Program-made: the position numbers and the translations under genes
Source: an uncultured Candidatus Peribacteria bacterium
Lineage (GTDB): Bacteria; Patescibacteriota; Gracilibacteria; Peribacterales; Peribacteraceae
Length of the DNA stretch: 64,000 nucleotides
Assembly (NCBI GenBank): GCA_964460475.1
Contig: CAYWPP010000004.1
Coordinates: 22,977-86,976 of the forward strand
Reading direction: 5' to 3'
Shown: one piece after another, positions 1-64,000 of the stretch
How positions within the stretch are numbered: the first letter of the stretch is position 1
Layout: every line of letters begins with the position of its first letter
The notes under the pieces: generated by a model
Database searches by the model: none
Seen by the model: the letters and a program-made list of their open reading frames with translations, nothing else
What the model was told of the DNA's origin: nothing

Positions 1-2
1 AA

Positions 3-1109
3 ATACGTACTGACTTCACGAGTCTTCCAGCAAAAGAAATACGAATGAAGTATGATTTGCCAGAAGATGGAAGAGACTGGAAAATAGAACTAGCCCAAAA
101 AGATTTGCAGCAAAATAATCCAATAGTTACAAGTATTACTTATCGGCTCTTTGATAAAAGAAAAACATTTTTTTCAGGAAAAACAAAGGGGTTCCTTGCT
201 TACCCCCGGAGAGAAACGATGCAGCATATGTTGCAAAAAAATGTAGGTCTAATTTTCAAAAGACAGGCGAAAGAAAGTGAAATTGAATATACACATGCAT
301 TGGTCAGTGCAGACCCAATATCTGAGGGTGTATTCGTTATTGATCCGAAGGGCAGAGAATTTATTGCGCCTCTATACCTTTATAGTAAGAATACTCAGCA
401 AACCTCTGTATTTGAGGGACAGGCAAAACTAGAAATTGAAGGCGAACAAATGGAATTGCATGGTGAAAGTGAAAAAATACTTAGAAAACCAAACTTCAAT
501 GCTGAGTTTATATCGTCAGTTATATCAGGAGTTGGTAATGGTAGATTTGATCCTACAGAAGTCTTCTTCTATATCTACGCAATTTTGCATTCTCCTTCCT
601 ACAGAAAACGATTCAATGACCTACTAAAAATTGATTTCCCACGCATTCCAGTAACAACCCAGTCCAAGCTTTTCAAGGCACTGGGAGTCCTTGGAAGAAG
701 TCTGGTTAATTTACATTTACTAGGTGAGAATCCGCTAGACAATGAACCCTCAATTTTTGAAGAAAGTGACCAGTGGAATATCCAAACAGGAAAGGTAGTG
801 GGGGCTAAAATTGATGACTGGAAGGTGCAAAAAATGAATGCGCAGGAGAGATACAACAAAGAACAGCAGCGAGTATTTGTGAATGAATCTCAGTACTTTG
901 ATGGCATAGAGTCAGAGGTCTGGGATTTCTTTATCGGCGGTTATCAAGTACTGGATAAATGGTTGTCCGAACGTGCTAAGGCAGGAAGATCAATTAAAGA
1001 CGAGCTAAAACACTTCATGAAAATAGCTGTGGCTTTGCGCGAGACCATCCGCCTTATGAAAGAAATTGATACTGCCATTGAGACACACGGAGGTTGGCCA
1101 ATTAAGTAA
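3..1109 (+). CDS. 5'-truncated (window edge) C-terminal part of a type ISP / YeeA-like N6-adenine DNA methyltransferase (target-recognition tail)
   Basis: The frame is open from base 3, with no stop before the first ATG at 45. Motifs FYIYAILHSPSYRKRFNDLLKIDFPRIP and GGYQVLDKWLSER match what I recall of the C-terminal domain of type ISP RM enzymes and YeeA-type methylases. The region is visibly AT-rich. Confidence 0.6.
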   Translation: MRTDFTSLPAKEIRMKYDLPEDGRDWKIELAQKDLQQNNPIVTSITYRLFDKRKTFFSGKTKGFLAYPRRETMQHMLQKNVGLIFKRQAKESEIEYTHALVSADPISEGVFVIDPKGREFIAPLYLYSKNTQQTSVFEGQAKLEIEGEQMELHGESEKILRKPNFNAEFISSVISGVGNGRFDPTEVFFYIYAILHSPSYRKRFNDLLKIDFPRIPVTTQSKLFKALGVLGRSLVNLHLLGENPLDNEPSIFEESDQWNIQTGKVVGAKIDDWKVQKMNAQERYNKEQQRVFVNESQYFDGIESEVWDFFIGGYQVLDKWLSERAKAGRSIKDELKHFMKIAVALRETIRLMKEIDTAIETHGGWPIK

Positions 1110-1121
1110 TTCTAAATAACC

Positions 1122-2279
1122 ATGCCTGATTCCTACCACATTCGCAGCACTTCCAGACAGTCAGCCGTCATACAAGACCGGGTGCTATCCGAAAACTCGA
1201 CTACGCGCAAAGTGTTGCGTCCGGAAGTTGTTAACAATCCGGGTGACGCATCTGCGAGTGTCAAAATTACTCTTGTATACCAAAGAAAGAGCCAGAGTGG
1301 AGAATGGGAAGACACACAGGCTATCAGAATGAATACACTACGTGCTGGTGAAGGCGTGAAGCTACATCTGGACACGCGGGAAACGAAGAAGCTGCATGAA
1401 GAACTTCAAAACTTATATGCCATTGGCGATGGTGGTGTACAGCTTGGAGAGCGTCGTTTGGTAGTAGCGGCAGAAGACCAAGTGATACTTGACGATCCGC
1501 AAAGGGCAGAAGCTATCAGAAAGTTGCTGGCACAGAGATATCCCGAAGAGGTATGGGATGATTTGATTGAAACTGATCCTGACCTTGTAACGAGACTTGC
1601 TTACGCACGGGTTCACACTAAAAGAAGCGAAGCACTGCAAGAGTTTGAACAAAGCTTGCAGTCTGAACAGCCCGAAGGTTACTGGCAGGAATTCTTTGAA
1701 AAGAATACGTGGATTTTCGGTTATGGGCTTGATTATCGGTTTTTAAACCATATACAAAGTCAGCCTAATTACGGAGGTGGAGATGTTGCTGGCAGAACAG
1801 GACACGAAGGCGACTTTTTACATCATTCGGACGGTAACATAAAATTCACCGTACTTGTTGAGATCAAAAAGCCTGATTCGCAGCTTGTTTCCGAATACAG
1901 AAGTGGCATTAACAAGCCCAGTGCTGAGCTATCAGGCGGCGTTTCACAGTTGCAAGTTTGCTGTAGGCAATGGGAGTTGGAAGGTGCGCCGAGCCAACAT
2001 AACCGAGAAATGGAATCGAGCCAGATATATACAATCAGCCCTCAGGGCATCCTGATCGTAGGCAACCTGGATCAGTTGAGTGATATTTCAGCCAGAAACT
2101 CGTTCGAGCTCTTTCGCCGCAGCCTTGCCAATCCTGAAATTCTGACATTCGACGAGTTGCTGCAAAGAGCCCGTTTTATTGTGGAGCATGGCAATGCACA
2201 GGAAGAATCTAGCAATACTACATCAGTTGCTGAAGAATCAGTAACGCCAGAAATAAACGTGGAAAAATTACCGTTTTAG
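1122..2279 (+). CDS. Shedu-like (DUF4263) PD-(D/E)xK nuclease with an unrecognised N-terminal domain
   Basis: The C-terminal half has WQEFFEKNTWIFGYG, then GDFLHH...KFTVLVEIKKP (a D...ExK core), then QLQ, ILIVGN and FELFRRSL..EILTFDELL. This order is typical of DUF4263/SduA. It starts 12 nt after the methylase gene and is AT-rich. Confidence 0.6.
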   Translation: MPDSYHIRSTSRQSAVIQDRVLSENSTTRKVLRPEVVNNPGDASASVKITLVYQRKSQSGEWEDTQAIRMNTLRAGEGVKLHLDTRETKKLHEELQNLYAIGDGGVQLGERRLVVAAEDQVILDDPQRAEAIRKLLAQRYPEEVWDDLIETDPDLVTRLAYARVHTKRSEALQEFEQSLQSEQPEGYWQEFFEKNTWIFGYGLDYRFLNHIQSQPNYGGGDVAGRTGHEGDFLHHSDGNIKFTVLVEIKKPDSQLVSEYRSGINKPSAELSGGVSQLQVCCRQWELEGAPSQHNREMESSQIYTISPQGILIVGNLDQLSDISARNSFELFRRSLANPEILTFDELLQRARFIVEHGNAQEESSNTTSVAEESVTPEINVEKLPF

Positions 2280-2577
2280 GCATCTTTTCATTTATTGAAA
2301 CTAGCAAAGTGTAATGTTTCCGTTTTTGAGCAGTATTCTACTTTTAACATCTTCCAGCAAAGCCCGATTCTTCACCATAGTCCCATTCCTCAACAGATAC
2401 TCCACGTACTTCCGCTGACTGACCTTCTTCTCTTTTTGTGAAATCACCATACACGCATCGCACAAATCAACATTCTTCACGGAGAAGGACACCTCCTCCC
2501 TGAGAGTCAACAACTTTTCCTGACAAGCGCAGGAGCGGAGAGTAGAATGAATCGTTGTTTTCTCCCCTCCCCCCAAC

Positions 2578-3054
2578 ATGGCACGCGCATCTCTCCTCTC
2601 CCTCGGCACGGCATCCTTGCTCCTTCTGGCAGCCTGCACGGCAAACGCACCGGACAACGGTGAGGAACCTGTCTCCACGGCGACGGGAGGCGAACAGACC
2701 GATACGAGCGGCGAGATGATGGACGGAGAAGAGACGAACGGAGACGTCATCATCCGCTACACCGACGACGGCTACTCGCCCTCCGCAGTCACGGTGGACA
2801 CGGGCACGACGGTCATCTTCGAAAACGAATCCGAAAACGCCATGTGGACGGCATCGGACGTGCATCCGACGCACCGGGACTATGCGGGAACGGAGCTCTC
2901 GGAACACTGCGGCGATGCAAACAGCGACGCCTTCGACGCATGCGAAGCGATTGCACCGGGAGACTCCTGGTCATTCGAGTTCGGCAAAGCGGGCACGTGG
3001 GGCTACCACAATCACCGTCTCCCCGCGCATACCGGCACCGTCACCGTCCGCTAA
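2578..3054 (+). CDS. cupredoxin-fold lipoprotein
   Basis: Signal peptide with a lipobox (LLLLAAC), followed by a single cupredoxin-like module (TVIFENESENAMW ... YHNHRLPAHTGTVTV). Confidence 0.7.
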   Translation: MARASLLSLGTASLLLLAACTANAPDNGEEPVSTATGGEQTDTSGEMMDGEETNGDVIIRYTDDGYSPSAVTVDTGTTVIFENESENAMWTASDVHPTHRDYAGTELSEHCGDANSDAFDACEAIAPGDSWSFEFGKAGTWGYHNHRLPAHTGTVTVR

Positions 3055-3064
3055 CGTTTCGATC

Positions 3065-3445
3065 ATGCTGCGAGTTCCCCTCCACCTTCTTCGGATCGGC
3101 CTCGGCATCATGTTCGTGTGGATCGGCGTGATGATCGTCCGGGCACCCGTGGCCTTCGGCGGCTACATGCAACCGTGGGCGGCGGACCTGCTCCCCGTGT
3201 CCATGGAACGGGCGATGCTCGGCACCGGCGCGCTCGACATCGTGATCGGACTGGCGCTTCTGCTCGGCTGGAAGCTTTGGATCACGGCGCTCGTCGCTTC
3301 CGTACACCTGCTGCTGATCCTCATCGTCAGCGGCGTCACGGACATCACCGTGCGCGATATCGGGCTTCTCGGCGGCACCATGGCGCTCTTCGTCGCGGAT
3401 GCACCGATGCTGCGCACCTGGCGGCAATCTCCCCCTTCCCACTAA
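3065..3445 (+). CDS. small four-TM membrane protein (DoxX/YkgB-like by appearance)
   Basis: Uses the internal ATG at 3065 of ORF 2882..3445 (MLRVPLHLLRIGLGIMFVWIGV...). The upstream 61 codons overlap the previous gene and are Arg/Ser-rich junk. Confidence 0.55.
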   Translation: MLRVPLHLLRIGLGIMFVWIGVMIVRAPVAFGGYMQPWAADLLPVSMERAMLGTGALDIVIGLALLLGWKLWITALVASVHLLLILIVSGVTDITVRDIGLLGGTMALFVADAPMLRTWRQSPPSH

Positions 3446-3458
3446 GAAGCCACGGAAG

Positions 3459-3467
3459 TGCTACACT
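3459..3467 (+). promoter_or_regulatory. extended -10 element TGCTACACT, 7 nt upstream of ATG 3475
   Basis: Read directly from the sequence. It belongs to the recurrent (TGn)TAnnnT-N5-8-start pattern (see findings). Confidence 0.45.
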
Positions 3468-3474
3468 CTCCCGC

Positions 3475-4497
3475 ATGAACGAATCCAGTCTCCGCACGGC
3501 ATTCTTCTTCGTGCTCCTCACGGGAGTCCTCATCCTGACGTTCTTCCTGTTCCGGCCGTTTCTGGTGATGTTCGCCATCGCCGCCACGGCGGTGGTCATC
3601 CTGCACCCCGTGCATGACAGAATCCTGAAGCGTGTCGGCAAGCGGCCGAGAACGGCTGCCTTCCTGACGGTCGCAATCACGATCCTGCTCGTCCTGATTC
3701 CGCTCACGCTCATCGGCACTCAAATTGCGACGGAGGCGGCGGATTTGTACGCGGACCTGCGCGACGGCACGGCGTCCCTGCCGACCGACGCACTGGGCGC
3801 ACTGGAAGATGTTGTCCAGCGGTACGTGCCGGGCATGGAGCTCGATGTGAACCGCTACGCGAGCCAGGGACTCAACTGGATCACCGATAATCTGCAGGCG
3901 CTCTTCGCGGGAACGTTCCATACTCTCTTCCTCATCTTCCTCGGCATCATCACCTACTACTACCTGCTCAAGGACGGCAAGACCTTCGTCCGGTCGCTTA
4001 TGGACTTAAGTCCGCTGAAGGAAGAGGAGAACCGCAAGCTGGTGCAGCGCCTGCATCTGGCGGTCAATTCCGTCATCCGGGGTTCGCTCATCATCGCCAT
4101 GCTCCAGGGAATCGCGACGGGCGTCGGCCTCTTGATCTTCGGCGTTCCGAGCGCCTTCCTGCTCGGCAGCATCGCGGGCGTCGGCGCACTGATCCCCACG
4201 GTGGGAACGAGCATCGTCATCGGTCCCGTCGTCCTGTACCTCGCGTTCATCGGCGAGTACGTCTCCGCGGCAGGATTCCTGGCGTGGGGCATCGTCGCGG
4301 TCGGACTCATCGACAATTTCCTCCACCCCATTCTCGTCGGCCGTGGCATGAAGATGCATCCGCTCTTCATCTTCTTCGCGGTCATCGGCGGCGTGAGCCT
4401 CTTCGGCATGGCGGGATTCATCTTGGGCCCGCTCGTCATCAGCCTGCTCTTCGGACTCCTGGACATCTTCCGGAAAGAGAAGAGTCACACGTCCTGA
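3475..4497 (+). CDS. AI-2E family transporter (PerM/UPF0118)
   Basis: Multi-TM protein starting MNESSLRTAFFFVLLTG. The overall layout and the C-terminal FILGPLV region are typical of AI-2E family permeases. The longer ORF from 3118 adds an Arg/His-rich non-coding-looking extension. Confidence 0.85.
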   Translation: MNESSLRTAFFFVLLTGVLILTFFLFRPFLVMFAIAATAVVILHPVHDRILKRVGKRPRTAAFLTVAITILLVLIPLTLIGTQIATEAADLYADLRDGTASLPTDALGALEDVVQRYVPGMELDVNRYASQGLNWITDNLQALFAGTFHTLFLIFLGIITYYYLLKDGKTFVRSLMDLSPLKEEENRKLVQRLHLAVNSVIRGSLIIAMLQGIATGVGLLIFGVPSAFLLGSIAGVGALIPTVGTSIVIGPVVLYLAFIGEYVSAAGFLAWGIVAVGLIDNFLHPILVGRGMKMHPLFIFFAVIGGVSLFGMAGFILGPLVISLLFGLLDIFRKEKSHTS

Positions 4498-4579
4498 CAT
4501 ACAGCGGGGCAAGACGTAACGCGTTGTCCTCACTCTTTGGACGGGAGCAGGGCGCTTTTCGTTGAATAGAGAAGAGGCA

Positions 4580-4930
4580 CTACGCCTCGACACCCGAGAA
4601 CGTATTGCCCGCCTCTTCCCAGCCCGCCAGACCTCCGGGAAAGTGCCGGACACGACGGTAACCCATCTCGACGAGTTGCTCTGCGGCCTGCGGCGACGCG
4701 TTGCAGTTCTCATCCGCGCAGTACACGATGAGCTCGGTGTCTTTGGAGGGCACTTCTCTCTCGATGCGCTCTCGTAGTTCATCCAAGGGAATATTCACGG
4801 AACCCGGAATGTGCATCGCATCGAACTTTTCCTTGGAGAGAACGTTGAGAACCACGGTGTCACCGCCGACTTCGAGTCGGTTCTTCACGTCGGCGGCGGA
4901 CACGGTCTGAATCATGGAGGTGGCGGGCAT
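4580..4930 (-). CDS. rhodanese-like domain protein
   Basis: Single rhodanese fold with an active-site loop (IVYCADENCNAS) and GGLAGW near the C-terminus. Confidence 0.85.
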   Translation of the reverse strand: MPATSMIQTVSAADVKNRLEVGGDTVVLNVLSKEKFDAMHIPGSVNIPLDELRERIEREVPSKDTELIVYCADENCNASPQAAEQLVEMGYRRVRHFPGGLAGWEEAGNTFSGVEA

Positions 4931-4963
4931 AATAAGGAGGGGGAAAGGGGAAGGGCACGTAAC

Positions 4964-5482
4964 TTATGCATGAGCATGCAACGTGCGTGCGCGGTGTGCG
5001 CTCGGCGCGTGCGCCCATGCGGACGCGATGTACAGGCCGAGGACCGTACCGAAGAAGAACGTGTGGTACACGAACTGCGAGAGCGGCGTCGTGCGGGTCG
5101 CGAACCACTCCACGTTCAGAATGGGCGCGAAGACGTAGAAATTCACGAGCCAGAGCGCGAAGCCGAAGAGAGTCATCGAGAAGATGACGCCGGCGTACGA
5201 GTGCAGCAAACCCATGGAACGGACGAGGAATGCGGCGAGAACGCCGAACGCGACCGAAGCGACGACGTGGAACGCCGTGCCTGCAAGAAGCGCTTCCGTC
5301 AGTGAAATGCCGACGGGATCGGTCTGGAGCGGCACGCTTGCGATCATGCGCAGCGGACCGAAGAATTCTCCGCCGAGCCAGACGGCTCCGAGCATTGCGG
5401 CAAGCGCGAAGACGACGCCTGCGATGAGGCCTCCGAGAGCCCCGTGCTTCCATGCCGACGATGCGGTGTGGGAGGTGTCCAT
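4964..5482 (-). CDS. hypothetical integral membrane protein
   Basis: Starts at MDTSHTASS (internal ATG). About 5 hydrophobic helices. No family recognised. Confidence 0.5.
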   Translation of the reverse strand: MDTSHTASSAWKHGALGGLIAGVVFALAAMLGAVWLGGEFFGPLRMIASVPLQTDPVGISLTEALLAGTAFHVVASVAFGVLAAFLVRSMGLLHSYAGVIFSMTLFGFALWLVNFYVFAPILNVEWFATRTTPLSQFVYHTFFFGTVLGLYIASAWAHAPSAHRARTLHAHA

Positions 5483-5597
5483 ACGAAAGAGGGGGAAGGG
5501 ATACGCAGGAGTGATGACGCGCGAACACCTCAAACCTTACGAAACAATCAACGCGATTCCCGCCGCATCGGTACCGATGTCCGGTGTATGGCGGCGA

Positions 5598-7397
5598 TCA
5601 GGCTTTCCCCGCCCTCTTGCGTTCGTTCTCGTTGAGCAGCTTCTTGCGGAGCCGAATACTCGACGGCGTGATTTCGACGAGTTCGTCGTCGGCAACGTAC
5701 TCCAGCGCCTGTTCCAATGTCATCTTCGCGATCGGCGTCAGCGTCAGCGCTTCATCGGTACCGGAGGCACGCACGTTCGTCAGCTTCTTGTTCTTCGACG
5801 GATTCACGACGAGATCGTCGCTCTTCGCGCTCTCGCCGATGATCATGCCTTCGTACACTTTCGTCTGGGGTTCGATGAAGAGCCTGCCGCGATCCTGCAG
5901 ATTCCAGAGCGAGTACGCCATCGCCTCGCCGCCGACCATGGAAATCATCGATCCGCGGGTGCGTCCGGGAAGCGGACCTTTGAAGGGTTCGTAACGGACG
6001 AACGAATGGGTCAGAATCCCCTCCCCGCGCGTTTCGATGACGAAGTCCCCGCGCAATCCGAGCAGACCACGCGTCGGGACGATGAACTCGACACGCGTGT
6101 GTCCTTCGTTCGTGCGCATGTCGACCATCTCGCCCTTGCGGCGCGACAGCATCTCGATGATGCCTCCCGCGTAGGCTTCCGGAACGTCCACGATCACCTG
6201 TTCCATCGGTTCCATCTTCTGACCGTTCTCCTCGCGCATGATCACTTGCGGACGCGATACCTGCAGTTCGAATCCTTCGCGGCGCATCTGCTCGATGAGG
6301 ACCGACAGGTGAAGCTCGCCGCGGCCGGAAACCTTGTAGGAATCCGTGCCGGGAATGTCCTCGACTTTCAGACCGACGTTCGTCTCCTTCTCTTTCTCCA
6401 GTCGCGCCTTGATGTGGCGGGTGGTGAGGAGTTTTCCTTCGCGCCCCGCGAACGGCGAATCGTTCACGAGGAAGTTCATGGAAATCGTCGGCGGATCGAT
6501 GGTGATCGCCGGAAGCGGCTCCGCATCGGGTGCGGTCGCGATGGTTTCGCCGACGTAGATGTCGGGGATGCCCGCGAGCACGACGATGTCGCCTGCACCG
6601 GCCTTCGGAACTTCGACGCGTCTCACGCCCTGAAACGCGAAGATCTTCGTGATTTTGCCGGAACGATCTTTGCCGTCGTGCGTCTTCACGTAGACGGTTT
6701 GCCCGACGGAGACGGTTCCCTCGTACACGCGACCGATGGCGAGGCGACCGACGTAGTTGTCGTAACCCAGGCTGCTCGGCTGCATGCGGAATTCCGTGTC
6801 TTCGCGCTGCGCCGCGGCCGGCACCTTCTCCATGATGGTCTCGAAGAGCGGCGTCAGGTCGGTCGCATCGTCCTCGAGAGACTTCTTCGCGATGCCCTCA
6901 CGCGCGACGGCGAAGAGGTATGGGAAATCAAGCTGCTCATCGGTCGCGCCGAGCGAGGAGAAGAGGTCGAACACCATGTCGACGACCTCGGTCGGGCGGG
7001 CCGCGGGCTTGTCGATCTTGTTGATGACGACGATGGGCTTGAGTCCCAGTTCGAGCGACTTCTTCAGCACGAACTTCGTCTGGGGCATGGGGCCCTCCTG
7101 CGCATCGACGAGCAGGAGCACGCTGTCGATGGTCCGCAGAATACGCTCGACCTCGCTGCCGAAGTCGGCATGGCCGGGCGTATCGACGATGTTGATCTTG
7201 CAGTCCTTGTAGGTGATGGAGGCATTCTTCGCGTAGATCGTGATGCCGCGCTCTTTCTCCTGGTCGTTGCTGTCCATAACGAGCTCTTCCACTTCCTCAT
7301 GTGCGGCAAACGCACCTCCCTGCTTCAGGAGCGCGTCCACGAGCGTGGTTTTGCCGTGGTCGACGTGCGCGATGATGGCGATGTTACGGATTGTCAT
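5598..7397 (-). CDS. typA: translational GTPase TypA/BipA
   Basis: GTPase motifs AIIAHVDHGKTTL, DTPGHADF and NKID. Full-length collinear EF-G-like domains. ATG at 7397 gives MTIRNIAII; the 664-aa ORF adds a non-conserved extension. Confidence 0.95.
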   Translation of the reverse strand: MTIRNIAIIAHVDHGKTTLVDALLKQGGAFAAHEEVEELVMDSNDQEKERGITIYAKNASITYKDCKINIVDTPGHADFGSEVERILRTIDSVLLLVDAQEGPMPQTKFVLKKSLELGLKPIVVINKIDKPAARPTEVVDMVFDLFSSLGATDEQLDFPYLFAVAREGIAKKSLEDDATDLTPLFETIMEKVPAAAQREDTEFRMQPSSLGYDNYVGRLAIGRVYEGTVSVGQTVYVKTHDGKDRSGKITKIFAFQGVRRVEVPKAGAGDIVVLAGIPDIYVGETIATAPDAEPLPAITIDPPTISMNFLVNDSPFAGREGKLLTTRHIKARLEKEKETNVGLKVEDIPGTDSYKVSGRGELHLSVLIEQMRREGFELQVSRPQVIMREENGQKMEPMEQVIVDVPEAYAGGIIEMLSRRKGEMVDMRTNEGHTRVEFIVPTRGLLGLRGDFVIETRGEGILTHSFVRYEPFKGPLPGRTRGSMISMVGGEAMAYSLWNLQDRGRLFIEPQTKVYEGMIIGESAKSDDLVVNPSKNKKLTNVRASGTDEALTLTPIAKMTLEQALEYVADDELVEITPSSIRLRKKLLNENERKRAGKA

Positions 7398-7520
7398 AAG
7401 GGAAAGAGGAAGCCGTGTGTTCGCCTCTACGCATCGCGAAGCGAAACCGTGCGGCGCGGAAGTGTAGCTGGTTTTTGAGGCCTTGGCCATGGTCTCTCCG
7501 CCATGGCGGATGAGAGACAC

Positions 7521-7553
7521 AAAAAAAGAAGGAGGGCGAGATGCCGCTCCTTC
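7521..7553 (-). terminator. Rho-independent terminator (minus strand)
   Basis: The minus strand reads GAAGGAGCGGCATCTCGCCCTCCTTC followed by TTTTTTT. The stem is about 10 bp with one bulge. It lies 124 nt upstream of the typA start. Confidence 0.6.
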
Positions 7554-7703
7554 CTTCTTGTTGAGTGTCGCGGACGACTTTAGCAGCCGCAACCGCAGTT
7601 ACCACCACCGGACATGGGATGTGGAAGGAAAAGAAGTAAGACGGACACATGATAGTTTACTACTAAACTACCTGTCAAGAGGAAGACATACACAGCATGA
7701 CAT

Positions 7704-7731
7704 AAAAAAAGAGGGGATGTCTCCCCTCTTT
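7704..7731 (-). terminator. Rho-independent terminator (minus strand; weaker on plus)
   Basis: AGAGGGGA-TGTC-TCCCCTCT hairpin. It is flanked by A7 on the plus strand (T7 after the hairpin on the minus strand) and by T4 on the other side. Confidence 0.65.
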
Positions 7732-7955
7732 TCACACATGAGCGAGCGAATTACATCGCACCGCCCTGAGCCGGAGCAGCCGGAGCGTCGCCACCCTCGG
7801 GAGCGGCAGGCGCATCGGTCGCGGGAGCGGCCGGAGAAGCTGCGGGCTCAGCCGGTGGCGTTCCCTCCGTGGGAGTCGTCGGTTCATCAAACATACGAAT
7901 GGGGGAAAGAAACAGATACCTTGCGATCCTACGGACTGAGCAGGTGAGGTCAACC

Positions 7956-8795
7956 CTAAAATTCGTGTTTTTTTCCGAGATCGTCGCGATGGTAGCGGCC
8001 GAATTCCTCGATCTGTACGCAGAGGTCGTTCTTCACGACCGGGCCTTCCGTGCACAGGCGGATACCGAGCGGATCAACGGTACAGTTCCCGCAGATGCCG
8101 TACCCGCACTTCATGTAGCGTTCCAAGGAGAGCTGACTCGGAATCTTGTGCTGCGCGGTGATCTCGGAAATGCGCTTGAGCATTCTCTCCGGTCCGCAGC
8201 CGAACACCTGGTCAATCGGCGAACATCCGTCCGCACCCACGGGGCAAGCCTCCAGCAGTTTCTCGAGCATCTGGGTGTTGTACCCCTTGAATCCCACGGA
8301 ACCGTCGTCGGTCGTAATGTGGAGCGAGACGTGCGGAAGCGCCTCCAGTTCCTTCAGGTAGAGGAGGTGTTCCTTGGAGCGCGCGCCGACGATCACTTCC
8401 AACGTACAGCCGTGATCCACGGTCTCACTCGCCACGAAGTACATGGGCGCGGCGCCGTAGCCGCCCGCGACGAGCGCGATGTGCTGGCCGGGTTTCCACT
8501 CGTAGCAGGTGCCGAACGGTCCGCGCAGTCCCACGAGATCTCCGACACCGCGACGCGCAAGCTCTTGGGTCATATCACCGACGGCGAAGAAGGTGATCTT
8601 CGTCACGGCACCGTCGTCGTATGCGACGCTCATCGGCACTTCGTCGACGCCGGGAAGCCACACCATCACGAACTGGCCCGGTCGTGCACCCAGCGATCCA
8701 TCGAAGGTGTACGTTCGTACCATGTCGGTTTCCTGCTGCACATGCTTGATGCGGTAGGTCTTCGGGAGCCTGCTTTGGAGGGCGATGCGCGTCAT
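7956..8795 (-). CDS. pyrK: dihydroorotate dehydrogenase (class 1B) electron-transfer subunit
   Basis: Ferredoxin-reductase-like FAD/NAD fold (RTYTF, GQFVMV, LVAGGYGAAP) plus a C-terminal 2Fe-2S cysteine cluster (CGYGICGNC...C). Confidence 0.9.
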   Translation of the reverse strand: MTRIALQSRLPKTYRIKHVQQETDMVRTYTFDGSLGARPGQFVMVWLPGVDEVPMSVAYDDGAVTKITFFAVGDMTQELARRGVGDLVGLRGPFGTCYEWKPGQHIALVAGGYGAAPMYFVASETVDHGCTLEVIVGARSKEHLLYLKELEALPHVSLHITTDDGSVGFKGYNTQMLEKLLEACPVGADGCSPIDQVFGCGPERMLKRISEITAQHKIPSQLSLERYMKCGYGICGNCTVDPLGIRLCTEGPVVKNDLCVQIEEFGRYHRDDLGKKHEF

Positions 8796-8805
8796 TGTAT
8801 TGAGG

Positions 8806-8924
8806 AGGAGTTAGGGATGAGGGATGAGGGATTAGGGATTAGAGACTAGGGATTAGAGATGAGGAAGTATGGAGTATGGAGTAGGTGATAACGCAGCCTT
8901 CATTCGTAATTCATGATTCATACT
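8806..8924. repeat. block of degenerate 7-nt tandem repeats (GGGATTA/GAGACTA type, then GTATGGA type) between pyrD and pyrK
   Basis: Read directly from the sequence. It contains the 18-mer GGGATTAGAGACTAGGGA (8835-8852), which is identical to 9932-9949. Confidence 0.8.
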
Positions 8925-9887
8925 TCACGATTCATTAGGAGCAGTATCTGCTCTCTTCAAGAGCTCCCGATGCATTCCCCCGACGAGCTCGTCGAGCGTT
9001 TCCACTCCTTCATTCGTGCACCAGAGCTGCATCTCGTCACAGATCTTCCGGAACACGTCGATCCCCCGCTCCCACACGGCCGTGCCGATGCCGATGAGGC
9101 TTGCGCCTGCAAGAATCAATTCGAGGGCATCTTCCCCCGTCGAAACGCCGCCCGTGCCGATGATGGGCAGCGCGCCGTCGGTCGCGGCATACACGTCGGC
9201 GATGCACTTCACCGCGAGAGGCTTGATCGCTTTGCCGGACAGGCCCCCGACCTTGTTCGCCAGAATCGGCATGCGGCTCCTCAGGTCGATCGCCATGCCG
9301 GGGCCGACCGTGTTGATGACCGTGAAGCCATCCGCGCCTTCCGCGGCGCACGCCTCGGCGATGGCGGCGATGCTGTCGACGTTCGGGGAGAGCTTGATGA
9401 AGACGGGAATCTTCTTGACGGCATTCTTCACCGCTTTCGTGACGGCGGCGGCATCGGGTGCCGAGCACGCGAAGGGCCGTCCGAATTCATCCTCCACATT
9501 CGGACAACTGATGTTCACTTCCAGAAAATCCGGCTTGAGCGCACTGATCTTCTCCGCGGTCTTTCCGAAGTTCTCGATCGATTCCGCGATGACGTTCGCG
9601 ATGAGCGGTACGGGTTTCTCGTTCATGTAGAGGCCGATCTCCTCCTTCGCTTTCTCCGGCCCCGCATCGGGCACCCCGACGGCATTGAGCGTCCACTCGG
9701 GCGTTGAGATGATGGTGGGATTGCGGTGGCCCTTATGCTCCTTGAGCCACAGGGACTTCGTGGTGATGCCTCCGGCACCGTTCTGCGCGACGAACTTCCA
9801 GCTGCTTGCGGTGATTCCCATGATGCCCGAGGCCAGGACCGTCGGATTTTTGAAGGTGACGCCGAGGACCTTTCGGGAGAGATTCAC
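8925..9887 (-). CDS. pyrD: dihydroorotate dehydrogenase class 1B catalytic subunit
   Basis: TIM-barrel DHODH motifs (EVNISCPN, GGLSGKAIKPLA, IIGTGGV). GTG start at 9887. Confidence 0.92.
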   Translation of the reverse strand: MNLSRKVLGVTFKNPTVLASGIMGITASSWKFVAQNGAGGITTKSLWLKEHKGHRNPTIISTPEWTLNAVGVPDAGPEKAKEEIGLYMNEKPVPLIANVIAESIENFGKTAEKISALKPDFLEVNISCPNVEDEFGRPFACSAPDAAAVTKAVKNAVKKIPVFIKLSPNVDSIAAIAEACAAEGADGFTVINTVGPGMAIDLRSRMPILANKVGGLSGKAIKPLAVKCIADVYAATDGALPIIGTGGVSTGEDALELILAGASLIGIGTAVWERGIDVFRKICDEMQLWCTNEGVETLDELVGGMHRELLKRADTAPNES

Positions 9888-9893
9888 GGTGAA

Positions 9894-9899
9894 ATGATA
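9894..9899 (-). promoter_or_regulatory. -10 hexamer TATCAT, 6 nt upstream of the pyrD GTG
   Basis: The minus strand reads CCTATCATTTCACC-GTG. Confidence 0.4.
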
Positions 9900-9920
9900 G
9901 GGAAGGGAGTGGGAGAGTGC

Positions 9921-9972
9921 TAGGGGGGTTAGGGATTAGAGACTAGGGACTAGGAATTAGGGATTAGGGAGG
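9921..9972. repeat. left arm of hairpin cassette 1 (heptad repeats GGGATTA GAGACTA GGGACTA GGAATTA GGGATTA)
   Basis: The terminal 19-mer TAGGGGGGTTAGGGATTAG (9921-9939) matches the reverse complement of 10482-10500 at 18/19 positions. Confidence 0.85.
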
Positions 9973-10347
9973 AGAAGAGGAGGGAGAACGGACGTTGTGC
10001 TTACTCACACGTATCAGGCCGGAGAGCATTTTTCCCGTTTCATCCGTGGAACGAAGCAAGGGCCTGGCCTCTTCCTTTCCGGCAAGTTGCAATCTCAAAG
10101 CAATAAGGAGGAGCGCCTTCAGTTCGGTACATTCACCTCTCGCAATCGTGTAGACACGTGCTTTGTCACGATACGTAAATCTTCCGAAGCCTTCAGCGAT
10201 GTTCGCGACAATGCTCACCGCTGATCTTCTCATCTGCGATGTAAGTCCAAAACGCTCATCGGGTGGAAATTTTTTTTTGAGAGCATAGATTCCCTCGACT
10301 ACATTCATTGCCATACGCCACACATGGAGATCTTCAAATGAGGCCAT
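9964..10347 (-). CDS. four-helix-bundle protein (23S rRNA intervening-sequence protein family)
   Basis: Family hallmarks FEDLHVWRMAMNVV, FGLTSQMRRSAVSIVANIAEGFGR and ARGECTELK. The 3' end runs into the repeat arm. Confidence 0.9.
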   Translation of the reverse strand: MASFEDLHVWRMAMNVVEGIYALKKKFPPDERFGLTSQMRRSAVSIVANIAEGFGRFTYRDKARVYTIARGECTELKALLLIALRLQLAGKEEARPLLRSTDETGKMLSGLIRVSKHNVRSPSSSPP

Positions 10348-10353
10348 AGGGAG

Positions 10354-10359
10354 ATACTA
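10354..10359 (-). promoter_or_regulatory. -10 hexamer TAGTAT, 6 nt upstream of ATG 10347
   Basis: The minus strand reads TTGTAGTATCTCCCT-ATG. Confidence 0.4.
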
Positions 10360-10431
10360 CAAAAAATCGACCGATCCACATGCTTTCCTACGCCGGTGTA
10401 ATGCATTTCCATCCTCACAAAACCCCACATA

Positions 10432-10505
10432 CCTAGTCTCTACTCTCTCATCCCTAGTATCTAATCTCTCATCCCTAACATCTAATCCCTACCCCCCCTA
10501 AACCG
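10432..10505. repeat. right arm of hairpin cassette 1 (inverted heptad repeats)
   Basis: CCTAGTCTC...CTAATCTCTCATCCCTAACATCTAATCCCTACCCCCCCTA is the reverse-complement flavour of the left arm. Confidence 0.85.
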
Positions 10506-10589
10506 CCCTCTGCTAAGGTGTCACATCCTTAACTGACCGTCTCCGGCAAACAAGAAAAGAAATGGCGAAGGAAAACGGACGTATGTATC

Positions 10590-11888
10590 ATGACAGAAAT
10601 GCTCAGGAGGACATTCTTCGCCGCCATACTCACGATTGTTGCACTCTGCGTGCTGACGGCTGGAGTGCTCCGTCTTTTTACCCGTGATTCCGATGGAGGA
10701 ACATCGGCATTCGTCGGCTCTCTCCTGTTCCGTCCTGATCCGGGGAAAATGTCCGGACATGCATTCGTGGTTGCCTCTCTTGCGCGGGATGATCAATTGG
10801 ATCTTCTTTCGGAGGAGCATGGCATTGTTAAATGTCCGGCTTTTCTGCAGGAGGGATATCGATGGAGTACTCCGCAAGACATTCTTGAAGAAGGCATGCG
10901 TTTGTACGAGTTCAGCGAAAACTACACGGAAAAAAGCGGGGTATGGACAGGAAAGCGATATGGATACGGAGAGCCTTCGCAACAGACCATTTCGCGCTTT
11001 CAACCGGGAAAAACCTACTATGTGTCAGGAGCTGCCGGTTCTTCCTTCAATTGCCAGACCGAAGATAACGAATCGGGCGGCTCTTCATCGTCTCTCTCAT
11101 CACCCTCTTCATCTTCCTCTTCCTCTTCCCACTCTTCATCGACTCCTTCTTCTCCACCACCATTGTCAACGGAATGCATCATTGTGTCCGCCGCTTCCGA
11201 CGACGGGAAAATGCCTCCGCTCTTCACCGATATCCCCTGCGAGAACCAAGCGATAAGCGGTACGCAATTTTCCTTCCAATTCACAAGCGAAAACGCGGGC
11301 GGCGAAGAAGTCGCATTCCACGTCTTTCCCCTCGATCCGTTTCTTGACGTAAACAAAGACGGATATGTGACGATAGCCGATATACGATTCATCTTTTCAC
11401 GCATAAACATACCTGGTGCATACCATCCTGCCGCCGATCTCAATATCGAAGGACCTGACGGGTACATTTCGCCCATTGATGCATTGATATGGAGTAACTA
11501 TGCACGCAGCGCTCTTCCGACAGGCATGGTGCTGCATCCCTCTTCAGGCCTTCTGACATGGACACCCACCACCGAACAAGAAGGCACACACTATGTTGCC
11601 GTCAATATGTACACTCCCGCTCCGGATTATCGCAGTCCGTATTCCTCGGCGGTAATCAGGATTGCCGTCGCGGAAAATGACGGTACAACGATTCCGCCGG
11701 CATCATCGTCGTCTTCGTCTTTCTCACTCTCCTCCTTCTCCTCGTCTTTCTCCTCTTCCTCCTCAGCACCGGCTCTCTGTGGAAACGGAATGATCGAAGC
11801 GGGCGAGGAATGCGATGACGGAAACGCCGTCGACGGAGACGGCTGTTTCTCCACCTGCGTTTTCATGTTGCCTCCCACGCAACCATGA
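10590..11888 (+). CDS. secreted or anchored multidomain protein: novel Cys-bounded N-domain, Ser-rich linkers, dockerin-like and He_PIG/Ig-like segments, C-terminal Myxococcus-type Cys-rich repeat
   Basis: N-terminal signal anchor. Poly-Ser linkers. DVNKDGYVTIADIRFIF (dockerin/EF-hand-like). LPTGMVLHPSSGLLTWTPT (putative Ig). CGNGMIEAGEECDDGNAVDGDGC (Cys-rich repeat). ATGA overlap with the next gene. Confidence 0.7.
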   Translation: MTEMLRRTFFAAILTIVALCVLTAGVLRLFTRDSDGGTSAFVGSLLFRPDPGKMSGHAFVVASLARDDQLDLLSEEHGIVKCPAFLQEGYRWSTPQDILEEGMRLYEFSENYTEKSGVWTGKRYGYGEPSQQTISRFQPGKTYYVSGAAGSSFNCQTEDNESGGSSSSLSSPSSSSSSSSHSSSTPSSPPPLSTECIIVSAASDDGKMPPLFTDIPCENQAISGTQFSFQFTSENAGGEEVAFHVFPLDPFLDVNKDGYVTIADIRFIFSRINIPGAYHPAADLNIEGPDGYISPIDALIWSNYARSALPTGMVLHPSSGLLTWTPTTEQEGTHYVAVNMYTPAPDYRSPYSSAVIRIAVAENDGTTIPPASSSSSSFSLSSFSSSFSSSSSAPALCGNGMIEAGEECDDGNAVDGDGCFSTCVFMLPPTQP

Positions 11889-14800
11889 TGTCCACGCAAG
11901 TCCGCTCCCGGCTGCCTTTCATTGTCATATCGATCGCCATCGGACTGACAATCTTGCTTGCATTGAGCGTGTTCCCACAACAGGGAACGAATATTCTCGG
12001 CACCCTCACCGCTCCTCCAAATCCGCATATCGTACGCACCGTAAACAACGAAAACTTCCTGCCAAACATGGTGCTGTCACACGGAGAAAGTCGCTATATT
12101 CCCAAGAATATTCATACGTTTATCACATGTCCCGCCTCGCCGTTGCCACCCGGATACCGTTGGAGCACTCCGCAAGAATATGCGTCATCGCATCTTCTCA
12201 TGTATGAATTTTCTCCGGATGCCGATCAGGAAAAAAGCATAATGAATCAGGATTGGCCCGGTTTGCGCTACGGCTACGCGTCTTTCGAAGATACGCTCGG
12301 TTCGTTGCGGTCTGACCGCACATACTACGTATATGCATCGGAAGAAATCTTCTCTTTCCAGTGCAGCAGGCAAGTGAATGACTCGTGTACGAACATCTAT
12401 TTCGCAGATGCATTGAATAACGCTCTGCATGTGATTGGTACCGATGGAATCACGGTGCAAGACATCCCTCTGGAAATACCCGCGACGGAAAGACTCTCAG
12501 CGAGCGCCGTCGATTTGGAACGGAATACTCTGTATTGGGGCCATAAGAACACGGTATACAAATCTTCATTACTCACAGGAGAGACTGCATTCGTAGCATT
12601 ATTGCCAAACGCCGCTGTCATCAGGGAAATACATGCGGACCCGCGCCTTGATATGCTGCATATCCATGCAGCGGAAGTCGATCCGAGCGGAAGTCCAACC
12701 GGCAATGAATTGGCATACGAAATACGGAATGCATCCGCGTCTGCAACTGCACATGAAATGGGACAAGGCTTCCGCGCGGTTGATGCAAAAAACCGCATCG
12801 GTTACATGCTGACAAAAAATGCCAATAGCATGGAACTGCGGGCCGTGCACTTGGATACATTTACCGAGAACGTTCTTTACTCTTTAAGCGAGACAACCGG
12901 TCTGACCGTGCAGAGGGTCGCGGCATCGGAAGGAAAAGTGTATTGGCTCAACGTGCCGCTTATCGAGCCTTCGGCATTAAAGCCCACATTTTGGCGCATG
13001 GATAGTGAAGGAGGTGATCCGGAACAATTGTTTGCAATTCATTCCCCGAAAAATGCCATTCGTTCCTTCACGACGGACGGCATCAACGAAAAAGTGTACT
13101 GGACTCAACAACAGTCGAATATCTCTCGAGTATACCGTGCGAACATGGACGGCTCGGAAGCGGAACAAGTCTTTTCGGGACAATCGTGGATCTTCTCGGT
13201 TCAGGCGATCGACTCTTGTTGGTCTTCTGCCGTCAACCCCGTTGTGCATGCCGACGAAATATGGGCAAGATTTAGCGGAACGACGATAATGCTGGGCTCG
13301 GCATCGGATCCTTCGATGAGGAAGTATGATTTCTCGGATCTTATGGGCGGATTTGCGGTGAAAGAGTTGACCATTGATACGTTGAATCAACGCATGTTCT
13401 GGCTTTCGGAAAATGATTATCTCTTCGGAGCATATCTGGACGGTTCCGACGCCTTTGTCATAAGCCACGGCCCGTTGATTCAAGAAACATCGATCACGGT
13501 AGATCCGGTCGGCAAGCGACTGTACTCTACTCAAAGAGATACACGCATCGTAAGCAGGGCATACGATGCAACCGAATTCCGTGTCGAGTATGAAACGGGC
13601 AATGCTCTTCTTTTTGTTTCCGAACTCGTCGCTGACGGACCGGGTCGTAAGATATTTTTCATCGAAGCACTCCCTCCTCCGGGTAGGCAGGAAGCAATTG
13701 GCATTCTGGATTTGAACGGAGGAAGCAAGCGTACGCTTCCCGGATCGGCATCCAACTTCCCCCTCTCTTACTTGACCGTCGATAGTGAGGAGGAAAGGCT
13801 CTATTGGAAGAACGGAAGACTTGCAACGTATGTGGATCTTGCGACTGAATCACCGATAGAAACTCTGGATATTCCGGACGGAGCGGCCTTTGCCGTTCGT
13901 GGCGATCTTTTCCATTGGCTGGACTGGCATTATCGCCTGTGGCAGGGAAAAATCCTTGCCGGAAAGGTTCTAGAAAGAATAATGGTGCTCGACGAATCGT
14001 TTGCACGATTCCCTGCCGTGGCTATAGGCCAAGTACAACATGTGTCAAGGAGTACGGAATTATCGGTCGAACTGTCAGCTCCGGACTTCACCGTTCCGAC
14101 ACGATCCGATGAGTACAGGATAATACTGAAGAATACGGGGGACTACGTTGCGCTGAATCCGAAAATCACCTTGGAAATTCCCGATACAGTTACCCCAATC
14201 AACCCGTGTCCATCGACACAGAATGCTCAGGGGAGAACGCAGATGACTTGCGACCTATCGATCCTCGGCGCCCAGCAGGAATCAGTGATCACATTCATAA
14301 TGAATGCATCGGCCGACACGTCCTGTGATTCCCCTCTCTCTTTCCTTCTTCGTGCCGAAGCCGACAATGCCACGACTCAATCTTCGGTCGTGGAAGTTCC
14401 AATGGAATGCCAGCAACTGGAACTTGCCGTGAACGGTCCATCTCAACTGACTCACGAAACAAACATTTTGTATTCTTTCTCGCTCAGGAATAACGGACCG
14501 AAAACGACAAATGAGACTCGCGTCGTCAACTACATTCCGGATCAACTTGAATTCCTTCCGGAAGAAAGTGCTGCGGAATGCGTCGTCGGATCTTTAGCTG
14601 GAAGCAGGGTTCTGACATGCACTTATGACAGTCTTTCACCTCTTGAGCAAATCACGAGCGTGCTGCATTTTCGGGTGCGTTATCATCGCGATGTGTATCC
14701 ATGCGGGGAAATACAGAATCCTTTCGTGGCCGAAGCGGCAGATGCCCCTCCCGTGGAATCGGTGCATATCACGAATCTTCTCTGTCCGGCGGAACCTGAT

Positions 14801-15220
14801 TTGCGTATCAGCGCATTTCAAGGACCTGCACTGCAAGGTCTCAACCAACTCGAAACATATTCTTACACCATCGAAAACAGGGGCGGCAGAGTTGCGAACA
14901 ATGTAATCGTGTCCGTTTCCTATCCTGCTGACGGCGTTACAAGAGTGCTGCCTGCTCATTGCAAAGGAGTGAACTGGATGGGACAGGGTCCTCGCAAAAT
15001 TGAGTGCACGATCGGCGATGTGTTTCCGGCTCAACCCAGAAGCGGTACCATCGAATTTGAACTGCTCTACTGTGCCTCGCCTTGGAACAATAGTTCAGTG
15101 TTTCCCTTGCACATACAGGTAGCTTCGGATGAAGCGTACCCATTGCAGGGTGTATCAACTCGCAGAATTCATGATGGAAGACAACTATCGGGGACTGAGT
15201 GGGTATGCAATGGGCAATAG
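11885..15220 (+). CDS. large secreted protein: paralogous N-domain, YWTD-like beta-propeller repeats, C-terminal DUF11-type repeats
   Basis: Eight spaced [KR]x[YF]W-type motifs (TLYWGH, KVYWLN, KVYWTQ, RMFWLS, RLYSTQ, KIFFIE, RLYWKN, LFHWLD). Three repeats of the YxxxLxNxGxxxxxN type (DUF11-like). Signal anchor at the N-terminus. Confidence 0.75.
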   Translation: MMSTQVRSRLPFIVISIAIGLTILLALSVFPQQGTNILGTLTAPPNPHIVRTVNNENFLPNMVLSHGESRYIPKNIHTFITCPASPLPPGYRWSTPQEYASSHLLMYEFSPDADQEKSIMNQDWPGLRYGYASFEDTLGSLRSDRTYYVYASEEIFSFQCSRQVNDSCTNIYFADALNNALHVIGTDGITVQDIPLEIPATERLSASAVDLERNTLYWGHKNTVYKSSLLTGETAFVALLPNAAVIREIHADPRLDMLHIHAAEVDPSGSPTGNELAYEIRNASASATAHEMGQGFRAVDAKNRIGYMLTKNANSMELRAVHLDTFTENVLYSLSETTGLTVQRVAASEGKVYWLNVPLIEPSALKPTFWRMDSEGGDPEQLFAIHSPKNAIRSFTTDGINEKVYWTQQQSNISRVYRANMDGSEAEQVFSGQSWIFSVQAIDSCWSSAVNPVVHADEIWARFSGTTIMLGSASDPSMRKYDFSDLMGGFAVKELTIDTLNQRMFWLSENDYLFGAYLDGSDAFVISHGPLIQETSITVDPVGKRLYSTQRDTRIVSRAYDATEFRVEYETGNALLFVSELVADGPGRKIFFIEALPPPGRQEAIGILDLNGGSKRTLPGSASNFPLSYLTVDSEEERLYWKNGRLATYVDLATESPIETLDIPDGAAFAVRGDLFHWLDWHYRLWQGKILAGKVLERIMVLDESFARFPAVAIGQVQHVSRSTELSVELSAPDFTVPTRSDEYRIILKNTGDYVALNPKITLEIPDTVTPINPCPSTQNAQGRTQMTCDLSILGAQQESVITFIMNASADTSCDSPLSFLLRAEADNATTQSSVVEVPMECQQLELAVNGPSQLTHETNILYSFSLRNNGPKTTNETRVVNYIPDQLEFLPEESAAECVVGSLAGSRVLTCTYDSLSPLEQITSVLHFRVRYHRDVYPCGEIQNPFVAEAADAPPVESVHITNLLCPAEPDLRISAFQGPALQGLNQLETYSYTIENRGGRVANNVIVSVSYPADGVTRVLPAHCKGVNWMGQGPRKIECTIGDVFPAQPRSGTIEFELLYCASPWNNSSVFPLHIQVASDEAYPLQGVSTRRIHDGRQLSGTEWVCNGQ

Positions 15221-15251
15221 CAAAGCAGACCTCCGATTTGAGATCGCCCTC

Positions 15252-16112
15252 TTACACATCCCTTTGCTTCGGAAAGAGCCTGTCCCTCCGCAAGAACACG
15301 ACCGCAGAGAGAATCACTCCATAGAGCAGCAGACGAACGGGGCCGAGAATGTCGGGCGGCAGATCGACGAACCGGAGTCCTTCACGCAGGAAGACGAGCA
15401 CGATCGTGGAAACCGTGACCCCGAGCACGCGCCCCGGACCTCCGGCAAGGACGCACATGATGAAGAAAATCATCACCGGAAAGTTGTAATTGCCCGGACT
15501 GAGCAGGTGAATGTACGGCGGAAAGAGAATCGCGGAGACCACGGAGCCGAATCCGGCGATGAGAAAGGCAATCGTATGGAGTTTCCTGCGGGAGACGCCG
15601 AGTGATTCCGCATGCCACTCGTGCTCGGAGAGCGCCGCCATGCCGCGGCCGAACGAACTGCGATCAAGAAGGACAAGCGCGGTGATCCACAGGAGAACGA
15701 GAACGATGACGAGGGCTGCAAACGCCTCCGTACTTGCGGGGAGGAAAAGCCGGGGCACCCGCGGAATGCCGAGTGCACCGCGCGTGACGGACTGCCAGTT
15801 CAAGACGACGGCGAGCACGGCAAGGTGTACGGCGATGGAGAGCACGCCGAGGCCGTCGGGGTCCAGCCGGAACGAGAGCCACGCGAAGAAGAGCGCGCAG
15901 AGCGCAGTCGCGGCTATGCAGAGCGCGAGAGACGGAATGAACGCGTACCCGTAACGCATGAGCGGCACCCAGAGCGCGTACGCCGCGATGATCGAAAACG
16001 CCTCCTGTCCGAAGTGCAGGATTTTCCCTTTTCCGAAGACGACGTTGTACCCGAGCACCGGGAACAGCGTGATGCCCGCCAGAATCGTGGTGTGCAGGAG
16101 AAACTGCGTCAT
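15252..16112 (-). CDS. livM: branched-chain amino acid ABC transporter permease
   Basis: Starts at MTQFLLHTTILAGITLF (ATG 16112, ATGA overlap with livH). LivM-type multi-TM protein. Confidence 0.85.
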   Translation of the reverse strand: MTQFLLHTTILAGITLFPVLGYNVVFGKGKILHFGQEAFSIIAAYALWVPLMRYGYAFIPSLALCIAATALCALFFAWLSFRLDPDGLGVLSIAVHLAVLAVVLNWQSVTRGALGIPRVPRLFLPASTEAFAALVIVLVLLWITALVLLDRSSFGRGMAALSEHEWHAESLGVSRRKLHTIAFLIAGFGSVVSAILFPPYIHLLSPGNYNFPVMIFFIMCVLAGGPGRVLGVTVSTIVLVFLREGLRFVDLPPDILGPVRLLLYGVILSAVVFLRRDRLFPKQRDV

Positions 16113-16987
16113 GCGGTACGGGAGGATGATGCGAACATGCCGGCAGGTTTCAGGAGCAGGAAGAAGATAATGAAGAGGAGCGCGACGGTATTCTGGTATC
16201 CCGCAGGCACGTAGAACAGCCGGAACCAGTGAATGCCGATGACAAGTTGCTCCAGAAGGGCGATCAGGTAGGCGGCGGCGATGGCTCCCCAGAAGTTCCC
16301 CTTCCCTCCCGCGATGATCGCCGCGTATGCCTTGATGGTAATGGAGAACGCGAGCGTCGGTGTCAGGCTCTGATCGATGCCGATGAAGATGCCGCCGCAC
16401 GCCGCAAGCACACCGCTCAGAATGAAGATGATGCGATGGAGCATCGGCGCGTGGATACCGAGGCTCATGGCCGCGTGATCGTGCTGCACGACTGCACGGA
16501 TACGGCGTCCGAGGAACGTGGAGTGCAGAACGTACGCGAAGAGGACGAGCAGCAACAGCGTGAAACCGATCAGTGCGATCTGTTCGGAAGAGATGCGCGC
16601 GCCGAGAAGAGTCATCGTCTGCTTCGTTCCGGACAGAATGCCGCGGGGACGTTCTTCAAAGAGGAGCAGAATAACCGCATCGAGGATCATGCTGAGTGCG
16701 ATCGTCGTGACGAGCGGCAAGAAGCGGTGGTGCTTGTAGAACGGACGAATGAAGAATTCAAACGTCATCCATGCGATGAGTGCACCCGTCACAAGTCCGC
16801 CGAGAAGACTCAGGGCGAACGGAAGCTCGAGGACGCTTGCGAGCCACCACGTCGCGTAGCCGCCGATGAGCACCATCTGGCCAAGCGCGAGGTTAAAGAC
16901 GCCGAGGGTGCCATACACCAACGACAGGCCCCCCGCGATCAGAGCCGCAAGGGAGCCTGCGATGAGCGCATTTGCGAGGAGCTGCAT
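16109..16987 (-). CDS. livH: branched-chain amino acid ABC transporter permease
   Basis: MQLLANALIAGSLAALIAGGLSLVYGTLGVFNLALGQ is a typical LivH N-terminus. Multi-TM protein. Confidence 0.9.
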   Translation of the reverse strand: MQLLANALIAGSLAALIAGGLSLVYGTLGVFNLALGQMVLIGGYATWWLASVLELPFALSLLGGLVTGALIAWMTFEFFIRPFYKHHRFLPLVTTIALSMILDAVILLLFEERPRGILSGTKQTMTLLGARISSEQIALIGFTLLLLVLFAYVLHSTFLGRRIRAVVQHDHAAMSLGIHAPMLHRIIFILSGVLAACGGIFIGIDQSLTPTLAFSITIKAYAAIIAGGKGNFWGAIAAAYLIALLEQLVIGIHWFRLFYVPAGYQNTVALLFIIFFLLLKPAGMFASSSRTA

Positions 16988-16992
16988 CCCGT

Positions 16993-18147
16993 TCAGTCTA
17001 CGTCAATATCCCGGAGCGTCACGAATGCACCGTCCTGTACCTCCTTGAGTACGTACGGAATACCGACGACGTCCCCGTTCTCATCAAACCGGAACGAACC
17101 GACGACGCCGTCGTATTCCGGAAGCGCGTACAGGGCATCGCGGATGGCCGTGCCGTTCGTCCCGACGTCCTCCATGACCTGAGCGAGCACGTTCATCGCA
17201 TCGTATGCGTGAGCCGCAAAGGCGAGCGCCTGCTGCGGTGTTCCGTAGGCCGCCGTGAACGCGGTTTCGAAGGAGCCTCCCTCGCCCGCCGACGGAACGT
17301 TGATCACGCGCAGTCCCTCCACGGCCTCTCCCGCGATGGAAATGAGGTCGAGCGAATCGGCGACGTCATGGCTGATTGCCGGCTGCGTGAATCCCTGCTC
17401 GCGGAACTGCTGCATCATCGCCGCGATGGTCGCCGGTGCCTGCCCGTTCGGGAAGAAGATATCGAACTCGGCATCCTGCAACCGCGTGAGAAGGGTTCGG
17501 AAATCCTTGGTGCCGGGCTCCACGACTTCATCAAGCACGAGTGCGTCGTCGCCGAGCGTTTCGCGAAGTGCATCGCGGAACGCGACCGCGAAATCCGTGT
17601 TCTCCGTGATCACGGCGACGGTTGCGATGCCCTCATCCTCGAAGTGCCTGCCCATGGCTACGGTCTTGAGCGCGTCGCTGGGGTAGTCACGGAAGATGAA
17701 GTCGCCGGCGTCGGTCACGTCGGGACTGCTGGAAAGCGGCGAGATCATCACGACCTCCGCCGCATCGGCGATGGGAGCGGCTGCAAGCGTTTCGCCGCTG
17801 CACTGTCCGCCGATGATCGCCACCACGCTATCGACATTCACGAGCTTCTGTGCGGCGCTCGCGGCGTCCGTTCCCGTGCAGCGCGCATCTTCGGAGATGA
17901 TGCGGATCATGCGGCCGTCGATGCCGCCGGCGTCGTTGATTTCCTGCGCAGCGAGCAGGACGCCGTTGAGCGTATCGATGCCGTAGGCGGCGGCGTCTCC
18001 GGTCAACGGGCCGATGTAGCCGATGGCGATGTCATCATCGACAGACGGTTCCGCGGCCTGCTGGCACGCCGCAAGGAACAGAGAAGAGAGGAGGAACAGC
18101 GAGAGCTTCTTCATAGGAAGGATGAGGAAGAGAGTGAGAAATCTCAT
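16993..18147 (-). CDS. ABC transporter substrate-binding lipoprotein (LivJ/LivK-like, type I periplasmic binding fold)
   Basis: Lipobox LFLAAC. IGYIGPLTGDAAAYG and EINDAGGIDGR are typical of Leu/Ile/Val-binding proteins. Alternative start at 18114 (MKKLSLF). Confidence 0.85.
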   Translation of the reverse strand: MRFLTLFLILPMKKLSLFLLSSLFLAACQQAAEPSVDDDIAIGYIGPLTGDAAAYGIDTLNGVLLAAQEINDAGGIDGRMIRIISEDARCTGTDAASAAQKLVNVDSVVAIIGGQCSGETLAAAPIADAAEVVMISPLSSSPDVTDAGDFIFRDYPSDALKTVAMGRHFEDEGIATVAVITENTDFAVAFRDALRETLGDDALVLDEVVEPGTKDFRTLLTRLQDAEFDIFFPNGQAPATIAAMMQQFREQGFTQPAISHDVADSLDLISIAGEAVEGLRVINVPSAGEGGSFETAFTAAYGTPQQALAFAAHAYDAMNVLAQVMEDVGTNGTAIRDALYALPEYDGVVGSFRFDENGDVVGIPYVLKEVQDGAFVTLRDIDVD

Positions 18148-18182
18148 GCATCATCCAATAATCCTGCCAGAGGCGCAAGTTT

Positions 18183-18917
18183 CTACGTCGTCGGATCGGC
18201 ACCGAAGTAAATCTGCTGCAGCTCGCGCGATTTCTGCACGTCTTGGGGCTTACCGGTCAGCACGACCTCCCCCACGTCGAGGACGATGACGCGGTCGCAG
18301 ATCTTCGCGATGAACGGCAGATCATGTTCGATGATGAGTACGGTCTTCCCCTCCTCCTTCAGGGAGGCGATGAGATCCGCCACTTGATGCGTCATCTTCG
18401 GAGAGACGCCGGCGGTCGGTTCATCGAGGAGGAAGAGTTCCTTGCCTGCCTTCAGCGTCCGTGCGATTTCCAGAAGCCGCATCTGCCCGCCGGAGAGCGA
18501 GCCCGCCTTCTTCTTCGCATGTGCGGTGAGCCCGACCATGTCGAGCGTGCCCGCAACCGCCTCCTGCATGTTTCCAAGGAGGTCGCGCTGATCCTTTGGA
18601 AGAGATTCGAGCGCGACGAGCACGTTTTCTTCCAGTGTCATCTCGCGGAAAATGCCGAAGTTCTGGAACACGCGTCCGATGCCGAGCTGCGCGCGCTTCG
18701 CGGGTGACAGCTGCGTGATGTCATGACCGTGAAACAGAATCCTCCCGCTCTGAGGACGCAAGAAGCCCGAGAGCACATTGAAGAGCGTCGTCTTGCCCGA
18801 TCCGTTCGGACCGATGATGCCGATTACGTCGCCTTTGGGAATGTCGCAGGTGATCTCCTTGAGAATCCGGTGTTCCCCGATGGAGAAGCTGACGTGCGAG
18901 AGTGAGAGCAGAGCCAT
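18183..18917 (-). CDS. livG: ABC transporter ATP-binding protein (LivG-like)
   Basis: Walker A GPNGSGKTT, signature LSGGQMRLLEIAR, Walker B LFLLDEP. ATG 18917 gives MALLSLSHVSF. Confidence 0.9.
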   Translation of the reverse strand: MALLSLSHVSFSIGEHRILKEITCDIPKGDVIGIIGPNGSGKTTLFNVLSGFLRPQSGRILFHGHDITQLSPAKRAQLGIGRVFQNFGIFREMTLEENVLVALESLPKDQRDLLGNMQEAVAGTLDMVGLTAHAKKKAGSLSGGQMRLLEIARTLKAGKELFLLDEPTAGVSPKMTHQVADLIASLKEEGKTVLIIEHDLPFIAKICDRVIVLDVGEVVLTGKPQDVQKSRELQQIYFGADPTT

Positions 18918-18963
18918 TGGGGGAGAGAATAAACTGTTTGAAGAGAAAGAAACACCTTCAGGT

Positions 18964-19008
18964 GAAAATACGAGAATACTAAAATGCGAAAATACTAAAA
19001 AAAACATG
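18964..19008. repeat. left terminal inverted repeat of hairpin cassette 2
   Basis: GAAAATACGAGAATACTAAAATGCGAAAATACTAAAAAAAACATG. Its reverse complement occurs at 19460-19503, differing only in run length (A8 versus T7). Confidence 0.9.
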
Positions 19009-19075
19009 TGGAGGCGCTTTAAAGCACTAATGTGCAAAAGCAGACAACACACATGGCGCAGGATACCGTGACTCC

Positions 19076-19435
19076 ATGCCTGCACCGTACAAGTACGAAG
19101 CATTGGAAGAGCGCACGCTGGCGTTTGCCGCAGCCGTCCGTAAGTTTGCGAAGAATATTCCTCTCCATCACTACTCGGATGATTTGAGACAGCTACTCCG
19201 TTCCTCCGGTTCCGTGGGTGCAAACTACATCGAGGCGAATGAATCGTTGGGAAGAAAGGACTTCGTCATGCGTATACGGCTATGCAAAAAGGGGGCAAAG
19301 GAAAGCGCATACTGGCTCCGGCTTCTCGCTTTAGATGACACACATGGCAGTGCATACAGAAAACTGCGAAAGGAAGCACGCGAGCTGATGCTTATTTTTG
19401 CGGCCATTCTTCGGAAATGCGATAAGAAGAAATGA
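19076..19435 (+). CDS. four-helix-bundle protein (23S rRNA intervening-sequence protein family)
   Basis: LRSSGSVGANYIEANESLGRKDF and KGAKESAYWLRLL are family hallmarks. It lies inside the inverted-repeat cassette. Confidence 0.9.
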   Translation: MPAPYKYEALEERTLAFAAAVRKFAKNIPLHHYSDDLRQLLRSSGSVGANYIEANESLGRKDFVMRIRLCKKGAKESAYWLRLLALDDTHGSAYRKLRKEARELMLIFAAILRKCDKKK

Positions 19436-19459
19436 GTTTTCCCCTCTTTTGATGTTTCG

Positions 19460-19503
19460 CATGTTTTTTTAGTATTTTCGCATTTTAGTATTCTCGTATT
19501 TTC
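19460..19503. repeat. right terminal inverted repeat of hairpin cassette 2
   Basis: CATGTTTTTTTAGTATTTTCGCATTTTAGTATTCTCGTATTTTC. Confidence 0.9.
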
Positions 19504-19532
19504 ATCTTCGTTCTTCTCATTCCTCAAAAGAA

Positions 19533-21242
19533 CTACTTCTTTCTCGTGCAGGCCTTCATAAATGCATTAAATAACGGATGCGGTCTGTGCGGTCTGCTCT
19601 TGAATTCGGGGTGGAACTGCGACCCGAGCATGAAGGGATGATTCTTGACCTCCACGATTTCCATGATGCCGGTTCCGGGCCACTCGCCGGAGAAGACGAG
19701 TCCTTTCTCTTCCAGCTTCTTCTTGAGGGCGTTGTTGAACTCATAGCGATGGCGATGGCGCTCGGAGATCGTCTTCGTACCGTATGCCTCGTGAGCCTTC
19801 GTGCCGGGCTTCAGTTCGCACTCGTACGCACCGAGCCTGAGCGTGCCTCCTTTCGCTTTGCCTTTGTGCTGATCGGGGAGGAAGTGCACCACGTACTTCG
19901 AACGTGAACGCTCGCCGTCTTCATCGAATTCCTCGCTCGTGAGTGCCGGGTCCTTGAGCATGGCGCGTGCGAATTCAATGGCGAGAATCTGCGAACCCAG
20001 GCAGAGGCCGAGGTACGGAATCTTATGAGTACGGGCATGGCGGGCGGCTGCGATCTTTCCCTCGATACCGCGGATGCCGAATCCGCCCGGCACGAGGATG
20101 CCGTCGCAAGACCTGAGCGCATCCCATGTCTCTTTGTCGTTCTCTTCGAGCTTCTCGCTGCTCACCCAGACGATTTCGGCTTTGCGTCCGTAGTGGACGG
20201 CCGCCGACTTCAGCGCCTCGATCACGCTCAGGTACGCATCATCAAGTCCGGTGTACTTGCCGACGAGCGCAATCTTCACATCGCCATCCGCATCCTCGTA
20301 CCGACCCCTGCCCTTCTCCCACTCCGACATATCGGGCGCAATGTGGCCGAGCGCAAGCCGTGACCCGATGATCTGCGCGATGTCGTACTTCTGAAGATTG
20401 AGCGGCACATCGTAAATCGAGTTCACGGTCTGGGCGGGAATGACCGCACGACGGTCCACGTCGCAGAACCGGGCGATCTTGTCGAGGAGTTCGGCGGGAA
20501 TCTTGTAGTCCGCACGCGCGAGGATCATGTCGGGTTGCAGGCCGATGCGCCGAAGTTCACGCACGGAAAGCTGCGTCGGCTTCGTCTTCAGTTCCTTGGA
20601 ACCCTTCAGGTACGGCAGGAGCGTCAGATGCACGTGGAAGATGCGATCGTTGCCGAGATCGGAACGCATTTGCCGGATCGCCTCCAGAAACGGCTCGCCT
20701 TCGATGTCGCCGACCGTGCCACCGACCTCCACCATCATAATGTCGGCTCCGTTCTTCTCGGCTGCCTGCATGATGGAACGCTTGATGGCATCCGTGATGT
20801 GCGGCACCACCTGAATCGTCCCGCCGAGGAAGTCGCCTTTCCTCTCGCGCGCGAGCACGTCGGTGTAGATCTTTCCCGTGGTCACCGTGGAGAGTTTGCT
20901 CATCGGTTCGTCGATGAACCGTTCGTAGTGCCCCAGGTCGAGGTCGGTTTCCGCGCCGTCGTCCGTGACGAAGACTTCGCCGTGTTGGAACGGACTCATG
21001 GTACCGGGGTCGACGTTCAGGTACGGATCGAGCTTCTGCACGAACACTTTGAACCCGCAGGCCTTCATGATCGCACCGATACTGGCGGTCGCGATACCTT
21101 TTCCGAGCGAACTGCACACCCCGCCCGTCACGATGATGTAGCGCGAAGAGGCGGGAGCGCGTCCCGCGGCCGGAGTCTTCTTCTCGTTCTTCCCTTGCGG
21201 GATCTCTGGGGGTGTCCGTGTCTTCTGCTTCGGTGGAATCAT
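19533..21242 (-). CDS. pyrG: CTP synthase
   Basis: Synthetase domain (YIIVTGGVCSSLGKGI) plus glutaminase domain (GLCLGSQ, HRHRYEFN). ATG 21242 preferred; TTG 21257 possible. Confidence 0.95.
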   Translation of the reverse strand: MIPPKQKTRTPPEIPQGKNEKKTPAAGRAPASSRYIIVTGGVCSSLGKGIATASIGAIMKACGFKVFVQKLDPYLNVDPGTMSPFQHGEVFVTDDGAETDLDLGHYERFIDEPMSKLSTVTTGKIYTDVLARERKGDFLGGTIQVVPHITDAIKRSIMQAAEKNGADIMMVEVGGTVGDIEGEPFLEAIRQMRSDLGNDRIFHVHLTLLPYLKGSKELKTKPTQLSVRELRRIGLQPDMILARADYKIPAELLDKIARFCDVDRRAVIPAQTVNSIYDVPLNLQKYDIAQIIGSRLALGHIAPDMSEWEKGRGRYEDADGDVKIALVGKYTGLDDAYLSVIEALKSAAVHYGRKAEIVWVSSEKLEENDKETWDALRSCDGILVPGGFGIRGIEGKIAAARHARTHKIPYLGLCLGSQILAIEFARAMLKDPALTSEEFDEDGERSRSKYVVHFLPDQHKGKAKGGTLRLGAYECELKPGTKAHEAYGTKTISERHRHRYEFNNALKKKLEEKGLVFSGEWPGTGIMEIVEVKNHPFMLGSQFHPEFKSRPHRPHPLFNAFMKACTRKK

Positions 21243-21538
21243 AGAAAACCTGGGCAATCCTTCCGGGGGAGTGGTTCGACCTCGTTCACCACAAGAGGAG
21301 CCCGCCGAGAATTATACGGAGGAAAACGCCAAAATCAAGTTGAAACAGGTGTTGCGCCGGGCGGCGAATTTCCTATGATGGAACCACAAGAAAGAACATG
21401 ATGTTCCTTCTTGTACAGGGTCTCTTCGTTCTAGCACCACCGGGTATCATCCATTCATTGGAATCACCAGGTGCTAGGCGTAAGAGACTCTCTTTTTGCG
21501 TGTTGCGAGAGAGTCTCCACGCACCGGCATATCCGTCA

Positions 21539-23614
21539 TTATGAGTACAACCCCACCGTCAGGAGCGAGATGATCGTCATCAGCTTGATGAGGATGTTGA
21601 TGGACGGTCCCGACGTGTCCTTGAAGGGATCGCCCACCGTGTCGCCCACGACCGCGGCTTTGTGCTCGTCGCTTCCCTTCCCGCCGTGATGTCCGGCCTC
21701 AATGTACTTCTTCGCGTTGTCCCACGCACCGCCGCTGTTCGCCATGGAAATCGCAAGCAGCACGCCCGCAAGAAGCGAACCTGCAAGCAATCCGCCGAGC
21801 GCTTCCGCGCCGAGCGTCAGGCCCGTGAGGACCGGAGCGGCCACGGCCAGAAGACCGGGCAGCACCATCTCGCGAATCGCCGCACCCGTCGCGATAGATA
21901 CGCAACGAGCGGGATCGCCTTCCGCCTTGCCTTCCATGAGGCCTTTGATCGTTTTGAACTGGTGGCGCACCTCCTCGATCATGGCGAACGCCGCGCGTCC
22001 GACCGCGTTCATGGTCATGGCGGTGAAGACGAACGGCAACATGCCGCCGATGAAGAAGCCGATCAGCACGAACGGACTCGAGATGTCGATACTTTCAAGC
22101 TGTGCGCTTCCCGTGTACGCCGAGAAGAGCGCAAGCGCGGTGAGCGCCGCGGAGCCGATGGCGAAGCCCTTGCCGATCGCCGCGGTGGTATTGCCCGCCG
22201 AATCCAGTTCGTCCGTGCGGGCGCGCACCTGCTTCGGCAGCTTGCTCATTTCGGCGATGCCGCCGGCGTTGTCCGCGACGGGACCGTACGCATCGATGGC
22301 AAGCGATATGCCGAGCGTCGAGAGCATGCCGACCGCGCTGATGGCGATGCCGTAGAGCCCCGCCTGCATGAAGGCGATGGCGATGGCGATACAGATGAAG
22401 ATGATGGGCAGGGCGGTGGACATGTAGCCGAGCGCCAGTCCGCTGATGATGATGGTCGCGGCGCCGGTTTTGGAGGCTGCGGCGAGTTTCTTCACGGGTC
22501 CGTACTCGGCGGACGTGTAGTACTCGGTGAGCCAGCCGATAATCACGCCGACCACGAGGCCCGAGACGAAAGCGGTGAAGACGGAGAAAGCGATGATGGA
22601 GCTGTCGAAGACACGCTGACTCAGCACGTACGCCGCGATGACGACGAGGAAGGAGCTGATCAGGAGCCCGCGCTTCAGGGCGCCGTGCACGTTCTTGCTG
22701 CCCTTGCGGGTGCGAACGAAGAACGTACCGATGATGCTGCAGATGATGCCGATGCCGGCCATGAGCAGCGGGAAGATCACGGCACCGTTCTCTACGGTGT
22801 TGCCCGGGAACGTGAGCCCGAGAATCATGGCCGCGATGAGCGAGCCGACGTAGCTCTCGAACAGGTCCGCGCCCATGCCCGACACGTCACCGACGTTGTC
22901 ACCGACGTTGTCGGCGATGACCGCCGGATTCCTGGGATCATCTTCGGGAATGTTTTTCTCCACTTTTCCGACGAGGTCCGCACCCACGTCCGCCGCCTTC
23001 GTGTAGATGCCGCCGCCCACGCGGGCGAAGAGCGCGACCGACGACGCGCCGAAGCTGAAGCCGGTCATCACGCGAAGCGCATCCTCAAGAAGAAGTCCGT
23101 ACCGCTGCATGAGGATCATCAAGCATCCGACGAGGCCGAGCAGACCGAGACCGACGACGGAGAGCCCCATGTTGGCCCCCGAGAGGAACGCGACCCGAAG
23201 CGCCGCGCTAAGGCTCGAACGTGCCGCGTTCGTCGTCCTGACGTTGGCGGCGGTTGCGGTGCGCATGCCGATGAAGCCCGCAAGGACCGAGAGGAGCGCG
23301 CCCGCGATGAAGCTGCACATGGTGAGCGGCAGCTGCCATGCGCCGTTCTGCACTCCCTCGAAACCGGTATCGATAAAGAGGTAAAGCAGTCCTCCGACAA
23401 CGAGGATGAAGAGCATGATCACCTGGTACTCCTTCCACAGGAACGCCATGGCTCCCGCGCGGATGGCCGACGCGATAGTGCGCATCTTCTCCGTTCCCGC
23501 ATCCATCAAACCGATCTGAATGCGGAAGACGAACGCGGTGAAGAGCGCCAGCACGCCGCAGGCAAGAACGGCGACGAGCAGGGAAGAGAACGGATCGACG
23601 GCGAAAGCGTACAT
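21539..23614 (-). CDS. hppA: membrane-bound ion-translocating pyrophosphatase
   Basis: About 16 TM helices. Signature segments [28 protein letters not shown] and [11 protein letters not shown]. Confidence 0.95.
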
Positions 23615-23705
23615 GTGAAAAAGTGGAAGAAGTAAGAAGAATTCCCGCCTATCCTACCGAAGAGGAAGGAAGGCGGGGAAGGGAAAATCGTCGGAAAGAT
23701 GCCGT

Positions 23706-24071
23706 TTACTTCGCGGAACCCACTACGCGCACCTTGGACGTGATCTTTCTCTTGGCTTTGCGCGCCGTGGACTTGGCGGCCGTGGCTCCTTCGGAACCGA
23801 GCTTCTTGATTTCGGTCTTCGCCTTCTTGTACTGATCATTGGCGTACTTCTTCGCATTCTTGATGCCGCCCTGCACGGTATCGCTCTCGACGAACTCCTT
23901 CACGTCTTTCGCGATGCGTTCGCCGTCTTTGGCAAGATGCTTGCCGAGGATCTGTGCCGCGGCTTTCGCGTCTTTCGTCTTCGCAAGTTGATCGCGAAGC
24001 GGCTTATTCGAGAACAGGTATCCTGCAAGACCGCCGCCGAGCGCACCAAGGAGGAGAGGAAGTTTTTTCAT
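23706..24071 (-). CDS. YtxH-like small protein (N-terminal anchor plus Lys/Ala-rich helices)
   Basis: MKKLPLLLGALGGGLAGYLFS followed by amphipathic KAAAQ/KKAK helices. Confidence 0.6.
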   Translation of the reverse strand: MKKLPLLLGALGGGLAGYLFSNKPLRDQLAKTKDAKAAAQILGKHLAKDGERIAKDVKEFVESDTVQGGIKNAKKYANDQYKKAKTEIKKLGSEGATAAKSTARKAKRKITSKVRVVGSAK

Positions 24072-24189
24072 AGTGAGGAGTGGGAAAAGTGAGGGAGAAA
24101 ACAGACAATTATCTTATGCCGCCTCGGTGAGTGACGCAACAAATCCGTCTTGCACGCAGGCAGCAGACGGTCGTCCCGTAGGGGAAACA

Positions 24190-26592
24190 TCACGGTCGCT
24201 CTTCCTCATGCCGCAACGCGACGTGCAGGGCAGAAAGTTGCGCCGCGGAGAGAATCGTCAGGAGCGACTCGTCATCGGCATTCCGGAGGGAAGAGATCGT
24301 AGGATGCATCTTCTGCAACTTCTTCTTCGTCGCGGGACCGATACCGGGGATCGTATCGAGCACCGACCGGCGACCCGCGGCAAGACCCTTCTTCTCGCGG
24401 AGCGAGTTCGCGAAACGATGCGCTTCGTCACGCAGACGACGAAGCAGGAAGAGCGCCGGCGCGTCCTTGGGGAAATCGACGGGGTGACTGTTCCCCGGCA
24501 CGAAGAGCTCCTCTTCCCTCTTCGCGAGCGCCGCGACGGGAATGGAGAGCGACAGGTAATCGAGAACCTCGACGGCGACGCCGAGTTGGCCCTTTCCCCC
24601 GTCGATCAGCAGAAGATCGGGGCGCTGCGTGAAGGAAGGGTCCGGGGCATTGGACTTCGCTTGGTACATCATGGCGAGGCCGCGCGGTTGTGCCGCATCG
24701 GCTTTATGATGCGTATCCAACCGCTCGCGAAGCACGGACGGCTCGGTGATAACGTGTTGAAAACCGAGCGACGCGTAGTACTGTTCCGACGCAACGTCGA
24801 TCGTGACGTACACTTTCCCCTTCTTGACGCGGCGCAGCATGAGGCGCGCGAGCAATCTGCCGAGTCCCTTGCCCCTGAGGGAAGCATGAACCCACAGGGA
24901 TGTGAGCTCGGTGACACTCTTGGGATGCGCAAAGAGACGGACGCACCCGACGATCTCGTCGCCTCTGCGCGCGACGAGAAGATCCGCCGGCTTCAAATCG
25001 GCGGCCTCGAATATCTTCTCCTCTTTCAGAATTTCCTTCACGCGGGCAACGTCCGCCTTGCGCGCCTTGCCGATGACGACTCCTTCATCTTTCCATCGTT
25101 GCTGCTCGGTTTTCAGATCGAGGGACAGGTACGCGAGTCTGCGTCGGAGTACCTCCCGCAAGGAGGCGTAGTCATCGATGTCCCCTTCCTTCAGGGACCG
25201 GATCGTGAACGAACGGTAGTGGTCGCGACGCGGCTTACCGTCGATCATCACGGTCATGCTTCCAACGGTCTCGGTGCCGCCGAGATGCGAGATGTCGTAC
25301 CCCTCGATGCGACGCGGCGGGGCCGACAGTTCGAGAGCCTCCTGCAGTCCGGTGAGCGCGGCATCGACGCGGCGGGCATCCGCCTCCCACTTCGCCTCGC
25401 TCTGCTCGGCCTTCCACCGTGCGTTCTTTTCCGCAAGAAGAAGGAGAGAGGATTTTTTGCCGCGCTGCGGAACGCGGATGGTCGTTTTCTTCCCGCGCCT
25501 TTCGTTCAGAAGTCGCACGAGAGCGTCGGCTTCGCCGGGTTCATCCGAGAGAATGATCTGATCGGGAAGATCCGAAGCGGCGAGATAGTACTGCGGCAGA
25601 AACTGATCGAGCACTTCGGCGACGCTGTCGGCATTTCCTTGCAGGGAAAAATTCTCCTCGGCGAGGAGTTTGCCGTCGCGCTGGCGAAACAGGACGACCG
25701 TCGCGCGGTTCGTATGCAGCGCGACGCCGATGATGTCGGCGTCATCGCCGGACGTATCGGACGCGAGCTGCTTTTCGTTCATGGCACGCAGCGATTGCAG
25801 CTGATTGCGCAGCTCCGCGGCCCGCTCGAATTTTCTCTCTTCCGCGGCTTGCTTCATCTTCGCCTCCAGCATTCTCTCGGCATCGTCACGTTTGCCGGAC
25901 AGAAACGCAATGACGCCGTCGATGGCACGCTCGCGATACTGTGCCGGAGTCACTTTGCCGACGCACGGCGCACAGCACTGCTTGATGTGGTGATCGAGGC
26001 ACGGCGTCGGACGGTCGCGGTGCAGGCAGGTAACGGCCAGAGGAATCGTCGCCTCGGATGAGGGTTCCTTCGGCATGATCTCCATGGTGCACGTGCGAAA
26101 CGGAAAAAGTTTGCGGAGGAACCCCAGCGTCGACCGCGCCTGCTCTGCGCTCGTCTTCGGACCGAAGTACAGCGCGCCGTCGTCTTCCATTTTCCTGACG
26201 ATATCGATCCGTGGATACGGATCCTTCATCGTGATGCGTACGTACACGTAGTGCTTGTCGTCCTTCATCATGATGTTGTACTTGGGTTTGAGTTCTTTGA
26301 TGAGATTGGTTTCGAGGACGATTGCTTCCAGATCGGAATTCACCACGGTCGTATCCACGTCGCGGATTTGGCGCACCATCATGTCTTTCCATGGCGAGTG
26401 TTTCTGCCCCGGCTGTACGTAACTCCTGAGCCTGTTGCGCAGATTCTTCGCCTTGCCGACGTAGAGCACCGCGCCGTCCTTATCGAGCCACTTGTAGATG
26501 CCGGGGCTCTGCGGAGCCTGCGCGATGCGTTGACGGAGAATCGCAAGCGCATCCTCCTGCTTCTTGCCGACACGTTTCTTTTTGGAAACCAT
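24190..26592 (-). CDS. uvrC: excinuclease ABC subunit C with an inserted GNAT-like domain
   Basis: GIY-YIG (GIYKWLDKDGAVLYVGKAKNLRNRL). UVR motif (ERKFERAAELRNQLQSL). C-terminal nuclease (EGYDISHLGG ... LLLIDGGKGQL). HhH (IPGIGPATKKKL). See the finding for the insertion. Confidence 0.9.
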   Translation of the reverse strand: MVSKKKRVGKKQEDALAILRQRIAQAPQSPGIYKWLDKDGAVLYVGKAKNLRNRLRSYVQPGQKHSPWKDMMVRQIRDVDTTVVNSDLEAIVLETNLIKELKPKYNIMMKDDKHYVYVRITMKDPYPRIDIVRKMEDDGALYFGPKTSAEQARSTLGFLRKLFPFRTCTMEIMPKEPSSEATIPLAVTCLHRDRPTPCLDHHIKQCCAPCVGKVTPAQYRERAIDGVIAFLSGKRDDAERMLEAKMKQAAEERKFERAAELRNQLQSLRAMNEKQLASDTSGDDADIIGVALHTNRATVVLFRQRDGKLLAEENFSLQGNADSVAEVLDQFLPQYYLAASDLPDQIILSDEPGEADALVRLLNERRGKKTTIRVPQRGKKSSLLLLAEKNARWKAEQSEAKWEADARRVDAALTGLQEALELSAPPRRIEGYDISHLGGTETVGSMTVMIDGKPRRDHYRSFTIRSLKEGDIDDYASLREVLRRRLAYLSLDLKTEQQRWKDEGVVIGKARKADVARVKEILKEEKIFEAADLKPADLLVARRGDEIVGCVRLFAHPKSVTELTSLWVHASLRGKGLGRLLARLMLRRVKKGKVYVTIDVASEQYYASLGFQHVITEPSVLRERLDTHHKADAAQPRGLAMMYQAKSNAPDPSFTQRPDLLLIDGGKGQLGVAVEVLDYLSLSIPVAALAKREEELFVPGNSHPVDFPKDAPALFLLRRLRDEAHRFANSLREKKGLAAGRRSVLDTIPGIGPATKKKLQKMHPTISSLRNADDESLLTILSAAQLSALHVALRHEEERP

Positions 26593-26594
26593 CA

Positions 26595-26848
26595 GAGAGA
26601 AAAATGCTAAAATGCTAGAGCACTAAAATGCTAGAGCACTAAAATACTAGAGAAAGGGGGAAAGAACGAAAGGCAGAAAGGGCGAAAGAAGCTTCTCAAT
26701 ATGGGAAAAGAATGAAAAACAAAAAAATATTTGTTTCTTCTCTCATATAGCTGTTTCGCATCTTTTTTCGTCTATCTCGGACTTTCGAACGTCTTTTTAG
26801 TATTCTAGTACTTTAGTATTTTAGTATTTTTTACCTCTAGCATTCTCC
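26595..26848. repeat. ORF-less hairpin cassette of the AATACTA/GCTAGAG repeat family
   Basis: The left arm has AAAATGCTAAAATGCTAGAGCACTAAAATGCTAGAGCACTAAAATACTAGAG. The right arm has TTTTTAGTATTCTAGTACTTTAGTATTTTAGTATTTTTTACCTCTAGCATTCTC, an imperfect inverse of the left arm. Confidence 0.7.
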
Positions 26849-26869
26849 TGTATCTGTATCATAGCAGCC

Positions 26870-27691
26870 GTGAACCCCAGCGTTTCCGCCATTGTCCTCA
26901 ACTATCGTTCGCCGAAGGACACCCTGACGTGCGTGCGTGCCCTGCTCCGGCAAACGATGGCAGACGAACTGGAAATCATCGTGGTGGACAATCACTCGGA
27001 CGATGAGTCCATCGGAGTATTTCGCGCCGCATGGAAGGATGAGCCGCGGGTGCGCGTCGTCGAGTGCGGGCGCAACGTCGGGTATGCGCGCGGCAACGCC
27101 GTCGGTATGCGCGCGGCACGAGGCCGGTATGTACTCTTCATCAACCCGGACAATACTCCGCCCGAGACTGCGGTACGGGATCTTGCGGACATACTGCAAG
27201 GCCATCCGGACATCGGCATCGTGGCCCCTGCACTCCTCTATCCGGACGGAACCGTCCGCCCGTCCGCCCGCTCGTTTCCGACCGTGCTCGAGCTCTTCAT
27301 GAAGCGCATCGCGGCAAAAACGTGGCACGAAAGACACAAGAACACTCCGGTCTCCGGCGGCATGTCCGCGATGCAGGACGTCGACTGGGTGGCCGGAGCA
27401 TGCCTCATGATCGAAAAGTCGTTCTTCGAGCAGCTGGGCGGATTCGACGGGCGCTTCTTCCTGTTCTTCGAGGACATCGACCTCTGCCGACGCGTGTGGC
27501 AAGCGGGCAAACGCGTCGTGTACGCACCGGGCATACATGTCTCCGATAAACCGCGGCGCTTGAGCGAAGGAGGCATTCTCTCCCTCCTCTGGAAGAAAAC
27601 GGGCAGGATTCACCTGCGAAGCGGCATCCGGTACTTCCGGAAATGGCCGCGAGCGCAGGAAGAACGCCGTAAAGCCCTTACCGGGTCTTGA
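26870..27691 (+). CDS. family 2 glycosyltransferase
   Basis: VSAIVLNYRSPKDTLTCVRAL, VVDNHSDD and LFINPDN are typical GT2 (GT-A) motifs. GTG start. Confidence 0.85.
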   Translation: MNPSVSAIVLNYRSPKDTLTCVRALLRQTMADELEIIVVDNHSDDESIGVFRAAWKDEPRVRVVECGRNVGYARGNAVGMRAARGRYVLFINPDNTPPETAVRDLADILQGHPDIGIVAPALLYPDGTVRPSARSFPTVLELFMKRIAAKTWHERHKNTPVSGGMSAMQDVDWVAGACLMIEKSFFEQLGGFDGRFFLFFEDIDLCRRVWQAGKRVVYAPGIHVSDKPRRLSEGGILSLLWKKTGRIHLRSGIRYFRKWPRAQEERRKALTGS

Positions 27692-27728
27692 CCGGAATGA
27701 GGCGTTCGCCTAGGCTGCATGAACCTTT

Positions 27729-28415
27729 ATGGCCGATGTACTCACCCTGACCGTACAAGAGCGCAAGACCGATGCGCGCGCGAAGCAGCTTCGAGCGCAG
27801 AACATCGTGCCGTGCGTGGTGTACGGAAACGTGAAGAATACGCTCCTGCAGTGTCGCGAGCAGGATGTGCACCGCGTGTACGCCAAGGCGGGGGAAAACA
27901 CCATCGTGGAGCTGGAATTCGACGGAAAGAACATTCCCGTGCTCTTCCACAGTATCGAGTGGAATCCGATCTCCGACCGGTACGACCACATCGATTTCCT
28001 CGCCGTCGATATGAGCAAGGAAGTCACCACGCATGTGCCCGTGCGCTTCATCGACGAATCCCCCGCCGTGAAGAACCTCGGGGCGATCTTCGTGACGGTC
28101 CTCGGCGAACTGACCGTGACGTGTCTGCCAAAGGATATCCCTCACGATTTCCAGGTCAGCATCGCGAAGCTGGAGAATTTCCACGACAGCATCACCGTCG
28201 CCGACATCGCCGTGCCGCAGGGCGTGACGGTCAAGGAATCCACGGACAAGGTCGTCGCGACCGTACAGGAACCGCGTGCGATTGAAGAGGAGCCGAAGCC
28301 CGCCGCGGAGGGAGAAGAAGGAGCCGGCGAGAAAGCCGAAGGCGAAGGTGGAGAGAAGCAGACCGAAGAGGGCGAGAAGGAAGGAGCGACGGAGAAGAGC
28401 GACAAAAAGGAGTAG
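27729..28415 (+). CDS. rplY: 50S ribosomal protein L25 / general stress protein Ctc form
   Basis: N-terminal L25 domain (RAQNIVPCVVYG) plus a Ctc-type C-domain and an acidic Glu/Lys-rich tail. Confidence 0.9.
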   Translation: MADVLTLTVQERKTDARAKQLRAQNIVPCVVYGNVKNTLLQCREQDVHRVYAKAGENTIVELEFDGKNIPVLFHSIEWNPISDRYDHIDFLAVDMSKEVTTHVPVRFIDESPAVKNLGAIFVTVLGELTVTCLPKDIPHDFQVSIAKLENFHDSITVADIAVPQGVTVKESTDKVVATVQEPRAIEEEPKPAAEGEEGAGEKAEGEGGEKQTEEGEKEGATEKSDKKE

Positions 28416-28437
28416 CGACTCACATCAGCGCTTGCGC

Positions 28438-29463
28438 ATGCGCCTGTTCCCCGCTCTTGCCATTGGCATTGCGACCGCGGTCACCGCATTGATCGTAGCT
28501 GCGCACGTGCGATTCGCGGGTTCGGTGCCACGCGAAGATCTGTCGTCGGAAACGCGGCAAGAACAGCGCCTTTCCATCAGGAACGTTCTTTCGAAGCTCA
28601 GCCTCTTTCCTCCCGGTCGGTCGGAACGCGCGCTCGTCGCCGTCATCGTCGAGAACCAGGAAGATGCCCGCCCGCATCAGGAAGGATTGGCGGATGCACT
28701 GCTCATCGAGGAGATGGTCGTGGAAGGAGGCATCACGCGATTCGCGGTCTTCTTCGACATCAACCGTCTTCCCTCGTCCGTCGGACCGATACGCTCGTTG
28801 CGACCGTACTTCGTGAGCGGCGCGCTCCCCTACGCGGGCACGATCATCCATGCCGGCGGCAGTCCGGAAGCCTTCGAGAAAGCCCGGCTGTACGGGGAGG
28901 AATTGACGACGGTTAATCTTCTGTCCTTCGGCGGCGGTCGCGCCAATTATCGCCGCAGCGACATTCCCGCTCCCCACAACGTCTTCCTCTCCGAGGAACA
29001 GCTCTCCCTGGCGCTTCCGGAGGAATCGCCGACGTCGGCATGGCCGCTCTTCGAGGAGGGATCACGGCGGGGATCGCAGGAAGACGCGCGGAACATCGAC
29101 GTGAATTTCTTCAGCAGCCTGCACAACGTCTCCTTCTCCTTCGACGCGAGGAAGCAAACCTACACCCGCACGAACGGAGGGATCGTGACCGATGCGCGAC
29201 CCGCGAATGTTTTGATCCTCGAATCCCCCATTACCGGCGTGGGGGAATTCGGGCGCTTGACGATCCCCCTACGGGGAAGCGGGGAAGCGCTTCTCTTCCG
29301 CAACGGTAACGTCATTCGCGCCACGTGGGAGAAAGAGGATGACGCGGGACGCTTTCGGATTCTCGACAAACAGGGGGAGAACGTGAGATTCGCAAAAGGG
29401 CAGACATGGATGCTGGTTCTGCCGGAACTCGACAGAGTGTCGTGGAGCGGGGAGGAGAACTGA
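28438..29463 (+). CDS. DUF3048 domain protein (membrane-anchored)
   Basis: VAVIVENQEDARPHQEGL..VVEGGITRFAVFF..VGPIRSLRPYF..HAGGSPEA is the DUF3048 signature order. ATG 28438 gives MRLFPALAIG. Confidence 0.75.
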   Translation: MRLFPALAIGIATAVTALIVAAHVRFAGSVPREDLSSETRQEQRLSIRNVLSKLSLFPPGRSERALVAVIVENQEDARPHQEGLADALLIEEMVVEGGITRFAVFFDINRLPSSVGPIRSLRPYFVSGALPYAGTIIHAGGSPEAFEKARLYGEELTTVNLLSFGGGRANYRRSDIPAPHNVFLSEEQLSLALPEESPTSAWPLFEEGSRRGSQEDARNIDVNFFSSLHNVSFSFDARKQTYTRTNGGIVTDARPANVLILESPITGVGEFGRLTIPLRGSGEALLFRNGNVIRATWEKEDDAGRFRILDKQGENVRFAKGQTWMLVLPELDRVSWSGEEN

Positions 29464-29567
29464 TCACTCGGCGTTGCAGGAAGCTCCGATCGTCAGATCG
29501 GGGACGCATGTGTCCTCATGATCTCGGCAAATCTTTCGAATGCCACGATCGTGAAGGCAGGAGGGCT

Positions 29568-31970
29568 TCACTTCTTACGCTCGTTCTTCTTGCGCTCTTT
29601 CGGCCGCAGGAAGTCGGGTAGCAGAATGGGCGGAACGATGCCGGGGAGCGATTCGATGACGGGAAGATCGTTGAGCGCAAGACGTCCCACGTACAGACGC
29701 CGCAAATCCCCGCCGCTGTCGGCAAACGCGGCGATATCCCGGTATCCACGGAAGTACGCAACGTCCTTGGTGAAGGCGCCGGGCTGCGCGGTGTCGCCCA
29801 TTCCCCGCTTGAGCGTCCAGGCTTTCCGCAAAGCTTTCTCCGGAGAGAAGCCGAGTTCTTCCAGATATTCCCGCGTCTCCCGGAAACCGTGGTGGAGCGC
29901 GTACTCGACGCCGAGCGTGCCGCGGGGGGCCCAGTATCGCTTATCATGCGAATCGGGAAGCACGCGATTCTGCAGATACACCGCAAGCCCCTCTTGCGTA
30001 TCGAGGTATCCGGCACAACCGACCTGCAGCAATTGGTAGGGCTGATGCCCGGCATTCTCCGATGTCAGGACGTGCGCTTCGATCTCGTGCGCGATGAGGG
30101 CGTCGACGTGCACCGGCTCGAACATCGCGTCCTCCCGCAGAAAGACGCTGCGGCCTCCCACCGCACAATCCGCGGAAAGCTGCGCTTTGATCCGCACCTC
30201 CCAGTCATGCAATCCGTAGCGTTCCAGCACCGCGGCGAATCGTTTCTGCACTTTCTGTGCCGAGAGGAGATCTTTCTCGCGCGGAGGCAGATCGCATGCG
30301 TCGCGATGTCGGAGCGCGCGCTCCGCCTCTCCGATAAGATCGGGAGTAGGAACGCCGTACAGATCCGTCGAGAAATGCGTGAATGCGTCATTATTGCCGC
30401 GTGACTCCAGGAGATCGAGACGCAGCAGCAGCTCTCGCTTCTTCTTACCGAGCAGAGTGCCGAGCGGCGTGTCATCGGTACGGACTGCGCGCACTCTCTC
30501 GCGTGTTTCCGGGAAATCGAGTTCCGTCGGCGCGTAGGAGAAGTGGGGCTCATAGGCGCAATCCGTGCGAAGGCGCGCGAGGTGTGTCGACGCTTCCAGC
30601 GGGCGCAACGCTTTCAGGAGCGGAATTTCACGATGCAACTCGGCAAGCTGCCTGTCCGCGCTGTGCAGATCGGCTTTGATTTTCGTTCTCGGTCCGGCGA
30701 TGCTCCGGGGCTCCCGCCTGTTCGGATCGATGAGGAATCCCTTCAGATCGCGCCTGCCGAGCGACACGCGCACCGGCGAATCGATGTGCTTGCTGACGAT
30801 AATCGTCTGGATTTTCTTGCCGCCAAGCAGGAACCGCACGCGATACGTGCCCTCCGTTTCGTTCTCCGGTTCCAGAACGCCGCGCTCCAGAAGCTCATCC
30901 ACGAGATCGGGGGCGAAAGCCGTTCGCTCATGTTTGGCATGGATGTGGCAGGCGATTTCGATGTTCTCATCCTCATCGGGAATGGTGATGGTTTCCGTCA
31001 GTCCCAGCGTGGGCATGTCGACCTGCGATGCGCGCGGCGCGGACGTCTGGCCGAAGAGTTCCTTGCCGAGCAGCACGCCTTTCTCCGGAGTCGGCACACT
31101 GAGGCCTGCAACACGTTCCAGACGGGAGCGGAGCGGAGCGAGATTCGCAATCTGCACGCTGAGTCCAGCACGGGCATTGACCTCCAGAAGCTTGGGGCCA
31201 CCCTCTTCATCAATCGTCATGTCCACCGCGAGATACCCGATATTCGTCACCTGCTGAATACGGGAACATGCGAGGAGGATGTCGTCCCAGAAGGGAATCT
31301 TCATGCCGGCGAACTCTCCGCCGTGCGGCAGCGCCTGAATGGTCTTGTTCCGCTGCGCCGCGAACGTGGTGGCGCCCTTCGCGAGATCGATGCCGATGCC
31401 GATACCGCCCAAATGCATGTTTGCCTTGCCGCCGCTCTCGGCCGTGGGAATACGCAGCATGGCCATAATCGGCACGAGGTTGAAGACCACGATGCGAAGG
31501 TCCGGCAATCCGGCGGGGCGGAAACGCGCGAAGCAGGAGTGGGGAATGAGAAGTTCCTCGAAGAACGCCGTATCGTTGCGTCCGTTCACGGAAAATTTTC
31601 CGTCGAGAATATCCTCGATGTGCTCGAAGAGGTTTTGCCGCGTCACCGGATGTTTTCCCTTCTCAAGAAACATTCCTTTCTTCTTTCCGCGCAGGATACG
31701 AATCCCCTCGCCGCCGTACCCGTAGTTCGGCTTCAGCACGCACTCGTCGGGCAGCTTGGAAAAATCGAACGCGCGGAGTTCGTCGCGCGAGGAGATGGTC
31801 GCATACACCTTCGGCACGGGGATGCCGCGCGTCGCCAAAAACAGCTTCGTACGCAACTTGTCATCGGCGAACGCCGTCACCGAACGCGGATTGAAGGGTT
31901 TGACGTAGAGGAGATTGCGGGCGTTGAGACCGAGGACGCCGCGCGTGGAGAGGAACGGGAGAACGGCCAT
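29568..31970 (-). CDS. triple-fusion protein: RimK-related ATP-grasp (alpha-L-glutamate ligase-like), RimB-like (retropepsin-like 'Zn-protease') module, DUF1704 / QEGLA-motif carboxypeptidase-like domain
   Basis: N-terminus: LGLNARNLLYVKPFNPRS..ADDKLRTKLFL and EVNARAGL (ATP-grasp). Middle: ...RVSLGRRDLKGFLIDPNR (RimB-like end). C-terminus: HEIEAHV ... DTQEGLAVY (QEGLA motif). Confidence 0.8.
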   Translation of the reverse strand: MAVLPFLSTRGVLGLNARNLLYVKPFNPRSVTAFADDKLRTKLFLATRGIPVPKVYATISSRDELRAFDFSKLPDECVLKPNYGYGGEGIRILRGKKKGMFLEKGKHPVTRQNLFEHIEDILDGKFSVNGRNDTAFFEELLIPHSCFARFRPAGLPDLRIVVFNLVPIMAMLRIPTAESGGKANMHLGGIGIGIDLAKGATTFAAQRNKTIQALPHGGEFAGMKIPFWDDILLACSRIQQVTNIGYLAVDMTIDEEGGPKLLEVNARAGLSVQIANLAPLRSRLERVAGLSVPTPEKGVLLGKELFGQTSAPRASQVDMPTLGLTETITIPDEDENIEIACHIHAKHERTAFAPDLVDELLERGVLEPENETEGTYRVRFLLGGKKIQTIIVSKHIDSPVRVSLGRRDLKGFLIDPNRREPRSIAGPRTKIKADLHSADRQLAELHREIPLLKALRPLEASTHLARLRTDCAYEPHFSYAPTELDFPETRERVRAVRTDDTPLGTLLGKKKRELLLRLDLLESRGNNDAFTHFSTDLYGVPTPDLIGEAERALRHRDACDLPPREKDLLSAQKVQKRFAAVLERYGLHDWEVRIKAQLSADCAVGGRSVFLREDAMFEPVHVDALIAHEIEAHVLTSENAGHQPYQLLQVGCAGYLDTQEGLAVYLQNRVLPDSHDKRYWAPRGTLGVEYALHHGFRETREYLEELGFSPEKALRKAWTLKRGMGDTAQPGAFTKDVAYFRGYRDIAAFADSGGDLRRLYVGRLALNDLPVIESLPGIVPPILLPDFLRPKERKKNERKK

Positions 31971-31978
31971 GAGGGATC

Positions 31979-31987
31979 AGTATAGCA
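31979..31987 (-). promoter_or_regulatory. extended -10 TGCTATACT, 8 nt upstream of ATG 31970
   Basis: The minus strand reads CTCTGCTATACTGATCCCTC-ATG. The same 12-mer CTCTGCTATACT occurs upstream of the gene at 40650. Confidence 0.5.
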
Positions 31988-32056
31988 GAGAAAAAGTGCT
32001 TTCCTCGGAACCCTACAAGCTCACAACGTTGCAGGCGGTAGCGTGCAGGCGACGAG

Positions 32057-33568
32057 TCATTCCTGGAGATGCGAGAACACTTCGCGGAAGCGGAAGTACT
32101 CGATGAGTCGCAGACCGGAGTAGCGGCCGAGGAGGAAGTTGAGCGGCAGCGTCATGAGGATGCTCTCGGGGTACGCGAGGATGAACGACTGCAACATGGG
32201 AAGACGCACGATGAAGACGCAGAGCAGCGCGGCGAGAACGGTTTCGACGATGCCGTAGAGAGCGGACAGCATGCCCTCGGTCCCTTCGAGCGTCAGGAAG
32301 CTTTCCGAGAGCGTCGACATGATGAGCAGGACGAAAATCGTATCCGGCGCCAGCACGATGCCGAATGACGCACCGAGCGCAAGCGCGAGAAGGAGGATGA
32401 TGCTCACGACGCTCAGGACGATGGCGATTTTGGGGATGTAGAGAATACGCCACCGCTTCATGACTTTGCGGGAGACGTAACTGCCGAAGAGAATGAAGGA
32501 GAGGAACACGATGCCGATGGGCCAGCCGAGCGCCAAGAAGCTGAGTGCGATGATCGACGGCGTGTAGAGACCGAAGGTCGTCACGCCGATCACCTGCTTT
32601 AAGAACGCGAGGATCGTCGCGATGACGGGAAGCATGAGCAGAAGAATCACGGTCTGACTGGAAATGCCGTGCATCAACATGTAGTTCACGAGGAGCGACA
32701 GCACGTTCCACGGACGCACGGAGAGCGAAGACGCATCGAGCGCCACCGTCTCGATGTCGCGCTGCTGCAGCGTGTCGATGAAGTTCGTGATGTCGGTCGC
32801 CGAGAGGAGCGGATTGATCGATTCGTTGCGCGTCAGCAGGAGATTCGCGGGCTGCATGACGGAAAACGGACCGCGCACGGCACGGCCCAACGTGTGCAGA
32901 CTCCCCTCGCTGATGACGACGAGCGAGAGATTCTGCAGCGTCTGCAGGCGCTCGGCATCGCTACGCGAGGCGCGCATGAGCGCCTGCATGCCTGCGATGG
33001 GATCGCCCGTCCACAGCACGACCGCGTCGGCGTTCGCAAGCCTGTCGAACTGATCGCCCAGAAGCTGCACCAGAGACTCTTCGACACCGAGCGGAATGGC
33101 CGACACGGGAGGCTTGAGTACCTGCAGGAAGACGCCTTGCTCCGCGGCGGTTTCCTGATGCACGGAGAGCTTGTCCGACGAGACGCTCTGGTCGGCGATG
33201 ACGACGATTTTGCGCGTGAAAACGGTAATCGTGCGCTCCGTCTCGGACTCGAACGTTTCCCCGTCGATCTCCTGTCTGACGACGAGGCGGATGACGAACT
33301 CGCCCGGTTCCTCGGGCGTGAACAGCGCTTCCACGGAACGGCTGATCGACTGGGTAAACTGGTCCTGATGCCATTCGTACGTGATTGCTCCGCTTGCGGT
33401 TCTACTCGCCGACGCGTCGAGAACGATCGTGCGTCCCACCTGCACTTCGGACGGTCCCGAGATAACTGCGCGCGGCACGTCCGGCGGCGCATCTTGCGCC
33501 ACGGCAAGAAAAGACGGAACAAGGAACGTTCCGAGCGTGCCCGCGAGAACGGCAAGCGAGCGCGTCAC
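32057..33568 (-). CDS. PKD-like ectodomain fused to the 7TM module usually found fused to inactive transglutaminases
   Basis: Signal peptide. PKD-like segment (ISGPSEVQVGRTIVLDASAS...YEW). C-terminal 7 TM helices ending LLGRYSGLRLIEYFRF. GTG start overlaps the hpf stop (GTGA). Confidence 0.7.
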   Translation of the reverse strand: MTRSLAVLAGTLGTFLVPSFLAVAQDAPPDVPRAVISGPSEVQVGRTIVLDASASRTASGAITYEWHQDQFTQSISRSVEALFTPEEPGEFVIRLVVRQEIDGETFESETERTITVFTRKIVVIADQSVSSDKLSVHQETAAEQGVFLQVLKPPVSAIPLGVEESLVQLLGDQFDRLANADAVVLWTGDPIAGMQALMRASRSDAERLQTLQNLSLVVISEGSLHTLGRAVRGPFSVMQPANLLLTRNESINPLLSATDITNFIDTLQQRDIETVALDASSLSVRPWNVLSLLVNYMLMHGISSQTVILLLMLPVIATILAFLKQVIGVTTFGLYTPSIIALSFLALGWPIGIVFLSFILFGSYVSRKVMKRWRILYIPKIAIVLSVVSIILLLALALGASFGIVLAPDTIFVLLIMSTLSESFLTLEGTEGMLSALYGIVETVLAALLCVFIVRLPMLQSFILAYPESILMTLPLNFLLGRYSGLRLIEYFRFREVFSHLQE

Positions 33569-33918
33569 GAGCGGCGGAACGCGGAACGAAGTTTCTGCAT
33601 TCGACCCCGTTGTGTGTGCGATTCCTTGTACCGTTTGATCTGCGGTTCGAGCTTCTCGATACAGCGATCAAGAGCATCGAGCGCACGCGGCTTCCTGGAT
33701 TCCGCGCGGAGAATCTTCTTCGGAAGGTGAACCGTCACCATCACTTTCACCTGGTCGTTCTGCTTCTTCGTGTTCCTGCTTTCGGATTCCACGCGGATCT
33801 TCGATCCCTCGTCCTTCAGACGACGGCAGTAGGTGGCGAGCTTGCCGAGCTTCTTGGCAAGCAGCAGAAGGTCTTTATCGGTGTATCGGACGCCTTTTTC
33901 GTAGTGTTCGACATGCAT
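33565..33918 (-). CDS. hpf: ribosome hibernation promoting factor / RaiA family (short form)
   Basis: S30EA fold pattern: LAKKLGKL...VKVMVTVHLPKKILRAES..RALDALDRCIEKLEPQIKRYKE. ATG 33918 gives MHVEHYEK. Confidence 0.8.
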   Translation of the reverse strand: MHVEHYEKGVRYTDKDLLLLAKKLGKLATYCRRLKDEGSKIRVESESRNTKKQNDQVKVMVTVHLPKKILRAESRKPRALDALDRCIEKLEPQIKRYKESHTQRGRMQKLRSAFRRS

Positions 33919-34064
33919 GGGAAAACGCGGGGGAAGAACGCGCGATATCCTAGCAAAAAGAATGGTGAAGGAATAGTGAAGAAGGGCCGACATGCGCCGA
34001 TGTAGTCGTACTGCGACTGACTCTCTTTGCCGTTCGGGAAGTCCTTTTAAAAGAGAGAAAAATC

Positions 34065-35546
34065 ATGTATAATACTAAGAAATTCACATCCACTCCTATG
34101 CCTGAAGGTTTTGAGTCCTTATCGGAACACGCCGGTGACGTGCGTGACGAACTGGAGCGTCTGCGCGCGCAGATAGCTGCGAACGAGGCGGCGGACGCAC
34201 TGCAGGAAGAAGAGAGCGATGAGCCTCGGGAGACTGACGAAGCGTCAACGGAGAGCGACGAACAGGTCCGCAAGATTCTCACGGAAGGCCTGACGCCCGC
34301 GGTTAAGAAGTACGTCGAAGCCGTACAGGGCATTGAGGTGGAATCTTCGCATCTTGCGCGGAACGAGAGGTTCGCGAAGTTTCTGGAGATCAAAAATGCG
34401 CTCGTTGACGAAGCATTGTCGGGCATTGATCTCGATCCCGCTGCACTCGTAAGTGGCCTCACCGAAGGAAGAGTGACGCTGGACAGCCTGCGGCAGATGA
34501 CCGTCACGGACACGAATGACGAGAAGGAAGCACTGCGATCGGTGATGACGCTCGGCGAAAAAGTTCGCGAAGGCCTCGGTTCCTTCCTGGAAAAAAGCGG
34601 CCTCGGCAGAATGGCGGAAGGATTCGGCATGGATGTCTCTTCCCTCTTCCCGTTGCTTATCCCCCTTCTGGCCGGAAAGCTGGATGCAATGGGCGCCACA
34701 CCCGGCATGACCTTCTTCCGCAATGCTGCGTTCAAGATGCGCGCATACGAAGCTCGTGAACAGGCGAAAGCCGAAGGGTACGATCGTGAGACGATCAGCG
34801 CGGCAATGCCCGCGTGGGAAACGGCGTACAAAGAGTGGATGAAGAATCCGCCGGAATCCGCAGGGCCGCCGCCGGACTTTTCCTCGATGATCGCACAGCA
34901 GGCAGCGGAGACGGCACAGCAGGAACAGGAACGCGTACAGACGGAAGCACGCGAAGAGCTTGCCTCCGCATTCAGGGAATACGCGACGACGCACGGACTC
35001 CTTCCCGGCACATCCGCCATCGAAGTTACCGAGAGCGAAGCGACTCTGGAACGGAAGGACGGAGGTATCACGGCACGTCTGCCGGAAGCCGCATTCGCAA
35101 AGCAGGAAGACGGAAGCTTCACGCTCACGGCGCAGGGCGAAGCGCTCCGAAATCTGTTGCCCGTCATCGCGGAACACGAGAACGTGAAAACGATCACGCC
35201 GTCGGACACATTGGAAGTGTCGGGAGGTGAACAGGGCATCGACGTGAAGGCTTCGATCGACGGTACGAACATGACGCAAGAACGTCTGGCACACGCCCTT
35301 ACGTTCCTGCCGAGCACGCGCATCCGCTCGGTGAAACTCGACGCGCTGAATGCCGGCACGAACGCCGGCTTCGCGAAGCTGGAAAACGGAACGCTCTTCG
35401 TGAACTACAAAGCGCTCGACGGTGATATGAATCAGGCGGCGCTGAAAGAGAAGGTGGAGAATTTCGCCGTGATCAGCGAAACCGACGTGCATCTGTGGGA
35501 GCACGACGGAAGAGAATGGAATGAACATTCCCCCGCCCAAGCATGA
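34065..35546 (+). CDS. hypothetical acidic protein (493 aa)
   Basis: Coding-like codon usage, whereas the two long antisense ORFs are Ser/Arg/Cys-rich junk. ATGA overlap with the next ORF. No domain recognised. Confidence 0.6.
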   Translation: MYNTKKFTSTPMPEGFESLSEHAGDVRDELERLRAQIAANEAADALQEEESDEPRETDEASTESDEQVRKILTEGLTPAVKKYVEAVQGIEVESSHLARNERFAKFLEIKNALVDEALSGIDLDPAALVSGLTEGRVTLDSLRQMTVTDTNDEKEALRSVMTLGEKVREGLGSFLEKSGLGRMAEGFGMDVSSLFPLLIPLLAGKLDAMGATPGMTFFRNAAFKMRAYEAREQAKAEGYDRETISAAMPAWETAYKEWMKNPPESAGPPPDFSSMIAQQAAETAQQEQERVQTEAREELASAFREYATTHGLLPGTSAIEVTESEATLERKDGGITARLPEAAFAKQEDGSFTLTAQGEALRNLLPVIAEHENVKTITPSDTLEVSGGEQGIDVKASIDGTNMTQERLAHALTFLPSTRIRSVKLDALNAGTNAGFAKLENGTLFVNYKALDGDMNQAALKEKVENFAVISETDVHLWEHDGREWNEHSPAQA

Positions 35547-35788
35547 CGCATGAGCGATTGCCAACGTCAGAAGTGCCGGCATCGGACGTCGTGGAGACAG
35601 CCTCGATGCGCACACGCGACAAAATCTTTCGCGCTATCGGTAATACCGTGGAAATCACGACGGACACGGCCGTCTTCGGAGCGAAAGCGACGGGCTACTC
35701 CCTTGGGAAAACACTCCAGGGAATAGGTCAGAGCATCTACGGCCTTCTCAAAGGCATCACGGACAAGGAATTCCCCCACTCCCGATGA
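35543..35788 (+). CDS. hypothetical small protein (81 aa)
   Basis: ATGA overlaps at both ends. Gly/Thr-rich central segment. Confidence 0.5.
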   Translation: MTHERLPTSEVPASDVVETASMRTRDKIFRAIGNTVEITTDTAVFGAKATGYSLGKTLQGIGQSIYGLLKGITDKEFPHSR

Positions 35789-38700
35789 GAAACAATCCTG
35801 CGGCACAACAGGAAGCGGCCGTGTTCCTGGAAGCGCTCCGCGCCGAGGAACCGGTGAATGCGCGCGATCTTCTTGATAAGCACAAAGATGCGCCCGACAT
35901 TCTCGATGCGGTCGGCGAAGAACTTTCGAAGCTCGACAAAAAGCAGCAGGAGTTGATCTCTCTCAATCTGCGGAACCTGGAAAAGCAGATCAGCGCGACG
36001 GAACAAAATGAAGAGACATCGCGATTGAAGGCACAGGTGGAAACATGGAGAAAGTCATTGGAGACGGCACACGTATCGGTATCGGCCGAAGCACGTGCGA
36101 GCGAAACGACACAGACGGAAGAAACCAACGAGGAATTACCGAGCACGCCTCCTCAAGGATTCGTTGACACCATGAAAGTGTACGCGTCGAAAACGAAGGA
36201 ATGGGCCAAGGAACAGCTCGATGTCACAAAGTGGTCATCCACAAAGAAGGCAACGGTTGCGACTCTGACATTGGGAGCGGCGGCACTGCTTGCCTATCTT
36301 GCCTTCCGTAAATCAAAGGCAGAAGGAGGAGAACGAGAAAAAGAACGCAACGGTTTTCCAAAATGGCTCCTGTGGGTACCGGTACTTGGCATTGCGAGTT
36401 GGGGAGCATATAAGCTCTATCAGCACTCGCAATCCATCAATGACATCACTGAGAACCTCCAAAGCACATCAGAGAATATTGCAGGCGGTGCAGGTGCAAT
36501 AAGGGACATAGCAACTGGAGCTGGTACAGAACTCGCATCTACCGGCGCAGAAGTGGCTGACACTCTCTACCGAGATGGAAAATTTTGGATTGATCTTTTC
36601 AGCAAAGACGATCTATCAGAAGCGATGCAACACTTCATCGTATCTGGCGCCATTCTTGCAGTAGAAAATGGCATGACTGTTCTTCATGTTGCTAGCAGAA
36701 CAATTGTCCTTCCAGGGCTCTCGATAGAAAAATTCCTCAAGTGGGGTGCAACGGGAGAAAAAGACGAGGACATATGGCTTGTGTATGGGCAGGCAGGAGC
36801 TGCTTACTTTATGGGAAAAACCGCCTTTAATCTTCTCGCAAGAGGTCATTTGCAAATCCCACTTACCAGGAAAGACGCACTTTTCACTGCATTAAAAATT
36901 GGAAGCGGGCCTCTTGATATGGTTGCAGATGCTCTCAGCATCGGTGGGACTGCCGCTAGGGGAGCTCATGGAAGAGAGGCGGTATACATTCGATATGCTC
37001 GACAAAACATTGTCGCCAAAGGAATGAGGAAATATCGAATGTGGAGATTAAGTGGTAAGCCAGAAGGTATTCAAAGAGGTCTCAAGTATTGGAAGAGCCT
37101 TATGCGAGACTGCGACATCATGCAAATGTTCAAAGGCGAAGGTAAGCTCTTTTCAGAGCAGGAGTATGAAAAAGCAGTCAATGCAAGGAAGGCATTGGCA
37201 AATAAGATTGCAAAGGCTCTCAACAGACTTAGCCCGAAAGACTTGGAAAAATCAGGTCTAAAAGAATTAAAAAAATACAGCAATTTGGAGGTTGCCGAAT
37301 TTGAAAAATGGACCGATAAGTACATCAATGATCTCATTCCTTCCCAAGCCAAAAACACTGTCACTACAAGTGCTGCTACATCTCCCCATATTCCCGGGGA
37401 ATTGACTGAAGCATCTCCAGTCCGCAAGGCCGCAGGTGCGGAACGCATGACTCCGGAGCCTGCTCCACGTACGTCCGCTCCATCCTCGGAAGGTCCGCGG
37501 CTGTATGATCCCGACAATCTGCTGGATAAAGAAGCGCGAACAGCTTCGGATGCCGTGACGGAAAGTGCCGACGCCATGCCCCGGACGACAGATGAACTCT
37601 TCAGTGCCATTGCGGATGCACGCAACGCGGGCGACGATGCAAGGCTCGCGAAGTTGATGGAAAGTCCGCTCCTCCGGGAAACGGCAAAAAACGGAAACAA
37701 GGAAGCACAGGCATTGCTGCGAGCCAGGACGTTCGCGGCGCGCGCTCTCTCCAGAGGAAAGGAAACCGCAAGAATCGCGGGGAAAGTGGCGGGACCCGCA
37801 CTCGCGGGATTCGGCATCCTGCTCGATACGTATCTGGTCATCGATAACGAAGTGCAGCTGGCGGAAGCCCGAAAGAAGCAAGATGCCCTTGAAATCGACA
37901 GGCTGGAAGCAAGAGGACGGAGCTTGAAAGCCGCGGGTATCGGCGGCGTCGCCACTCTTGCGCTTGCCGGTCCTGCCGGACTCGTCGTCGGGGCGGCGGT
38001 AGCTGCCGCATCCGTCTACACCGAAGCCGTCTACGCATCCGTGGAAGAATGGAACAGAACCGCCGAATCGTGGAAGAAACTCGATACCGCCACGCTCCTG
38101 CAGGAAATCGAACGGTACGTCGGCGAAGTGAGTGCGGCGAACGTCACCGCATCGCCCGGGGTGCTCGCGGGAAATCTGGAAGGAGTGAACGCGGTGAACA
38201 GCGATGTCCGCTCCGAGATCTATGCCGCCTATCTCGTCAGATCCACATTGCTTCCGAAAATGCATGCCGAAACGGACGCGCAGTACGCGGACCGCGTGAA
38301 GCTCGCGGTGAGAAGTAAGCTCGCCTACATCAGCAACGTGACGGGCCGATCATTCGACAGAGTCACGACGGACACGTTACGCAATGCGGATGCCTACGCG
38401 GAGCTCGTTGCCCTCAAGGAAAAACGCAGGAGCATGAATCTCCCCCTGACCGTCACGTTCCCGTCGATCGGCGGCGACATGACCATCGATCTGGAGAAAG
38501 TCGACGTCACGCGAACCGAGCGGGGCGAACTCTGGAAGATGCTCAATGAGTACGAGAAATCCATCAAGCCGATGATGACGGCAATCGAGATGCAAGCCGC
38601 GTTCGAAGCGGGCCGGGATGCCGGAATCGACTATCGTGAAAAGACGAAAGCCGCCCTGCACGAAGCGGTACTTGCGGAAATCCGCCATGATGTTCATCGT

Positions 38701-38997
38701 GCGGAACAATCGCTGAGAAACGTGAATTTCAGCGGCATCGCCGACGAGCACGAACGTACGGTTGTACGCATGCTCATCGCGGCCGAGCAGGAGAAAAGCG
38801 TCGCAACACTGACGGAGCTTGTGGGAACTGAAACATTCACGGGGGAACAATTTGCGAAGACGATCGATACGCTGCGATCGAACATTCAAGGCATGACGGC
38901 CAATGCGCAAACGACATACGACAATGCTCCCGATTCCATGAAGAAACAAACATACGGAGAAGAGCAGTCCAACATCCTGATCGCGTTGACGTCCTAG
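35785..38997 (+). CDS. hypothetical large membrane protein (1070 aa, coiled-coil regions plus two TM clusters)
   Basis: TM pairs at about residues 160-215 and 690-760, with long helical Glu/Lys/Ala-rich stretches. No catalytic motif recognised. Confidence 0.65.
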   Translation: MRNNPAAQQEAAVFLEALRAEEPVNARDLLDKHKDAPDILDAVGEELSKLDKKQQELISLNLRNLEKQISATEQNEETSRLKAQVETWRKSLETAHVSVSAEARASETTQTEETNEELPSTPPQGFVDTMKVYASKTKEWAKEQLDVTKWSSTKKATVATLTLGAAALLAYLAFRKSKAEGGEREKERNGFPKWLLWVPVLGIASWGAYKLYQHSQSINDITENLQSTSENIAGGAGAIRDIATGAGTELASTGAEVADTLYRDGKFWIDLFSKDDLSEAMQHFIVSGAILAVENGMTVLHVASRTIVLPGLSIEKFLKWGATGEKDEDIWLVYGQAGAAYFMGKTAFNLLARGHLQIPLTRKDALFTALKIGSGPLDMVADALSIGGTAARGAHGREAVYIRYARQNIVAKGMRKYRMWRLSGKPEGIQRGLKYWKSLMRDCDIMQMFKGEGKLFSEQEYEKAVNARKALANKIAKALNRLSPKDLEKSGLKELKKYSNLEVAEFEKWTDKYINDLIPSQAKNTVTTSAATSPHIPGELTEASPVRKAAGAERMTPEPAPRTSAPSSEGPRLYDPDNLLDKEARTASDAVTESADAMPRTTDELFSAIADARNAGDDARLAKLMESPLLRETAKNGNKEAQALLRARTFAARALSRGKETARIAGKVAGPALAGFGILLDTYLVIDNEVQLAEARKKQDALEIDRLEARGRSLKAAGIGGVATLALAGPAGLVVGAAVAAASVYTEAVYASVEEWNRTAESWKKLDTATLLQEIERYVGEVSAANVTASPGVLAGNLEGVNAVNSDVRSEIYAAYLVRSTLLPKMHAETDAQYADRVKLAVRSKLAYISNVTGRSFDRVTTDTLRNADAYAELVALKEKRRSMNLPLTVTFPSIGGDMTIDLEKVDVTRTERGELWKMLNEYEKSIKPMMTAIEMQAAFEAGRDAGIDYREKTKAALHEAVLAEIRHDVHRAEQSLRNVNFSGIADEHERTVVRMLIAAEQEKSVATLTELVGTETFTGEQFAKTIDTLRSNIQGMTANAQTTYDNAPDSMKKQTYGEEQSNILIALTS

Positions 38998-39010
38998 ACG
39001 GCGCTCGGGC

Positions 39011-39019
39011 GGCTATACT
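39011..39019 (+). promoter_or_regulatory. -10 element GGCTATACT, 6 nt upstream of GTG 39026
   Basis: Read directly from the sequence. Confidence 0.45.
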
Positions 39020-39025
39020 GTCCCC

Positions 39026-39826
39026 GTGCCCCTCTCCTACTCCCAGCTGCAGACGTACAGGCGCTGCCCGCGGCAGTATGAGTATGCATACGTGAAGAAG
39101 TTGCCTGCGCCGCTGTCGGCGGGTGAGAGCTTCGGCTCCAGCATTCATAACACGCTCAAGAAGTGGGGCGAATTAGAATTGATGGAGAGTTCCGCGTTAC
39201 GGGTTGATTCCACAAATCAACTGGCATTGTTTATTGAAAAAAACGATCAACCCGTAACGCGCAACGCGCTGACCGAAGAAACATTATTACGCCTCTGGCA
39301 CCAATCGTTCATTGTCGAAGGATATGCGACGCGCGTGGAGGCGGATTTCCAGAGGAGCATCGGCGAGAACATCCTGCGCGATTTCTTCGCCTGGTGGAGC
39401 ACCGAACCGCACGAGGTCGTCGTGATCGAGAAGGGATTCACCTGCACGCTCGAAGGCGGCGAAACGCTGAGCGGAAGATTCGACCGCGTCGAGAGGACGG
39501 AACACGGCCTTCGCATCATCGACTTCAAGACCGGCGATCCCCGCCCGCAGGAGAGCGTGGATGCGGACCTGCAGCTCTCCATCTACGCGCTCGCCGCGCG
39601 GGATCTCTGGGAAGAGCCCGTGGAAGAACTGGTGTTTCTGTTTCTGAATCGTGACGGAATCACGGCTCTCTCAACCACGCGCAACGCATCGCAACTGCAT
39701 GATGCGGCAAAGAGCATTCGCGTTCTTGCCGAGAGAATCACGGAAAAGGACTTCCGGCCGACACCGGCCCTTGAGAAGTGCAGACGCTGTCCGTACAGAC
39801 GCGTGTGTGATGTGGCAGCTGTGTAA
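39026..39826 (+). CDS. PD-(D/E)xK nuclease, Cas4/AddB-like with a Cys cluster
   Basis: N-terminal SYSQLQTYRRCPRQY. Core FDRVE...LRIIDFKTG and QLSIYALA. C-terminal CRRCPYRRVC, completing the 4-Cys arrangement typical of Cas4-like nucleases. Confidence 0.8.
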   Translation: MPLSYSQLQTYRRCPRQYEYAYVKKLPAPLSAGESFGSSIHNTLKKWGELELMESSALRVDSTNQLALFIEKNDQPVTRNALTEETLLRLWHQSFIVEGYATRVEADFQRSIGENILRDFFAWWSTEPHEVVVIEKGFTCTLEGGETLSGRFDRVERTEHGLRIIDFKTGDPRPQESVDADLQLSIYALAARDLWEEPVEELVFLFLNRDGITALSTTRNASQLHDAAKSIRVLAERITEKDFRPTPALEKCRRCPYRRVCDVAAV

Positions 39827-39897
39827 AAATAAAATAAAAAATAAGAAATAAGAAAATAAAAAACGTTTCTTATTTCTTATTTCTAATTTTTTATTTC
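39827..39897. terminator. AT-rich palindrome, likely a bidirectional terminator between convergent genes
   Basis: Perfect 14-bp stem TAAGAAATAAGAAA (39842-39855) pairs with TTTCTTATTTCTTA (39866-39879), with a 10-nt loop. A-rich upstream and T-rich downstream. Confidence 0.7.
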
Positions 39898-39900
39898 TCT

Positions 39901-40650
39901 TTAGAGAGCAACTCCCACGATCCCCTTCAGTCCCACTCCGATGGCGTACGCGATGATCGCGCCGATCGCGCCCACGCCAACGATCTCCACGGCACCGCGG
40001 ATGAGCCGTTCACGCGTCACGTAACTTCGCGCCAAGCCGAGCAGGGCGAGTGCGAAGAAGGTCGAGGCGATCGCCACGGGGAAGCGTCGTTCTTCGGGAA
40101 GATTGAAGAGGTAGGGAATGAGCGGAATCGCGCCGAAGAAGACGAACGAACAGAACGTACTGACCGCGTGCAGCAGCGGCTTCTCATCGGTATCGGACAC
40201 GATCCCGTGTTCCTCGATGAGCATCGTATCGGCCCAGACGTCCTTATCGGAGGTGATCACCGAAACAACCCGGTCGAGATTCTCGCCTTCGAATCCTTTC
40301 TTGCCGTAAGCCCGCTTGATCTCCAGTTTCTCGGCTTCCGGTTCCGCGTCGATCTCGGCAAGTTCCTCCTTGCGCAATCGCGCGCGCTGGTCAACTTCGG
40401 ATTTGAGCGAGAGAAACGCGCCCGTTGCCATCGACGAGGCATCCGCAAACAGGTTCGCGAGACCGAGGATGATCACCACGTACCGTTCCATGCCCGCGCC
40501 GACGGTGCCGGCGACGACCGCGAACGTCGTGACGATACCGTCGTTCCCTCCGTACACGATGTCGTGAATGATGGGACCGAGGCGGTGGCCGTGCGACATC
40601 CGGGATTCATGTTCCCGGAGCAGCTGCTTTTCCTGTGGCGTCAGAGGCAT
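39901..40650 (-). CDS. VIT1/CCC1 family iron/manganese transporter
   Basis: [19 protein letters not shown], a central acidic helix region, and C-terminal TM helices. Confidence 0.85.
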
Positions 40651-40657
40651 GTCGAAG

Positions 40658-40666
40658 AGTATAGCA
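40658..40666 (-). promoter_or_regulatory. extended -10 TGCTATACT, 7 nt upstream of ATG 40650
   Basis: The minus strand reads CTCTGCTATACTCTTCGAC-ATG. Confidence 0.5.
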
Positions 40667-40696
40667 GAGTATCTTTTCAGGCGCCGTCTTGCGTTC

Positions 40697-40702
40697 TATA
40701 CT
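40697..40702 (+). promoter_or_regulatory. -10 hexamer TATACT, 29 nt upstream of tRNA-Glu
   Basis: Read directly from the sequence (GTTCTATACTCTGCG). Confidence 0.4.
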
Positions 40703-40731
40703 CTGCGTCCGTCGCTCATTGCGTCTTTAAC

Positions 40732-40806
40732 GGCCTCATCGTCTAACGGTTAGGACAGCAGGTTCTCATCCTGCAAATCGGGGTTCGATTCCCCGTGAGG
40801 CTGCCA
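40732..40806 (+). tRNA. tRNA-Glu (anticodon CUC), CCA encoded
   Basis: Hand-folded cloverleaf. Acceptor GGCCTCA/TGAGGCT (G1:U72 wobble). D-arm GTCTAACGGTTAGGAC. Anticodon stem GCAGG/CCTGC with loop TTCTCAT. T-arm CGGGG-TTCGATT-CCCCG. Discriminator G, then CCA. Confidence 0.9.
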
Positions 40807-40808
40807 GT
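40791..40808 (+). repeat. direct repeat copy 1 (tRNA-Glu 3' end, CCCCGTGAGGCTGCCAGT)
   Basis: The identical 18-mer recurs at 40883-40900. Confidence 0.9.
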
Positions 40809-40882
40809 CATCTCCACTCACCTCAATTCAATCAAAATGTCCGCGGGGCGCGGCGCAGTTCGGCAAAGCCGAACGAAGACGG

Positions 40883-40900
40883 CCCCGTGAGGCTGCCAGT
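40883..40900 (+). repeat. direct repeat copy 2 (duplicate of the tRNA-Glu 3' end)
   Basis: Identical 18-mer. The sequence upstream of it does not fold as a tRNA. Confidence 0.9.
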
Positions 40901-41279
40901 TTCTGTGGACATTGACGACTGCAAGTATATGATTTGCGCATGAGTTTCACATCCGAGCAAAACGATCGAATCGAACAAGAGCCTGATTTCAATGCATTGG
41001 TGCGACAAGTTCGCGACTCACTCAAAGCCAAAGAAGAAGACTTCAGATTTCGAATGGCTGTAAGAGTTGCATGTCCGGATAAACGATCTTGAGGGTAGTA
41101 AACGAATGCATGATTTCGGTAATCAAAGAGTTCTCGTGGAGAACCCCAAGGACTGCCATAACAAATAAGCAAACACCGAAGGTGCCGGCATGAGAGAATC
41201 TATAAATCATCCTAATTCTTGGCCTTGCAACAACGCTACGATTGACTTTCATCCACGATAGTTCGCGTCTTCATACTCC

Positions 41280-41522
41280 TCACTCCCCCTGACACGGAGC
41301 AAATTCACAGTTGGGAAGCGTCCGTCCGACATAGGAACCGTCGGGGCATAACTTCGCTTCCATAGTGCACGCTATCGGAGACGATGCATCCGAGGAAGAG
41401 GAAGAGCTCACAGGCGAGGAGACGGACGAAGACGACGAGGACGAGACGTTCCCGTTCGTGTCCGGCCCCGGCGCACAGCCGACGACAAGAAGAGCAGCGA
41501 CGACCAGAGGAAGACAACGCAT
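41280..41522 (-). CDS. small lipoprotein with poly-Ser linker and a C-terminal 4-Cys module
   Basis: Lipobox LLVVGC. Ser-rich linker. CTMEAKLCPDGSYVGRTLPNCEFAPC. Confidence 0.6.
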   Translation of the reverse strand: MRCLPLVVAALLVVGCAPGPDTNGNVSSSSSSSVSSPVSSSSSSDASSPIACTMEAKLCPDGSYVGRTLPNCEFAPCQGE

Positions 41523-41705
41523 GAGAAGAAGCGAAGCGGCAGAAACAAAAGGCGCGCGAGGAGACGGAAGAATGACGCCATACTACAGAGGACGGATGAC
41601 GGATCGAAATCTTGCAGCGCAGACACGCAAAAGATGCACACAGAACGACGGGGAAGCTTCGATTGAACTGACGGACGCGATGCCCTACCCTCGTCACCCG
41701 AAACA

Positions 41706-42122
41706 TTGCCGCTTTCACTCATGCCTTACCACTTTCCGCGTCGCACCAAACACACGTTCCGCGTGAAAAAATCGAGAGCGGGCTTGGGGCTCTTCGCACA
41801 AACCCCCGTCAAACGCGGCGAATTCGTCATCGAGTACTTCGGACCCATCCTCACGGATGAGGAAGCGGAGAGAAAGGGCGGGAAATACTTGATAGACATT
41901 GCGGGGACGAAGCTGAACATCGACGGCAGCACGAGGGAGAATCTCGCGCGCTACATCAACCATTCCTGCAAGCCGAACTGCGAAGCGGTGGCGGAGGGAA
42001 AGCGGGTGTTCATCTACGCGATTCGCAGCATCAAGGTCGGCGATGAGCTGAGCTACGATTACGGCAAAGACTACTACGACGACATGATCAAGCCGCGCGG
42101 CTGCAAGTGCGGGAATCACTGA
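41706..42122 (+). CDS. SET-domain protein (putative protein-lysine methyltransferase)
   Basis: GLGLFA, RYINHSCKPN, ELSYDYG, and a post-SET-like CKCG. Alternative start at 41721. Confidence 0.85.
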   Translation: MPLSLMPYHFPRRTKHTFRVKKSRAGLGLFAQTPVKRGEFVIEYFGPILTDEEAERKGGKYLIDIAGTKLNIDGSTRENLARYINHSCKPNCEAVAEGKRVFIYAIRSIKVGDELSYDYGKDYYDDMIKPRGCKCGNH

Positions 42123-42249
42123 GTCATAGACCGGGCGGGCACACGATCGCAGGAGCATGATGACGCACGGATTTCGGGAAAGAATCCTTGAGGGTGAAAC
42201 ATCGGAGTACTTGTGGTACGGTAGGATTTTGACACTTCCCTTCTCCCGT

Positions 42250-42621
42250 ATGCTCACGTTTCTCGGTTCGTATCCCGACATCGGCGTCATCGCCCTTCGC
42301 ATCGCGCTCTGTGCGATCTTCCTCGCGCACGGACCGAAGAAGCTCAATGGTTCGATGGGCACATTCATGTTAGCAATCGGCGTCATCGAAACCGCCGGAG
42401 CCGCCGCGGTGCTCATGGGTATTGTGACCCGATGGGCGGCCGTCGCGCTGGGTATCGTGATGATCGGCGCCATCTACAAGAAGGTCGTCGAGTGGCACGT
42501 GCCGTTTGCCGCCATGGACAAGAACGGCTGGGAATTCGATCTTATGATCCTCGCGGGCTGCATCGCGCTTGCGGTGTTCGGAGCCGGCACGTTCTCCCTG
42601 GACGCGGTCTGGTTCGCGTAA
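42250..42621 (+). CDS. DoxX family membrane protein
   Basis: LRIALCAIFLAHGPKKL and four TM helices. Uses the internal ATG 42250. Confidence 0.8.
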   Translation: MLTFLGSYPDIGVIALRIALCAIFLAHGPKKLNGSMGTFMLAIGVIETAGAAAVLMGIVTRWAAVALGIVMIGAIYKKVVEWHVPFAAMDKNGWEFDLMILAGCIALAVFGAGTFSLDAVWFA

Positions 42622-42655
42622 TCATGTTTTCTCTCTTCATCCTCGAACGCTCTTC

Positions 42656-43792
42656 ATGTCTCACGTTGCTCACCGCCTTGCCCTTGCACTGATCCTGTCT
42701 CTCGCCATGGCGGGATGCGCCACGCCCGCCGTTCCTTCCGAGGAGCCCGAGCGCGACACGGAATCCGCAGGGGAATCCTCGGAGTCGGTGCAGGAGGTGG
42801 TGAAGGGAGAGCAGCTCATCGTCGGAAATCTTGTCGTGCCCTGGGACATCGCCTTCCTCCCCTCCGGCGATCTGCTCGTGACCGAGAGACCGGGCAGGCT
42901 CGTGCGCATCGGGGAAGGTCGCCGCGTCTATGAGATCGAAGGAGTGCTGCATCGCGGGGAGGGTGGACTGCTCGGCGTCGCGCTCCATCCGGACTTTGAA
43001 GACAACCGATGGCTCTACCTCTACCTGACGACGCAGGGCGAGAACGGAACAGTGAACCGCGTGGAACGCTACCGATACGCGGATGATGCGCTGACGGATC
43101 GGACGGACATTCTCACGGGCATTCCGGGCGCGCTGTACCACGACGGAGGGCAGATCGCCTTCGGGCCGGACGGATTCCTGTACGTGACGACGGGCGACGC
43201 GGGCAATCCTGACGCGGCGCAGAACGTCGACTCTCTGGCCGGGAAAATCCTGCGCCTGCGCGACGACGGCTCCGTGCCGGACGAGAATCCCTTCGGGAAC
43301 GCCGTCTACTCCTACGGTCACCGCAATCCGCAGGGACTCGCATGGGATGACGGCGGGCGGCTGTGGAGCACGGAGCACGGCAGGAGCGGACTCTCCTCCG
43401 GATACGACGAGTTGAACCTGATCGAAGCGGGAGGAAATTACGGCTGGCCCGTCATCCAAGGTGACGAAACGCGCGACGGAATGATCGCTCCCGTGATGCA
43501 TTCCGGACCGCGCACGACGTGGGCGCCGGCATCCGCTGCGTACGCGCGCGGATCGATCTTCTTCGGCGGACTGAGAGGCGAAACGCTCTACGAAGCCGTA
43601 TTGAGCGGCGACGGCGTCGCAGAGCTGCGCACGCATCTTGCGGGAGAGTACGGCAGACTGCGCGCTATAGTGACGGATCCCGACGGAATGCTCTTCCTCA
43701 CGACGAGCAACACGGACGGTCGCGGCTCGCCGGACGGCACCGATGACAGAGTCCTGCGTCTTGATCCGTCGCGACTGGAACGCGCGGAATGA
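42656..43792 (+). CDS. PQQ-dependent sugar dehydrogenase (soluble glucose/sorbosone dehydrogenase family) lipoprotein
   Basis: Lipobox LAMAGC. PWDIAFLPSGDLLVTERPGRL, GLLGVALHPDF, HDGGQIAFGPDGFLYVTTGD, GHRNPQGLAWD. Confidence 0.85.
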   Translation: MSHVAHRLALALILSLAMAGCATPAVPSEEPERDTESAGESSESVQEVVKGEQLIVGNLVVPWDIAFLPSGDLLVTERPGRLVRIGEGRRVYEIEGVLHRGEGGLLGVALHPDFEDNRWLYLYLTTQGENGTVNRVERYRYADDALTDRTDILTGIPGALYHDGGQIAFGPDGFLYVTTGDAGNPDAAQNVDSLAGKILRLRDDGSVPDENPFGNAVYSYGHRNPQGLAWDDGGRLWSTEHGRSGLSSGYDELNLIEAGGNYGWPVIQGDETRDGMIAPVMHSGPRTTWAPASAAYARGSIFFGGLRGETLYEAVLSGDGVAELRTHLAGEYGRLRAIVTDPDGMLFLTTSNTDGRGSPDGTDDRVLRLDPSRLERAE

Positions 43793-43804
43793 ATACGATC
43801 GGAT

Positions 43805-44074
43805 ATGATCCGTATGCCCATGCCGCACTTCTTCTACCTCGCCCGCTGCAGCGACGGATCGCTGTATGCCGGCACATGCGTCGACCTCGCCGCGCGCGAG
43901 GCGAAGCACAACGACGGGACGGGCGCCAAGTACACGCGATCACGGAGGCCGGTGCGGATCGTGCATCACGAAGCGTTCGCCTCCCTGGCGGAAGCCCGCA
44001 GTCGCGAAGCCAAGGTCAAGCGAATGAAGAAAGCCGAGAAAGAGCGTTTGGCGGAGACACGACACGGCAGATGA
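43805..44074 (+). CDS. GIY-YIG nuclease family protein (UPF0213-like)
   Basis: FFYLARCSDGSLYAGTCVDLAAREAKHN...YTR. Confidence 0.85.
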   Translation: MIRMPMPHFFYLARCSDGSLYAGTCVDLAAREAKHNDGTGAKYTRSRRPVRIVHHEAFASLAEARSREAKVKRMKKAEKERLAETRHGR

Positions 44075-44114
44075 TCCGCTCCTCGCCGGGTCCGTGCCGT
44101 AGTATCATACGGAC

Positions 44115-44735
44115 ATGATGAAGAACGTCCCTGCTCTGTTCCTCGCATCGGCTTTGCTCGCTGCCTGCGGATTCCTCGGAGCCGAGCCCGCCGTGAATCC
44201 CGATCCGAACCACACGCATGCCGATTTCCTCATGGTGATCGAGGGGCGCATGATCGACTTCTCGGACGAGAAGTACATGTCCGAAGCGGTCACGGACGAA
44301 ACGGAACCGCATGAGCACGAAGAGGGATACCTGCATCAGTACCTCCATCTGCATGACGGCGTCGGTCATGTCATTCACCGACATAAACCGGGGCTGACGA
44401 TCGGAGAATTTTTCGACTCTATCGGCGTCACCATGACGGAGAACTGCGTCACGCTCGATAACGGAGCCTCCTACTGCAACGATGCCGAGAACCGATGGCG
44501 GATGCTCGTGAACGGAGAGGAGAGAGCGCTCGATCCCGCGTATACCTTCGAGGATCTGGACCGGCTGCTCTTCGTCTACGGAGCCGATGACGCAACGCTG
44601 ACACGACTGACGGAAGAAGTGTCCGATGATGCGTGTCTCTTCTCCCGCACCTGTCCAGAACGAGGCGATCCTCCCGCGGAAAACTGCGTGGCCGATCCGT
44701 CGGTACCGTGCGTTGTTCCGCCGGAGGAACTGTAG
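44115..44735 (+). CDS. His-rich lipoprotein, function unknown
   Basis: Lipobox LLAACG. HTHADF, HEHEEGYLHQYLHLHDGVGHVIHRH. Confidence 0.6.
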   Translation: MMKNVPALFLASALLAACGFLGAEPAVNPDPNHTHADFLMVIEGRMIDFSDEKYMSEAVTDETEPHEHEEGYLHQYLHLHDGVGHVIHRHKPGLTIGEFFDSIGVTMTENCVTLDNGASYCNDAENRWRMLVNGEERALDPAYTFEDLDRLLFVYGADDATLTRLTEEVSDDACLFSRTCPERGDPPAENCVADPSVPCVVPPEEL

Positions 44736-44882
44736 AAAATACTAAAATACTAGAATACTATGCGAAAGAAACGCATAAACATGCGAAAGAACGAGAGATG
44801 AAACATGTTTATTGCTTTTCTCCCTTCGTTGTTTTGCATCTTTTTTTAGTATTTTAGTATTTTAGTATTCTAGTATTTTTAC
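44735..44882. repeat. ORF-less hairpin cassette of the AATACTA/TGCGAAA family
   Basis: The arms are GAAAATACTAAAATACTAGAATACTATGCGAAAG... and ...GCATCTTTTTTTAGTATTTTAGTATTTTAGTATTCTAGTATTTTTAC. They are centred on the palindrome AAACATGTTT (44801-44810). Confidence 0.8.
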
Positions 44883-44884
44883 TG

Positions 44885-44910
44885 AAAAAGCCGACGATAG
44901 ACTCGTCGGC
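44885..44910 (-). terminator. Rho-independent terminator of the zinc-ribbon gene
   Basis: The minus strand reads GCCGACGA-GTCTA-TCGTCGGC followed by TTTTT. Confidence 0.75.
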
Positions 44911-44940
44911 CCTTTCGAAACACCTTTCGATGTTCTGCAT

Positions 44941-45216
44941 TTAGCTGCGCTTCGCCATGAAGCACGGCTTGCAGAGGATGGGCTTGCCTCCTTCCTCGAC
45001 GGGGCGAGGCTTGAAGGGAACCTGGCAGGCGGCACCGCACTCCGCGCAAACCGCGTCGTGCATTTCACCGCTGCCCCGCTGCTGCTTTCGCTGCGCGCGG
45101 CAATCCTTGCAGCGCTGAGGTGCGCTCAAACCCTTGGAGTTGTAGAACTCCTGTTCGCCTTCCGTGAAGGTGAACGTGGCACCGCAGTCGCGGCATGTGA
45201 TCTCCTGATCGGCCAT
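44941..45216 (-). CDS. zinc-ribbon domain protein (two CxxC pairs, duplicated)
   Basis: CRDCGATFTFTEGEQEFY...CKDC and CAECGAACQVPF...CKPC. Confidence 0.75.
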   Translation of the reverse strand: MADQEITCRDCGATFTFTEGEQEFYNSKGLSAPQRCKDCRAQRKQQRGSGEMHDAVCAECGAACQVPFKPRPVEEGGKPILCKPCFMAKRS

Positions 45217-45339
45217 AATGGGAATAAGGATGAAGGAAATAAAGTGACAGTAATTCCTTCTCCCAGTTTCTCGGTTCTAGACGATAGGACGTGTTCGAAG
45301 GGCACTGCGCTCTCATGATCGCAACGATTGCCATCTTTG

Positions 45340-46860
45340 TCAAGAAGACGCGCGCAGGAGCGAGCGGAGAATGCGCCTGCTTCGCGCGTGCCTGCACGCC
45401 GAGAGCCATTCCTTGGCGACCGTCCGCGTGCGTGCGTAGAAAGGCTCGACCGTGTCGCCGTCGTGGAGGGGTGCGTGCAACACCGACATGCGACCGTTCA
45501 CTCGGACGCCCTTCAGCCGGGGCAGGCGCCTGTCCTTTGCAAGACACAGGAAGTCGAGCACGGTTGCCGGACGCTTCAGATGAAAGAGATTGTTCTGCAC
45601 ATCGAACACGGGCACATGATCGTCCCGAAAGTACTGTCGAAGCGCCACTGCGAACTGCTGCGGCGACCGCGATTCTTCCCGGAGACTCTCCAGATTCCGA
45701 AACAGATGTACGCGGGCCGGCGGGCAGTGCAGGGAGTAGAGAAAATGCTTGTAATCGCAGTGCGACGCTACCCCGTGTTCGGCGCGGTCATGCATGTCGC
45801 GCGTACGGATCTGAATTTCGAGCGGCTGCTCGGTCACGCCGGGGAGCGGAAACACGACGGTATGGATCGAGCGGTAGCCGTTCTCCTTCGGCGCACCGAT
45901 GTAGTCCTTCAGCTTTCCCGGAATCGGATGCATGCGCGCATGCACGATGGACAGGGCTAGGTAACATTCGTCGAGGGAAGACACGATGATGCGCAATGCA
46001 AGGCGATCGGTAATCTCCTCAAAACTCCGGCGCTTGAGCGACATTTTCCGGTAGGTGGAGTAGAGCCCCTTGATGCGCGAATCGATGTCGCAGTCAATCC
46101 CCTTCTCGCGAAGATGACGAAGGAGAAACGTACGCGCATGACGCAGGCAGACGTCATCAAGCTTCTTCATCCGCAGAAATTTTCCGCGCAGGTGTTTCGA
46201 GATCGTAGGATAGAGGTAAGAGAAGCACAGGTCTTCCATCTCGTAGCGCCACGCGTACATGCCGAGCCTGCCTGCGATGGCGGTGTACATGTGCAGCGTT
46301 TCACGGGCGATGGCACGCCGCAGGCCGGGAGCAAATCGGGCGAGGTGACGCACGTCATTCAGGCGATGCGCCATGCGCAGCGGCAGCAATCGCTCATCGG
46401 AAGAAAAGGCCGCGATGACGGTATCAAGATCCTTCGTTTTCTCATCAATGTGGAGCCGGCGCAGCGTGTGCATCCGCCGCACGAGTTCTCTCTCTCCGGC
46501 GGTGAGCGGGGAAGTACGCAGGAGCCGTTCACCCTCGGGATGGATGAGAACGTCATGCAAATGCGCGACGGCGCGGAGCGATGCATCGTCGGTAATTTCG
46601 GAGAGCGCCCGGGCAATCTCTTCGCCGTGCGCGGCGTATGATTCTCCGCTGCGCCGCAGCAGGGAAGAGAGATGCGTACGCGCAAAAGAACGCGCGCGAC
46701 GTACGTGATCCGTTGCCGCGGATGCCGTCCTTCCTGCGGGCACGATGCAAGTATACCAGCACATGCACGCGGGAAGCGGAACGAAAATTCTTGCCTTCAC
46801 GCGAAAAGTCGCAGCAGGCATAACTGGCTCTTTTCTCAAGGAAAATCCGTCTGCCCGCAC
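45340..46860 (-). CDS. RelA/SpoT homologue (HD, synthetase and TGS domains; no ACT/C-terminal region)
   Basis: RSGESYAAHGEEIA...HLHDV (HD). RIKGLYSTYRKM...DRLALRIIV...DYIGAPKENGYRSIHTVV...EIQIRTRDMHDRAEHGVASHCDYK (synthetase). A TGS-like C-terminus. The start is uncertain (GTG 46860 or a downstream ATG). Confidence 0.85.
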   Translation of the reverse strand: MRADGFSLRKEPVMPAATFRVKARIFVPLPACMCWYTCIVPAGRTASAATDHVRRARSFARTHLSSLLRRSGESYAAHGEEIARALSEITDDASLRAVAHLHDVLIHPEGERLLRTSPLTAGERELVRRMHTLRRLHIDEKTKDLDTVIAAFSSDERLLPLRMAHRLNDVRHLARFAPGLRRAIARETLHMYTAIAGRLGMYAWRYEMEDLCFSYLYPTISKHLRGKFLRMKKLDDVCLRHARTFLLRHLREKGIDCDIDSRIKGLYSTYRKMSLKRRSFEEITDRLALRIIVSSLDECYLALSIVHARMHPIPGKLKDYIGAPKENGYRSIHTVVFPLPGVTEQPLEIQIRTRDMHDRAEHGVASHCDYKHFLYSLHCPPARVHLFRNLESLREESRSPQQFAVALRQYFRDDHVPVFDVQNNLFHLKRPATVLDFLCLAKDRRLPRLKGVRVNGRMSVLHAPLHDGDTVEPFYARTRTVAKEWLSACRHARSRRILRSLLRASS

Positions 46861-46930
46861 GACGGCGAGACGAACGAAACGCGCGGCATATTGACAGTCG
46901 ACGCGCGAGGAGTAGCGTGAATCCTAACCT

Positions 46931-47764
46931 ATGGAACATCACATCTCACATCATCGGCAGGACATGCAGGAAGCACGAGCCGAGAGAGCGGAACAAATGG
47001 AAGGAACGCCAAAACAAATCGCGCCGAGGGGAAGAATCACGAGGACGGCACTCGCCGCCATCGCGGGGTTGGGAGTGCTCGGCACGGGGAATGACGCATG
47101 CGCCGATGAGAAGCAAAATACTGCGCCGGTAGAAAAGCGCACTGCAGAGAATACAAATAGATCGCTTCCCGATCACGCGGTGAGCAATGAGCACACGATA
47201 CAGTGGACCGCACCTGTTTCCTCCGAAGAAGAGGAACGCTTTCAGAGCGCCGTGCTGACCTTCGTCAGGCTGCGTGCCCGCGCACATGCCGAGTGGAAGG
47301 CGGAGGTGGAGGAAGCGAAGCTTGCCGAGCGTGCATTGGGAAAGGACGGAAACCTGCAAGCGCTGCACACATTGGTTGCTCGTCACATTGAGGAGAACGC
47401 ATACGGCGAGAGGCTGAAACCCTTGCGCGCAGCCGCCAAGAAGGGAGACGTAGAGGCGATTGCGGCGGAAGGGAAGGTGGACGACTGGCTTGCGGAACAA
47501 GCGAACAGGACCGTCGGCAATACTATTAAAAAAGCTGTTGCAATCAGACTGATAGAGGACAGATACAGAAAAGGGCTCACCATACGAGCGGAACAACTCT
47601 CGGAACGCATCGGGAAGAGAGAGGTGACGGTCGAAGACTTGCGCCGCGCAATCCGCACGCTCATCCGAGAGGAAGACACACGGAGAGAGTCACTCCTCGT
47701 GCAGGACGCTCCCGTCGTCGCACAACCTGTCTCGGCCACCGTGCAGAGCGAAGCCGGCAACTGA
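46931..47764 (+). CDS. hypothetical exported protein (possible Tat-like signal)
   Basis: RGRITRTALAAIAGLGVLG, followed by helical Glu/Ala/Arg-rich sequence. Confidence 0.5.
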   Translation: MEHHISHHRQDMQEARAERAEQMEGTPKQIAPRGRITRTALAAIAGLGVLGTGNDACADEKQNTAPVEKRTAENTNRSLPDHAVSNEHTIQWTAPVSSEEEERFQSAVLTFVRLRARAHAEWKAEVEEAKLAERALGKDGNLQALHTLVARHIEENAYGERLKPLRAAAKKGDVEAIAAEGKVDDWLAEQANRTVGNTIKKAVAIRLIEDRYRKGLTIRAEQLSERIGKREVTVEDLRRAIRTLIREEDTRRESLLVQDAPVVAQPVSATVQSEAGN

Positions 47765-47790
47765 CGTTCCTGTTGCCTCACGATCCCCCG

Positions 47791-47799
47791 TGGTATGAT
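47791..47799 (+). promoter_or_regulatory. extended -10 TGGTATGAT, 6 nt upstream of ATG 47806
   Basis: Read directly from the sequence. Confidence 0.45.
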
Positions 47800-47805
47800 C
47801 GGCGC

Positions 47806-48321
47806 ATGCGTCGCATGATCGCCGCCACCGTGGTCAGTCTCGGACTGTTGCCCGCCCTCGCGCTTGCAACCGAAACAACGGAACGGCGCGGAGCCGTGAG
47901 GCGGCCCCCGACAACGATTCGTCATGTCCCGAACCTCGTTCCGCACGATGCCGATGCGGCCGAGGAGACGAGACGGGCGCTGGATTCGTTCTGGATGCTC
48001 AAGAAAGGAATCACCTCTCCCGACAACCCCGTCATCAGGCAACGTACGCGGGAGATCGCTCCGTCACGCGTGCGCGCACCCGCAACCGAGGTACGCTCAC
48101 TCACAAACCCGCTGCTGGAACGGTTCTGGCTCCTGAAGAAAGGCGAAGCTCAGCGCGAGCCGGGAAGTCCGCGCACGGCACCGGGCATTCCGCGTTCCGT
48201 TCCGCCGGCGACGAAACGGGGTGATGCGAACGAACGGCAGCGTGATGCGCTGCATGAGTTGTGGCTGAAGAAGAAAAACGGTTCCCTCGACGTGTCGACC
48301 TTCCGGCGGCGACGGGATTAA
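47806..48321 (+). CDS. hypothetical exported protein with three FW(M/L)LKKG-type repeats
   Basis: Signal peptide MRRMIAATVVSLGLLPALALA. Repeats DSFWMLKKG, ERFWLLKKG and ELWLKKKNG. Confidence 0.5.
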   Translation: MRRMIAATVVSLGLLPALALATETTERRGAVRRPPTTIRHVPNLVPHDADAAEETRRALDSFWMLKKGITSPDNPVIRQRTREIAPSRVRAPATEVRSLTNPLLERFWLLKKGEAQREPGSPRTAPGIPRSVPPATKRGDANERQRDALHELWLKKKNGSLDVSTFRRRRD

Positions 48322-48767
48322 TGGTGGTAGCCGCTGCCCGCGAGAATCGCATGGGCGCGATAGAGTTGTTCCGTGAACACGAGTTGCGCAAGTTCGTGCG
48401 GGAACGTCATGGAGGAAAGTGAGAGGAGCAGATCCGCCGCCTTTCTGACATCGTCGGAAAACCCATACGCACCGCCGATTGCGAACACGAGCGGCAGTCC
48501 CCCGTCCCGCTCCCGACCGACGAATGCGGCAAGATCCGCCGAGGTCATGGCCTTGCCGGTTTCATCGAGGACGATCTTCGTGCCTTCGCGCTTCGTCATC
48601 GCCTCCGTCATGCGCGCGGACTCTTCCTCAGGAGCACCCGGACGCAACACGACACGCTCGAAGCGTGCGAGCGGTGCGAGACGTGACAAGTAAAAGTCGA
48701 TGCCATCCGCGATCCACGGCGTCTTTACCTTGCCGACGGAGAGCAGCGTGATCGACTGCATGATCAC
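48318..48767 (-). CDS. rlmH: 23S rRNA (pseudouridine1915-N3)-methyltransferase
   Basis: SPOUT fold. Typical length, with a C-terminal FPHELAQLVFTEQLYRA motif. Confidence 0.9.
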   Translation of the reverse strand: MIMQSITLLSVGKVKTPWIADGIDFYLSRLAPLARFERVVLRPGAPEEESARMTEAMTKREGTKIVLDETGKAMTSADLAAFVGRERDGGLPLVFAIGGAYGFSDDVRKAADLLLSLSSMTFPHELAQLVFTEQLYRAHAILAGSGYHH

Positions 48768-50224
48768 TTCCTGCTGAGCGACGCGACGAGCTCGATGTGT
48801 GCGGTGTGCGGGAACATGTCCACGGGTTGCACTGCGCGCAGGTCGTAGCCGCCCTTCAGGAGTTGGCCCAGATCGCGCGCGAACGTCGCGGGATTGCAGG
48901 AAACGTACACCACTTTTTCCGGACGATGCGCGAGGATCGCATCGAGCGCGCGGGGATGAAGACCGGCACGGGGCGGATCGACGACCATCGTGTTGAACGC
49001 GTACTTCCCGCCGGGCTTCAGCTGCAGGTGCAGCACCTGTTCGGCGCGTCCCTTGTAGAAACTGATGTTGCCGATCTTGTTCTTTCCGGCGCTCTTGAGC
49101 GCATCGTCGATGGCCGCAGGATGCGATTCGATTCCCACGACTTTCTCGCAGTAGCGCGCGAGGTACTGTCCGATGGTTCCCATGCCGCAGTACGCATCCA
49201 GCACCGTATCGCGCGGCGACAAATCCGCGGCATCACGTATGGCCTGATAGAGCTTCTCCGCACCGAGCGTGTTGGTCTGGAAAAACGAGAACGGATGAAT
49301 CTCGAACGTAAGGTCAAAGAGGCGCTCGCGGACGAAGGGATCGCCCGTCAGCGTGTGTATCTTCGGATTCTCCGGCTTGTCGTTGAGGCCGAAGTGCTCC
49401 ACGAGCAGGAGGGACGTGAGATGCGGCCTCCCCGCGAAACGCATGAAGTGCTGCATGAGCGGTTCCAGCTCCTTCTTCCGCGCCTGCACGATGAAACAAA
49501 TCATGTGTTCGCCGGTGTTCACGCCCCGCCGGAGGAGCAGGTGTCGCAACATGCCCTTGTGCGTCTTCGGATTGTAGACGGGAAGGTTCTTCTCCTTCAT
49601 GAATTTGCGTACGTCCGACAGAAGTGAGGGAAGCTGCTCATCGTAGAGATGGCATTCATGCACCGGAAGGATGGTCGACCATTGTCCGGGACGATGGAAA
49701 CCGATATCCGGATTCTCGTCGAAGTAGACGCGTTTCGTCTTGCCGCCCTGCATCTCGCGGTCCTCATGTCGCATGTTCGCGTATCCGAACGTCAGCTCCA
49801 ACTTATTTCGGTAGTTGAAGACCTGGGGACTCGGAATGATTTTCACCACGCGTTTGCCGAGCGTCTTACGAATCGCGTCGTCGACCGGCGTCAGGTGTTC
49901 CAGCGTCTCGCGCACGATGTTCTCCTTGTACTCGACCTGCTTCACGTAGTGCAGGTTCTGCCACGTGCAACCGCCGCACTCACCGAAGTGCGGACACTTC
50001 GCGGCGATTTCGTCTTTGGAACGCTTGAGCACTTTCTCCACCGTGGCCTCTGCGAAGGTCCCTTTTCGCTTTCGAATCACGACCGACACCTTCTGCCCCG
50101 GAATGGCCCCGGCCACGAAGACCGGAAACCCGTTTACCCGACCCAATCCGGCTCCGCCGTGGGTCAGTGCTTCAATAGTGAGTTCAAGCCGCTCACCGGG
50201 CGCTGGAAGACCGTCTGTTGACAT
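48764..50224 (-). CDS. RumA/TrmA-family RNA (uracil-5)-methyltransferase
   Basis: TRAM-like N-terminus, Fe-S Cys cluster CPHFGECGGCTWQ, SAM-binding DAYCGMGTIG, catalytic VYVSCNPATFARD. ATG 50224. Confidence 0.88.
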   Translation of the reverse strand: MSTDGLPAPGERLELTIEALTHGGAGLGRVNGFPVFVAGAIPGQKVSVVIRKRKGTFAEATVEKVLKRSKDEIAAKCPHFGECGGCTWQNLHYVKQVEYKENIVRETLEHLTPVDDAIRKTLGKRVVKIIPSPQVFNYRNKLELTFGYANMRHEDREMQGGKTKRVYFDENPDIGFHRPGQWSTILPVHECHLYDEQLPSLLSDVRKFMKEKNLPVYNPKTHKGMLRHLLLRRGVNTGEHMICFIVQARKKELEPLMQHFMRFAGRPHLTSLLLVEHFGLNDKPENPKIHTLTGDPFVRERLFDLTFEIHPFSFFQTNTLGAEKLYQAIRDAADLSPRDTVLDAYCGMGTIGQYLARYCEKVVGIESHPAAIDDALKSAGKNKIGNISFYKGRAEQVLHLQLKPGGKYAFNTMVVDPPRAGLHPRALDAILAHRPEKVVYVSCNPATFARDLGQLLKGGYDLRAVQPVDMFPHTAHIELVASLSRK

Positions 50225-50267
50225 TATATAAGATATATAGTATAAATAACAACTTTCTGACCCACTC

Positions 50268-51173
50268 ATGCGAGAAACCCGCGTCCTCCTCTCCGCTCTC
50301 ACCATCGGTATCGTAAGCCTCGCGGCGGCTCACGCGAGCAGTGTGACAGAAACGGCACCGGTTTCACAAGTCAAAATCGAGGCGATACCTGCGGAGCCAC
50401 AACCTTCCGCACAAGAACGCCTGGCGGTAGAAAGGGGGCAGAAGGCGACGACTCCGACGCTCTCACTCTCCGTTGACGATCACGCCTCCCTCCACATTCA
50501 TGCCGCCGACGTTCGTGAGGAGAGCACGCTCCTCAGCGCGGTGGATCATGAGGATATTCAGGAACGACACCGGATCATCGCCGACGAAACGTTGCGGGTG
50601 ATCGACGCGCGATGCAGGGAACACCTCACGGATTTCTACGTTCGGTACGACAATCCGAAGAGTCGGGGTCTTGGCGGAGGCAGCACGATCATTCTGTCGG
50701 GCAACGTGTCGGATGACGAATTCCGCGCCCTTCTGATTCACGAGTGCGCGCACGTGATCGACACGGGATCATGGAACGGCACGGCGGCTGCCGGAGTCTC
50801 CGCATTCACCGACCACGGCAATCCGATTTACGAGGATGATCCCAGCCTCGGTTTCTACCGCATCAGCTGGATCGACGAGGAGACCAAGAAGGAAGGATCG
50901 AAGAAGGAAGATTTCGCCTCGGGATACGGTGCATGGAATCCCTTCGAGGACTTTGCCGAAAGCTTCGCGCTCTTTACTCTCCATAAAGGTGAATTCCTGC
51001 GTCGCGCGCAGGCGAACGACGTCATGATGCAGAAGTACCTATGGTTGTCCGGATACGTCGGACAGGAAGAAGAAGTAAGTGTGCTCAGCGGTTACGCCTG
51101 GGACGGCACGGTGCCGTGGGACATCACGAAGCTCGCCTATCGATGGATGGCCGAAGCGGTGACCGCGCGCTGA
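50268..51173 (+). CDS. exported HExxH protein (putative zinc metallopeptidase-like)
   Basis: Signal peptide. LLIHECAHVID plus a downstream NPFEDFAESF. Confidence 0.55.
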   Translation: MRETRVLLSALTIGIVSLAAAHASSVTETAPVSQVKIEAIPAEPQPSAQERLAVERGQKATTPTLSLSVDDHASLHIHAADVREESTLLSAVDHEDIQERHRIIADETLRVIDARCREHLTDFYVRYDNPKSRGLGGGSTIILSGNVSDDEFRALLIHECAHVIDTGSWNGTAAAGVSAFTDHGNPIYEDDPSLGFYRISWIDEETKKEGSKKEDFASGYGAWNPFEDFAESFALFTLHKGEFLRRAQANDVMMQKYLWLSGYVGQEEEVSVLSGYAWDGTVPWDITKLAYRWMAEAVTAR

Positions 51174-51180
51174 AGCGGTC

Positions 51181-51189
51181 TGCTATCAT
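51181..51189 (+). promoter_or_regulatory. extended -10 TGCTATCAT, 6 nt upstream of ATG 51196
   Basis: Read directly from the sequence. Confidence 0.45.
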
Positions 51190-51195
51190 GCCGTC

Positions 51196-51999
51196 ATGCG
51201 ACGGACCATCCTGCTCCTCGTCTGGCTTACGGCCGATCTGTGTCTGTTCATCGGCGCGTACTTGGCGGCGTACTTACTGAGGGTCGGCCCGATCAACTCC
51301 ACGGATTATCCTCTGCCGCCGTACGTACGCACCGTCCTGATCATCGCTCCTCTGTGGCTTGCGGTTATGATGACGCTGCGCATTTACGGACTGACGAGAA
51401 TCCAAACCTCTGCCAGGAACATTCTGCATATCCTGTTTGCCTGTGCGATGGGACTTGCGATGTTCAATCTCACTCATTACTTCCTCACGCAGTTGATTTC
51501 CAGCAGGTTGCTCCTCGTCATCGCGGGATCGATGCACACCGTGACGGTCGTGGTCTGGCATTTGGCATTCGATCAGTGGCAGCGACGCATCCTCCGCAGG
51601 TCCCCGCCTGCCTATCCGATGCTCATCATCGGGGCGAACAGGGAAGCGGAGAGGCTGATCGCGTTGACGCGGGAGAAGAATTCCGTGTTCACGCCCGTCG
51701 CCGTCTTGGACAGCAGCGGCACGCAGAAAGCTGATATAGACGGCGTGCCCGTTCTGGGGAAACTCAACAAGCTGGAAGACGTGATCCGCACGAAGAAGAT
51801 CACGCATCTCGCACAGTGCGCCGATCTGGAACACACGTTGAATCTCCTCGGCGCCTGTCGGCAGCACGGCATTACGTACTTCCTGCTGCCGTCGGTACTC
51901 GGCATCGTGGAAGGCGACGAGAAGACGGAATCGCTGGAAGGCGTGCAGCCGGTCACGATGGTGTCGCAGTCGCCGAAGTGGATGTGGATGTTTCAATAG
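51196..51999 (+). CDS. N-terminal (TM plus CoA-binding-like) portion of a WbaP/WcaJ-type polyprenyl glycosylphosphotransferase; catalytic domain absent
   Basis: Four or five TM helices. Then MLIIGANREAERLI...GVPVLGKLNKLEDVIR...ITHLA, typical of the region that precedes the Bac_transf domain. The ORF stops before that domain. Confidence 0.6.
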   Translation: MRRTILLLVWLTADLCLFIGAYLAAYLLRVGPINSTDYPLPPYVRTVLIIAPLWLAVMMTLRIYGLTRIQTSARNILHILFACAMGLAMFNLTHYFLTQLISSRLLLVIAGSMHTVTVVVWHLAFDQWQRRILRRSPPAYPMLIIGANREAERLIALTREKNSVFTPVAVLDSSGTQKADIDGVPVLGKLNKLEDVIRTKKITHLAQCADLEHTLNLLGACRQHGITYFLLPSVLGIVEGDEKTESLEGVQPVTMVSQSPKWMWMFQ

Positions 52000-52035
52000 A
52001 TAGGAACCTCCTGTCAGATCGGTTACTCTGAACCC

Positions 52036-53004
52036 ATGCAGTGCCTCATTCTCGCCGGCGGTTTCGCCACGCGCCTGTGGCCGATCACGGAGAAACGCGC
52101 GAAGCCGCTCCTGCCGCTTGCCGGAGCGCCGATCCTCACGCATCTCGTCGGGAAGATCCCGGCGACGATTCCGGTAACCGTGAGCACGAACGCCGTCTTC
52201 GGCAAAGATATGCAGGCATGGGCGAAAACGATCGAAGGACGCGGCATCACGGTGTACATCGAGGACGCGGGACACGAAGAGGAAAAGCTCGGTGCGCTCG
52301 GTGCAATCCGGCGGTGGATGAAGGACGAGAATATCGATGACGATCTGTTGTTGGTGGCGGGTGACAACGTCGTCGGCTTCGGGCTCGACGCGCTGCTCGC
52401 TTCCTACCGCGGCACCACGCTGATCGCGGCGCATGACGTGGGCGATACCGAACAGGCGAAGCGATTCGGCACCATCGTCGTGCGCAAAGACGATACCGGG
52501 GACGCTAAAAGCGTCGTGACATTCGAGGAGAAGCCGGAACGCCCCTCTTCCACGCTCATCTCGACGGGATGCTCCGTCCTGCCGCGCGAGACGTTGCCGA
52601 TTCTCGCCGAGTATGCGGAAGAACACCCCGACAACATCGGTGGAATTTTCGAAGAGCTCTTGAAGCGCGGCGTGGGCGTCGATTGCAAGGTCTTCACGGA
52701 ACCGTGGCGGGATATCGGTTCGTTCGAGGCGTACTTGCAATCCCACAAGGACCTGGTGGGAGAGAACACGATGCTCGACGAAACGTCGGCCGTGGATGAG
52801 CGGAGCACGCTTGAAGGGAGCGTCGCGATCGGTCCGAAGTGCAAGGTGAGCGACAGCTCGATCAAGAACTGCGTTCTCTTCGGCAACACCGTGGTCGACG
52901 ACTGCATCCTGGAAGACTGCGTGATCGACGTCGGGTGCGTACTGAGGGGAATCGACGCCAGGGGAAAGATGCTGCGCGCCGGAACGGTGCTGCAGAGGCG
53001 GTGA
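52036..53004 (+). CDS. sugar-phosphate nucleotidyltransferase with a C-terminal left-handed beta-helix
   Basis: LILAGGFATRLWPIT..KPLLPLAG, with hexapeptide-repeat-like C-terminal segments. Confidence 0.85.
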   Translation: MQCLILAGGFATRLWPITEKRAKPLLPLAGAPILTHLVGKIPATIPVTVSTNAVFGKDMQAWAKTIEGRGITVYIEDAGHEEEKLGALGAIRRWMKDENIDDDLLLVAGDNVVGFGLDALLASYRGTTLIAAHDVGDTEQAKRFGTIVVRKDDTGDAKSVVTFEEKPERPSSTLISTGCSVLPRETLPILAEYAEEHPDNIGGIFEELLKRGVGVDCKVFTEPWRDIGSFEAYLQSHKDLVGENTMLDETSAVDERSTLEGSVAIGPKCKVSDSSIKNCVLFGNTVVDDCILEDCVIDVGCVLRGIDARGKMLRAGTVLQRR

Positions 53005-53053
53005 CCGGACGGTCGCATTGCTTCACATCGGCCTGTTCCCTACACTGCGGATC

Positions 53054-53722
53054 ATGCGCAGAACATCGATCATGATCGCCTCTCTCCTCTCCGTGACCGT
53101 CGTCGCATGCGGCGGCACGTGGCAGAGACAAACGTATGACGTCGCGCTGGATACGGATACCGCCGCACGGCGCGTGGAGCTGCTCATGGCATTGGAACAA
53201 GTGGCGACCCGCCGTCTGCTCTCCCGCGGCATCGAGGCCGTGGCGCTGACCTCACCGAAAGGAAACGGCGGCACGCTCACGATCAGCAACATCGCCACGG
53301 AGGAAGCCGGGGAGGAGATACGCGCGTTGCTCGCGGAACCCTTCACGTTCGACGTGCGCTACGAGGTGATTCCCGAAGCGACAGAAGAAGACGCGGAGCA
53401 GCCTGTGCCTGCTTGGGAATCGACGCCGCTCAACGGATCGCACCTCACGTGGATAGAAGTTCTTCCGCAGGAAGACGGTACGGCATCGGCCGAGCTGCAG
53501 TTTAACGAGGAGGGCAGAAGAATCTTCAACGAGCTGCTTGCCGAAGAAGATAAAGACACGCTCGGCATCTTCGTCCGCGATTTCCTCGTCTCGAAAGTCA
53601 CCATCAGCGCTTCGCAGTTGCAGGAGAGAATTTTGATCTCCGGCATCCCTTCCGTGGGGATGGCAACGGTCTTTGCGGAAGACGTCAATGTGGGTTTGCA
53701 TGTCAAACTCACTCCCCGCTAA
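53054..53722 (+). CDS. lipoprotein resembling the SecD periplasmic P1 head domain
   Basis: Lipobox VVACG. LQFNEEGRRIFNELLA...LGIFVRDFLVSKVTI...ISGIPS...A parallels SecD IQFDSEGARIFEELTA...IAIFVGGELISAPTV...ITGVGS...A. Confidence 0.5.
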   Translation: MRRTSIMIASLLSVTVVACGGTWQRQTYDVALDTDTAARRVELLMALEQVATRRLLSRGIEAVALTSPKGNGGTLTISNIATEEAGEEIRALLAEPFTFDVRYEVIPEATEEDAEQPVPAWESTPLNGSHLTWIEVLPQEDGTASAELQFNEEGRRIFNELLAEEDKDTLGIFVRDFLVSKVTISASQLQERILISGIPSVGMATVFAEDVNVGLHVKLTPR

Positions 53723-53733
53723 GCTAGAGCGCC

Positions 53734-56145
53734 ATGGCGGAACGCTCCCACTCTTTCTGGCCTGCCGTCACGCTCTGCGTGGCCGGCGTCAGCGTACTGC
53801 TCGCTCTTCCCGAAAGCTGGAAGCAGTGGGCGCCCTCCTTCGCGCGACCGGCATTGCACCTAGGGCTTGATTTGGCCGGCGGCACGCAACTTGATTTCCG
53901 CATCTCGGAGCGTGAGATCGCCGAGCGTATTCAGGCACTCGAAACGGAAATTGATGCCCTGGAACGAAGCGGCGCCACGAATGACCTCATCGCCAAACAG
54001 AATGAGCTTCTCAGCCTGCAGGAACAGGAGCGAAATCTGACGGAAGCCATTCGTACCGTGCTGGAGAGGCGCATCAACGCACTGGGCGTGAGCGAAGCGA
54101 CCATCACTCCTTCCTACTTCGGAGAGGAGAAGCATCTGCTCGTGGACTGTCCGGGTGTGATCGACACGCAGGAATGCATCGATACGGTCGGCAAGACGAT
54201 TCGGCTCGAATTTAAAGAAGAATTCACGGAAGCGACGGACGAGTATAAAGCGACGGTCCGCACGCGGGCGGAGCAGACCTTCGCAGCCATCCAGAGCGGT
54301 TCGGGTACGTTGCAGACCCACGGAGAAGATTTGAGCGGCCAGCTGGGGATCGGCTACCAGGACGAAGCGAAGTACTTCCAAAACGAACTGCCCGATGCAA
54401 TTGCCGACTTGTGGACACGGGCCCCGGGTTCTCCCGCGGTCATAAGGGACGGCACTCTTGAGACGCCGCGCCCCGACGCAGAGGGCCAGTACCAGCTCGT
54501 GGAGATCGAAGGCATCTTCATCGCGGAAGTGGTCGATTCGCCCGTCCCCGTCGAACGGACGATTCTCAATCCGCCGGACGCCTTGCAGGAACTGCAGACG
54601 CGTGCCGCGGGCTCACGCTACCAATCATTCCTGCAGGAACCCCTCACCTCTCTGTCGGGTCCGCTCGCACAGGAGCTTCTCACGGCGACCATCGGCAACA
54701 TCTTCATCAGCACCGCGACCGATGCCCCTTCGCTCATCTACTTGGCGGGAAGGACGGAAGGAACCGCGCGCATGGACGTCAGTCACATCCTCGTCTCGTA
54801 CGCGGGAGCCTCGCAGGCGGAAGCCTCCGTCACCCGCACGCGCGAGGAAGCGCTGGAACGCGCCGATAATCTGAAGATCAGGCTGACGAACGGCGAGAAC
54901 TTCGCAAACCTCGCGCGCGGCGAATCCGACGGTCCGTCGGCGGCACAGGGCGGCAGCCTGGGCACGATCGCACGCGGCGACGTGGCGCCGGCGTTCGAGA
55001 CGGCGGCTTTCGGCCTCCAGCAAGGGGGAATCAGCGACGTCGTCGAAACCGAGTTCGGCTTCCACATCATCCGCGCCGATTCGTCGCCGCGGCTGGAGGG
55101 CGCCGCGGTGTCGTACGATATTCTGACCCTCGCGGGAGCGGATGCCGAAACGCAGGCGCAGAACTTCCTCACGCTGCTCGTCAACGATGCCGTACAGGTC
55201 ACGGAAGATCAGATCACCCTGCGGGTCGTCTTCTTCTCGATGGAACCGACGGGATGGAAAGATACGGAGCTGACGGGCGAGTACTTCCGCTCCGCATCCG
55301 TTACGGTGGATACGTTCACGAACGTGCCCGTCGTGCAGATTCAATTCGACAGCGAGGGTGCAAGAATCTTCGAAGAGCTCACGGCGCGGAACATCGGCAA
55401 GAGCATCGCCATCTTCGTCGGTGGAGAGCTCATCTCCGCACCGACGGTGCAGCAGCGCATTGCGGGCGGCACGGCGGTCATCACGGGCGTGGGATCGTTT
55501 GAGGAAGCGAAACTGCTGGCACAGGACCTGAATACCGGCGCCATCCCCGCCCCTATTCATCTCTCCGGCCAACGCACGATCGAGGCGACGCTCGGAGCGG
55601 ATGCCCTCCGCAGTTCCGTCACGGCGGGAATGATCGGCATCGTCCTCCTCATTCTCTTCATGATCTCGGTGTACAGAATCCTCGGGGCCGTGGCGGGTGT
55701 CACGCTGCTCTTCTACCTGGTGCTGCTCGTGACCCTGATGAAGCTGCCGCTGTTCCTCGTTACCGACCAGTACATCGTTCTCACGCTCGCGGGCATCGCG
55801 GGCATCATTCTGAGCCTCGGCATGGCGGTGGACGCGAACGTGCTCATCTTCGAGCGTATGAAGGAAGAATTGCGAAAAGGAAAGCCGCTGTCCATTGCGG
55901 CGGAAACGGGCTTCAAACGAGCCTGGCCCAGCATCCGCGACGGGAACGTGTCCACGCTCATCACCTGCGCCATCCTCTTCATGATCGGCACCAGCATCGT
56001 GCGCGGCTTCGCCATCACGCTGTCGCTCGGTATCGTGCTCTCGCTCTTCACTGCCATCGTAGTCACGCGCTGGCTCATCGAGAGAATCGCACAGTCCCCC
56101 CTCGCGCAGCGGACGGAGTTGTTCGCCGGCGGGAAGAGGGAGTAA
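53734..56145 (+). CDS. secD: protein translocase subunit SecD with an inserted parvulin-type PPIase domain
   Basis: LGLDLAGGTQL. P1 head (see above). Six C-terminal TM helices with GMAVDANVLIFERMKEE. See the finding for the insertion. Confidence 0.88.
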   Translation: MAERSHSFWPAVTLCVAGVSVLLALPESWKQWAPSFARPALHLGLDLAGGTQLDFRISEREIAERIQALETEIDALERSGATNDLIAKQNELLSLQEQERNLTEAIRTVLERRINALGVSEATITPSYFGEEKHLLVDCPGVIDTQECIDTVGKTIRLEFKEEFTEATDEYKATVRTRAEQTFAAIQSGSGTLQTHGEDLSGQLGIGYQDEAKYFQNELPDAIADLWTRAPGSPAVIRDGTLETPRPDAEGQYQLVEIEGIFIAEVVDSPVPVERTILNPPDALQELQTRAAGSRYQSFLQEPLTSLSGPLAQELLTATIGNIFISTATDAPSLIYLAGRTEGTARMDVSHILVSYAGASQAEASVTRTREEALERADNLKIRLTNGENFANLARGESDGPSAAQGGSLGTIARGDVAPAFETAAFGLQQGGISDVVETEFGFHIIRADSSPRLEGAAVSYDILTLAGADAETQAQNFLTLLVNDAVQVTEDQITLRVVFFSMEPTGWKDTELTGEYFRSASVTVDTFTNVPVVQIQFDSEGARIFEELTARNIGKSIAIFVGGELISAPTVQQRIAGGTAVITGVGSFEEAKLLAQDLNTGAIPAPIHLSGQRTIEATLGADALRSSVTAGMIGIVLLILFMISVYRILGAVAGVTLLFYLVLLVTLMKLPLFLVTDQYIVLTLAGIAGIILSLGMAVDANVLIFERMKEELRKGKPLSIAAETGFKRAWPSIRDGNVSTLITCAILFMIGTSIVRGFAITLSLGIVLSLFTAIVVTRWLIERIAQSPLAQRTELFAGGKRE

Positions 56146-56154
56146 TCCGTCGTC

Positions 56155-56496
56155 ATGGACATGATCACCATCAACGAAGCGGAATGCAGAACGCACATCG
56201 GCGTGACCGAGGACGAACGTTCGCGGGAACAGCGGGTGACGGTTTCCGTATCATTCCTGCTCAATACGAGAGAAGCGGCGCGTGCGGATGACGTCGCAAA
56301 GACCATCGACTACGAGGCGGCACTCAGCCTGATTCGCTCGCTCATGCAGGAGGAGCGTCGGACCATCGAACGGCTTGCGGAAGACATTGCCGCGGCGCTG
56401 TTGCGGCGCTTTACGCCCGACGCGGTGGAAGTGACGGTACGGAAGTTCGTGCTGCCGGAGACGAAAGACGTATCCGTTACAATCACGCGGCCATAG
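56155..56496 (+). CDS. folB: dihydroneopterin aldolase
   Basis: [22 protein letters not shown]...[10 protein letters not shown] is typical of FolB. Confidence 0.88.
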
Positions 56497-57026
56497 CGCA
56501 CGCGTACATCGGCATCGGCTCCAACATCGATCCGGAAGAGAATCTGAGCGCTTGCGCCGGGCTCCTGCGGAAGGCATGGCCGGACGTACGCTTCTCCGCA
56601 ATCTATCGCACCGCGCCCCGCGAAGCGGTCGAGCAGGACGAATTTCTGAACGCCGCGGCGACGGTGGAGACAGAAGAGACGCCTATGGAGATCATGGAGA
56701 AACTTGGCGCCATCGAGGCGGAACGAAAGAAGAGTCCGCCGTACCGCTTCGGTCCCCGCACCATCGACCTCGATCTCCTGCTCTACGACGACCTCGTCCT
56801 TCCCTCGCGAGAGGAGTGGCTCAGGCTGAGGGAAGACGTGAGGCGCGGAAGAGAAGAAGGTCTGGTGATCCCCCACCCGCGCATGCACGAACGTCGCTTC
56901 GTGCTGGAGCCGCTCTGCGAACTCCTGGATTACCGGGCAAGCCATCCGGTCCTGGGACCGTCGTGGGAAACGTTCCTCCGGGAGACTCGCGACCAGCATG
57001 TGGAGAAGACGGCGATGACGCTGTAG
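56493..57026 (+). CDS. folK: 2-amino-4-hydroxy-6-hydroxymethyldihydropteridine pyrophosphokinase (start codon unresolved)
   Basis: Frame-0 translation from 56496 reads [17 protein letters not shown]...[10 protein letters not shown]...[15 protein letters not shown]...[16 protein letters not shown], a full-length FolK. There is no ATG/GTG/TTG in this frame before 56664. Confidence 0.75.
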
Positions 57027-57043
57027 AGCGGAGCGCTTGCCGC

Positions 57044-57616
57044 ATGCCGCCTTCCCATGCACAATCGCCCTCCATGGAAGACGTCATCACGGAACTGCTA
57101 CAGACTCTCGATGAGAACCCGAATCGGGAGGGACTCGCGCACACGCCGAAGCGGGTCGCGGAGGCGTACCGTTTCCTGACGTCGGGACGACAGATGAAGC
57201 TCAATGACATCGTGAACGGCGCGCTCTTCGACGCCGACACGAACGGCATGATCATCGTGAAGGACATCGAATGCTACTCACTCTGTGAGCATCACCTGTT
57301 GCCGTTCATCGGCAACATCCACGTGGCGTACGTCCCGGACAGGAAGATGATCGGGCTGAGCAAAATCGCACGGATCGTCGACATGTTCGCACGCCGCCTG
57401 CAGGTGCAGGAGCGCCTCGGTCAGCAGGTATGCGACGCGCTCCATGAAGTTCTCGCGCCGAAGGGTGTCGGCGTGGTGATCGAGGCGAACCACCTCTGCA
57501 TGATGATGCGTGGGGTGGAGAAGCAGCATTCCAAGGCCATCACGAGTCACGTGACGGGCCTCTTTAAGGAGGATGCGAAGACGCGCGAGGAATTTCTCTC
57601 GCTCATCCGGTCTTAG
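57044..57616 (+). CDS. folE: GTP cyclohydrolase I
   Basis: [43 protein letters not shown], and [12 protein letters not shown]. Confidence 0.92.
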
Positions 57617-58251
57617 CGCAGAGCGGCATCCGCGGATGCCTGTTCATCAAGAATCTTCTGCAGCGCCTGCAGGTCTCCCGTACGCAGCGCCTGGCGAAGT
57701 CTCGCCTCGCCGACATGGCCCGCGAGCGCATCGCCGATTTCCCGGTGCCGGACGTACGCGGCGGTCAGATCGCCATCGGGCTGACGCGCAGTCGTGATGG
57801 CGTACCACTCGACGAGATTCGTGATCGTCGCGAACGTTTCGCCGAAGCGGATGCCCGGCGCATTGAACGAAGCGGCGTGCGTGCCGTGGCCCTCTTCTTC
57901 ATGCGCCTTCACGCGGGTCCAGTATCCGCGATCGGCGTCGAGCATCACGGCGCCTTCGGCAAGAGCGGATTGCCTTGATCCCATCTGGTGCTCGCCCGCG
58001 TTGCCGCGATCCTCCATGGAAGCATCAATGAGCGTGTCGTCGCTCAGGGAGAGCGAGTCTTTCCATGCACGCAGCACGGCATCCGTCGCCTCCGCAGGAA
58101 CGTTCTCTGCGCCGTCGGATCCGGCGTTCTCGAACAGGTCGTGTACGCGCCGTTCGACGCCCGCCTTGATCGTACCGACGGTTTTCCTCTTTGTGCCTTC
58201 CGAGACTTCTTCTTCGATGCGTTCCGCCAGGAATTCTCTCACGGCTTCCAT
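57613..58251 (-). CDS. hypothetical protein (212 aa)
   Basis: Coding-like composition. No domain recognised. Confidence 0.45.
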
Positions 58252-58282
58252 GAAATCATCATGAGGGAAAACGGTTGAGTAG

Positions 58283-59773
58283 TCAACCAGTGTGACCGTT
58301 CATCGCCAGCTTCTCCATCTTCTTCTTGCGACGCAGCGCCTCCTGCTCCTTCGCGATGCGGTCGACGTTCACGCGATAGAGATTGTGGTAGTCTTCCAGC
58401 TCGTTCGGCGCGGCGACCTTCAGCACGTCGAGTTCCGGCGCGAACATCTCGCCGAACCGTTCGCGGCGGCGCACCAGCCGCGTCTGGGCATTCGGTCCCA
58501 CCATGATCATCGAGGCGCGCTTGATCGTGTTGAAGTTACTCGCCATGACGGACGCGTACGCGCCGATGTCCATGATCGCGAGCAAGTCCCCCGCTTCCAG
58601 TTTCGGCATTTCCAGGGCCTTCACGATCAGGTCCCAGCAGTCGCAGGTGTTGCCGGCAATGGTGACTTTGTGGATACGAGGGCGTTTGAGCTTGTTCGCG
58701 GGCAACACGTCGTAGTGGACTTCCTGCACCAGCGCGTCGGGGACGAAGTTGTAGGAAGAACCGTCCGCGATGACGACGCGGTTGTTGCGCCCCAGCCGCT
58801 TCTTCGAAATCACGCGCACCAGACCGATGCCGGCGTTCAGAACGATACTCTTGCCGGGCTCGAAGATGAGCGTGATGTCCGGCAAGTCGTACTGGCGGAG
58901 CAGGCGCTCGAAGTACTGGTTGAAGCCGCGCATTCTCTCGATGGGAAACGCGGTCTCGTCGCCGATGGCCGCGGGAAATCCCCCGCCGAGGGAGAGTGTT
59001 TTCGGCTTCAGGCCACGGTCGTAGCATTTCTTGATGAGCTTCACGAGGGACCGCGCCGCCATCTTGTAGACGCGCGGATTGTGAACGTACCCGCCCATGA
59101 AGTGGAAGCCGCGGAAATCGACGTACGGACTCTTCGCGACCATGTCGAGCGCATGATCGATGTAGTTGATGGGAATCCCGTACTTGTTTCCTTTCGTGGA
59201 GTACGCGCCGAGTTCAAGCATGGGATTCACGCGAATCACGGTGCGGATCTGCTGCTTGAGTTTCTTTGCGGTCTTCGCAATGGCTTCGATGTCTTCATAG
59301 CTGTCGGTGGTGATCGACTGGATGCCGACCTTGGCGGCAAAGTGAATATCCTGTTCCGACTTGTAGAGGTTCGTGAACGAGATCTGCTTCGGCTTAAAGT
59401 CGGAAAGCAGTCCCAGAATGATTTCACCGACGCTGGAGCAGTCGAGCTCGAAGCCTTCCTCACGGACGATGTTGAGAATTTCCAGGTTGCTGTTGCACTT
59501 CGCGGCATACTGGAGCGGCACCTTGTCGCCGAACACTTTCTTGAAACGCTTGCAGCGCCTGCGGATCTCGCTCTCAACCATCACATACACGGGCGTTCCG
59601 TACTTGGCGACGATGTCATCCGCGCGTACGCCGTCGATCATGAGCATGCCTTCCGCATTCTGCGACAGAAATTTCTTCCACCTGTCGCGCGCGTAACGCG
59701 GCGAGAGAGGAAGCAACTTCTCGGTGTTCCCGGCCGGTGTTTTCTTCACGCGCTTCGCGCGTTGCTTGATCAT
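58283..59773 (-). CDS. PLP-dependent decarboxylase, Orn/DAP/Arg decarboxylase (fold III) family
   Basis: YAAKCNSN (PLP-Lys region), SLGGGFP, and a C-terminal beta-barrel with CDCWD-like segment (AGNTCDCWDLI). Confidence 0.85.
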   Translation of the reverse strand: MIKQRAKRVKKTPAGNTEKLLPLSPRYARDRWKKFLSQNAEGMLMIDGVRADDIVAKYGTPVYVMVESEIRRRCKRFKKVFGDKVPLQYAAKCNSNLEILNIVREEGFELDCSSVGEIILGLLSDFKPKQISFTNLYKSEQDIHFAAKVGIQSITTDSYEDIEAIAKTAKKLKQQIRTVIRVNPMLELGAYSTKGNKYGIPINYIDHALDMVAKSPYVDFRGFHFMGGYVHNPRVYKMAARSLVKLIKKCYDRGLKPKTLSLGGGFPAAIGDETAFPIERMRGFNQYFERLLRQYDLPDITLIFEPGKSIVLNAGIGLVRVISKKRLGRNNRVVIADGSSYNFVPDALVQEVHYDVLPANKLKRPRIHKVTIAGNTCDCWDLIVKALEMPKLEAGDLLAIMDIGAYASVMASNFNTIKRASMIMVGPNAQTRLVRRRERFGEMFAPELDVLKVAAPNELEDYHNLYRVNVDRIAKEQEALRRKKKMEKLAMNGHTG

Positions 59774-59976
59774 GAATGAAAGACCTCAAGTATGCACAGA
59801 GGACGAGTATAACTCTGCATCATCCGTTGTAAACACTTTACCCGACTTCGCGGAAAATTCCGATCTTCAGATCGGGAATGAATGCGCACTCGTGCAGAGA
59901 AGGACAGCTACGCCGGGTTTCGCATTCTTGTCTCTGCGAACCCTTGAGATGCCACTGCCTTCAAAGCCGTGGAGCT

Positions 59977-60942
59977 TCACCGGCCCAAAACGTACGAGAA
60001 GATGAGCGGCGCGACGATCGTCGCGTCGGAATTGATCATGAATTTCGGCGTGTCGGGCTCCAGCTTTCCCCACGTGATCTTCTCGTTCGGCACTGCACCG
60101 GAGTACGAACCGTACGACGTGGTGGAGTCGCCGATCTGGCAGAAGTATCCCCAGAACGGGCACTTCTTCTTCAGGTCCTGAATGATCATCGGCACGACGC
60201 AGATGGGGAAGTCCCCCGCGATGCCGCCGCCGATCTGGAAGAAACCGATCGAGGACTTCGCGCTCTCCTTCACATACCAATCTGCCAGGTAGCGCATCTG
60301 TTAGAAGGCGCCCTTGATCACGCCGATAGAGTTGACGTCACCCGCCATGACGCACGCGACGAAGATGTTTCCCGTCGTGCAGTCCTCGAACCCGGGCGTG
60401 AAAATAGGAATGTTCTTCTCGCACGCGGCCACGACCCAGGAATCCTTCGGATCGATCTGGTAGAACTTCTCAAGCGCGCCCGTACGGATGAGTTCGTAGA
60501 TGTACTCGTACGGGAAGTAGCTTTTCTTCTCTTCGGCGGCCTTCTTCCAGAGCGGAATCAGCACGCTCTCGATGCGGCGAAACGCTTCATCCTCCGGAAT
60601 GCAGGTGTCGGTCACGCGGTTGAATTTGTCGTTGTAGAGCTGCTTCTCTTCCTTCGCGGTCAGGTCACGGTAGCCGGGCAGCATCTTGTAGAAATCATGA
60701 GCGACGAGATTGTAAATATCCTCCTCCAGATTGTTCGCGCTGCACGAAACTGCGTGGATTTTGTCCTGACGGATCATCTCCGCAAGCGTGAGTCCGAGTT
60801 CGGCGGTGCTCATCGCGCCGCCCATGGCGAGGAACATCTTGCCGCCCTTCTCCAGATGCGCTTTCCACCCTCGCGCGGCGTCGCGGGTTTCGCGCGCGTT
60901 GAAGTGACGGAAGTTGTGATCCATGAATGCCGAGACGCTCAT
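59977..60942 (-). pseudogene. deoxyhypusine synthase-like gene interrupted by one in-frame TAA (60301-60303), or a split gene
   Basis: The N-part runs MSVSAFMDHNFRHFN...GVIKGAF. Then comes TAA-CAG-ATG. The C-part runs MRYLADWYVK...FFQIGGGIAGDF...SGAVPNEKITWGKL. Together they make about 320 aa, collinear with the DHS family. Confidence 0.7.
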
Positions 60943-60995
60943 GACAGACACGGGGGAAAAGTATCGAGAAGAGCATGCCAAACTTGCGGCGAGTG

Positions 60996-61493
60996 TCAAA
61001 GTTTTTTTCGCTCGTACCGCAGGAACGAGAACGCGTGCGCGTGGCGGTCGTCGCTCTCGTGGAGTTCTTCGGACACCAGATCCCACTCCTCGGAGGGAAG
61101 CGCGGGGAAGAACGCGTCGCCGTTGCCGACGGATGCATGGACGCGCGTGAGGAAAACCTGCGCGGCATGCGGAAGCGCTTGAGCATAGATGTCCGCGCCG
61201 CCGATCACGAACACGGTCCCGTCCAGGGAACCGCCGAGTGCGAGCGCGTCGTCGAGGGAGTGCACGACGTCGCAGCCCTCCGCACGGTAGGAACGATTAC
61301 GCGTGACGACGATGTTCCGCCTCTTCGGAAGGGGCCTGCCGATCGACTCGAACGTCTTCCTGCCCATGATGACGGGATGCCCTTTCGTGAGCGTCTTGAA
61401 ATGCGCAAGGTCATCGGGCAGATGCCACGGCAAACGGTTGTCCGTGCCGATCACGTTCTGTTCATCCGCGGCAGCGACGAGGGCGACGGTCAT
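60996..61493 (-). CDS. folA: dihydrofolate reductase
   Basis: VIGTDNRLPWHLPDDLAHFKTLTKGHPVIMGRKTFESIG; VIGGADIY. Confidence 0.92.
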   Translation of the reverse strand: MTVALVAAADEQNVIGTDNRLPWHLPDDLAHFKTLTKGHPVIMGRKTFESIGRPLPKRRNIVVTRNRSYRAEGCDVVHSLDDALALGGSLDGTVFVIGGADIYAQALPHAAQVFLTRVHASVGNGDAFFPALPSEEWDLVSEELHESDDRHAHAFSFLRYERKKL

Positions 61494-61550
61494 GACCGTA
61501 GCTTATCGCTATAAACAGAATTCTTCGAGGTGTTCCTTCTTTGGTGACGG

Positions 61551-61663
61551 GTGTGAGGGTTGCGAGTTTGAGGGTTACGGGTTACGGGTTACGTGCTTAC
61601 TCACAACTCGTCAACTCGCTAACTCGCTAACTCGTCAACTCGCCAACCCGCCAACCCGCTAAC
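61551..61663. repeat. decayed hairpin cassette (GGGTTAC heptads, CGCTAACT octads) between thyA and folA
   Basis: Arms built of short tandem repeats flank GTGCTTACTCACA (61593-61605), which is identical to 9997-10009 inside the four-helix gene of cassette 1. Confidence 0.65.
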
Positions 61664-61665
61664 AA

Positions 61666-62457
61666 TCAAACAGCGATGGGCGCCTTGATACTCGGATGCG
61701 GATCGTAGTGTTCGATGACGAAGTCCTCAAACGCATACGCGAAGATCGAATCTTTCTTCGGCAGCATGAGCGTGGGCAGCGCGCGAGGTTCCCGCGTGAG
61801 CTGCTCTTCGGCCTGGTCCAGGTGATTGAGGTACAGGTGTGCATCTCCGAGCGTGTGGACGAAATCCCCGGGTTCCAGATCGGTCACCTTTGCGATCATG
61901 TGGGTGAGCAGCGCGTAGGACGCAATGTTGAACGGCACGCCGAGGAAGATGTCGGCGCTGCGCTGGTAGAGCTGGCACGAAAGTCGGCCGTCGGCGACGT
62001 AGAACTGAAAGAGGCAGTGACACGGCGGCAAGGCCATCTTCTCGATCTCCGCCACGTTCCACGCCGACACAATGAGCCTGCGTGAATCGGGATTCGTCTT
62101 GATCTGCTTGATGAGCGTCGAGATCTGATCGTGCGTTCGGCCGTCCGGCCCGGGCCAACTGCGCCACTGGTAGCCGTACACGGGACCGAGGTTTCCTTCG
62201 TCATCCGCCCACTCGTCCCAGATCGTCACTTTGTTCTCTTTCAGGTACCCGATATTCGTCTCGCCTTTCAGGAACCACAGGAGCTCGTGGATGATGGAGC
62301 GCGTGTGCAACTTCTTCGTGGTGAGAAGCGGAAAGCCGTCCGCGAGGTTGAAACGCATTTGATACCCGAAGACCGAGAGCGTCCCCGTTCCGGTGCGATC
62401 ATCTTTCTTCGTGCCGTGCTCCCGCACATGCCGGAGGAGATCCAAGTACTGCTGCAC
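61666..62457 (-). CDS. thyA: thymidylate synthase
   Basis: [19 protein letters not shown], and DAHLY. GTG start, TGA stop. Confidence 0.95.
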
Positions 62458-62463
62458 GGGCGC

Positions 62464-62469
62464 ATTCTA
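62464..62469 (-). promoter_or_regulatory. -10 hexamer TAGAAT, 6 nt upstream of the thyA GTG
   Basis: The minus strand reads CCCGTAGAATGCGCCC-GTG. Confidence 0.45.
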
Positions 62470-62519
62470 CGGGGATTTCACATTGAAACAATGGATGCGT
62501 TTTTTGAAGATAAGAAGAC

Positions 62520-62552
62520 AAAAAAGGAGCCACCGCACATGGCGGCAGCTCC
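62520..62552 (-). terminator. Rho-independent terminator (minus strand) after the orphan gene
   Basis: The minus strand reads GGAGCTGCCGCCATGTGCGGTGGCTCC followed by TTTTTT. The stem is interrupted by a 2x2 internal loop. Confidence 0.6.
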
Positions 62553-62587
62553 CATGGAGTAACGAACATTCCGTCACTCAGGCAAGG

Positions 62588-63310
62588 TCAGGAGGAAATC
62601 CACCGGGCAATAGACGACCAAATGTGGTCTTCAGAAACATAATCCCAATTCATATTGCGAATGGAAAGCTCGCCGATAACGAAATTGAGACCGACATGGC
62701 GACCGGGAGAGGATTCATCCGGGCAACGAACCCAACCATGTTTGAGCAAATCCTCGCCAGTAGCCTTCTTGTGGACAGCCAACAAGAGGCTATCTACAAG
62801 CATCGGCGTGCGATGAAATCCCTCAGGAGCGAAGACGGCAATGTGCTTATCCTGCCCCTGATCAGTTCTTCGATTGGAATTGGGAAAAGGAAGGAGGACT
62901 TCCCAGTATCCCGGCTTCGCCGTGTATCCCTTGTGATCATACCAATTTTGATCCTTACATATCGGCGCTTGCGTTCGGCGAAGTTCGGTAGGACCAGTAA
63001 TGCGGGGAGGAAGGAAAATGATCCTTCCGCCCTTGATAGTCGGCTTGGGCGAGGGAAGATTTTCGACACTGATTCCCAAGAGTTCGCCAACGCGTTTTGC
63101 GTTGTACACGAATTCCGAATAGGAAGCAGTGACGGAAACGGAGGGAGCTTGCGGCCATCCGGCCACCAGTGTGTTCATTGCGTCATCCGACGCACCCAAC
63201 ATTGCCAGCCATCTTTCCGGCGTGATGCCAAAGCGCTGAAGTTTGTTCCGGCCTGCGCGGAGCTTCTTTTCAGGCAACCCGGAGAGGCTTGCGGGCGATT
63301 GACGTGTCAT
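62588..63310 (-). CDS. hypothetical protein (240 aa) in an AT-richer segment
   Basis: Only long ORF here. GAGG lies about 10 nt upstream of the ATG. It has its own terminator. No domain recognised. Confidence 0.55.
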   Translation of the reverse strand: MTRQSPASLSGLPEKKLRAGRNKLQRFGITPERWLAMLGASDDAMNTLVAGWPQAPSVSVTASYSEFVYNAKRVGELLGISVENLPSPKPTIKGGRIIFLPPRITGPTELRRTQAPICKDQNWYDHKGYTAKPGYWEVLLPFPNSNRRTDQGQDKHIAVFAPEGFHRTPMLVDSLLLAVHKKATGEDLLKHGWVRCPDESSPGRHVGLNFVIGELSIRNMNWDYVSEDHIWSSIARWISS

Positions 63311-63560
63311 TGCATGTACCTCAAAAAATGCTACCGGTAACCCGCCGGCTCGGGCTTTCCTCGTTAAGTGAGAGAAGCACGATATTCACCGTCAACAACC
63401 GTGAACATCCTGCTTCCCTCAACATGAAACCTTGACGATGCTCTAAAAGAACACTCTGGTATTGTTCTCTGTACTTTGTATTCCGTCAAATAAAGATCAG
63501 ATACGTCGACATGTACATCATGACGTACATGTTCGAACGGACGCGAAACAGTACAACTCT

Positions 63561-64000
63561 TTACCTGCTCCCGAACGTGAACGCATACGCTGCGACGCCG
63601 CTGCCCTTCAGACGCAGGGTGAGACGGTGTTCACCGTAGTCGCCCGTGAAGAGCACGAAGAGATCGTTGCGATCGATGGTGAACGTCTCCGTGACGTTCC
63701 CGTCCATGATGACCTCCGCTTCGACGGGATCGGCACCCTCCTCCAGACCGAGCACGAGATTCGCCTCGGAACCGAGGAATCGCAGGTGGATCGATCCTTC
63801 CTCACTGACGAGCACCTGGCGCTCTTCATCATCACTGAGCCGCCACGTCCCCTCCAGACCATACCGATGGAGCGGCAGATCCTCCGGTGCGTCGTACGCG
63901 ATATCCTCGCCCGGCGAGGGGTCTCCTTCGGCATTGAAAAACGCGGGCCAGCTGCGTTCCCCCACGTAGAGTTCCGGCGTTTGATCGCGGCGTTCACCGT
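63561..64000 (-). CDS. 3' end of a DipZ-like (thiol:disulfide / cytochrome c biogenesis-associated) protein, C-terminal jelly-roll domain; 5' part outside the window
   Basis: TPELYVGERSW...LEGTWRL...IHLRFLGSEANLVLG...AYAFTFG is the pattern I recall for the DipZ C-terminal domain. The frame stays open to the window edge. Confidence 0.6.
   Translation of the reverse strand, partial: GERRDQTPELYVGERSWPAFFNAEGDPSPGEDIAYDAPEDLPLHRYGLEGTWRLSDDEERQVLVSEEGSIHLRFLGSEANLVLGLEEGADPVEAEVIMDGNVTETFTIDRNDLFVLFTGDYGEHRLTLRLKGSGVAAYAFTFGSR

Follow-up and report, generated by a model that had tools for sequence, protein, structure and literature searches.

Four-helix-bundle genes enclosed by inverted tandem-repeat arms in Peribacteria gene spacers resemble the intervening sequences of rRNA

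The four-helix-bundle (4HB) proteins of PF05635/TIGR02436 constitute a large family of unknown function, which is scattered in bacteria, often multi-copy and found inside important operons. To our knowledge, the only functional anchors of this family are rRNA intervening sequences (IVSs) and homology to the DGR protein Avd. Intergenic heptamer repeats of the STRR and GGGNATC kinds have, as far as we know, gone unexplained for over 30 years, and the cyanobacterial STRR sequences were reportedly described by Mazel et al. in 1990. Hairpins in co-transcribed spacers are also formed by REP/BIME and by the Correia/NEMIS elements of Neisseria, the latter being cut by RNase III. These elements have a conserved sequence per genome, and REP comes with a dedicated RAYT transposase.

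IVSs with an S23p ORF have been described in the 23S rRNA of Leptospira, Coxiella burnetii and Brucella (Ralph & McClelland 1993; Warrier et al. 2016, PMC4990558). The Coxiella 23S IVS has a 28-bp inverted-repeat stem that is cut by RNase III in vitro, and 2–3 tandem GACAGAT heptamers of varying copy number lie upstream of its ORF (Warrier et al. 2016, PMC4990558). In Xanthomonas, intergenic heptamer arrays have been catalogued with 70–75 convergent (inverted) pairs per genome, GGGAATC and GGGGAYT repeats are found in both Xanthomonas and Nostoc, and heptamer repeat #15 extends into the start of XCC0516, whose 4HB product has been crystallised (Rehm et al. 2015, PMC4692102). TAACTGA repeats have been reported in Beggiatoaceae (PMC4679880).

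Here we analysed a window of 64,000 nucleotides from an uncultured Candidatus Peribacteria bacterium, in which a 4HB gene lies within heptad arrays between pyrD and a secreted-protein gene. The parts of this first cassette are as follows.

9921..10500, minus strand: cassette 1, a 4HB gene within inverted tandem-heptad arms, with pyrD downstream and co-directional
9921..9975: left arm of cassette 1, the 3' arm in the gene sense, with plus-strand units GGGATTA/GAGACTA/GGGACTA/GGAATTA
9964..10347, minus strand: 4HB gene of cassette 1, 127 aa, type 1, PF05635/TIGR02436
10446..10500: right arm of cassette 1, the 5' arm in the gene sense, where the tandem array begins at 10428

An inverted-repeat search gave arms at 9921-9975/10446-10500 of 55 nt, which are 78% complementary and built of 7-nt units, and Tandem Repeats Finder reported 9925-9970 as 6.6 copies of GGGATTA and 10428-10487 as a period of 21 (3x7). 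Both programs thereby bear out an earlier sequence-only reading, in which the arms were described as inverted arrays of 7-8-nt tandem repeats. The terminal 19-mers pair as that reading had stated, with TAGGGGGGTTAGGGATTAG and the reverse complement of CTAATCCCTACCCCCCCTA identical at 18 of 19 positions. The left arm shares the final 12 nt of the 4HB ORF. The RNA fold of cassette 1 reached z = -2.2 against shuffles, and the arms formed the closing stem in the MFE and centroid folds alike, both for cassette 1 (minus-strand RNA) and for the second cassette of the window. This second cassette and the related elements are given below; the neighbours of the last element, including the thymidylate-synthase-like gene, carry putative names from reading the sequence.

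18960..19507, plus strand: cassette 2, a 4HB gene flanked by a livF-like gene and pyrG, antisense to both
18960-19003/19464-19507: arms of cassette 2, 44 nt, 98% complementary, 8-nt units of the GAAAATAC type
19076..19435, plus strand: 4HB gene of cassette 2, 119 aa, type 2
19510..19533: hairpin GTTCY-N-RGAAC, termed the 'GTTC box', which separates the right arm of cassette 2 from the pyrG stop codon
26601..26844: cargo-less long hairpin in a divergent spacer, outer arms AAAATGCT/AGAGCACT, inner arms of GAAAGNNC units
39825..39896: short A/T hairpin between convergent genes, AAATAAG units
44736..44879: cargo-less hairpin in a convergent spacer, AAAATACT units, arms 44736-44760/44855-44879
61551..61663: spacer hairpin, imperfect, 5' of a thymidylate-synthase-like gene, GGGTTAC (7-nt) versus CAACTCGC (8-nt) arrays

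The elements at 18960, 26601, 39825, 44736 and 61551 are all real, in agreement with the earlier proposal that one design recurs across the window with other units. Secondary-structure prediction, which had been suggested as a check on the arms, gave folds far better than shuffles for most elements, with z = -7.2 for cassette 2, z = -8.7 (dG = -87.3) for 26590-26850, z = -7.1 for 44725-44890 and z = -2.5 for 61530-61680. The long hairpin at 26601..26844 contains inverted arms at 26611-26651/26804-26844. The right end of 44736-44879 agrees with that of cassette 2 at 56 of 64 positions, about 27 nt of this match being arm-internal. The GTTC box accompanies about 26 cassettes among relatives. Rfam held no family matching the arms or the GTTC box, and tRNA-Glu was the only hit within the window.

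Both cargo proteins scored above the curated cutoffs of PF05635 and TIGR02436, with E = 1.7e-34 and 2.5e-31, respectively, for the type-1 protein and E = 2e-9 and about 4e-15 for the type-2 protein; the two share 18% identity. The nearest solved structure to the type-1 protein is 2GSC, the XCC0516 protein (PDB 2gsc_A, E = 3.2e-20). The 4HB gene is under purifying selection, with dN/dS of 0.06–0.18 in six pairs, whereas the Coxiella ORF is decaying. The cargo resembles Avd (PF22296 bAvd) in its homologous four-helix-bundle fold and in weak matches to both Avd models; however, it stays below the cutoffs of DivGenRetAVD (24.8 bits against 80) and bAvd (25.8 against 40), and no reverse transcriptase was found among the annotated or window-homologous genes adjoining the cassettes. 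An identity with the DGR protein is thus not supported by the scores or by the annotated or window-homologous neighbours. PADLOC defence models gave no match, and no relative carried on a phage was found in IMG/VR.

A broad alignment of 24 sequences had no conserved stretch, so a narrower alignment was used for the locus search, and loci, dominated by Peribacteria, were chosen via 4HB homologues of one subfamily. Among 77 such genes, mostly from Peribacteria, 66 had upstream/downstream inverted arms above the 99th percentile of 353 random control positions, nearly all with a period of 6–8; this share (86%) is not a family-wide census, because the loci came from a single subfamily and largely from Peribacteria. 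The random-position controls and the fold z-scores both place inverted pairing far above chance. Gene and arms travel together across phyla. The design occurs in finished genomes of cultured cyanobacteria, including plasmids, where Calothrix has GGGTGTA units and Geminocystis has GGGAAAA units, and in Anabaena sp. 90 a 4HB cassette with GGTGACA units lies between cas6 and cas4. It is also seen in the groES-[4HB]-groEL arrangement of Phycisphaerales and on two further metagenomic contigs. The exceptions are the copies of Nostoc PCC 7120, where heptamers are confined to the 3' side, and Pseudanabaena, in which the arrays around the 4HB gene are direct instead of inverted.

Within 774 kb of sequence, 46 periodic-arm inverted repeats with a spacer of at least 250 nt held a 4HB gene and none held other cargo, while 49 short periodic hairpins were cargo-less. 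Different cassettes, even those of one MAG, have different units, which are 6, 7 or 8 nt long and either G-rich or A-rich, but both arms of any one cassette match each other. Of 65 cassettes, 53 have neighbours that run in one direction; 38 of these cassettes are oriented in sense and 15 in antisense.

The comparison of related loci shows that it is the segment from arm to arm that is duplicated, inverted and replaced as a unit. Specifically, two loci of one MAG (L008 and L009) are 92.6% identical exactly from arm to arm and have unrelated flanks, with no sign of a transposase, a recombinase or a target-site duplication. In another pair (L041 and L066), the flanks are about 88% identical, as estimated from the alignment, whereas the GGGCGTA units of both arms are replaced by GGGTTA and gene identity is only about 60%. 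Relatives carry cassettes in the same pyrG/pyrD/pyrK spacers in either orientation. The type-2 cassette by pyrG is antisense in the window and sense in L049, L026 and L015, and the genes around it keep their orientation. In the window, in L049 and in L026 the GTTC box adjoins pyrG; in L015 it lies on the side facing away from livF. An inversion of the whole 8.4-kb block between the window cassettes was also considered and rejected, as g15252, g16972 and livF are oriented as in L007, L025 and L015. Where the cargo is lost, short tandem-repeat hairpins or a solo arm remain: in L007 the livF|pyrG spacer holds a cargo-less periodic hairpin, and the window hairpin at 44736-44879 keeps the match to the right end of cassette 2 described above.

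The spacer between pyrD and pyrK in the window contains two further elements.

8806..8864: solo heptad array (AGGGATK)n, in direct orientation to the arm 9921-9975
8864..8926: small degenerate hairpin of AGTATGG/ATTCATG heptads, 20-nt arms, 75% complementary

Tandem Repeats Finder resolved the solo array as 7.7 copies of TTAGGGA at 8811-8864. The 18-mer GGGATTAGAGACTAGGGA is present in exactly two copies in the window, at 8835 and 9932, each on the plus strand, which confirms the earlier observation that direct copies of the heptad array flank pyrD. Over 68 nt the solo array is in addition complementary to the arm 10425-10492 at 74%, and the region 8790-8945 formed no hairpin of its own (RNA fold z = +0.4). 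In the relatives L015, L018 and L038 the pyrD-pyrK spacer holds an intact 4HB cassette, and pyrD adjoins pyrK in 10 of 10 pyrD-containing relatives. A second cassette of which only a remnant is left therefore accounts for the direct repeats on either side of pyrD better than a mechanism for rearranging pyrD would, and the array at 8811-8864 is probably the remaining arm of that lost cassette.

The earlier reading had held that no described element class fits these cassettes. As stated, this was not supported, since an S23p/4HB cargo is carried by 23S rRNA IVSs, and the Coxiella IVS and the Xanthomonas arrays are precedents for the arms. The arms thus fall into known repeat classes and the cassette appears to work like an IVS, in view of the S23p cargo, the stem and heptamers of Coxiella and the inverted pairs of Xanthomonas; an IVS-type 4HB/hairpin unit is very probably what the cassette represents. 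As in rRNA IVSs, a PF05635/TIGR02436 protein lies in the loop of a long terminal inverted-repeat stem (at least about 20 bp in the window cassettes), and the element measures about 430–580 nt and lies in sense within the host transcript. Purine-rich tandem heptamers 5' of the ORF are shared with the Coxiella IVS. Unlike rRNA IVSs, the cassettes lie between protein-coding genes and not in rRNA helix 25 or 45, neither window cassette being inserted in a helix of a 23S or 16S rRNA gene; they have long tandem arrays on both sides, and both orientations occur.

The 7-nt tandem units and their strictly intergenic position are shared with the heptamer-repeat class, and the arrays lie in non-coding spacers, reaching no further into the 4HB ORF than its last codons. 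The cassettes differ from this class in having matched inverted arms around one gene family and in their varying unit: the window has GGGATTA, AAAATACT, AAATAAG and GGGTTAC/CAACTCGC in place of one genome-wide unit. In the heptamer-repeat papers the repeats are treated as G-quadruplex or translational signals and no link to 4HB genes is drawn. Like REP/BIME and Correia/NEMIS, the cassettes are short elements with inverted repeats that lie in the spacers between co-directional genes, but they keep a design instead of a sequence and carry protein-coding cargo. Our searches of the open-access literature turned up no paper in which 4HB genes are connected with tandem-repeat arms. Both the general association of gene and arms and the site outside rRNA are apparently new.

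We next weighed other explanations for the association. The hairpins could be host regulatory structures, such as processing sites, attenuators or 3'-end stabilisers, with the 4HB gene as a chance passenger that time and again ends up in their loops and the arms outside the mobile unit. Bare hairpins indeed equal cassettes in frequency (49 versus 46 in the 774 kb, about 4 versus 2 in the window), the livF|pyrG spacer is occupied by a bare hairpin in L007 and by a cassette in the window, and most Xanthomonas heptamer repeats are transcribed and positionally conserved (Rehm et al., PMC4692102). However, the identity between L008 and L009 takes in both arms and ends at their outer ends, arms and gene switch together at the site shared by L041 and L066, and the association spans phyla with unrelated repeat units. 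In addition, the purine-rich arm comes first in 41:0 cassettes compared with only 31:9 bare hairpins, and the base composition of the arms tracks the 4HB subtype, although in a small sample. We consider the host-structure explanation unlikely. An invertible DNA switch, in which recombination between the arms flips the cassette and alters 4HB or pyr expression (phase variation), would suit arms of 44–55 nt and the orthologous cassettes found in both orientations between fixed flanks at three pyr-cluster sites. Against it, no recombinase was found among annotated or window-homologous neighbours, the orientation differs between genomes 16–34% apart in pyrD protein and not within a population, an independent Logan assembly has the orientation of the window, and the 72% sense bias does not fit free flipping, all of which makes such a switch distinctly improbable.

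Many units consist of GGG plus 3–4 nt (GGGATTA, GGGTTA, GGGCGTA), and G-quadruplex formation in vitro has been demonstrated (Rehm et al., PMC4692102), which would agree with arms acting as G-quadruplex-forming regulatory repeats, as proposed for GGGNATC in Xanthomonas/Nostoc, with incidental hairpin potential. Yet at least three G3 tracts are present in only 17 of 43 cassette arms, so that this was rejected as a general explanation; type-2 cassettes and the bare hairpins of the window have A-rich units without G tracts, and the constant feature is inverted pairing. The G-quadruplex account is therefore very improbable. Slightly less credible still is a classical non-autonomous (MITE-like) transposon, whose terminal inverted repeats would be the arms and whose transposase would be encoded elsewhere. 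The inverted ends, a second copy in one genome whose flanks are unrelated, and short cargo-less relatives speak for it. Nevertheless, arm sequences differ between the cassettes of one genome and between orthologous sites, and there is thus no shared transposase-binding end; L008/L009 have no target-site duplication, the neighbourhoods contain no transposase, and cassettes persist at syntenic sites across the class. Finally, short-read assemblers break or mis-join at repeats and the loci come mostly from MAGs, which raises the question of chance or an assembly artefact of low-complexity DNA. An independent Logan assembly of run SRR9016294 spans window positions 8774-16413 with 3 mismatches, each within pyrD, and this agreement, together with the finished genomes of cultured cyanobacteria that share the design, shows that the repeats are not an assembly artefact. 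The worry that they might be confined to one contig is removed as well, and the control distributions, the fold z-scores and the presence of the design in published Sanger-era Coxiella and Xanthomonas sequences leave chance or artefact with a negligible probability.

We rather favour the IVS-type interpretation as a whole, namely a 4HB cassette in a hairpin loop that lives in spacers of protein-coding genes and is processed by RNase III. In this mechanism, the arms, which are inverted arrays of a 6–8-nt unit in cassettes mostly inside co-directional gene strings, would pair into 20–55 bp of double-stranded RNA once the host operon is read through the cassette. RNase III would then cleave the arm stem, as demonstrated for rRNA IVSs; by that analogy, we give this step taken alone about an even chance. 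Cleavage would uncouple the cassette from its neighbours, making it harmless even between groES and groEL, and might release or control the 4HB message. The tandem-repeat arms could pair in several registers, by which slippage would be tolerated, and slippage with hairpin-templated repair may keep the arms matched as the unit sequence drifts.

A search of roughly 0.8 Mb of sequence for the signature of an RNase III gene was negative. Arm mismatches that would be G:U in the sense transcript were not in excess (119 versus 108, p = 0.51), and there is thus no specific sign of selection on RNA over DNA structure; we regard this wobble test as uninformative, not contrary. The 15 antisense cassettes among the 53 embedded in operons would need their own promoter, and consensus scans for sigma-70 promoters and intrinsic terminators around both window cassettes yielded nothing above shuffle expectation. 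Two other ideas were tried and rejected: the stop density in cassette 5' arms equals that of shuffles, which excludes a three-frame stop-codon barrier, and a hairpin just 5' of the start codon is not conserved (median z = -0.41).

A bolder proposal, which we put forward tentatively and expect to fail sooner than hold, is that PF05635 genes and tandem-repeat hairpin arms form one ancient, transposase-free selfish cassette class across bacterial phyla. The 4HB pentamer would be its own factor, recognising the arm units as single- or double-stranded nucleic acid and promoting copying, inversion or maintenance of the cassette. If so, rRNA IVSs, cyanobacterial STRR, Xanthomonas heptamers and the orphan 4HB genes of cas, groESL and pyr operons would be united, and the bare tandem-repeat hairpins would represent either landing pads for the cassette or what is left after its decay.

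The rule that joins a 4HB gene to matched arms frames the puzzles of the 4HB family and of the heptamer repeats jointly and in a testable manner, predicting RNase III cut sites and possible binding targets of the 4HB protein. It also explains assembly breaks at such spots. The evolution of the cassettes is unusual in that inverted arms, periodic units and purine-first order are conserved while the sequence turns over completely. 4HB genes recur in CRISPR-cas loci and groESL, and the rule may partly explain why they have repeatedly been scored as 'CRISPR-associated'; the cyanobacterial cas-locus 4HB copies that we examined are cassette insertions of the same design.

On the minus strand, the genes run in the order pyrG, cassette 2, a livF-like ABC ATPase, transporter genes and a pair of large genes for secreted proteins, cassette 1, pyrD and pyrK. 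The features concerned are as follows.

7956-8795, minus strand, pyrK, separated from pyrD by a 130-nt spacer
8925-9887, minus strand, pyrD
9921-10500, cassette 1, 55-nt arms, 78% complementary
18960-19507, cassette 2, 44-nt arms, 98% complementary, 8-nt units of GAAAATAC type
19533-21257, minus strand, pyrG

The sequence-only reading had reported that the terminal 19-mers of cassette 1 match at 18 of 19 positions and that an 18-mer recurs identically at 8835 and 9932; both statements are exact, and the observation as a whole held up far more strongly than that reading could have known. The arms of cassette 1 consist of the heptads GGGATTA, GAGACTA, GGGACTA and GGAATTA, and enclose a minus-strand ORF for a full-length, 127-aa four-helix-bundle (4HB) protein (PF05635/TIGR02436, E = 1.7e-34), with Xanthomonas XCC0516 as the nearest solved structure (2GSC, E = 3e-20). 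Cassette 2 encodes a 119-aa 4HB protein with just 18% identity to the first. When each entire cassette was folded as RNA, the arms formed the closing stem. Run SRR9016294, assembled independently in Logan, matched the window over 8774-16413 with three mismatches, all within pyrD.

In a scan of one genome per species, relatives of the protein from cassette 1 turned up at 70 loci, mostly in Peribacteria MAGs; other contigs bear the labels Gemmatimonadota, Pirellulaceae, delta- and gammaproteobacteria, Falkowbacteria and Gracilibacteria. Two contigs labelled Kiritimatiellales (L005, L036) have flanks 68-80% identical in nucleotide sequence to those of Peribacteria loci L008, L032 and L016 over 1-2 kb, and by this likeness are probably mis-binned Peribacteria. 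For each 4HB gene, the 350 nt upstream were aligned to the reverse complement of the 350 nt downstream, with 353 random positions from these loci as control. Arm complementarity exceeded the 99th percentile of these controls for 66 of the 77 genes, and nearly all above-control arms were periodic at lag 6, 7 or 8. The units vary widely among cassettes (GGGTTA, GGGCGTA, GAATACTG, GAGTAAGA, AGTGATG, GTTATAC, GTACTGG and others); within any single cassette, the unit is common to both arms. The purine-rich arm came first in 41 cassettes and second in none, a polarity that flipping leaves unaffected, an inverted repeat being symmetric. In a blind inverted-repeat scan of 774 kb, 46 inverted repeats enclosed a 4HB gene (median spacer 458 nt) and a further 49, of which 38 are periodic, were short hairpins without cargo (median spacer 33 nt), while periodic-arm repeats with a spacer of at least 250 nt held no cargo other than 4HB.

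The same design is present in finished genomes of cultured cyanobacteria, namely Calothrix NIES-22 (GGGTGTA), Anabaena sp. 90 (GGTGACA, in a cas6-cas4 spacer) and Geminocystis (GGGAAAA), with Nostoc PCC 7120 and Pseudanabaena as partial exceptions. Nostoc plasmids gamma and alpha (L073, L074) encode an identical 4HB protein, WP_010994075.1, each copy directly downstream of the same transposase 3' end and with CTTCTGC heptamers on the 3' side alone. On Anabaena plasmid pANA02 (L076) and a Pseudanabaena galeata plasmid (L077), the 4HB cassette occupies the cas6-cas4 interval of a type I-D CRISPR-cas locus; the former has its 3' arm within the annotated cas4 start, suggesting that this start was mis-called, and the latter is flanked by 10-14 direct copies of AAAAGCT/AAAAGCC, not by inverted arms. 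Three remoter homologues also conform: one in a dcd-ribonucleotide reductase spacer, one after an HSP70 gene, and one in Phycisphaerales (L079:1621-4051, JBQLZO010000097.1), inserted in sense between groES and groEL with near-perfect 36-nt arms of GGCATCC/GGGATCA units. The cassette design is thus a property of the gene family and not of the window contig; gene and arms form one heritable unit whose design is kept across phyla.

Gene maps revealed cassettes in relatives at the same three places of the pyr cluster.

Upstream of pyrD: window, L003, L044, L038, L049, L007, L025
pyrD-pyrK spacer: L015, L018, L038
Downstream of pyrG: window, L049, L026, L040, L015

Essential operons tolerate a cassette inside them. 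Two protein subtypes track the site, with type 2 beside pyrG (49-62% identity among the window, L049, L026 and L015). At orthologous sites, the orientation of the cassette varies while all neighbouring genes keep theirs. Of 65 cassettes, 53 are flanked by genes that point the same way; 38 of these cassettes are in sense and 15 in antisense. A conserved GTTC-box hairpin outside the 5' arm of type-2 cassettes adjoins pyrG both in the window, where the 4HB gene is antisense, and in L049 and L026, where it is sense; in L015 it is on the side away from livF. These positions indicate that inversion is limited to the arm-bounded segment. Of the two large secreted-type proteins encoded at 10590-15220, one has 432 aa and matches to DUF4215, He_PIG and dockerin, the other 1111 aa. 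The pair separates cassette 1 from the transporter genes and is missing from that position in L007, L025 and L015, where a cassette or pyrD directly adjoins the homologue of g15252; it looks like an insertion beside a cassette.

The GTTC box itself was found at the following positions.

GTTC box: window 19510-19533; L010:5879-5940; L044:5879-5940; L051:2125-2186; L049:8675-8736(-); about 20 more loci

Its CGTTCY-N9-12-RGAAC hairpin has an invariant stem and is followed by a stretch rich in U, by another hairpin that is small and variable, and by a run resembling AAGCCRAAAA. The box has no Rfam family; its pattern matched just 6 times in the window against 2.4 expected. Many type-1 cassettes carry the box within the arms, 116-120 nt upstream of the 4HB start. 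In a "long" type-1 class (L010, L013, L030, L044 and others) this distance to the ATG is constant and the intervening sequence unconserved, with about 60 nt between the box region and the start codon.

Cassettes also duplicate and lose their cargo. Two contigs of one MAG (L008, L009) share 92.6% identity across about 443 nt, bounded on both sides by the outer arm edges, with unrelated flanks; arms and leader differ by about 3%, counted from the alignment, versus 29% at synonymous sites. Between L041 and L066, the flanks are well conserved (about 88%, an alignment estimate) whereas the gene is just about 60% identical and the unit differs in both arms (GGGCGTA versus GGGTTA), which fits either cassette replacement or fast concerted change. 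At L066:6001-6332, a 7-nt deletion within the conserved AEGFG motif has broken the 4HB gene into two reading frames; the gene is probably a pseudogene, although its GGGTTA arms are perfect. Across six informative pairs, dN/dS was 0.06-0.18, so the protein is in use and under purifying selection.

The array between pyrD and pyrK had been noted earlier as a third copy of the arm. Read in operon sense, the spacer holds a short run of purine-rich heptads, a partial partner to that run (arms 8864-8883/8907-8926) and a 54-nt pyrimidine-rich TAATCCC-type array without a partner, and its RNA fold was no better than shuffles. In three relatives this very spacer contains an intact cassette. The most economical interpretation is that a cassette was once present here as well and has since been stripped of its 5' arm and gene. 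The solo array has the rare GAGACTA variant in common with the arm at 9921-9975 and GGGATGA with that at 10446-10500, which points to sequence exchange with the neighbouring cassette or derivation from it. Over 68 nt, the array also shows 74% complementarity to the far arm of cassette 1, so an alternative long-range pairing that loops out the 4HB gene and pyrD is possible on paper; none of 10 pyrD-containing relatives had lost pyrD from beside pyrK.

Four further spacers of the window hold cargo-less tandem-unit hairpins.

26601-26844
39825-39896
44736-44879
61551-61663

Two of them gave fold z-scores of -8.7 and -7.1. The hairpin at 44736-44879 and the right end of cassette 2 agree at 56 of 64 positions, over a stretch that takes in about 27 nt internal to the arm, and the livF|pyrG spacer of L007 likewise holds a bare hairpin.

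The earlier suggestion that no described element class fits needs revision, although the design itself proved real and general: the cassette is an IVS-type element outside rRNA, made from a known class of heptamer repeats. The intervening sequence of Coxiella 23S rRNA contains the same ORF and has terminal inverted repeats that form a 28-bp stem, cut by RNase III in vitro; upstream of the ORF, GACAGAT heptamers stand in tandem, two or three of them depending on the strain (PMC4990558). For Xanthomonas, Rehm et al. compiled a catalogue of GGGAATC heptamer arrays, with 70-75 convergent pairs per genome (PMC4692102). Array #15 of their supplementary table covers the start codon of XCC0516, on which the paper is silent and which is the crystallised 4HB protein; their list also includes a groES-groEL array, the same location as the Phycisphaerales cassette. 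Zhang & Ye counted 18 such 4HB genes in cas loci (PMC3936711), and a CPR survey reported them in 16S and 23S rRNA insertions. In the open-access literature we found no statement that 4HB genes are generally linked to matched arms of tandem repeats, and the Peribacteria genome paper does not mention cassettes. Three things appear to be new: PF05635 genes as a rule go with matched inverted arms of tandem repeats, the purine-rich arm first; cassettes persist, and flip, in syntenic operon spacers; and the sequence of the arms turns over completely while their design is conserved.

By analogy with rRNA intervening sequences, where this has been demonstrated, transcription through a cassette would yield an RNA duplex of 20-55 bp for RNase III to cleave; the cut may part the flanking messages and free or regulate the 4HB message. 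Tandem-repeat arms would pair in many registers, making slippage in either arm harmless, and slippage together with hairpin-templated repair could homogenise the units. A wobble test of arm mismatches gave no strand-specific signal, so pairing may have a role at the DNA level. That the 4HB protein binds the arms is a reasonable guess, no more, from its Avd homology and the subtype-specific arm composition (n = 4 versus 42, not independent).

Other repeats and hairpins were noted as well. One has the canonical shape of a bidirectional intrinsic terminator.

7706-7733, G+C hairpin with flanking A and T runs, AAAAAAAGAGGGGATGTCTCCCCTCTTTT

It adjoins a small Ala/Pro-rich ORF (7751-7894, minus strand), and as an ordinary terminator-like hairpin it indicates that tandem-repeat hairpins are probably not the sole hairpin signals of this genome. 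At L023:212-976, a non-periodic 63-nt inverted repeat (score 111) surrounds 639 nt without a 4HB gene and is another kind of element. Within the ORF at 26870-27691, the window has a tandem repeat of about 2.5 copies of the 23-nt unit TGCGCGCGGCAACGCCGCGGTA (27065-27131).

Follow-up and report, generated by a model that had tools for sequence, protein, structure and literature searches.

The locus described here raises the question of why a gene for a four-helix-bundle protein, of the family known from the intervening sequences (IVSs) of 23S rRNA, should lie between long inverted repeats among housekeeping genes. It belongs to a stretch of 64,000 nucleotides, hereafter the window, from an uncultured Candidatus Peribacteria (CPR) bacterium. 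The element, which we term cassette 1, and its two neighbours are arranged as follows.

18183..18917, minus strand: livG-type ABC ATPase; host gene on the downstream side, with 42 nt from its start codon to the left arm
18960..19008, no strand: left arm of cassette 1, with four 8-nt units GAAAATAC GAGAATAC TAAAATGC GAAAATAC, a terminal A-rich unit TAAAAAAAA, and CATG
19009..19075, plus strand: inner leader of cassette 1 from left arm to start codon, 67 nt
19076..19435, plus strand: PF05635/TIGR02436 four-helix-bundle ORF of cassette 1, 119 aa
19436..19459, plus strand: spacer of cassette 1 from stop codon to right arm, 24 nt
19460..19507, no strand: right arm of cassette 1; its sequence is that of the left arm reverse-complemented, T7 replacing A8
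19533..21257, minus strand: pyrG (CTP synthase); host gene on the upstream side, with 25 nt from its stop codon to the right arm

Read directly from the sequence, the left arm runs ...GAAAATACGAGAATACTAAAATGCGAAAATACT-A8-CATG with its last base at 19008, and the right arm runs CATG-T7-AGTATTTTCGCATTTTAGTATTCTCGTATTTTC... from its first base at 19460. A repeat search aligns 18960-19003 with 19464-19507, giving 44 nt of 98% complementarity, and a 40-nt arm core is present in exactly two copies in the window, one per strand, where 100 shuffles give an expectation of zero. The terminal inverted repeats that the initial annotation had described around the gene are thus real, and its placing of them between the pyrG stop codon and the livG start codon is also correct. 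Both flanking genes are on the minus strand, and the cassette-1 ORF is antisense to pyrG and to the livG-like gene. Each arm is a tandem array of about five 8-nt units (GAAAATAC GAGAATAC TAAAATGC GAAAATAC TAAAAAAA). With the CATG ends included, the arm duplex comprises 48 bp with one bulged A, at a calculated energy of -64 kcal/mol for plus-strand RNA and -60 for minus-strand RNA. Folding of a 591-nt region pairs the arms on both strands (z = -7.1 and -6.5). Scans for sigma-70 promoters and intrinsic terminators from 18800 to 19700 found nothing; the 67-nt leader could harbour a promoter for the cassette-1 gene itself, although none was detected by the scan.

The proposed 119-aa four-helix-bundle cargo is upheld by profile HMMs, scoring 38.0 bits against PF05635 (cut-off 33.8) and 55.9 bits against TIGR02436 (cut-off 24). 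The PF05635-type domain is the only one detected in the protein, with no HUH/Y1 transposase domain, and the sequence is basic, with 25 K+R against 14 D+E. The helix-2 motif of PF05635, R-x3-S-x3-N-x2-E as given in PMC3936711, appears as RSSGSVGANYIE, and its motif columns are invariant across 27 relatives. Among structures, the protein matches PDB 2RLD with E = 1.4e-9. The entries for 2RLD and another relative, 2GSC, each contain five chains, and 2GSC is described as a homopentamer (PMC4990558). By sequence homology to 2RLD, the cassette-1 protein may also assemble as a pentamer. An exact look-up of the protein matched no contig.

Four further features of the window bear on the nature of the arms.

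8804..8860, no strand: solo array of the cassette-2 unit type (GGGATGA/GGGATTA/GAGACTA), between pyrD and pyrK
9924..10492, minus strand: cassette 2, a second, unrelated PF05635 gene between inverted arrays, directly upstream of pyrD
26601..26833, no strand: element C, an inverted pair of AAAATGCT/AAAATACT arrays without an ORF, between divergent genes
44734..44881, no strand: element B, an ORF-less palindrome of AAAATACT units between convergent genes

Elements B and C use the unit type of cassette 1, again as inverted pairs and without an ORF. The arrays of element B (44736-44759 and 44848-44879) are about 88 nt apart, and those of element C occupy 26601-26648 and 26799-26830. The 24-nt spacer 3' of the cassette-1 ORF shares homology with the inner right end of each element (GTTTCGCAT...). 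When copies of the arms are mapped within the window, the unit arrays recur at elements B and C, whereas the 40-nt core is found solely in cassette 1. The ORF of cassette 2 (9964-10347, minus strand) encodes a 127-aa protein scoring 118.7 bits against PF05635, basic like that of cassette 1 and related to XCC0516 (E = 3e-20). Its arrays, at 9924-9974 and 10425-10492, consist of 7-nt GGGATTA/GAGACTA units. Other unit types form palindromic arrays at 39823-39899 and 61545-61665, where no cognate gene is apparent, and some relatives also have other-unit palindromic arrays without a four-helix-bundle gene.

Comparison with relatives places the locus in a broader context. In 44 of 67 close relatives an inverted repeat with a score of 14 or more brackets the gene, against 0/113 displaced controls and 0/67 shuffles. 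Period-7 arrays occur at 3.26 per kb beside PF05635 ORFs and at 0.213 per kb elsewhere, a 15-fold enrichment, and the number of units per arm peaks sharply at five (40/71 5' arms and 44/71 3' arms). Inverted tandem arrays of a 7-nt unit lie on both sides of the gene in nearly all relatives examined, whether closely or distantly related, with examples in Nostoc, Anabaena, Planktothrix, Treponema, Chondrinema, Phycisphaerales and Rhizobiaceae. All nine plasmid-borne distant members examined (Nostoc, Anabaena, Planktothrix, Pseudanabaena, Treponema, Chondrinema) have flanking 7-nt arrays, and further array-bracketed cases are L047, L137, a second cassette in L082, L149, L150 and cassette 2 of the window. 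In total, seven or more phyla have PF05635 genes with this layout. The 5' arrays typically stop 5-10 nt before the ATG or overlap the start codon. In the case of XCC0516, a crystallised pentamer, a (GGGAATC)4-type array overlaps the start codon (supplement of PMC4692102); this is one of 186 arrays in Xcc. Array length ranges from four to dozens of units, the latter in Treponema, so that five units per pentamer is not universal.

The cassettes lie in intergenic spacers in either orientation and are often internal to operons, as at groES|groEL, nuoC|nuoD, cas2|cas1 (in Anabaena and Nostoc) and among RND pump genes. None of 80 close relatives sits in rRNA. The location of cassette 1 outside any rRNA, to which the initial annotation drew attention, is accurate, since the sole Rfam match in the 64-kb window is a tRNA and no rRNA is present; in view of those 80 relatives it is nevertheless not unusual. 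Cassette 1 is therefore one copy of a widespread class, spanning many phyla, in which a PF05635 gene lies between inverted arrays of about five units and which is accompanied by ORF-less arrays and deletion derivatives. The units of the class are of 7 nt, but of 8 nt in this Peribacteria lineage. Since cassette 2 and nearly all relatives have the shorter unit, cassette 1 is a period variant. It is atypical in two other ways, in its antisense placement and in its 67-nt leader, the arrays of typical relatives stopping 5-10 nt before the ATG. A scan of genome contigs for the pattern AGTATTYTNNNAYTTTAGTATTYT returned only AT-rich noise, and a 'Peribacteria' match (L021) was unrelated.

Are the arms conserved as a stem or as arrays of a motif? 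Minimum-free-energy folds of the relatives pair the arms in 57/73 sense and 61/73 antisense RNAs. However, the complementarity between cognate arms hardly exceeds that between arms drawn from different loci (median score 20 vs 17). Watson-Crick pairs make up 77% of arm positions, and the mismatches, examined to distinguish RNA- from DNA-level selection and to identify the transcribed strand, reveal no G-U bias (120 G-U vs 114 A-C). Variable unit positions do not co-vary. Across the family, a description as a short, conserved tandem repeat arrayed in two opposite orientations suits the arms better than that of a co-varying stem. Gene and arrays move together, and the arrays retain a unit core typical of the subfamily: this core is conserved at 50-60% protein identity, and unit type follows protein subfamily across phyla, the G-rich GGGAWTN being seen in the window, in Xanthomonas and in Phycisphaerales. 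Two cassettes with different units can coexist, as on one contig of L082 and in this window. Since gene and arms are co-inherited, a correlation of subfamily with unit is expected from inheritance alone. Among members of the close subfamily, proteins whose arrays have the same unit variant (CGAA, CTAA or ACAA type) are scarcely more alike than those with different variants (identity 0.65 vs 0.61), so that protein-to-unit covariation appears weak there and is suggested solely by comparisons between subfamilies.

Two other ideas about the arms were considered. A role as outward promoters fits element C and the livG side of cassette 1 but fails for element B and the pyrG side. The array (TGAATGG)4 at nuoC|nuoD in L150 suggested that period 7 might provide a three-frame stop/start insulator; this was rejected as a general explanation as stop codons are absent from CGAAATN and GGGAATC arrays.

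The cassette behaves as mobile and its presence is sporadic among close relatives, in keeping with the mobility suggested in the initial annotation. In L052, whose pyrG is 81% identical, the pyrG-livG gap is just 38 nt and has no cassette, so the spacer shows presence/absence polymorphism. Other Peribacteraceae have different PF05635 cassettes at pyrG|pyrD (L047) and pyrD|pyrK (L137), while L136 and L139 of the same family have none. More widely, cassettes 80-89% identical in DNA occupy unrelated flanks. No target-site duplication is evident at the junctions in the window or in the junction alignments of L090/L102 and L066/L074, the arm boundaries being fuzzy, and no linked transposase was seen across some 100 loci inspected.

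Taken as a whole, these data are probably best explained by a mobile module of protein plus repeats, in which the arrays would serve as cis sites and form a hairpin in transcripts. One alternative would take the cassette to be an IVS-like RNA insulator, the arms pairing in RNA and RNase III excising the cassette so that insertions in operons or rRNA are tolerated, with the periodicity incidental. The 48-bp, single-bulge duplex of cassette 1, the pairing of arms in most folds of the relatives and the frequency of operon-internal cassettes all speak for such an arrangement. Nevertheless, the small margin of cognate over non-cognate complementarity, the modest Watson-Crick fraction with no excess of G-U over A-C and the lack of co-variation at variable unit positions do not, and it leaves unexplained the 7-nt period, the five-unit mode, the conserved core, the solo arrays and the arrays abutting start codons. 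We consider it unlikely, though worth bearing in mind. Rather less probable still is a MITE-like DNA transposon, the arms being terminal inverted repeats with subterminal sites for a transposase encoded elsewhere, the gene a passenger and elements B and C empty copies. Inverted arms with tandem subterminal repeats, ORF-less and internally deleted forms, multiple copies (cassette 1 and elements B and C), the occurrence of one cassette type in unrelated flanks and the presence/absence polymorphism would all fit, but neither target-site duplication nor linked transposase is in evidence at the loci mentioned above. Furthermore, with the arm core conserved over many phyla and the four-helix-bundle gene alone constant, a transposase acting in trans would have to be as widespread as the cassettes, and arrays also occur singly, directly upstream of ordinary start codons (8804-8860; Beggiatoaceae).

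Alternatively, the 5' array might be an unstructured leader or operator through which a host factor (S1, Csp or CsrA, for instance) sets translation of the adjacent ORF, the 3' array being a by-product and the gene having no special relationship to the repeats. Here the termination of 5' arrays shortly before, or over, the ATG would be expected; TAACTGA arrays of Beggiatoaceae stop 1 nt short of start codons (PMC4679880) and 7-nt repeats affect expression of recF and recO in Nostoc (bioRxiv 2022.06.06.494920). We nonetheless find expression control very improbable as the explanation, since it accounts neither for the 15-fold enrichment of arrays around PF05635 genes nor for the obligatory inverted second array past the stop codon and the movement of gene and arrays together. 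Finally, the spacers of Peribacteria might simply be full of palindromic arrays, terminators for example, between two of which the gene happens to lie. Such arrays of other unit types, lacking a four-helix-bundle gene, do exist in the window and in relatives. This chance reading is, however, strongly disfavoured, and hardly credible, given the displaced controls, the array enrichment and the recurrence of the layout in at least seven phyla, together with the 40-nt exact match between the two arms and the failure of the scan of 18800-19700 to find any site resembling an intrinsic terminator.

Returning to the mobile module of protein plus repeats, a tentative view of its workings is that the arrays are sequence-specific cis sites, for which the encoded basic, pentameric protein would be the most likely ligand, at about one unit per subunit. 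On this view the PF05635 gene would lie between sites for its own product, with additional sites provided by the ORF-less arrays elsewhere, an arrangement resembling REP/RAYT; the steps of array binding, cleavage and transposition are those that we infer for such a system. Given the inverted orientation of the arrays, a long hairpin should form in any transcript that runs through a cassette. In cassette 1 this would be a near-perfect 48-bp duplex, so that read-through RNA from pyrG to livG should be cut by RNase III. Such putative cleavage of the stem is plausible; it would separate the pyrG and livG messages and release an antisense cassette RNA.

A more general proposal, which we advance a little more cautiously, is that PF05635 pentamers may be the missing cognate partners of bacterial 7-nt arrays (STRR, GGGAATC, TAACTGA and similar). 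Each subfamily would have its own unit, bound at around one unit per subunit in a REP/RAYT-like system; dispersed ORF-less arrays would affect neighbouring genes, and 23S IVSs would be insertions of the module in rRNA helices. The co-location ties the PF05635 family to the 7-nt tandem repeats of many bacteria. Three formerly separate puzzles, namely the role of the '23S IVS protein'/Avd-like four-helix-bundle family outside diversity-generating retroelements (DGRs), the reason why 23S IVSs hold a PF05635 ORF between inverted repeats, and the purpose and binder of the 7-nt repeats in cyanobacteria, xanthomonads, Beggiatoaceae and Bacteroidota, thereby become testable together in culturable models with existing structure or genetics: XCC0516 of Xanthomonas campestris, NPUN_RS34315 of Nostoc punctiforme and the cas2|cas1 insert of Anabaena cylindrica PCC 7122. 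For annotators, there is a simple rule by which to spot cassettes and their ORF-less derivatives inside operons.

Among known systems, the Avd proteins of DGRs belong to a homologous four-helix-bundle fold family and are likewise basic and pentameric. Avd binds nucleic acid and reverse transcriptase. The homology of the Avd family with PF05635 four-helix-bundle proteins is documented (PMC10053308), although bAvd (PF22296) matches cassette 2 only weakly, at 25.8 bits and below the cut-off, and cassette 1 not at all. Unlike DGRs, cassette 1 has no adjacent reverse transcriptase or template/variable repeats; its neighbours are pyrG and livG. Small PF05635 genes between cas operon partners, for example cmr3|cmr2, were noted by Zhang et al. 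2013 (PMC3936711), who proposed a CRISPR-related role and did not describe flanking arrays; the neighbours of cassette 1, in contrast, are housekeeping genes.

The likeness to the 23S IVSs of Leptospira and Coxiella burnetii, already recognised in the initial annotation, holds for the complementary terminal arms around a PF05635 ORF. It extends to the size of roughly 450-550 nt, the long terminal stem, the single ORF of around 120 aa in the loop and the sporadic, horizontal distribution (PMC4990558). The Coxiella IVS measures 428-444 nt, and RNase III cleaves its 28-bp stem (PMC4990558). Cassette 1 differs in lying outside rRNA and in being oriented antisense to the host transcript. Tandem arrays of an 8-nt unit make up its arms, and the comparison with 23S IVSs concerns just the layout of an ORF between complementary arms.

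The 7-nt arrays of other bacteria (cyanobacterial STRR, Xanthomonas GGGAATC, Nostoc GGGGAYT and Beggiatoaceae TAACTGA) are similarly made of intergenic tandem units. They commonly have about four units, often abut start codons and often form convergent inverted pairs, 70-75 of these in Xcc and Xac (PMC4692102, PMC4679880, bioRxiv 2022.06.06.494920). The partner binding the 7-nt repeats has been called 'yet to be identified' (bioRxiv 2022.06.06.494920), and none of these three papers mentions PF05635 or S23p. A literature search of incomplete coverage retrieved no paper with the arm sequences or naming 7-nt repeats together with PF05635 or S23p. The arrays of cassette 1 differ in bracketing a PF05635 gene and in their 8-nt unit.

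REP sequences are a dispersed family of short intergenic palindromic repeats, and the RAYT gene is flanked by inverted copies of the repeat. Cassettes have arrays of tandem units rather than single REP hairpins, their gene encodes a small four-helix bundle without a HUH/Y1 transposase domain, and there are often several paralogues per genome, each with its own unit type. What they share with REP/RAYT is that the gene stands between inverted copies of a repeat which is found elsewhere in the genome as well (cassette 1 with elements B and C; the solo array at 8804-8860 for cassette 2).

The initial annotation of the pyrG-livG spacer described a cassette outside any rRNA, between two same-strand genes, with a 119-aa four-helix-bundle protein as sole cargo and with reverse-complementary arms that differ in run length (A8 versus T7) and end on the inside with CATG. 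All of this is borne out by the features found there.

Cassette 1 (element A) and its neighbours
18183-18917, minus strand: livG-type ABC ATPase, flanking gene
19076-19435, plus strand: cassette 1 ORF, the only one inside the arms; 119 aa; PF05635 at 38 bits, TIGR02436 at 55.9 bits
19533-21257, minus strand: pyrG, flanking gene

Since both neighbours lie on the minus strand, the cassette ORF is antisense to them. An Rfam scan of the 64 kb found no rRNA, and the only sequence relative of the protein in the PDB is 2RLD. Judged by its pyrG relatives, the organism belongs to Candidatus Peribacteria/Peribacteraceae, within the CPR. Read directly, the left arm has the inner end ...AAAATACT-A8-CATG (last nucleotide 19008) and the right arm runs from 19460 as CATG-T7-AGTATTTT...; a repeat search gives arms of 44 nt with 98% complementarity at 18960-19003 and 19464-19507. 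Each arm is built of five 8-nt units (GAAAATAC GAGAATAC TAAAATGC GAAAATAC TAAAAAAA), and the 40-nt arm core occurs exactly once per strand in the 64 kb and in none of 100 shuffles. The arm duplex comprises 48 bp when the CATG ends are counted and one A is left bulged; its energy is -64 kcal/mol for RNA of the plus strand and -60 kcal/mol for RNA of the minus strand. The folding proposed as a check on the annotation likewise pairs the arms on either strand of the 591-nt region (z = -7.1 and -6.5).

Further arrays are present in the window, where no PF05635 ORF was found other than those of cassettes 1 and 2.

Other arrays in the window
8804-8860: solo array of the cassette 2 unit type, between pyrD and pyrK
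9924-9974 and 10425-10492: cassette 2 arms, inverted GGGATTA/GAGACTA 7-nt arrays, with pyrD directly downstream
9964-10347, minus strand: cassette 2 ORF, PF05635 at 118.7 bits
26601-26648 and 26799-26830: element C, ORF-less inverted pair of the cassette 1 unit type, between divergent genes
44736-44759 and 44848-44879: element B, ORF-less inverted pair of the cassette 1 unit type, between convergent genes

The six ends of elements A, B and C can be aligned, and the alignment extends some 30 nt inward of the arrays, where they share the motif GTTTCGCAT(G/C)T-run, so that the three form one repeat family. The proteins of cassettes 1 and 2 have no BLASTP similarity to each other. That of cassette 2 matches Xanthomonas XCC0516 (E = 3e-20), crystallised as the homopentamer 2GSC (PMC4990558), and in X. 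campestris a four-unit array of GGGAATC type overlaps the XCC0516 start codon (Rehm et al. 2015 supplement, PMC4692102). With the solo array beyond pyrD, two arrays in direct orientation flank that gene. Elsewhere in the window lie an AT-rich palindrome (39823-39899) in which AATAAGA/AAATAAG 7-nt units enclose a loop of 3-10 nt, without a cognate gene in view, and an imperfect hairpin with a short loop (61545-61665), whose 8-nt arrays, of GGGTTACG type and of CAACTCGC type, represent a further kind of unit that has no PF05635 gene in its vicinity.

The same layout recurs across the protein family. Among 80 metagenome loci (49-62% identity), retrieved with an alignment of close relatives, none of the PF05635 genes is located in rRNA and most stand between two 7-nt-unit arrays in inverted orientation. 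Typically the upstream arm reads AAATTCG AAATCCG AATATCG AAATTCG AAACAAAT, ending 5-10 nt before the ATG, and the downstream arm is its reverse complement, beginning 20-40 nt past the stop codon. At 44 of 67 loci the ORF is bracketed by a repeat with a score of 14 or more, compared with 0 of 113 displaced same-contig controls and 0 of 67 shuffles. Beside the ORF the density of period-7 arrays is 3.26 per kb, 15-fold that found elsewhere (0.213 per kb), and the number of units per arm has a sharp mode at five (40/71 and 44/71 arms). Distant members in cultured organisms have the same bracketed layout, built of other units.

Array units and settings of distant PF05635 members
Nostoc punctiforme PCC 73102 and N. 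commune: GTCGGAG; N. punctiforme copy beside TnsA and XisH/XisI genes
N. flagelliforme: GCAATTC
Anabaena cylindrica PCC 7122 pANACY.01 and Nostoc sp. TCL26-01: GTAAAAA; antisense between cas2 and cas1
Planktothrix: CCCAATC / GTAAATC
Treponema saccharophilum pTS1 (locus L142, 1160-1930): GAAAGNG, dozens of units upstream of the gene; a complementary array follows the long arrays on both ORF sides, a large arm expansion
Chondrinema: CAGTNAN; between RND pump genes
Phycisphaerales MAG, cassette 2 relative: GGGATCA/GGCATCC; sense, between groES and groEL
Rhizobiaceae MAG (locus L150, 640-1150), cassette 2 relative: a minimal cassette between nuoC and nuoD; (ATGGTGA)4 overlapping the nuoC stop (TGA) and the cassette ATG, (TCACCAT)4-5 after the stop, a TGA-ATG stop-start pair in each unit

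GGGAATC arrays are also found at groES/groEL in Xanthomonas (Rehm et al., PMC4692102). The two cas2-cas1 cassettes offer culturable test cases for RNA processing within an operon.

The pyr region of relatives proved polymorphic.

Loci of relatives, with pyrG identity to the window
L052, 81%: empty site; 38 nt separate pyrG and livG
L136 and L139, 80%: pyr region without cassette
L049, 84%: GC-rich pyrG-pyrD gap of 430 nt (11678-12107)
L047, 84%: PF05635 gene in the pyrG-pyrD spacer, antisense; 8-nt arrays of AGAGTAAG type as arms
L137, 79%: third cassette, antisense between pyrD and pyrK; GAAAATT arrays

In the L049 spacer (11678-12107) neither a called PF05635 gene nor an inverted repeat was found. 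The L137 protein is 35% identical to that of cassette 1; that of L047 is 57% identical to that of cassette 2 and unrelated to that of cassette 1. The L047 cassette (11667-12229) and cassette 2 (9924-10492) both lie upstream of pyrD in opposite orientations, which suggests an inversion through recombination between inverted arms. Their unlike arm units, 8-nt AGAGTAAG versus 7-nt GGGATTA, suggest that arms turn over fast.

The idea that the element may be mobile gains from the empty L052 site and from cassettes 80-89% identical in DNA whose flanks share no similarity at the nucleotide or the translated level (L097/L130, L058/L060 and L060/L095). At two shared syntenic sites similarity is much higher in the cassette than in the flanks (97.7% versus 73-75% in L066/L074; 94.6% versus 73.6% in L090/L102, where identity climbs at the outer edge of the 5' arm), suggesting recent exchange or site-specific re-insertion. 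ORF-less palindromic arrays occur in the relatives' cassette-bearing contigs; one element (L115, 3328-3496) is an internal-deletion derivative that keeps both arms and the first codons and has lost most of the ORF, and one contig (L082) has a second cassette, at 6571-7036, whose arrays are of a unit type peculiar to it. At 8 of the 12 loci with both neighbours callable, the cassette is in sense orientation and its neighbours are co-directional. Comparative sequence data show the gene with its inverted arrays to be a mobile module found in many phyla.

Are the arms maintained for pairing or for their motif? In most cassettes they would still pair in RNA of either strand, and cassette 1, with its perfect pairing, is an extreme case among them. 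Selection for base pairing should leave the variable positions of the units co-varying from one arm to the other, and no such co-variation was found. Only 77% of aligned arm positions are Watson-Crick pairs, and G-U mismatches (120) equal A-C (114), which leaves no signature of an RNA strand. Complementarity is only a little higher between cognate arms (median 20) than between arms taken from separate loci (median 17; p = 2.5e-4). Yet across proteins diverged to 50-60% identity the arrays retain their unit core (AA..C.) and end in the AAACAAAT unit, which indicates a constraint on each array at the sequence level. Unit type shifts with the protein between subfamilies: A-rich CNAAAT units mark the cassette 1 subfamily, and XCC0516-like proteins of three phyla are found with G-rich GGGAWTN units. 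This pattern could also arise from co-inheritance, and protein-unit covariation inside the close subfamily is weak.

The mechanistic steps we propose are all inferred. The arrays would be putative cis sites for the encoded PF05635 protein, which is basic, and the ORF-less arrays would then be further sites. One unit might be bound per subunit, which fits the modal five units per arm. In a putative pyrG-to-livG read-through RNA the perfect 48-bp duplex is predicted to form a textbook RNase III substrate. Avd proteins bind nucleic acid. Avd is homologous to the PF05635 family (PMC10053308), which forms pentamers (2GSC, PMC4990558); 2RLD likewise has five chains. If this reading is correct, the family would be linked to the bacterial 7-nt repeats, to which neither a role nor a partner that binds them has been assigned (PMC4679880, PMC4692102, bioRxiv 2022.06.06.494920).

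PF05635 genes wedged in cas operons were reported in 2013, with arrays unmentioned (PMC3936711), and papers on the 7-nt repeats do not mention the PF05635 protein (PMC4679880, PMC4692102). No paper naming both was found in our incomplete coverage of the literature, and the general association of gene and array is probably an unreported regularity of real interest. The window feature itself is a variant of kinds already known. It may resemble 23S intervening sequences in the way the element works, but differs in location, their defining property. Its arrangement is similar to that of REP/RAYT elements, although the cassette lacks a transposase. With neither reverse transcriptase nor template repeat adjacent, the protein does not qualify as a DGR Avd.

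Follow-up and report, generated by a model that had tools for sequence, protein, structure and literature searches.

The Rlo system of Pseudomonas, a stress system made up of RloA, RloB and RloC, was described genetically in 2025, and loss of rloB or rloC in that organism suppresses the defects of a mutant lacking the protease, which acts outside the cytoplasm (PMC11957051). RimK polyglutamylates the C-terminus of RpsF, and both RimB and RloA cleave poly-Glu (PMC11957051). In eukaryotes, MATCAP/TMCP enzymes trim the acidic tails of tubulin, taking off Tyr first and Glu next, by means of an HExxxH motif and an EEG motif (PMC10499314). Here we analysed a stretch of 64,000 nucleotides (the window) of Patescibacteria DNA from a tiny uncultured bacterium (Peregrinibacteria), in which ORF translation, Pfam/NCBIfam matches and homologues identify an 800-aa fusion ORF (P0001; 29568..31970, minus strand) that unites an ATP-grasp ligase, a retropepsin-like domain and a MATCAP-like carboxypeptidase.

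The ORF begins with ATG, runs uninterrupted for 800 aa and contains each of the motif strings picked out in an earlier sequence-only reading of this DNA. That reading had placed three modules on one chain, and Pfam/NCBIfam HMMs, together with the fold for the middle module, locate them at residues 7-306, ~321-418 and 439-793; it had also called them normally separate genes, and in other organisms the three are indeed encoded separately. The HMM searches that it proposed recovered the ATP-grasp and QEGLA families, but gave no match for the middle module. It had further considered that the ORF could be an assembly fusion of separate genes, a frameshift or an overlooked stop having merged two or three neighbouring genes during assembly or annotation. 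Our homologue search found the same architecture in more than 1,348 proteins, ~780-840 aa in length, from independent assemblies, and the relatives of the fusion are full length in 80 of the 80 best genome loci. Since full-length homologues and loci are this numerous, the fusion is, on comparative sequence evidence, a real gene. Triple fusions also occur in at least 9 families with 33-55% identity, their linker regions are co-linear and the reading frame is unbroken; we therefore rejected an artefact on comparative grounds and regard it as extremely improbable.

The N-terminal module (residues 7-306; 31053..31952, minus strand) is an ATP-grasp ligase of the RloC/TIGR02291 type (PF14397), in agreement with its earlier description as "alpha-L-glutamate ligase-like" and supported by Pfam/NCBIfam, by alignment with Legionella and by fold. 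PF14397 (ATPgrasp_ST) matches residues 18-287 with an E-value of 7.6e-60 and passes its gathering cut-off (202.9 bits vs 31.4). TIGR02291 matches residues 7-306 with an E-value of 5.3e-73 and covers 7-313 of the 317 model positions, at a score (245.8 bits) below the equivalog cut-off of 314.2 bits, and the ligase is thus a full-model homologue outside the curated equivalog. For RimK proper, PF08443 gives an E-value of only 0.016 and TIGR00768 reaches 42 bits vs a cut-off of 143. The ligase of the Legionella rloABC locus is co-linear with the fusion ligase at 38% identity (E 1e-62), and RimK, LysX and ArgX are among the top structural matches in Foldseek. K80, D250, E263, N265 and R267 are invariant in 43/43 aligned sequences and, by analogy with RimK-type enzymes, they are probably the nucleotide- and Mg-binding residues of the ATP-grasp site. 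The Pfam name of PF14397 is "sugar-transfer associated" ATP-grasp, which we take to be a hint at non-protein acceptors.

The middle module (residues 321-418; 30717..31010, minus strand), whose C-terminal end reads GRRDLKGFLIDP, had no Pfam, NCBIfam or PDB sequence match, either within the whole protein or as an isolated 158-aa piece at E<=10, and its profile produced only chance matches to PDB sequences (spermidine acetyltransferase, E~1). The PF05618 HMM had no match in the whole genome, which holds no other PF05618 gene either. The AlphaFold (AF2) model of the module has a pLDDT of 90.6, and its top 20 PDB matches in Foldseek are all clan-AA retropepsin-like domains; the structural matches include the Ddi1 RVP domain, RloA (9g58), RloA2 (9g59) and Lpg0085/DUF785 (2pma), with E-values of 1e-4 to 6e-4 and TM of 0.5-0.6. 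A related protein, P0176, serves as a co-linear intermediate: its C-terminal domain passes PF05618 (35.2 bits vs 27), HHalign pairs this domain with the middle module at a probability of 95.4% (E 1.8e-8), and BLASTP aligns the fusion with P0176 co-linearly across residues 6-418. HHalign against the stand-alone RloA of Legionella was not significant (probability 11%), with the C-terminal motif alone aligning. Judged from the fold and from the co-linear intermediate, the module is a degenerate retropepsin-like, PF05618-related (RimB/RloA) domain, and the "RimB-like" label of the sequence-only reading is borne out despite the lack of a direct HMM match.

In the alignments, HAKH (residues 344-347; 30930..30941, minus strand) takes the place of the catalytic DTGA, with His344 at the position of the Asp, and across the family (n=43) this column holds A in 25 sequences, S in 10, D in 3, Q in 2, H in 1 and Y in 1. 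Because the catalytic Asp is replaced by His344 here and by Ala or Ser in most relatives, the retropepsin active site is, as far as alignment can tell, lost and the domain dead, as had been suspected from the missing Asp-Thr-Gly. The "ERP" hairpin is also deleted and SKH stands in place of "DR", the equivalents of R114 and R137 of RloA according to a mapping onto RloA numbering made by offset only. A role of the dead domain as a poly-Glu "reader" was considered and is unsupported, since it lacks the flap hairpin and, by this mapping, probably the counterparts of both arginines.

The C-terminal module (residues 439-793; 29592..30656, minus strand) is a MATCAP/DUF1704 metallocarboxypeptidase domain of the QEGLA family, the assignment made in the earlier reading and confirmed by two models: PF08014 matches residues 469-775 (E 1.9e-50) and passes its gathering cut-off (172.3 bits vs 27), and TIGR02421 matches residues 439-793 (E 3.7e-60) with 204.1 bits, below the equivalog cut-off of 338.65. 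The top PDB match of the domain in Foldseek is human MATCAP (7z5g; E 3e-9, TM (target) 0.62). Alignment identifies HEIEAH (H628, E629, H633; 30072..30089, minus strand) as the HExxxH metal-binding/catalytic motif and the QEGLA motif (29982..29996, minus strand) as the counterpart of the EEG of human MATCAP, with E660 predicted to be the third ligand of the metal and the roles taken from PMC10499314; the two motifs align with HEIGTH and EEGLA of KIAA0895L. H628, E629, H633 and Q659-E660-G661 are invariant in 43/43 sequences. Two stand-alone MATCAP homologues (P0160 and P0175) sit among unrelated genes, so not all prokaryotic MATCAPs are linked to a ligase.

Directly upstream of the fusion gene, beyond an 86-nt spacer (31971..32056, minus strand), lies the gene of a 503-aa 7TM protein (32057..33568, minus strand), a fourth component that the sequence-only reading did not include. 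This operon linkage is conserved: a 7TM (PF14402) gene is directly upstream of the ligase or fusion gene in 77/80 and 39/40 related loci, and in many relatives the two genes abut or overlap. Domain and topology prediction gives the partner a signal peptide, an ectodomain with a PKD-like part (a weak PKD_4 match) and an unassigned part, and an RloB-like PF14402 7TM module; the PF14400 inactive-transglutaminase ectodomain was not detected in a domain search of the 503-aa protein. The predicted topology is N-out and C-in, which would place its C-terminal ...Q-E (32060..32065, minus strand) in the cytoplasm as a Glu tail and candidate acceptor of the ligase.

Comparison of these tails showed a terminal E in 77/77 loci of the protein's own clade, mostly as EE or EEE, and in 89/116 loci overall vs a background of 11%; the number of encoded terminal Glu ranges from 1 to 4, as in RpsF tails. 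At the family level, across 19 lineages with incomplete independence from one another, the Glu tail occurs in 7/12 MATCAP-containing vs 0/7 MATCAP-less families (p=0.017) and correlates with loss of the retropepsin Asp (p=0.0095). In two of the triple-fusion families, f45 and f31, the 7TM proteins have KSA, KSS or KSH at the C-terminus, those of two-domain systems have basic C-termini, and the canonical RloB of Legionella ends in ...AKARS. The Glu tail was consequently rejected as a universal Rlo trait, and its absence from these proteins rules out the 7TM tail as a substrate general to Rlo-like systems.

Split, two-domain or triple-fused, the system is present in 98/301 sampled Patescibacteria genomes (~1/3). 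Within this one phylum we found ATP-grasp+PF05618 two-domain proteins, the same proteins with an adjacent MATCAP gene (L083, L106, L107, L124) and the triple fusion, and only in Patescibacteria relatives (L083, L106, L107, L124, L126, L127) do the ligase, PF05618 and MATCAP families all adjoin. Nearly all two-domain proteins retain DTG, which is lost in 6/12 MATCAP-containing vs 0/7 MATCAP-less families (Fisher p=0.044; 19 lineages, not fully independent). On sequence comparison, these graded forms make up an evolutionary series. The present genome lacks an equivalent of P0178, the second ATP-grasp of the split operon, and a transglycosylase/transpeptidase gene is found near the L083 split operon. 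The fusion, together with the conserved neighbouring of the split genes in relatives, argues for one shared pathway, and it is in this form that the earlier suggestion of a single substrate is supported. The same reading had the three families as neighbouring genes in proteobacteria; there they do couple to partner genes, but in two separate neighbourhoods rather than one. One of these, of the rloABC type, combines PF05618, an inactive-transglutaminase/7TM gene and TIGR02291 on a Legionella plasmid and is also known from Pseudomonas (PMC11957051). The other combines N-formylglutamate amidohydrolase, QEGLA and a GshB-like ATP-grasp in Aminobacter and Sinorhizobium and appears in Vibrio/Photobacterium tables, with QEGLA adjoining the ATP-grasp ligase in Vibrionaceae and rhizobia.

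Since the fusion adjoins a membrane protein that ends in Glu, we propose an add-and-trim system for acidic protein tails. We lean, with moderate confidence, towards the two genes (33568..32057 and 31970..29568) being a compact, membrane-associated variant of Rlo that writes and erases alpha-linked Glu tails or peptides. By analogy with RimK, the RloC-type amidoligase, predicted to be active, would add alpha-linked amino acids, most likely glutamate, onto a C-terminal carboxylate, and the HExxxH/QEG metallocarboxypeptidase of the MATCAP type, likewise predicted to be active, would strip C-terminal residues off acidic tails, so that the two together could determine how long a Glu tail or an oligo-Glu peptide becomes. 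The retropepsin-like domain seems to descend from a fused RimB/RloA-type poly-Glu protease that lost its catalytic Asp, flap and substrate arginines; it is now probably only a structural or dimerisation scaffold, and its trimming role may have passed to the MATCAP domain. Among candidate acceptors, the 7TM partner's own conserved cytoplasmic terminus, ...Q-E(-E), is the most concrete. That this end is the physiological substrate, with a variable Glu tail written and erased as a "tail code" for gating or signalling through the 7TM protein, is a tentative idea that we hold to be possible rather than probable. A cytoplasmic tail as substrate also fits poorly with the Pseudomonas protease, the extracytoplasmic action of which indicates that the product there is probably exported.

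Alternatively, the system might serve the homeostasis of free oligo- or poly-alpha-glutamate, or of another small peptide, which the ligase would polymerise and the MATCAP domain depolymerise, buffering cytoplasmic glutamate and osmolarity or feeding export through the 7TM protein, whose tail would only be a docking site or primer for the enzyme. Free poly-alpha-Glu is a product of RimK, and RloA cuts poly-E whether free or internal; the Rlo phenotype, a hypo-osmotic sensitivity that is suppressed when rloB or rloC is lost, points to a toxic product for which export and degradation would be the normal fate (PMC11957051). Low salinity induces QEGLA, the neighbouring ATP-grasp and RimK 27- to 52-fold in Photobacterium, and the whole system is retained in lineages without a Glu tail. 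However, a free polymer leaves unexplained why the Glu tail is restricted to MATCAP-containing lineages, and a ligase and a hydrolase on one chain would run a futile cycle unless regulated, and we regard this alternative as somewhat doubtful.

The ATP-grasp domain could instead aminoacylate a glycan, lipid-linked or peptidoglycan-type envelope precursor, with the carboxypeptidase editing the peptide stem and the 7TM protein translocating or anchoring the product. The name of PF14397, the large extracytoplasmic domain of the 7TM partner and the transglycosylase/transpeptidase gene near the L083 split operon are in line with such a role, as are the cell-shape and envelope phenotypes of Rlo mutants (PMC11957051). 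No linked glycosyltransferase or Mur-type gene is present within the window, though, the ligase is closest in structure to enzymes that ligate onto the C-termini of proteins or peptides (RimK, LysX, ArgX), and the MATCAP and RimB/RloA relatives work on alpha-peptide tails, all of which makes precursor modification unlikely.

With an RloC-type ligase on the same chain as a MATCAP-type carboxypeptidase predicted to act on acidic C-terminal tails, the fusion is a natural Rosetta stone for Rlo; in its family, retropepsin trimming seems to give way to metallopeptidase trimming, and it suggests the Glu-ended tail of the 7TM protein as a specific acceptor. It also widens the functional context of the MATCAP family beyond tubulin. 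Since ~1/3 of the sampled Patescibacteria carry the system in ~1 Mb genomes with little that is dispensable, it probably has an important part in the physiology of their envelope or stress response. Should the 7TM tail prove to be the substrate, the Rlo system would gain its first concrete hypothesis of a substrate, and the combination of ATP-grasp writer and MATCAP eraser would predate the eukaryotic tubulin tyrosination/glutamylation cycle and may be ancestral to it.

Among known systems, RloABC (P. aeruginosa, Gammaproteobacteria; the Legionella adelaidensis plasmid) shares an RloC-type ATP-grasp gene directly after a PF14402 7TM gene and a retropepsin-like module of PF05618 lineage as part of the same unit. 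However, its RloA is separate, secreted and active, whereas the fusion has a dead retropepsin module inside a cytoplasmic ligase chain and has added a MATCAP-type metallopeptidase that RloABC lacks. The RloB of Legionella joins PF14400 to PF14402 and ends in ...AKARS, while the present 7TM protein has PF14402 without PF14400, PKD-like and unassigned domains, and a terminal Glu. RimK/RimB likewise pairs an ATP-grasp ligase with a retropepsin-like trimming protease, and RimK ranks among the best fold matches of the fusion ligase, but the latter belongs to PF14397/TIGR02291 and not to RimK proper. The RimK system acts in the cytoplasm on the C-terminal Glu-Glu tail of RpsF and trims with a retropepsin-like protease; the fusion system is set apart by its membrane link through the 7TM partner and by trimming with a predicted metallocarboxypeptidase.

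The N-formylglutamate-amidohydrolase/QEGLA/GshB-like cluster also couples a QEGLA/MATCAP peptidase genetically to an ATP-grasp ligase, but its ATP-grasp is of another family (PF02955/PF02951, GshB-like), its proteins are separate, its QEGLA protein has an N-terminal extension of ~270 aa, and it has neither a 7TM partner nor a retropepsin module. With the eukaryotic MATCAP enzymes TMCP1-2 (KIAA0895L/KIAA0895), the fusion shares the peptidase fold and the HExxxH, (E/Q)EG and KRG..D...PG.F.KD motifs at a distant level of homology (phmmer E 1e-3, ~17% identity in structural alignment). In the tubulin cycle the writer (TTL/TTLL) and the eraser (MATCAP) are separate and act on tubulin, whereas here a single chain, in a system without tubulin, carries a ligase that is RimK/RloC-like and not TTL-like; by analogy, the logic by which acidic C-terminal tails are extended by a "writer" of the ATP-grasp type and shortened by an "eraser" of the MATCAP type may nevertheless be common to both.

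The fusion gene at 29568..31970 (minus strand) is, by ORF inspection, a single frame of 800 codons with an ATG start. A second 800-aa ORF nearby (24190..26592, minus strand) is unrelated; it is a UvrC homologue with a GNAT acetyltransferase (PF00583, residues ~532-611) within its RNase-H endonuclease domain, which Pfam splits into two stretches, an unusual domain insertion for a core repair protein. The sequence-only reading had assigned an ATP-grasp ligase to the N-terminus of the fusion and a QEGLA/DUF1704 domain to its C-terminus, and both assignments are right, since Pfam recovers ATPgrasp_ST (PF14397, residues 18-287, E 7.6e-60) and MATCAP (PF08014, formerly DUF1704, residues 469-775, E 1.9e-50) and NCBIfam recovers TIGR02291 'alpha-L-glutamate ligase-like' (residues 7-306, E 5e-73) and TIGR02421 'QEGLA' (residues 439-793, E 4e-60), both NCBIfam models being covered whole, each with a score under its curated equivalog cut-off. 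The third expected family, PF05618, was not recovered, its HMM having no match in the whole genome. The top PDB match of the full-length AlphaFold model (pLDDT 81) is human MATCAP (7z5g, E 3e-9), followed by the ATP-grasp ligases ArgX, LysX and RimK, and direct alignment with KIAA0895L pairs HEIGTH with HEIEAH, TEEGLA with TQEGLA, and KRGQTDTSLPGCFSKD with KRGMGDTAQPGAFTKD of the fusion. Enzymes of the MATCAP/TMCP family bind metal through HExxxH and the Glu of the EEG motif, and trim acidic tubulin tails, taking off first Tyr and then Glu (PMC10499314). Residues H628, E629, H633 and Q659-E660-G661 of the MATCAP module, as well as K80, D250, E263, N265 and R267 of the ATP-grasp, are invariant in all 43 aligned sequences.

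The middle module (residues ~310-435) has no Pfam match, nor did a search with the module by itself at E<=10 give one, and a 30-sequence profile found nothing significant among PDB sequences. Its conserved pattern in 43 full-length homologues is LGxxETIxIxGxGxxIEVPCxIAPxxERTxFS...YRVKFTLGGKKIQTLV...IGRRDLxGFLIDP. Modelled alone it is confident (pLDDT 90.6), and all 20 best PDB matches are retropepsin-like domains (E 1e-4 to 1e-3, TM 0.5-0.6), among them Ddi1 RVP, Pseudomonas RloA (9g58), RloA2 (9g59) and Legionella Lpg0085/DUF785 (2pma). The decisive link to PF05618 is P0176, a 441-aa protein from an operon (L082/L083) that was reached through a stand-alone MATCAP homologue and that encodes, in order, 7TM_transglut (220 aa), P0176, MATCAP (370 aa) and a second ATP-grasp (517 aa). 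P0176 combines ATPgrasp_ST with PF05618 (35 bits against a 27-bit cut-off), keeps AKIDTGAYRS intact and is co-linear with residues 6-418 of the fusion (37% identity, E 7e-83), and its PF05618 domain matches the middle-module profile with an HHalign probability of 95.4% (E 1.8e-8). Its catalytic DTGA Asp aligns to His344 of the fusion (HAKH, 30930..30941), in a column that across the family holds Ala (25), Ser (10), Asp (3), Gln (2), His (1) or Tyr (1). The fusion also lacks a ~14-residue hairpin bearing the 'ERP' arginine and has SKH in place of the 'DR' arginine; by offset only, these correspond to R114 and R137 of RloA, which coordinate poly-Glu (PMC11957051). Together these changes make the module a degenerate, catalytically dead retropepsin domain that more probably acts as a scaffold than reads the substrate, and the earlier suggestion of a RimB-like, probably inactive module is borne out by the fold matches, the P0176 alignment and His344 at the Asp position. 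We would class it as a derivative of the PF05618 lineage rather than a member, because a stand-alone canonical RloA from Legionella aligns in the C-terminal motif alone (HHalign probability 11%).

Directly upstream, 86 nt away on the same strand, lies the gene of the 503-aa 7TM partner (32057..33568, minus strand), which has a signal peptide, a weak PKD-like match, an unassigned region and PF14402, the Pfam module '7TM usually fused to inactive transglutaminase'. The genes on either side (DUF3048 downstream, a 493-aa ORF upstream) lie on the other strand, which makes this an operon of two genes. A 7TM gene is the immediate upstream neighbour at 77 of 80 related genome loci, and at 39/40 loci across the phylum. 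The 7TM, ATP-grasp and retropepsin-type arrangement is the signature of the Pseudomonas Rlo system, in which a secreted retropepsin, RloA, cleaves poly-Glu in vitro, RloB is a 7TM protein of the inactive-transglutaminase type and RloC is an ATP-grasp of the cytoplasm. A triple protease mutant there has hypo-osmotic, biofilm and morphology defects, which are suppressed when rloB or rloC is deleted (PMC11957051). Two ORFs directly upstream of the operon and divergent from it (34065..35546, plus strand, 493 aa; 35785..38997, plus strand, 1070 aa) gave no Pfam hit at E<=0.001; the product of the larger one contains hydrophobic segments in its interior, as well as long stretches that are coiled or acidic. 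The G+C content is 42-51% at 1..2000, 10001..14000 and 36001..38000, against 55-62% in the rest of the window.

The source genome is a 1.10-Mb Peregrinibacteria/Peribacteria MAG, 96% complete. The fusion architecture recurs in more than 1,348 proteins of ~780-840 aa. Of 301 genomes sampled evenly across the phylum, 98 carry the system, with triple fusions (33-55% identity) in the family and the class of the window and in four other families. On these comparative grounds the fusion is real, and an assembly artefact joining separate genes, extremely improbable, is excluded. Two full-length fusion matches carry in-frame stops (G287:C16:5779-8166, 2 TAG and 1 TAA; G273:C8:17860-20241, 2 TAA), for which pseudogenes, sequencing errors and recoding are all conceivable explanations. 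A MAG labelled Kiritimatiellales (L006, JAIPIN010000005.1) contains a fusion of 56% identity beside a typical Peribacteria 7TM gene, probably because the contig was mis-binned and not through lateral transfer; locus L074 is labelled Gracilibacteria. Many lineages have a two-domain ligase and retropepsin protein (430-490 aa), with MATCAP as a separate adjacent gene in some (L083, L106, L107, L124, L126, L127) and absent in others. Extra ligase or peptidase genes follow the core in some relatives, such as the second ATP-grasp P0178 (L083, 7110..8663, 517 aa), which has no homologue in the source genome, or a second small grasp-like ORF and then a 575-aa protein that includes a MATCAP-like region (L095 of G142, 6934..9674). 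Nearly all two-domain proteins keep the DTG, as do the triple fusions in f6, f45 and f48; it is lost in the window's family, f3, f8, f5, f25, f31 and the split f60 locus L124 (NTG). When families are compared, loss of the Asp is confined to those with MATCAP (6/12 vs 0/7, p=0.044), which is consistent with MATCAP assuming the trimming role.

The 7TM partners end in E in 89 of 116 cases (EE in 81), against a background of 11%. In the window's clade the ending is ...HLQE, ...HLQEE or ...QEEE at all 77 loci, with ...SHLQE in the window's own partner, unlike Legionella RloB, which ends in ...AKARS; the triple-fusion families f45 and f31 have KSA, KSS or KSH, and two-domain systems end in basic residues. 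At family level, with small numbers and lineages that are not fully independent, a Glu tail is confined to families that have MATCAP (7/12 vs 0/7, p=0.017), and it is correlated with a lost retropepsin Asp (p=0.0095). We infer that the tail is cytoplasmic, so that the fusion enzyme could reach it, from the partner's signal peptide, its seven hydrophobic segments and its loops rich in Arg/Lys. The best-supported reading is that of a writer and eraser, in which the ligase would add alpha-linked residues, probably Glu, onto a C-terminal carboxylate, MATCAP would trim them, the dead domain would join the two or dimerise the enzyme, and the 7TM protein would serve as platform and, in the window's clade, plausibly also as acceptor. 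Homeostasis or export of free oligo-Glu is a rather unlikely alternative, and modification of an envelope precursor is clearly less likely still.

Databases label these proteins 'alpha-L-glutamate ligase-like / TIGR02421' or 'tyrosine/phenylalanine carboxypeptidase domain-containing', and our literature search found no paper on the fusion or on the Patescibacteria system; the described distribution of RloB is 96% proteobacterial (PMC11957051). The ligase of a canonical Legionella plasmid rloABC operon is 38% identical to that of the fusion across its full length (E 1e-62). On Legionella adelaidensis plasmid 5, two C1-family (papain-like) peptidase genes lie convergently after this operon (L128, 5921..8217) and may be another alternative trimming activity. 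In the sequence-only reading the three families are neighbours in proteobacteria; in annotated replicons they are instead found in two separate neighbourhoods, PF05618 with PF14400/PF14402 and PF14397 in Legionella, and N-formylglutamate amidohydrolase with a ~620-aa QEGLA protein and a GshB-like ATP-grasp in Aminobacter and Sinorhizobium. The latter is echoed by VV2_1203/1204 of Vibrio vulnificus and by the RS17020/RS17025 pair of Photobacterium, co-induced at low salinity. Elements of both proteobacterial neighbourhoods are merged in the operons of Patescibacteria.
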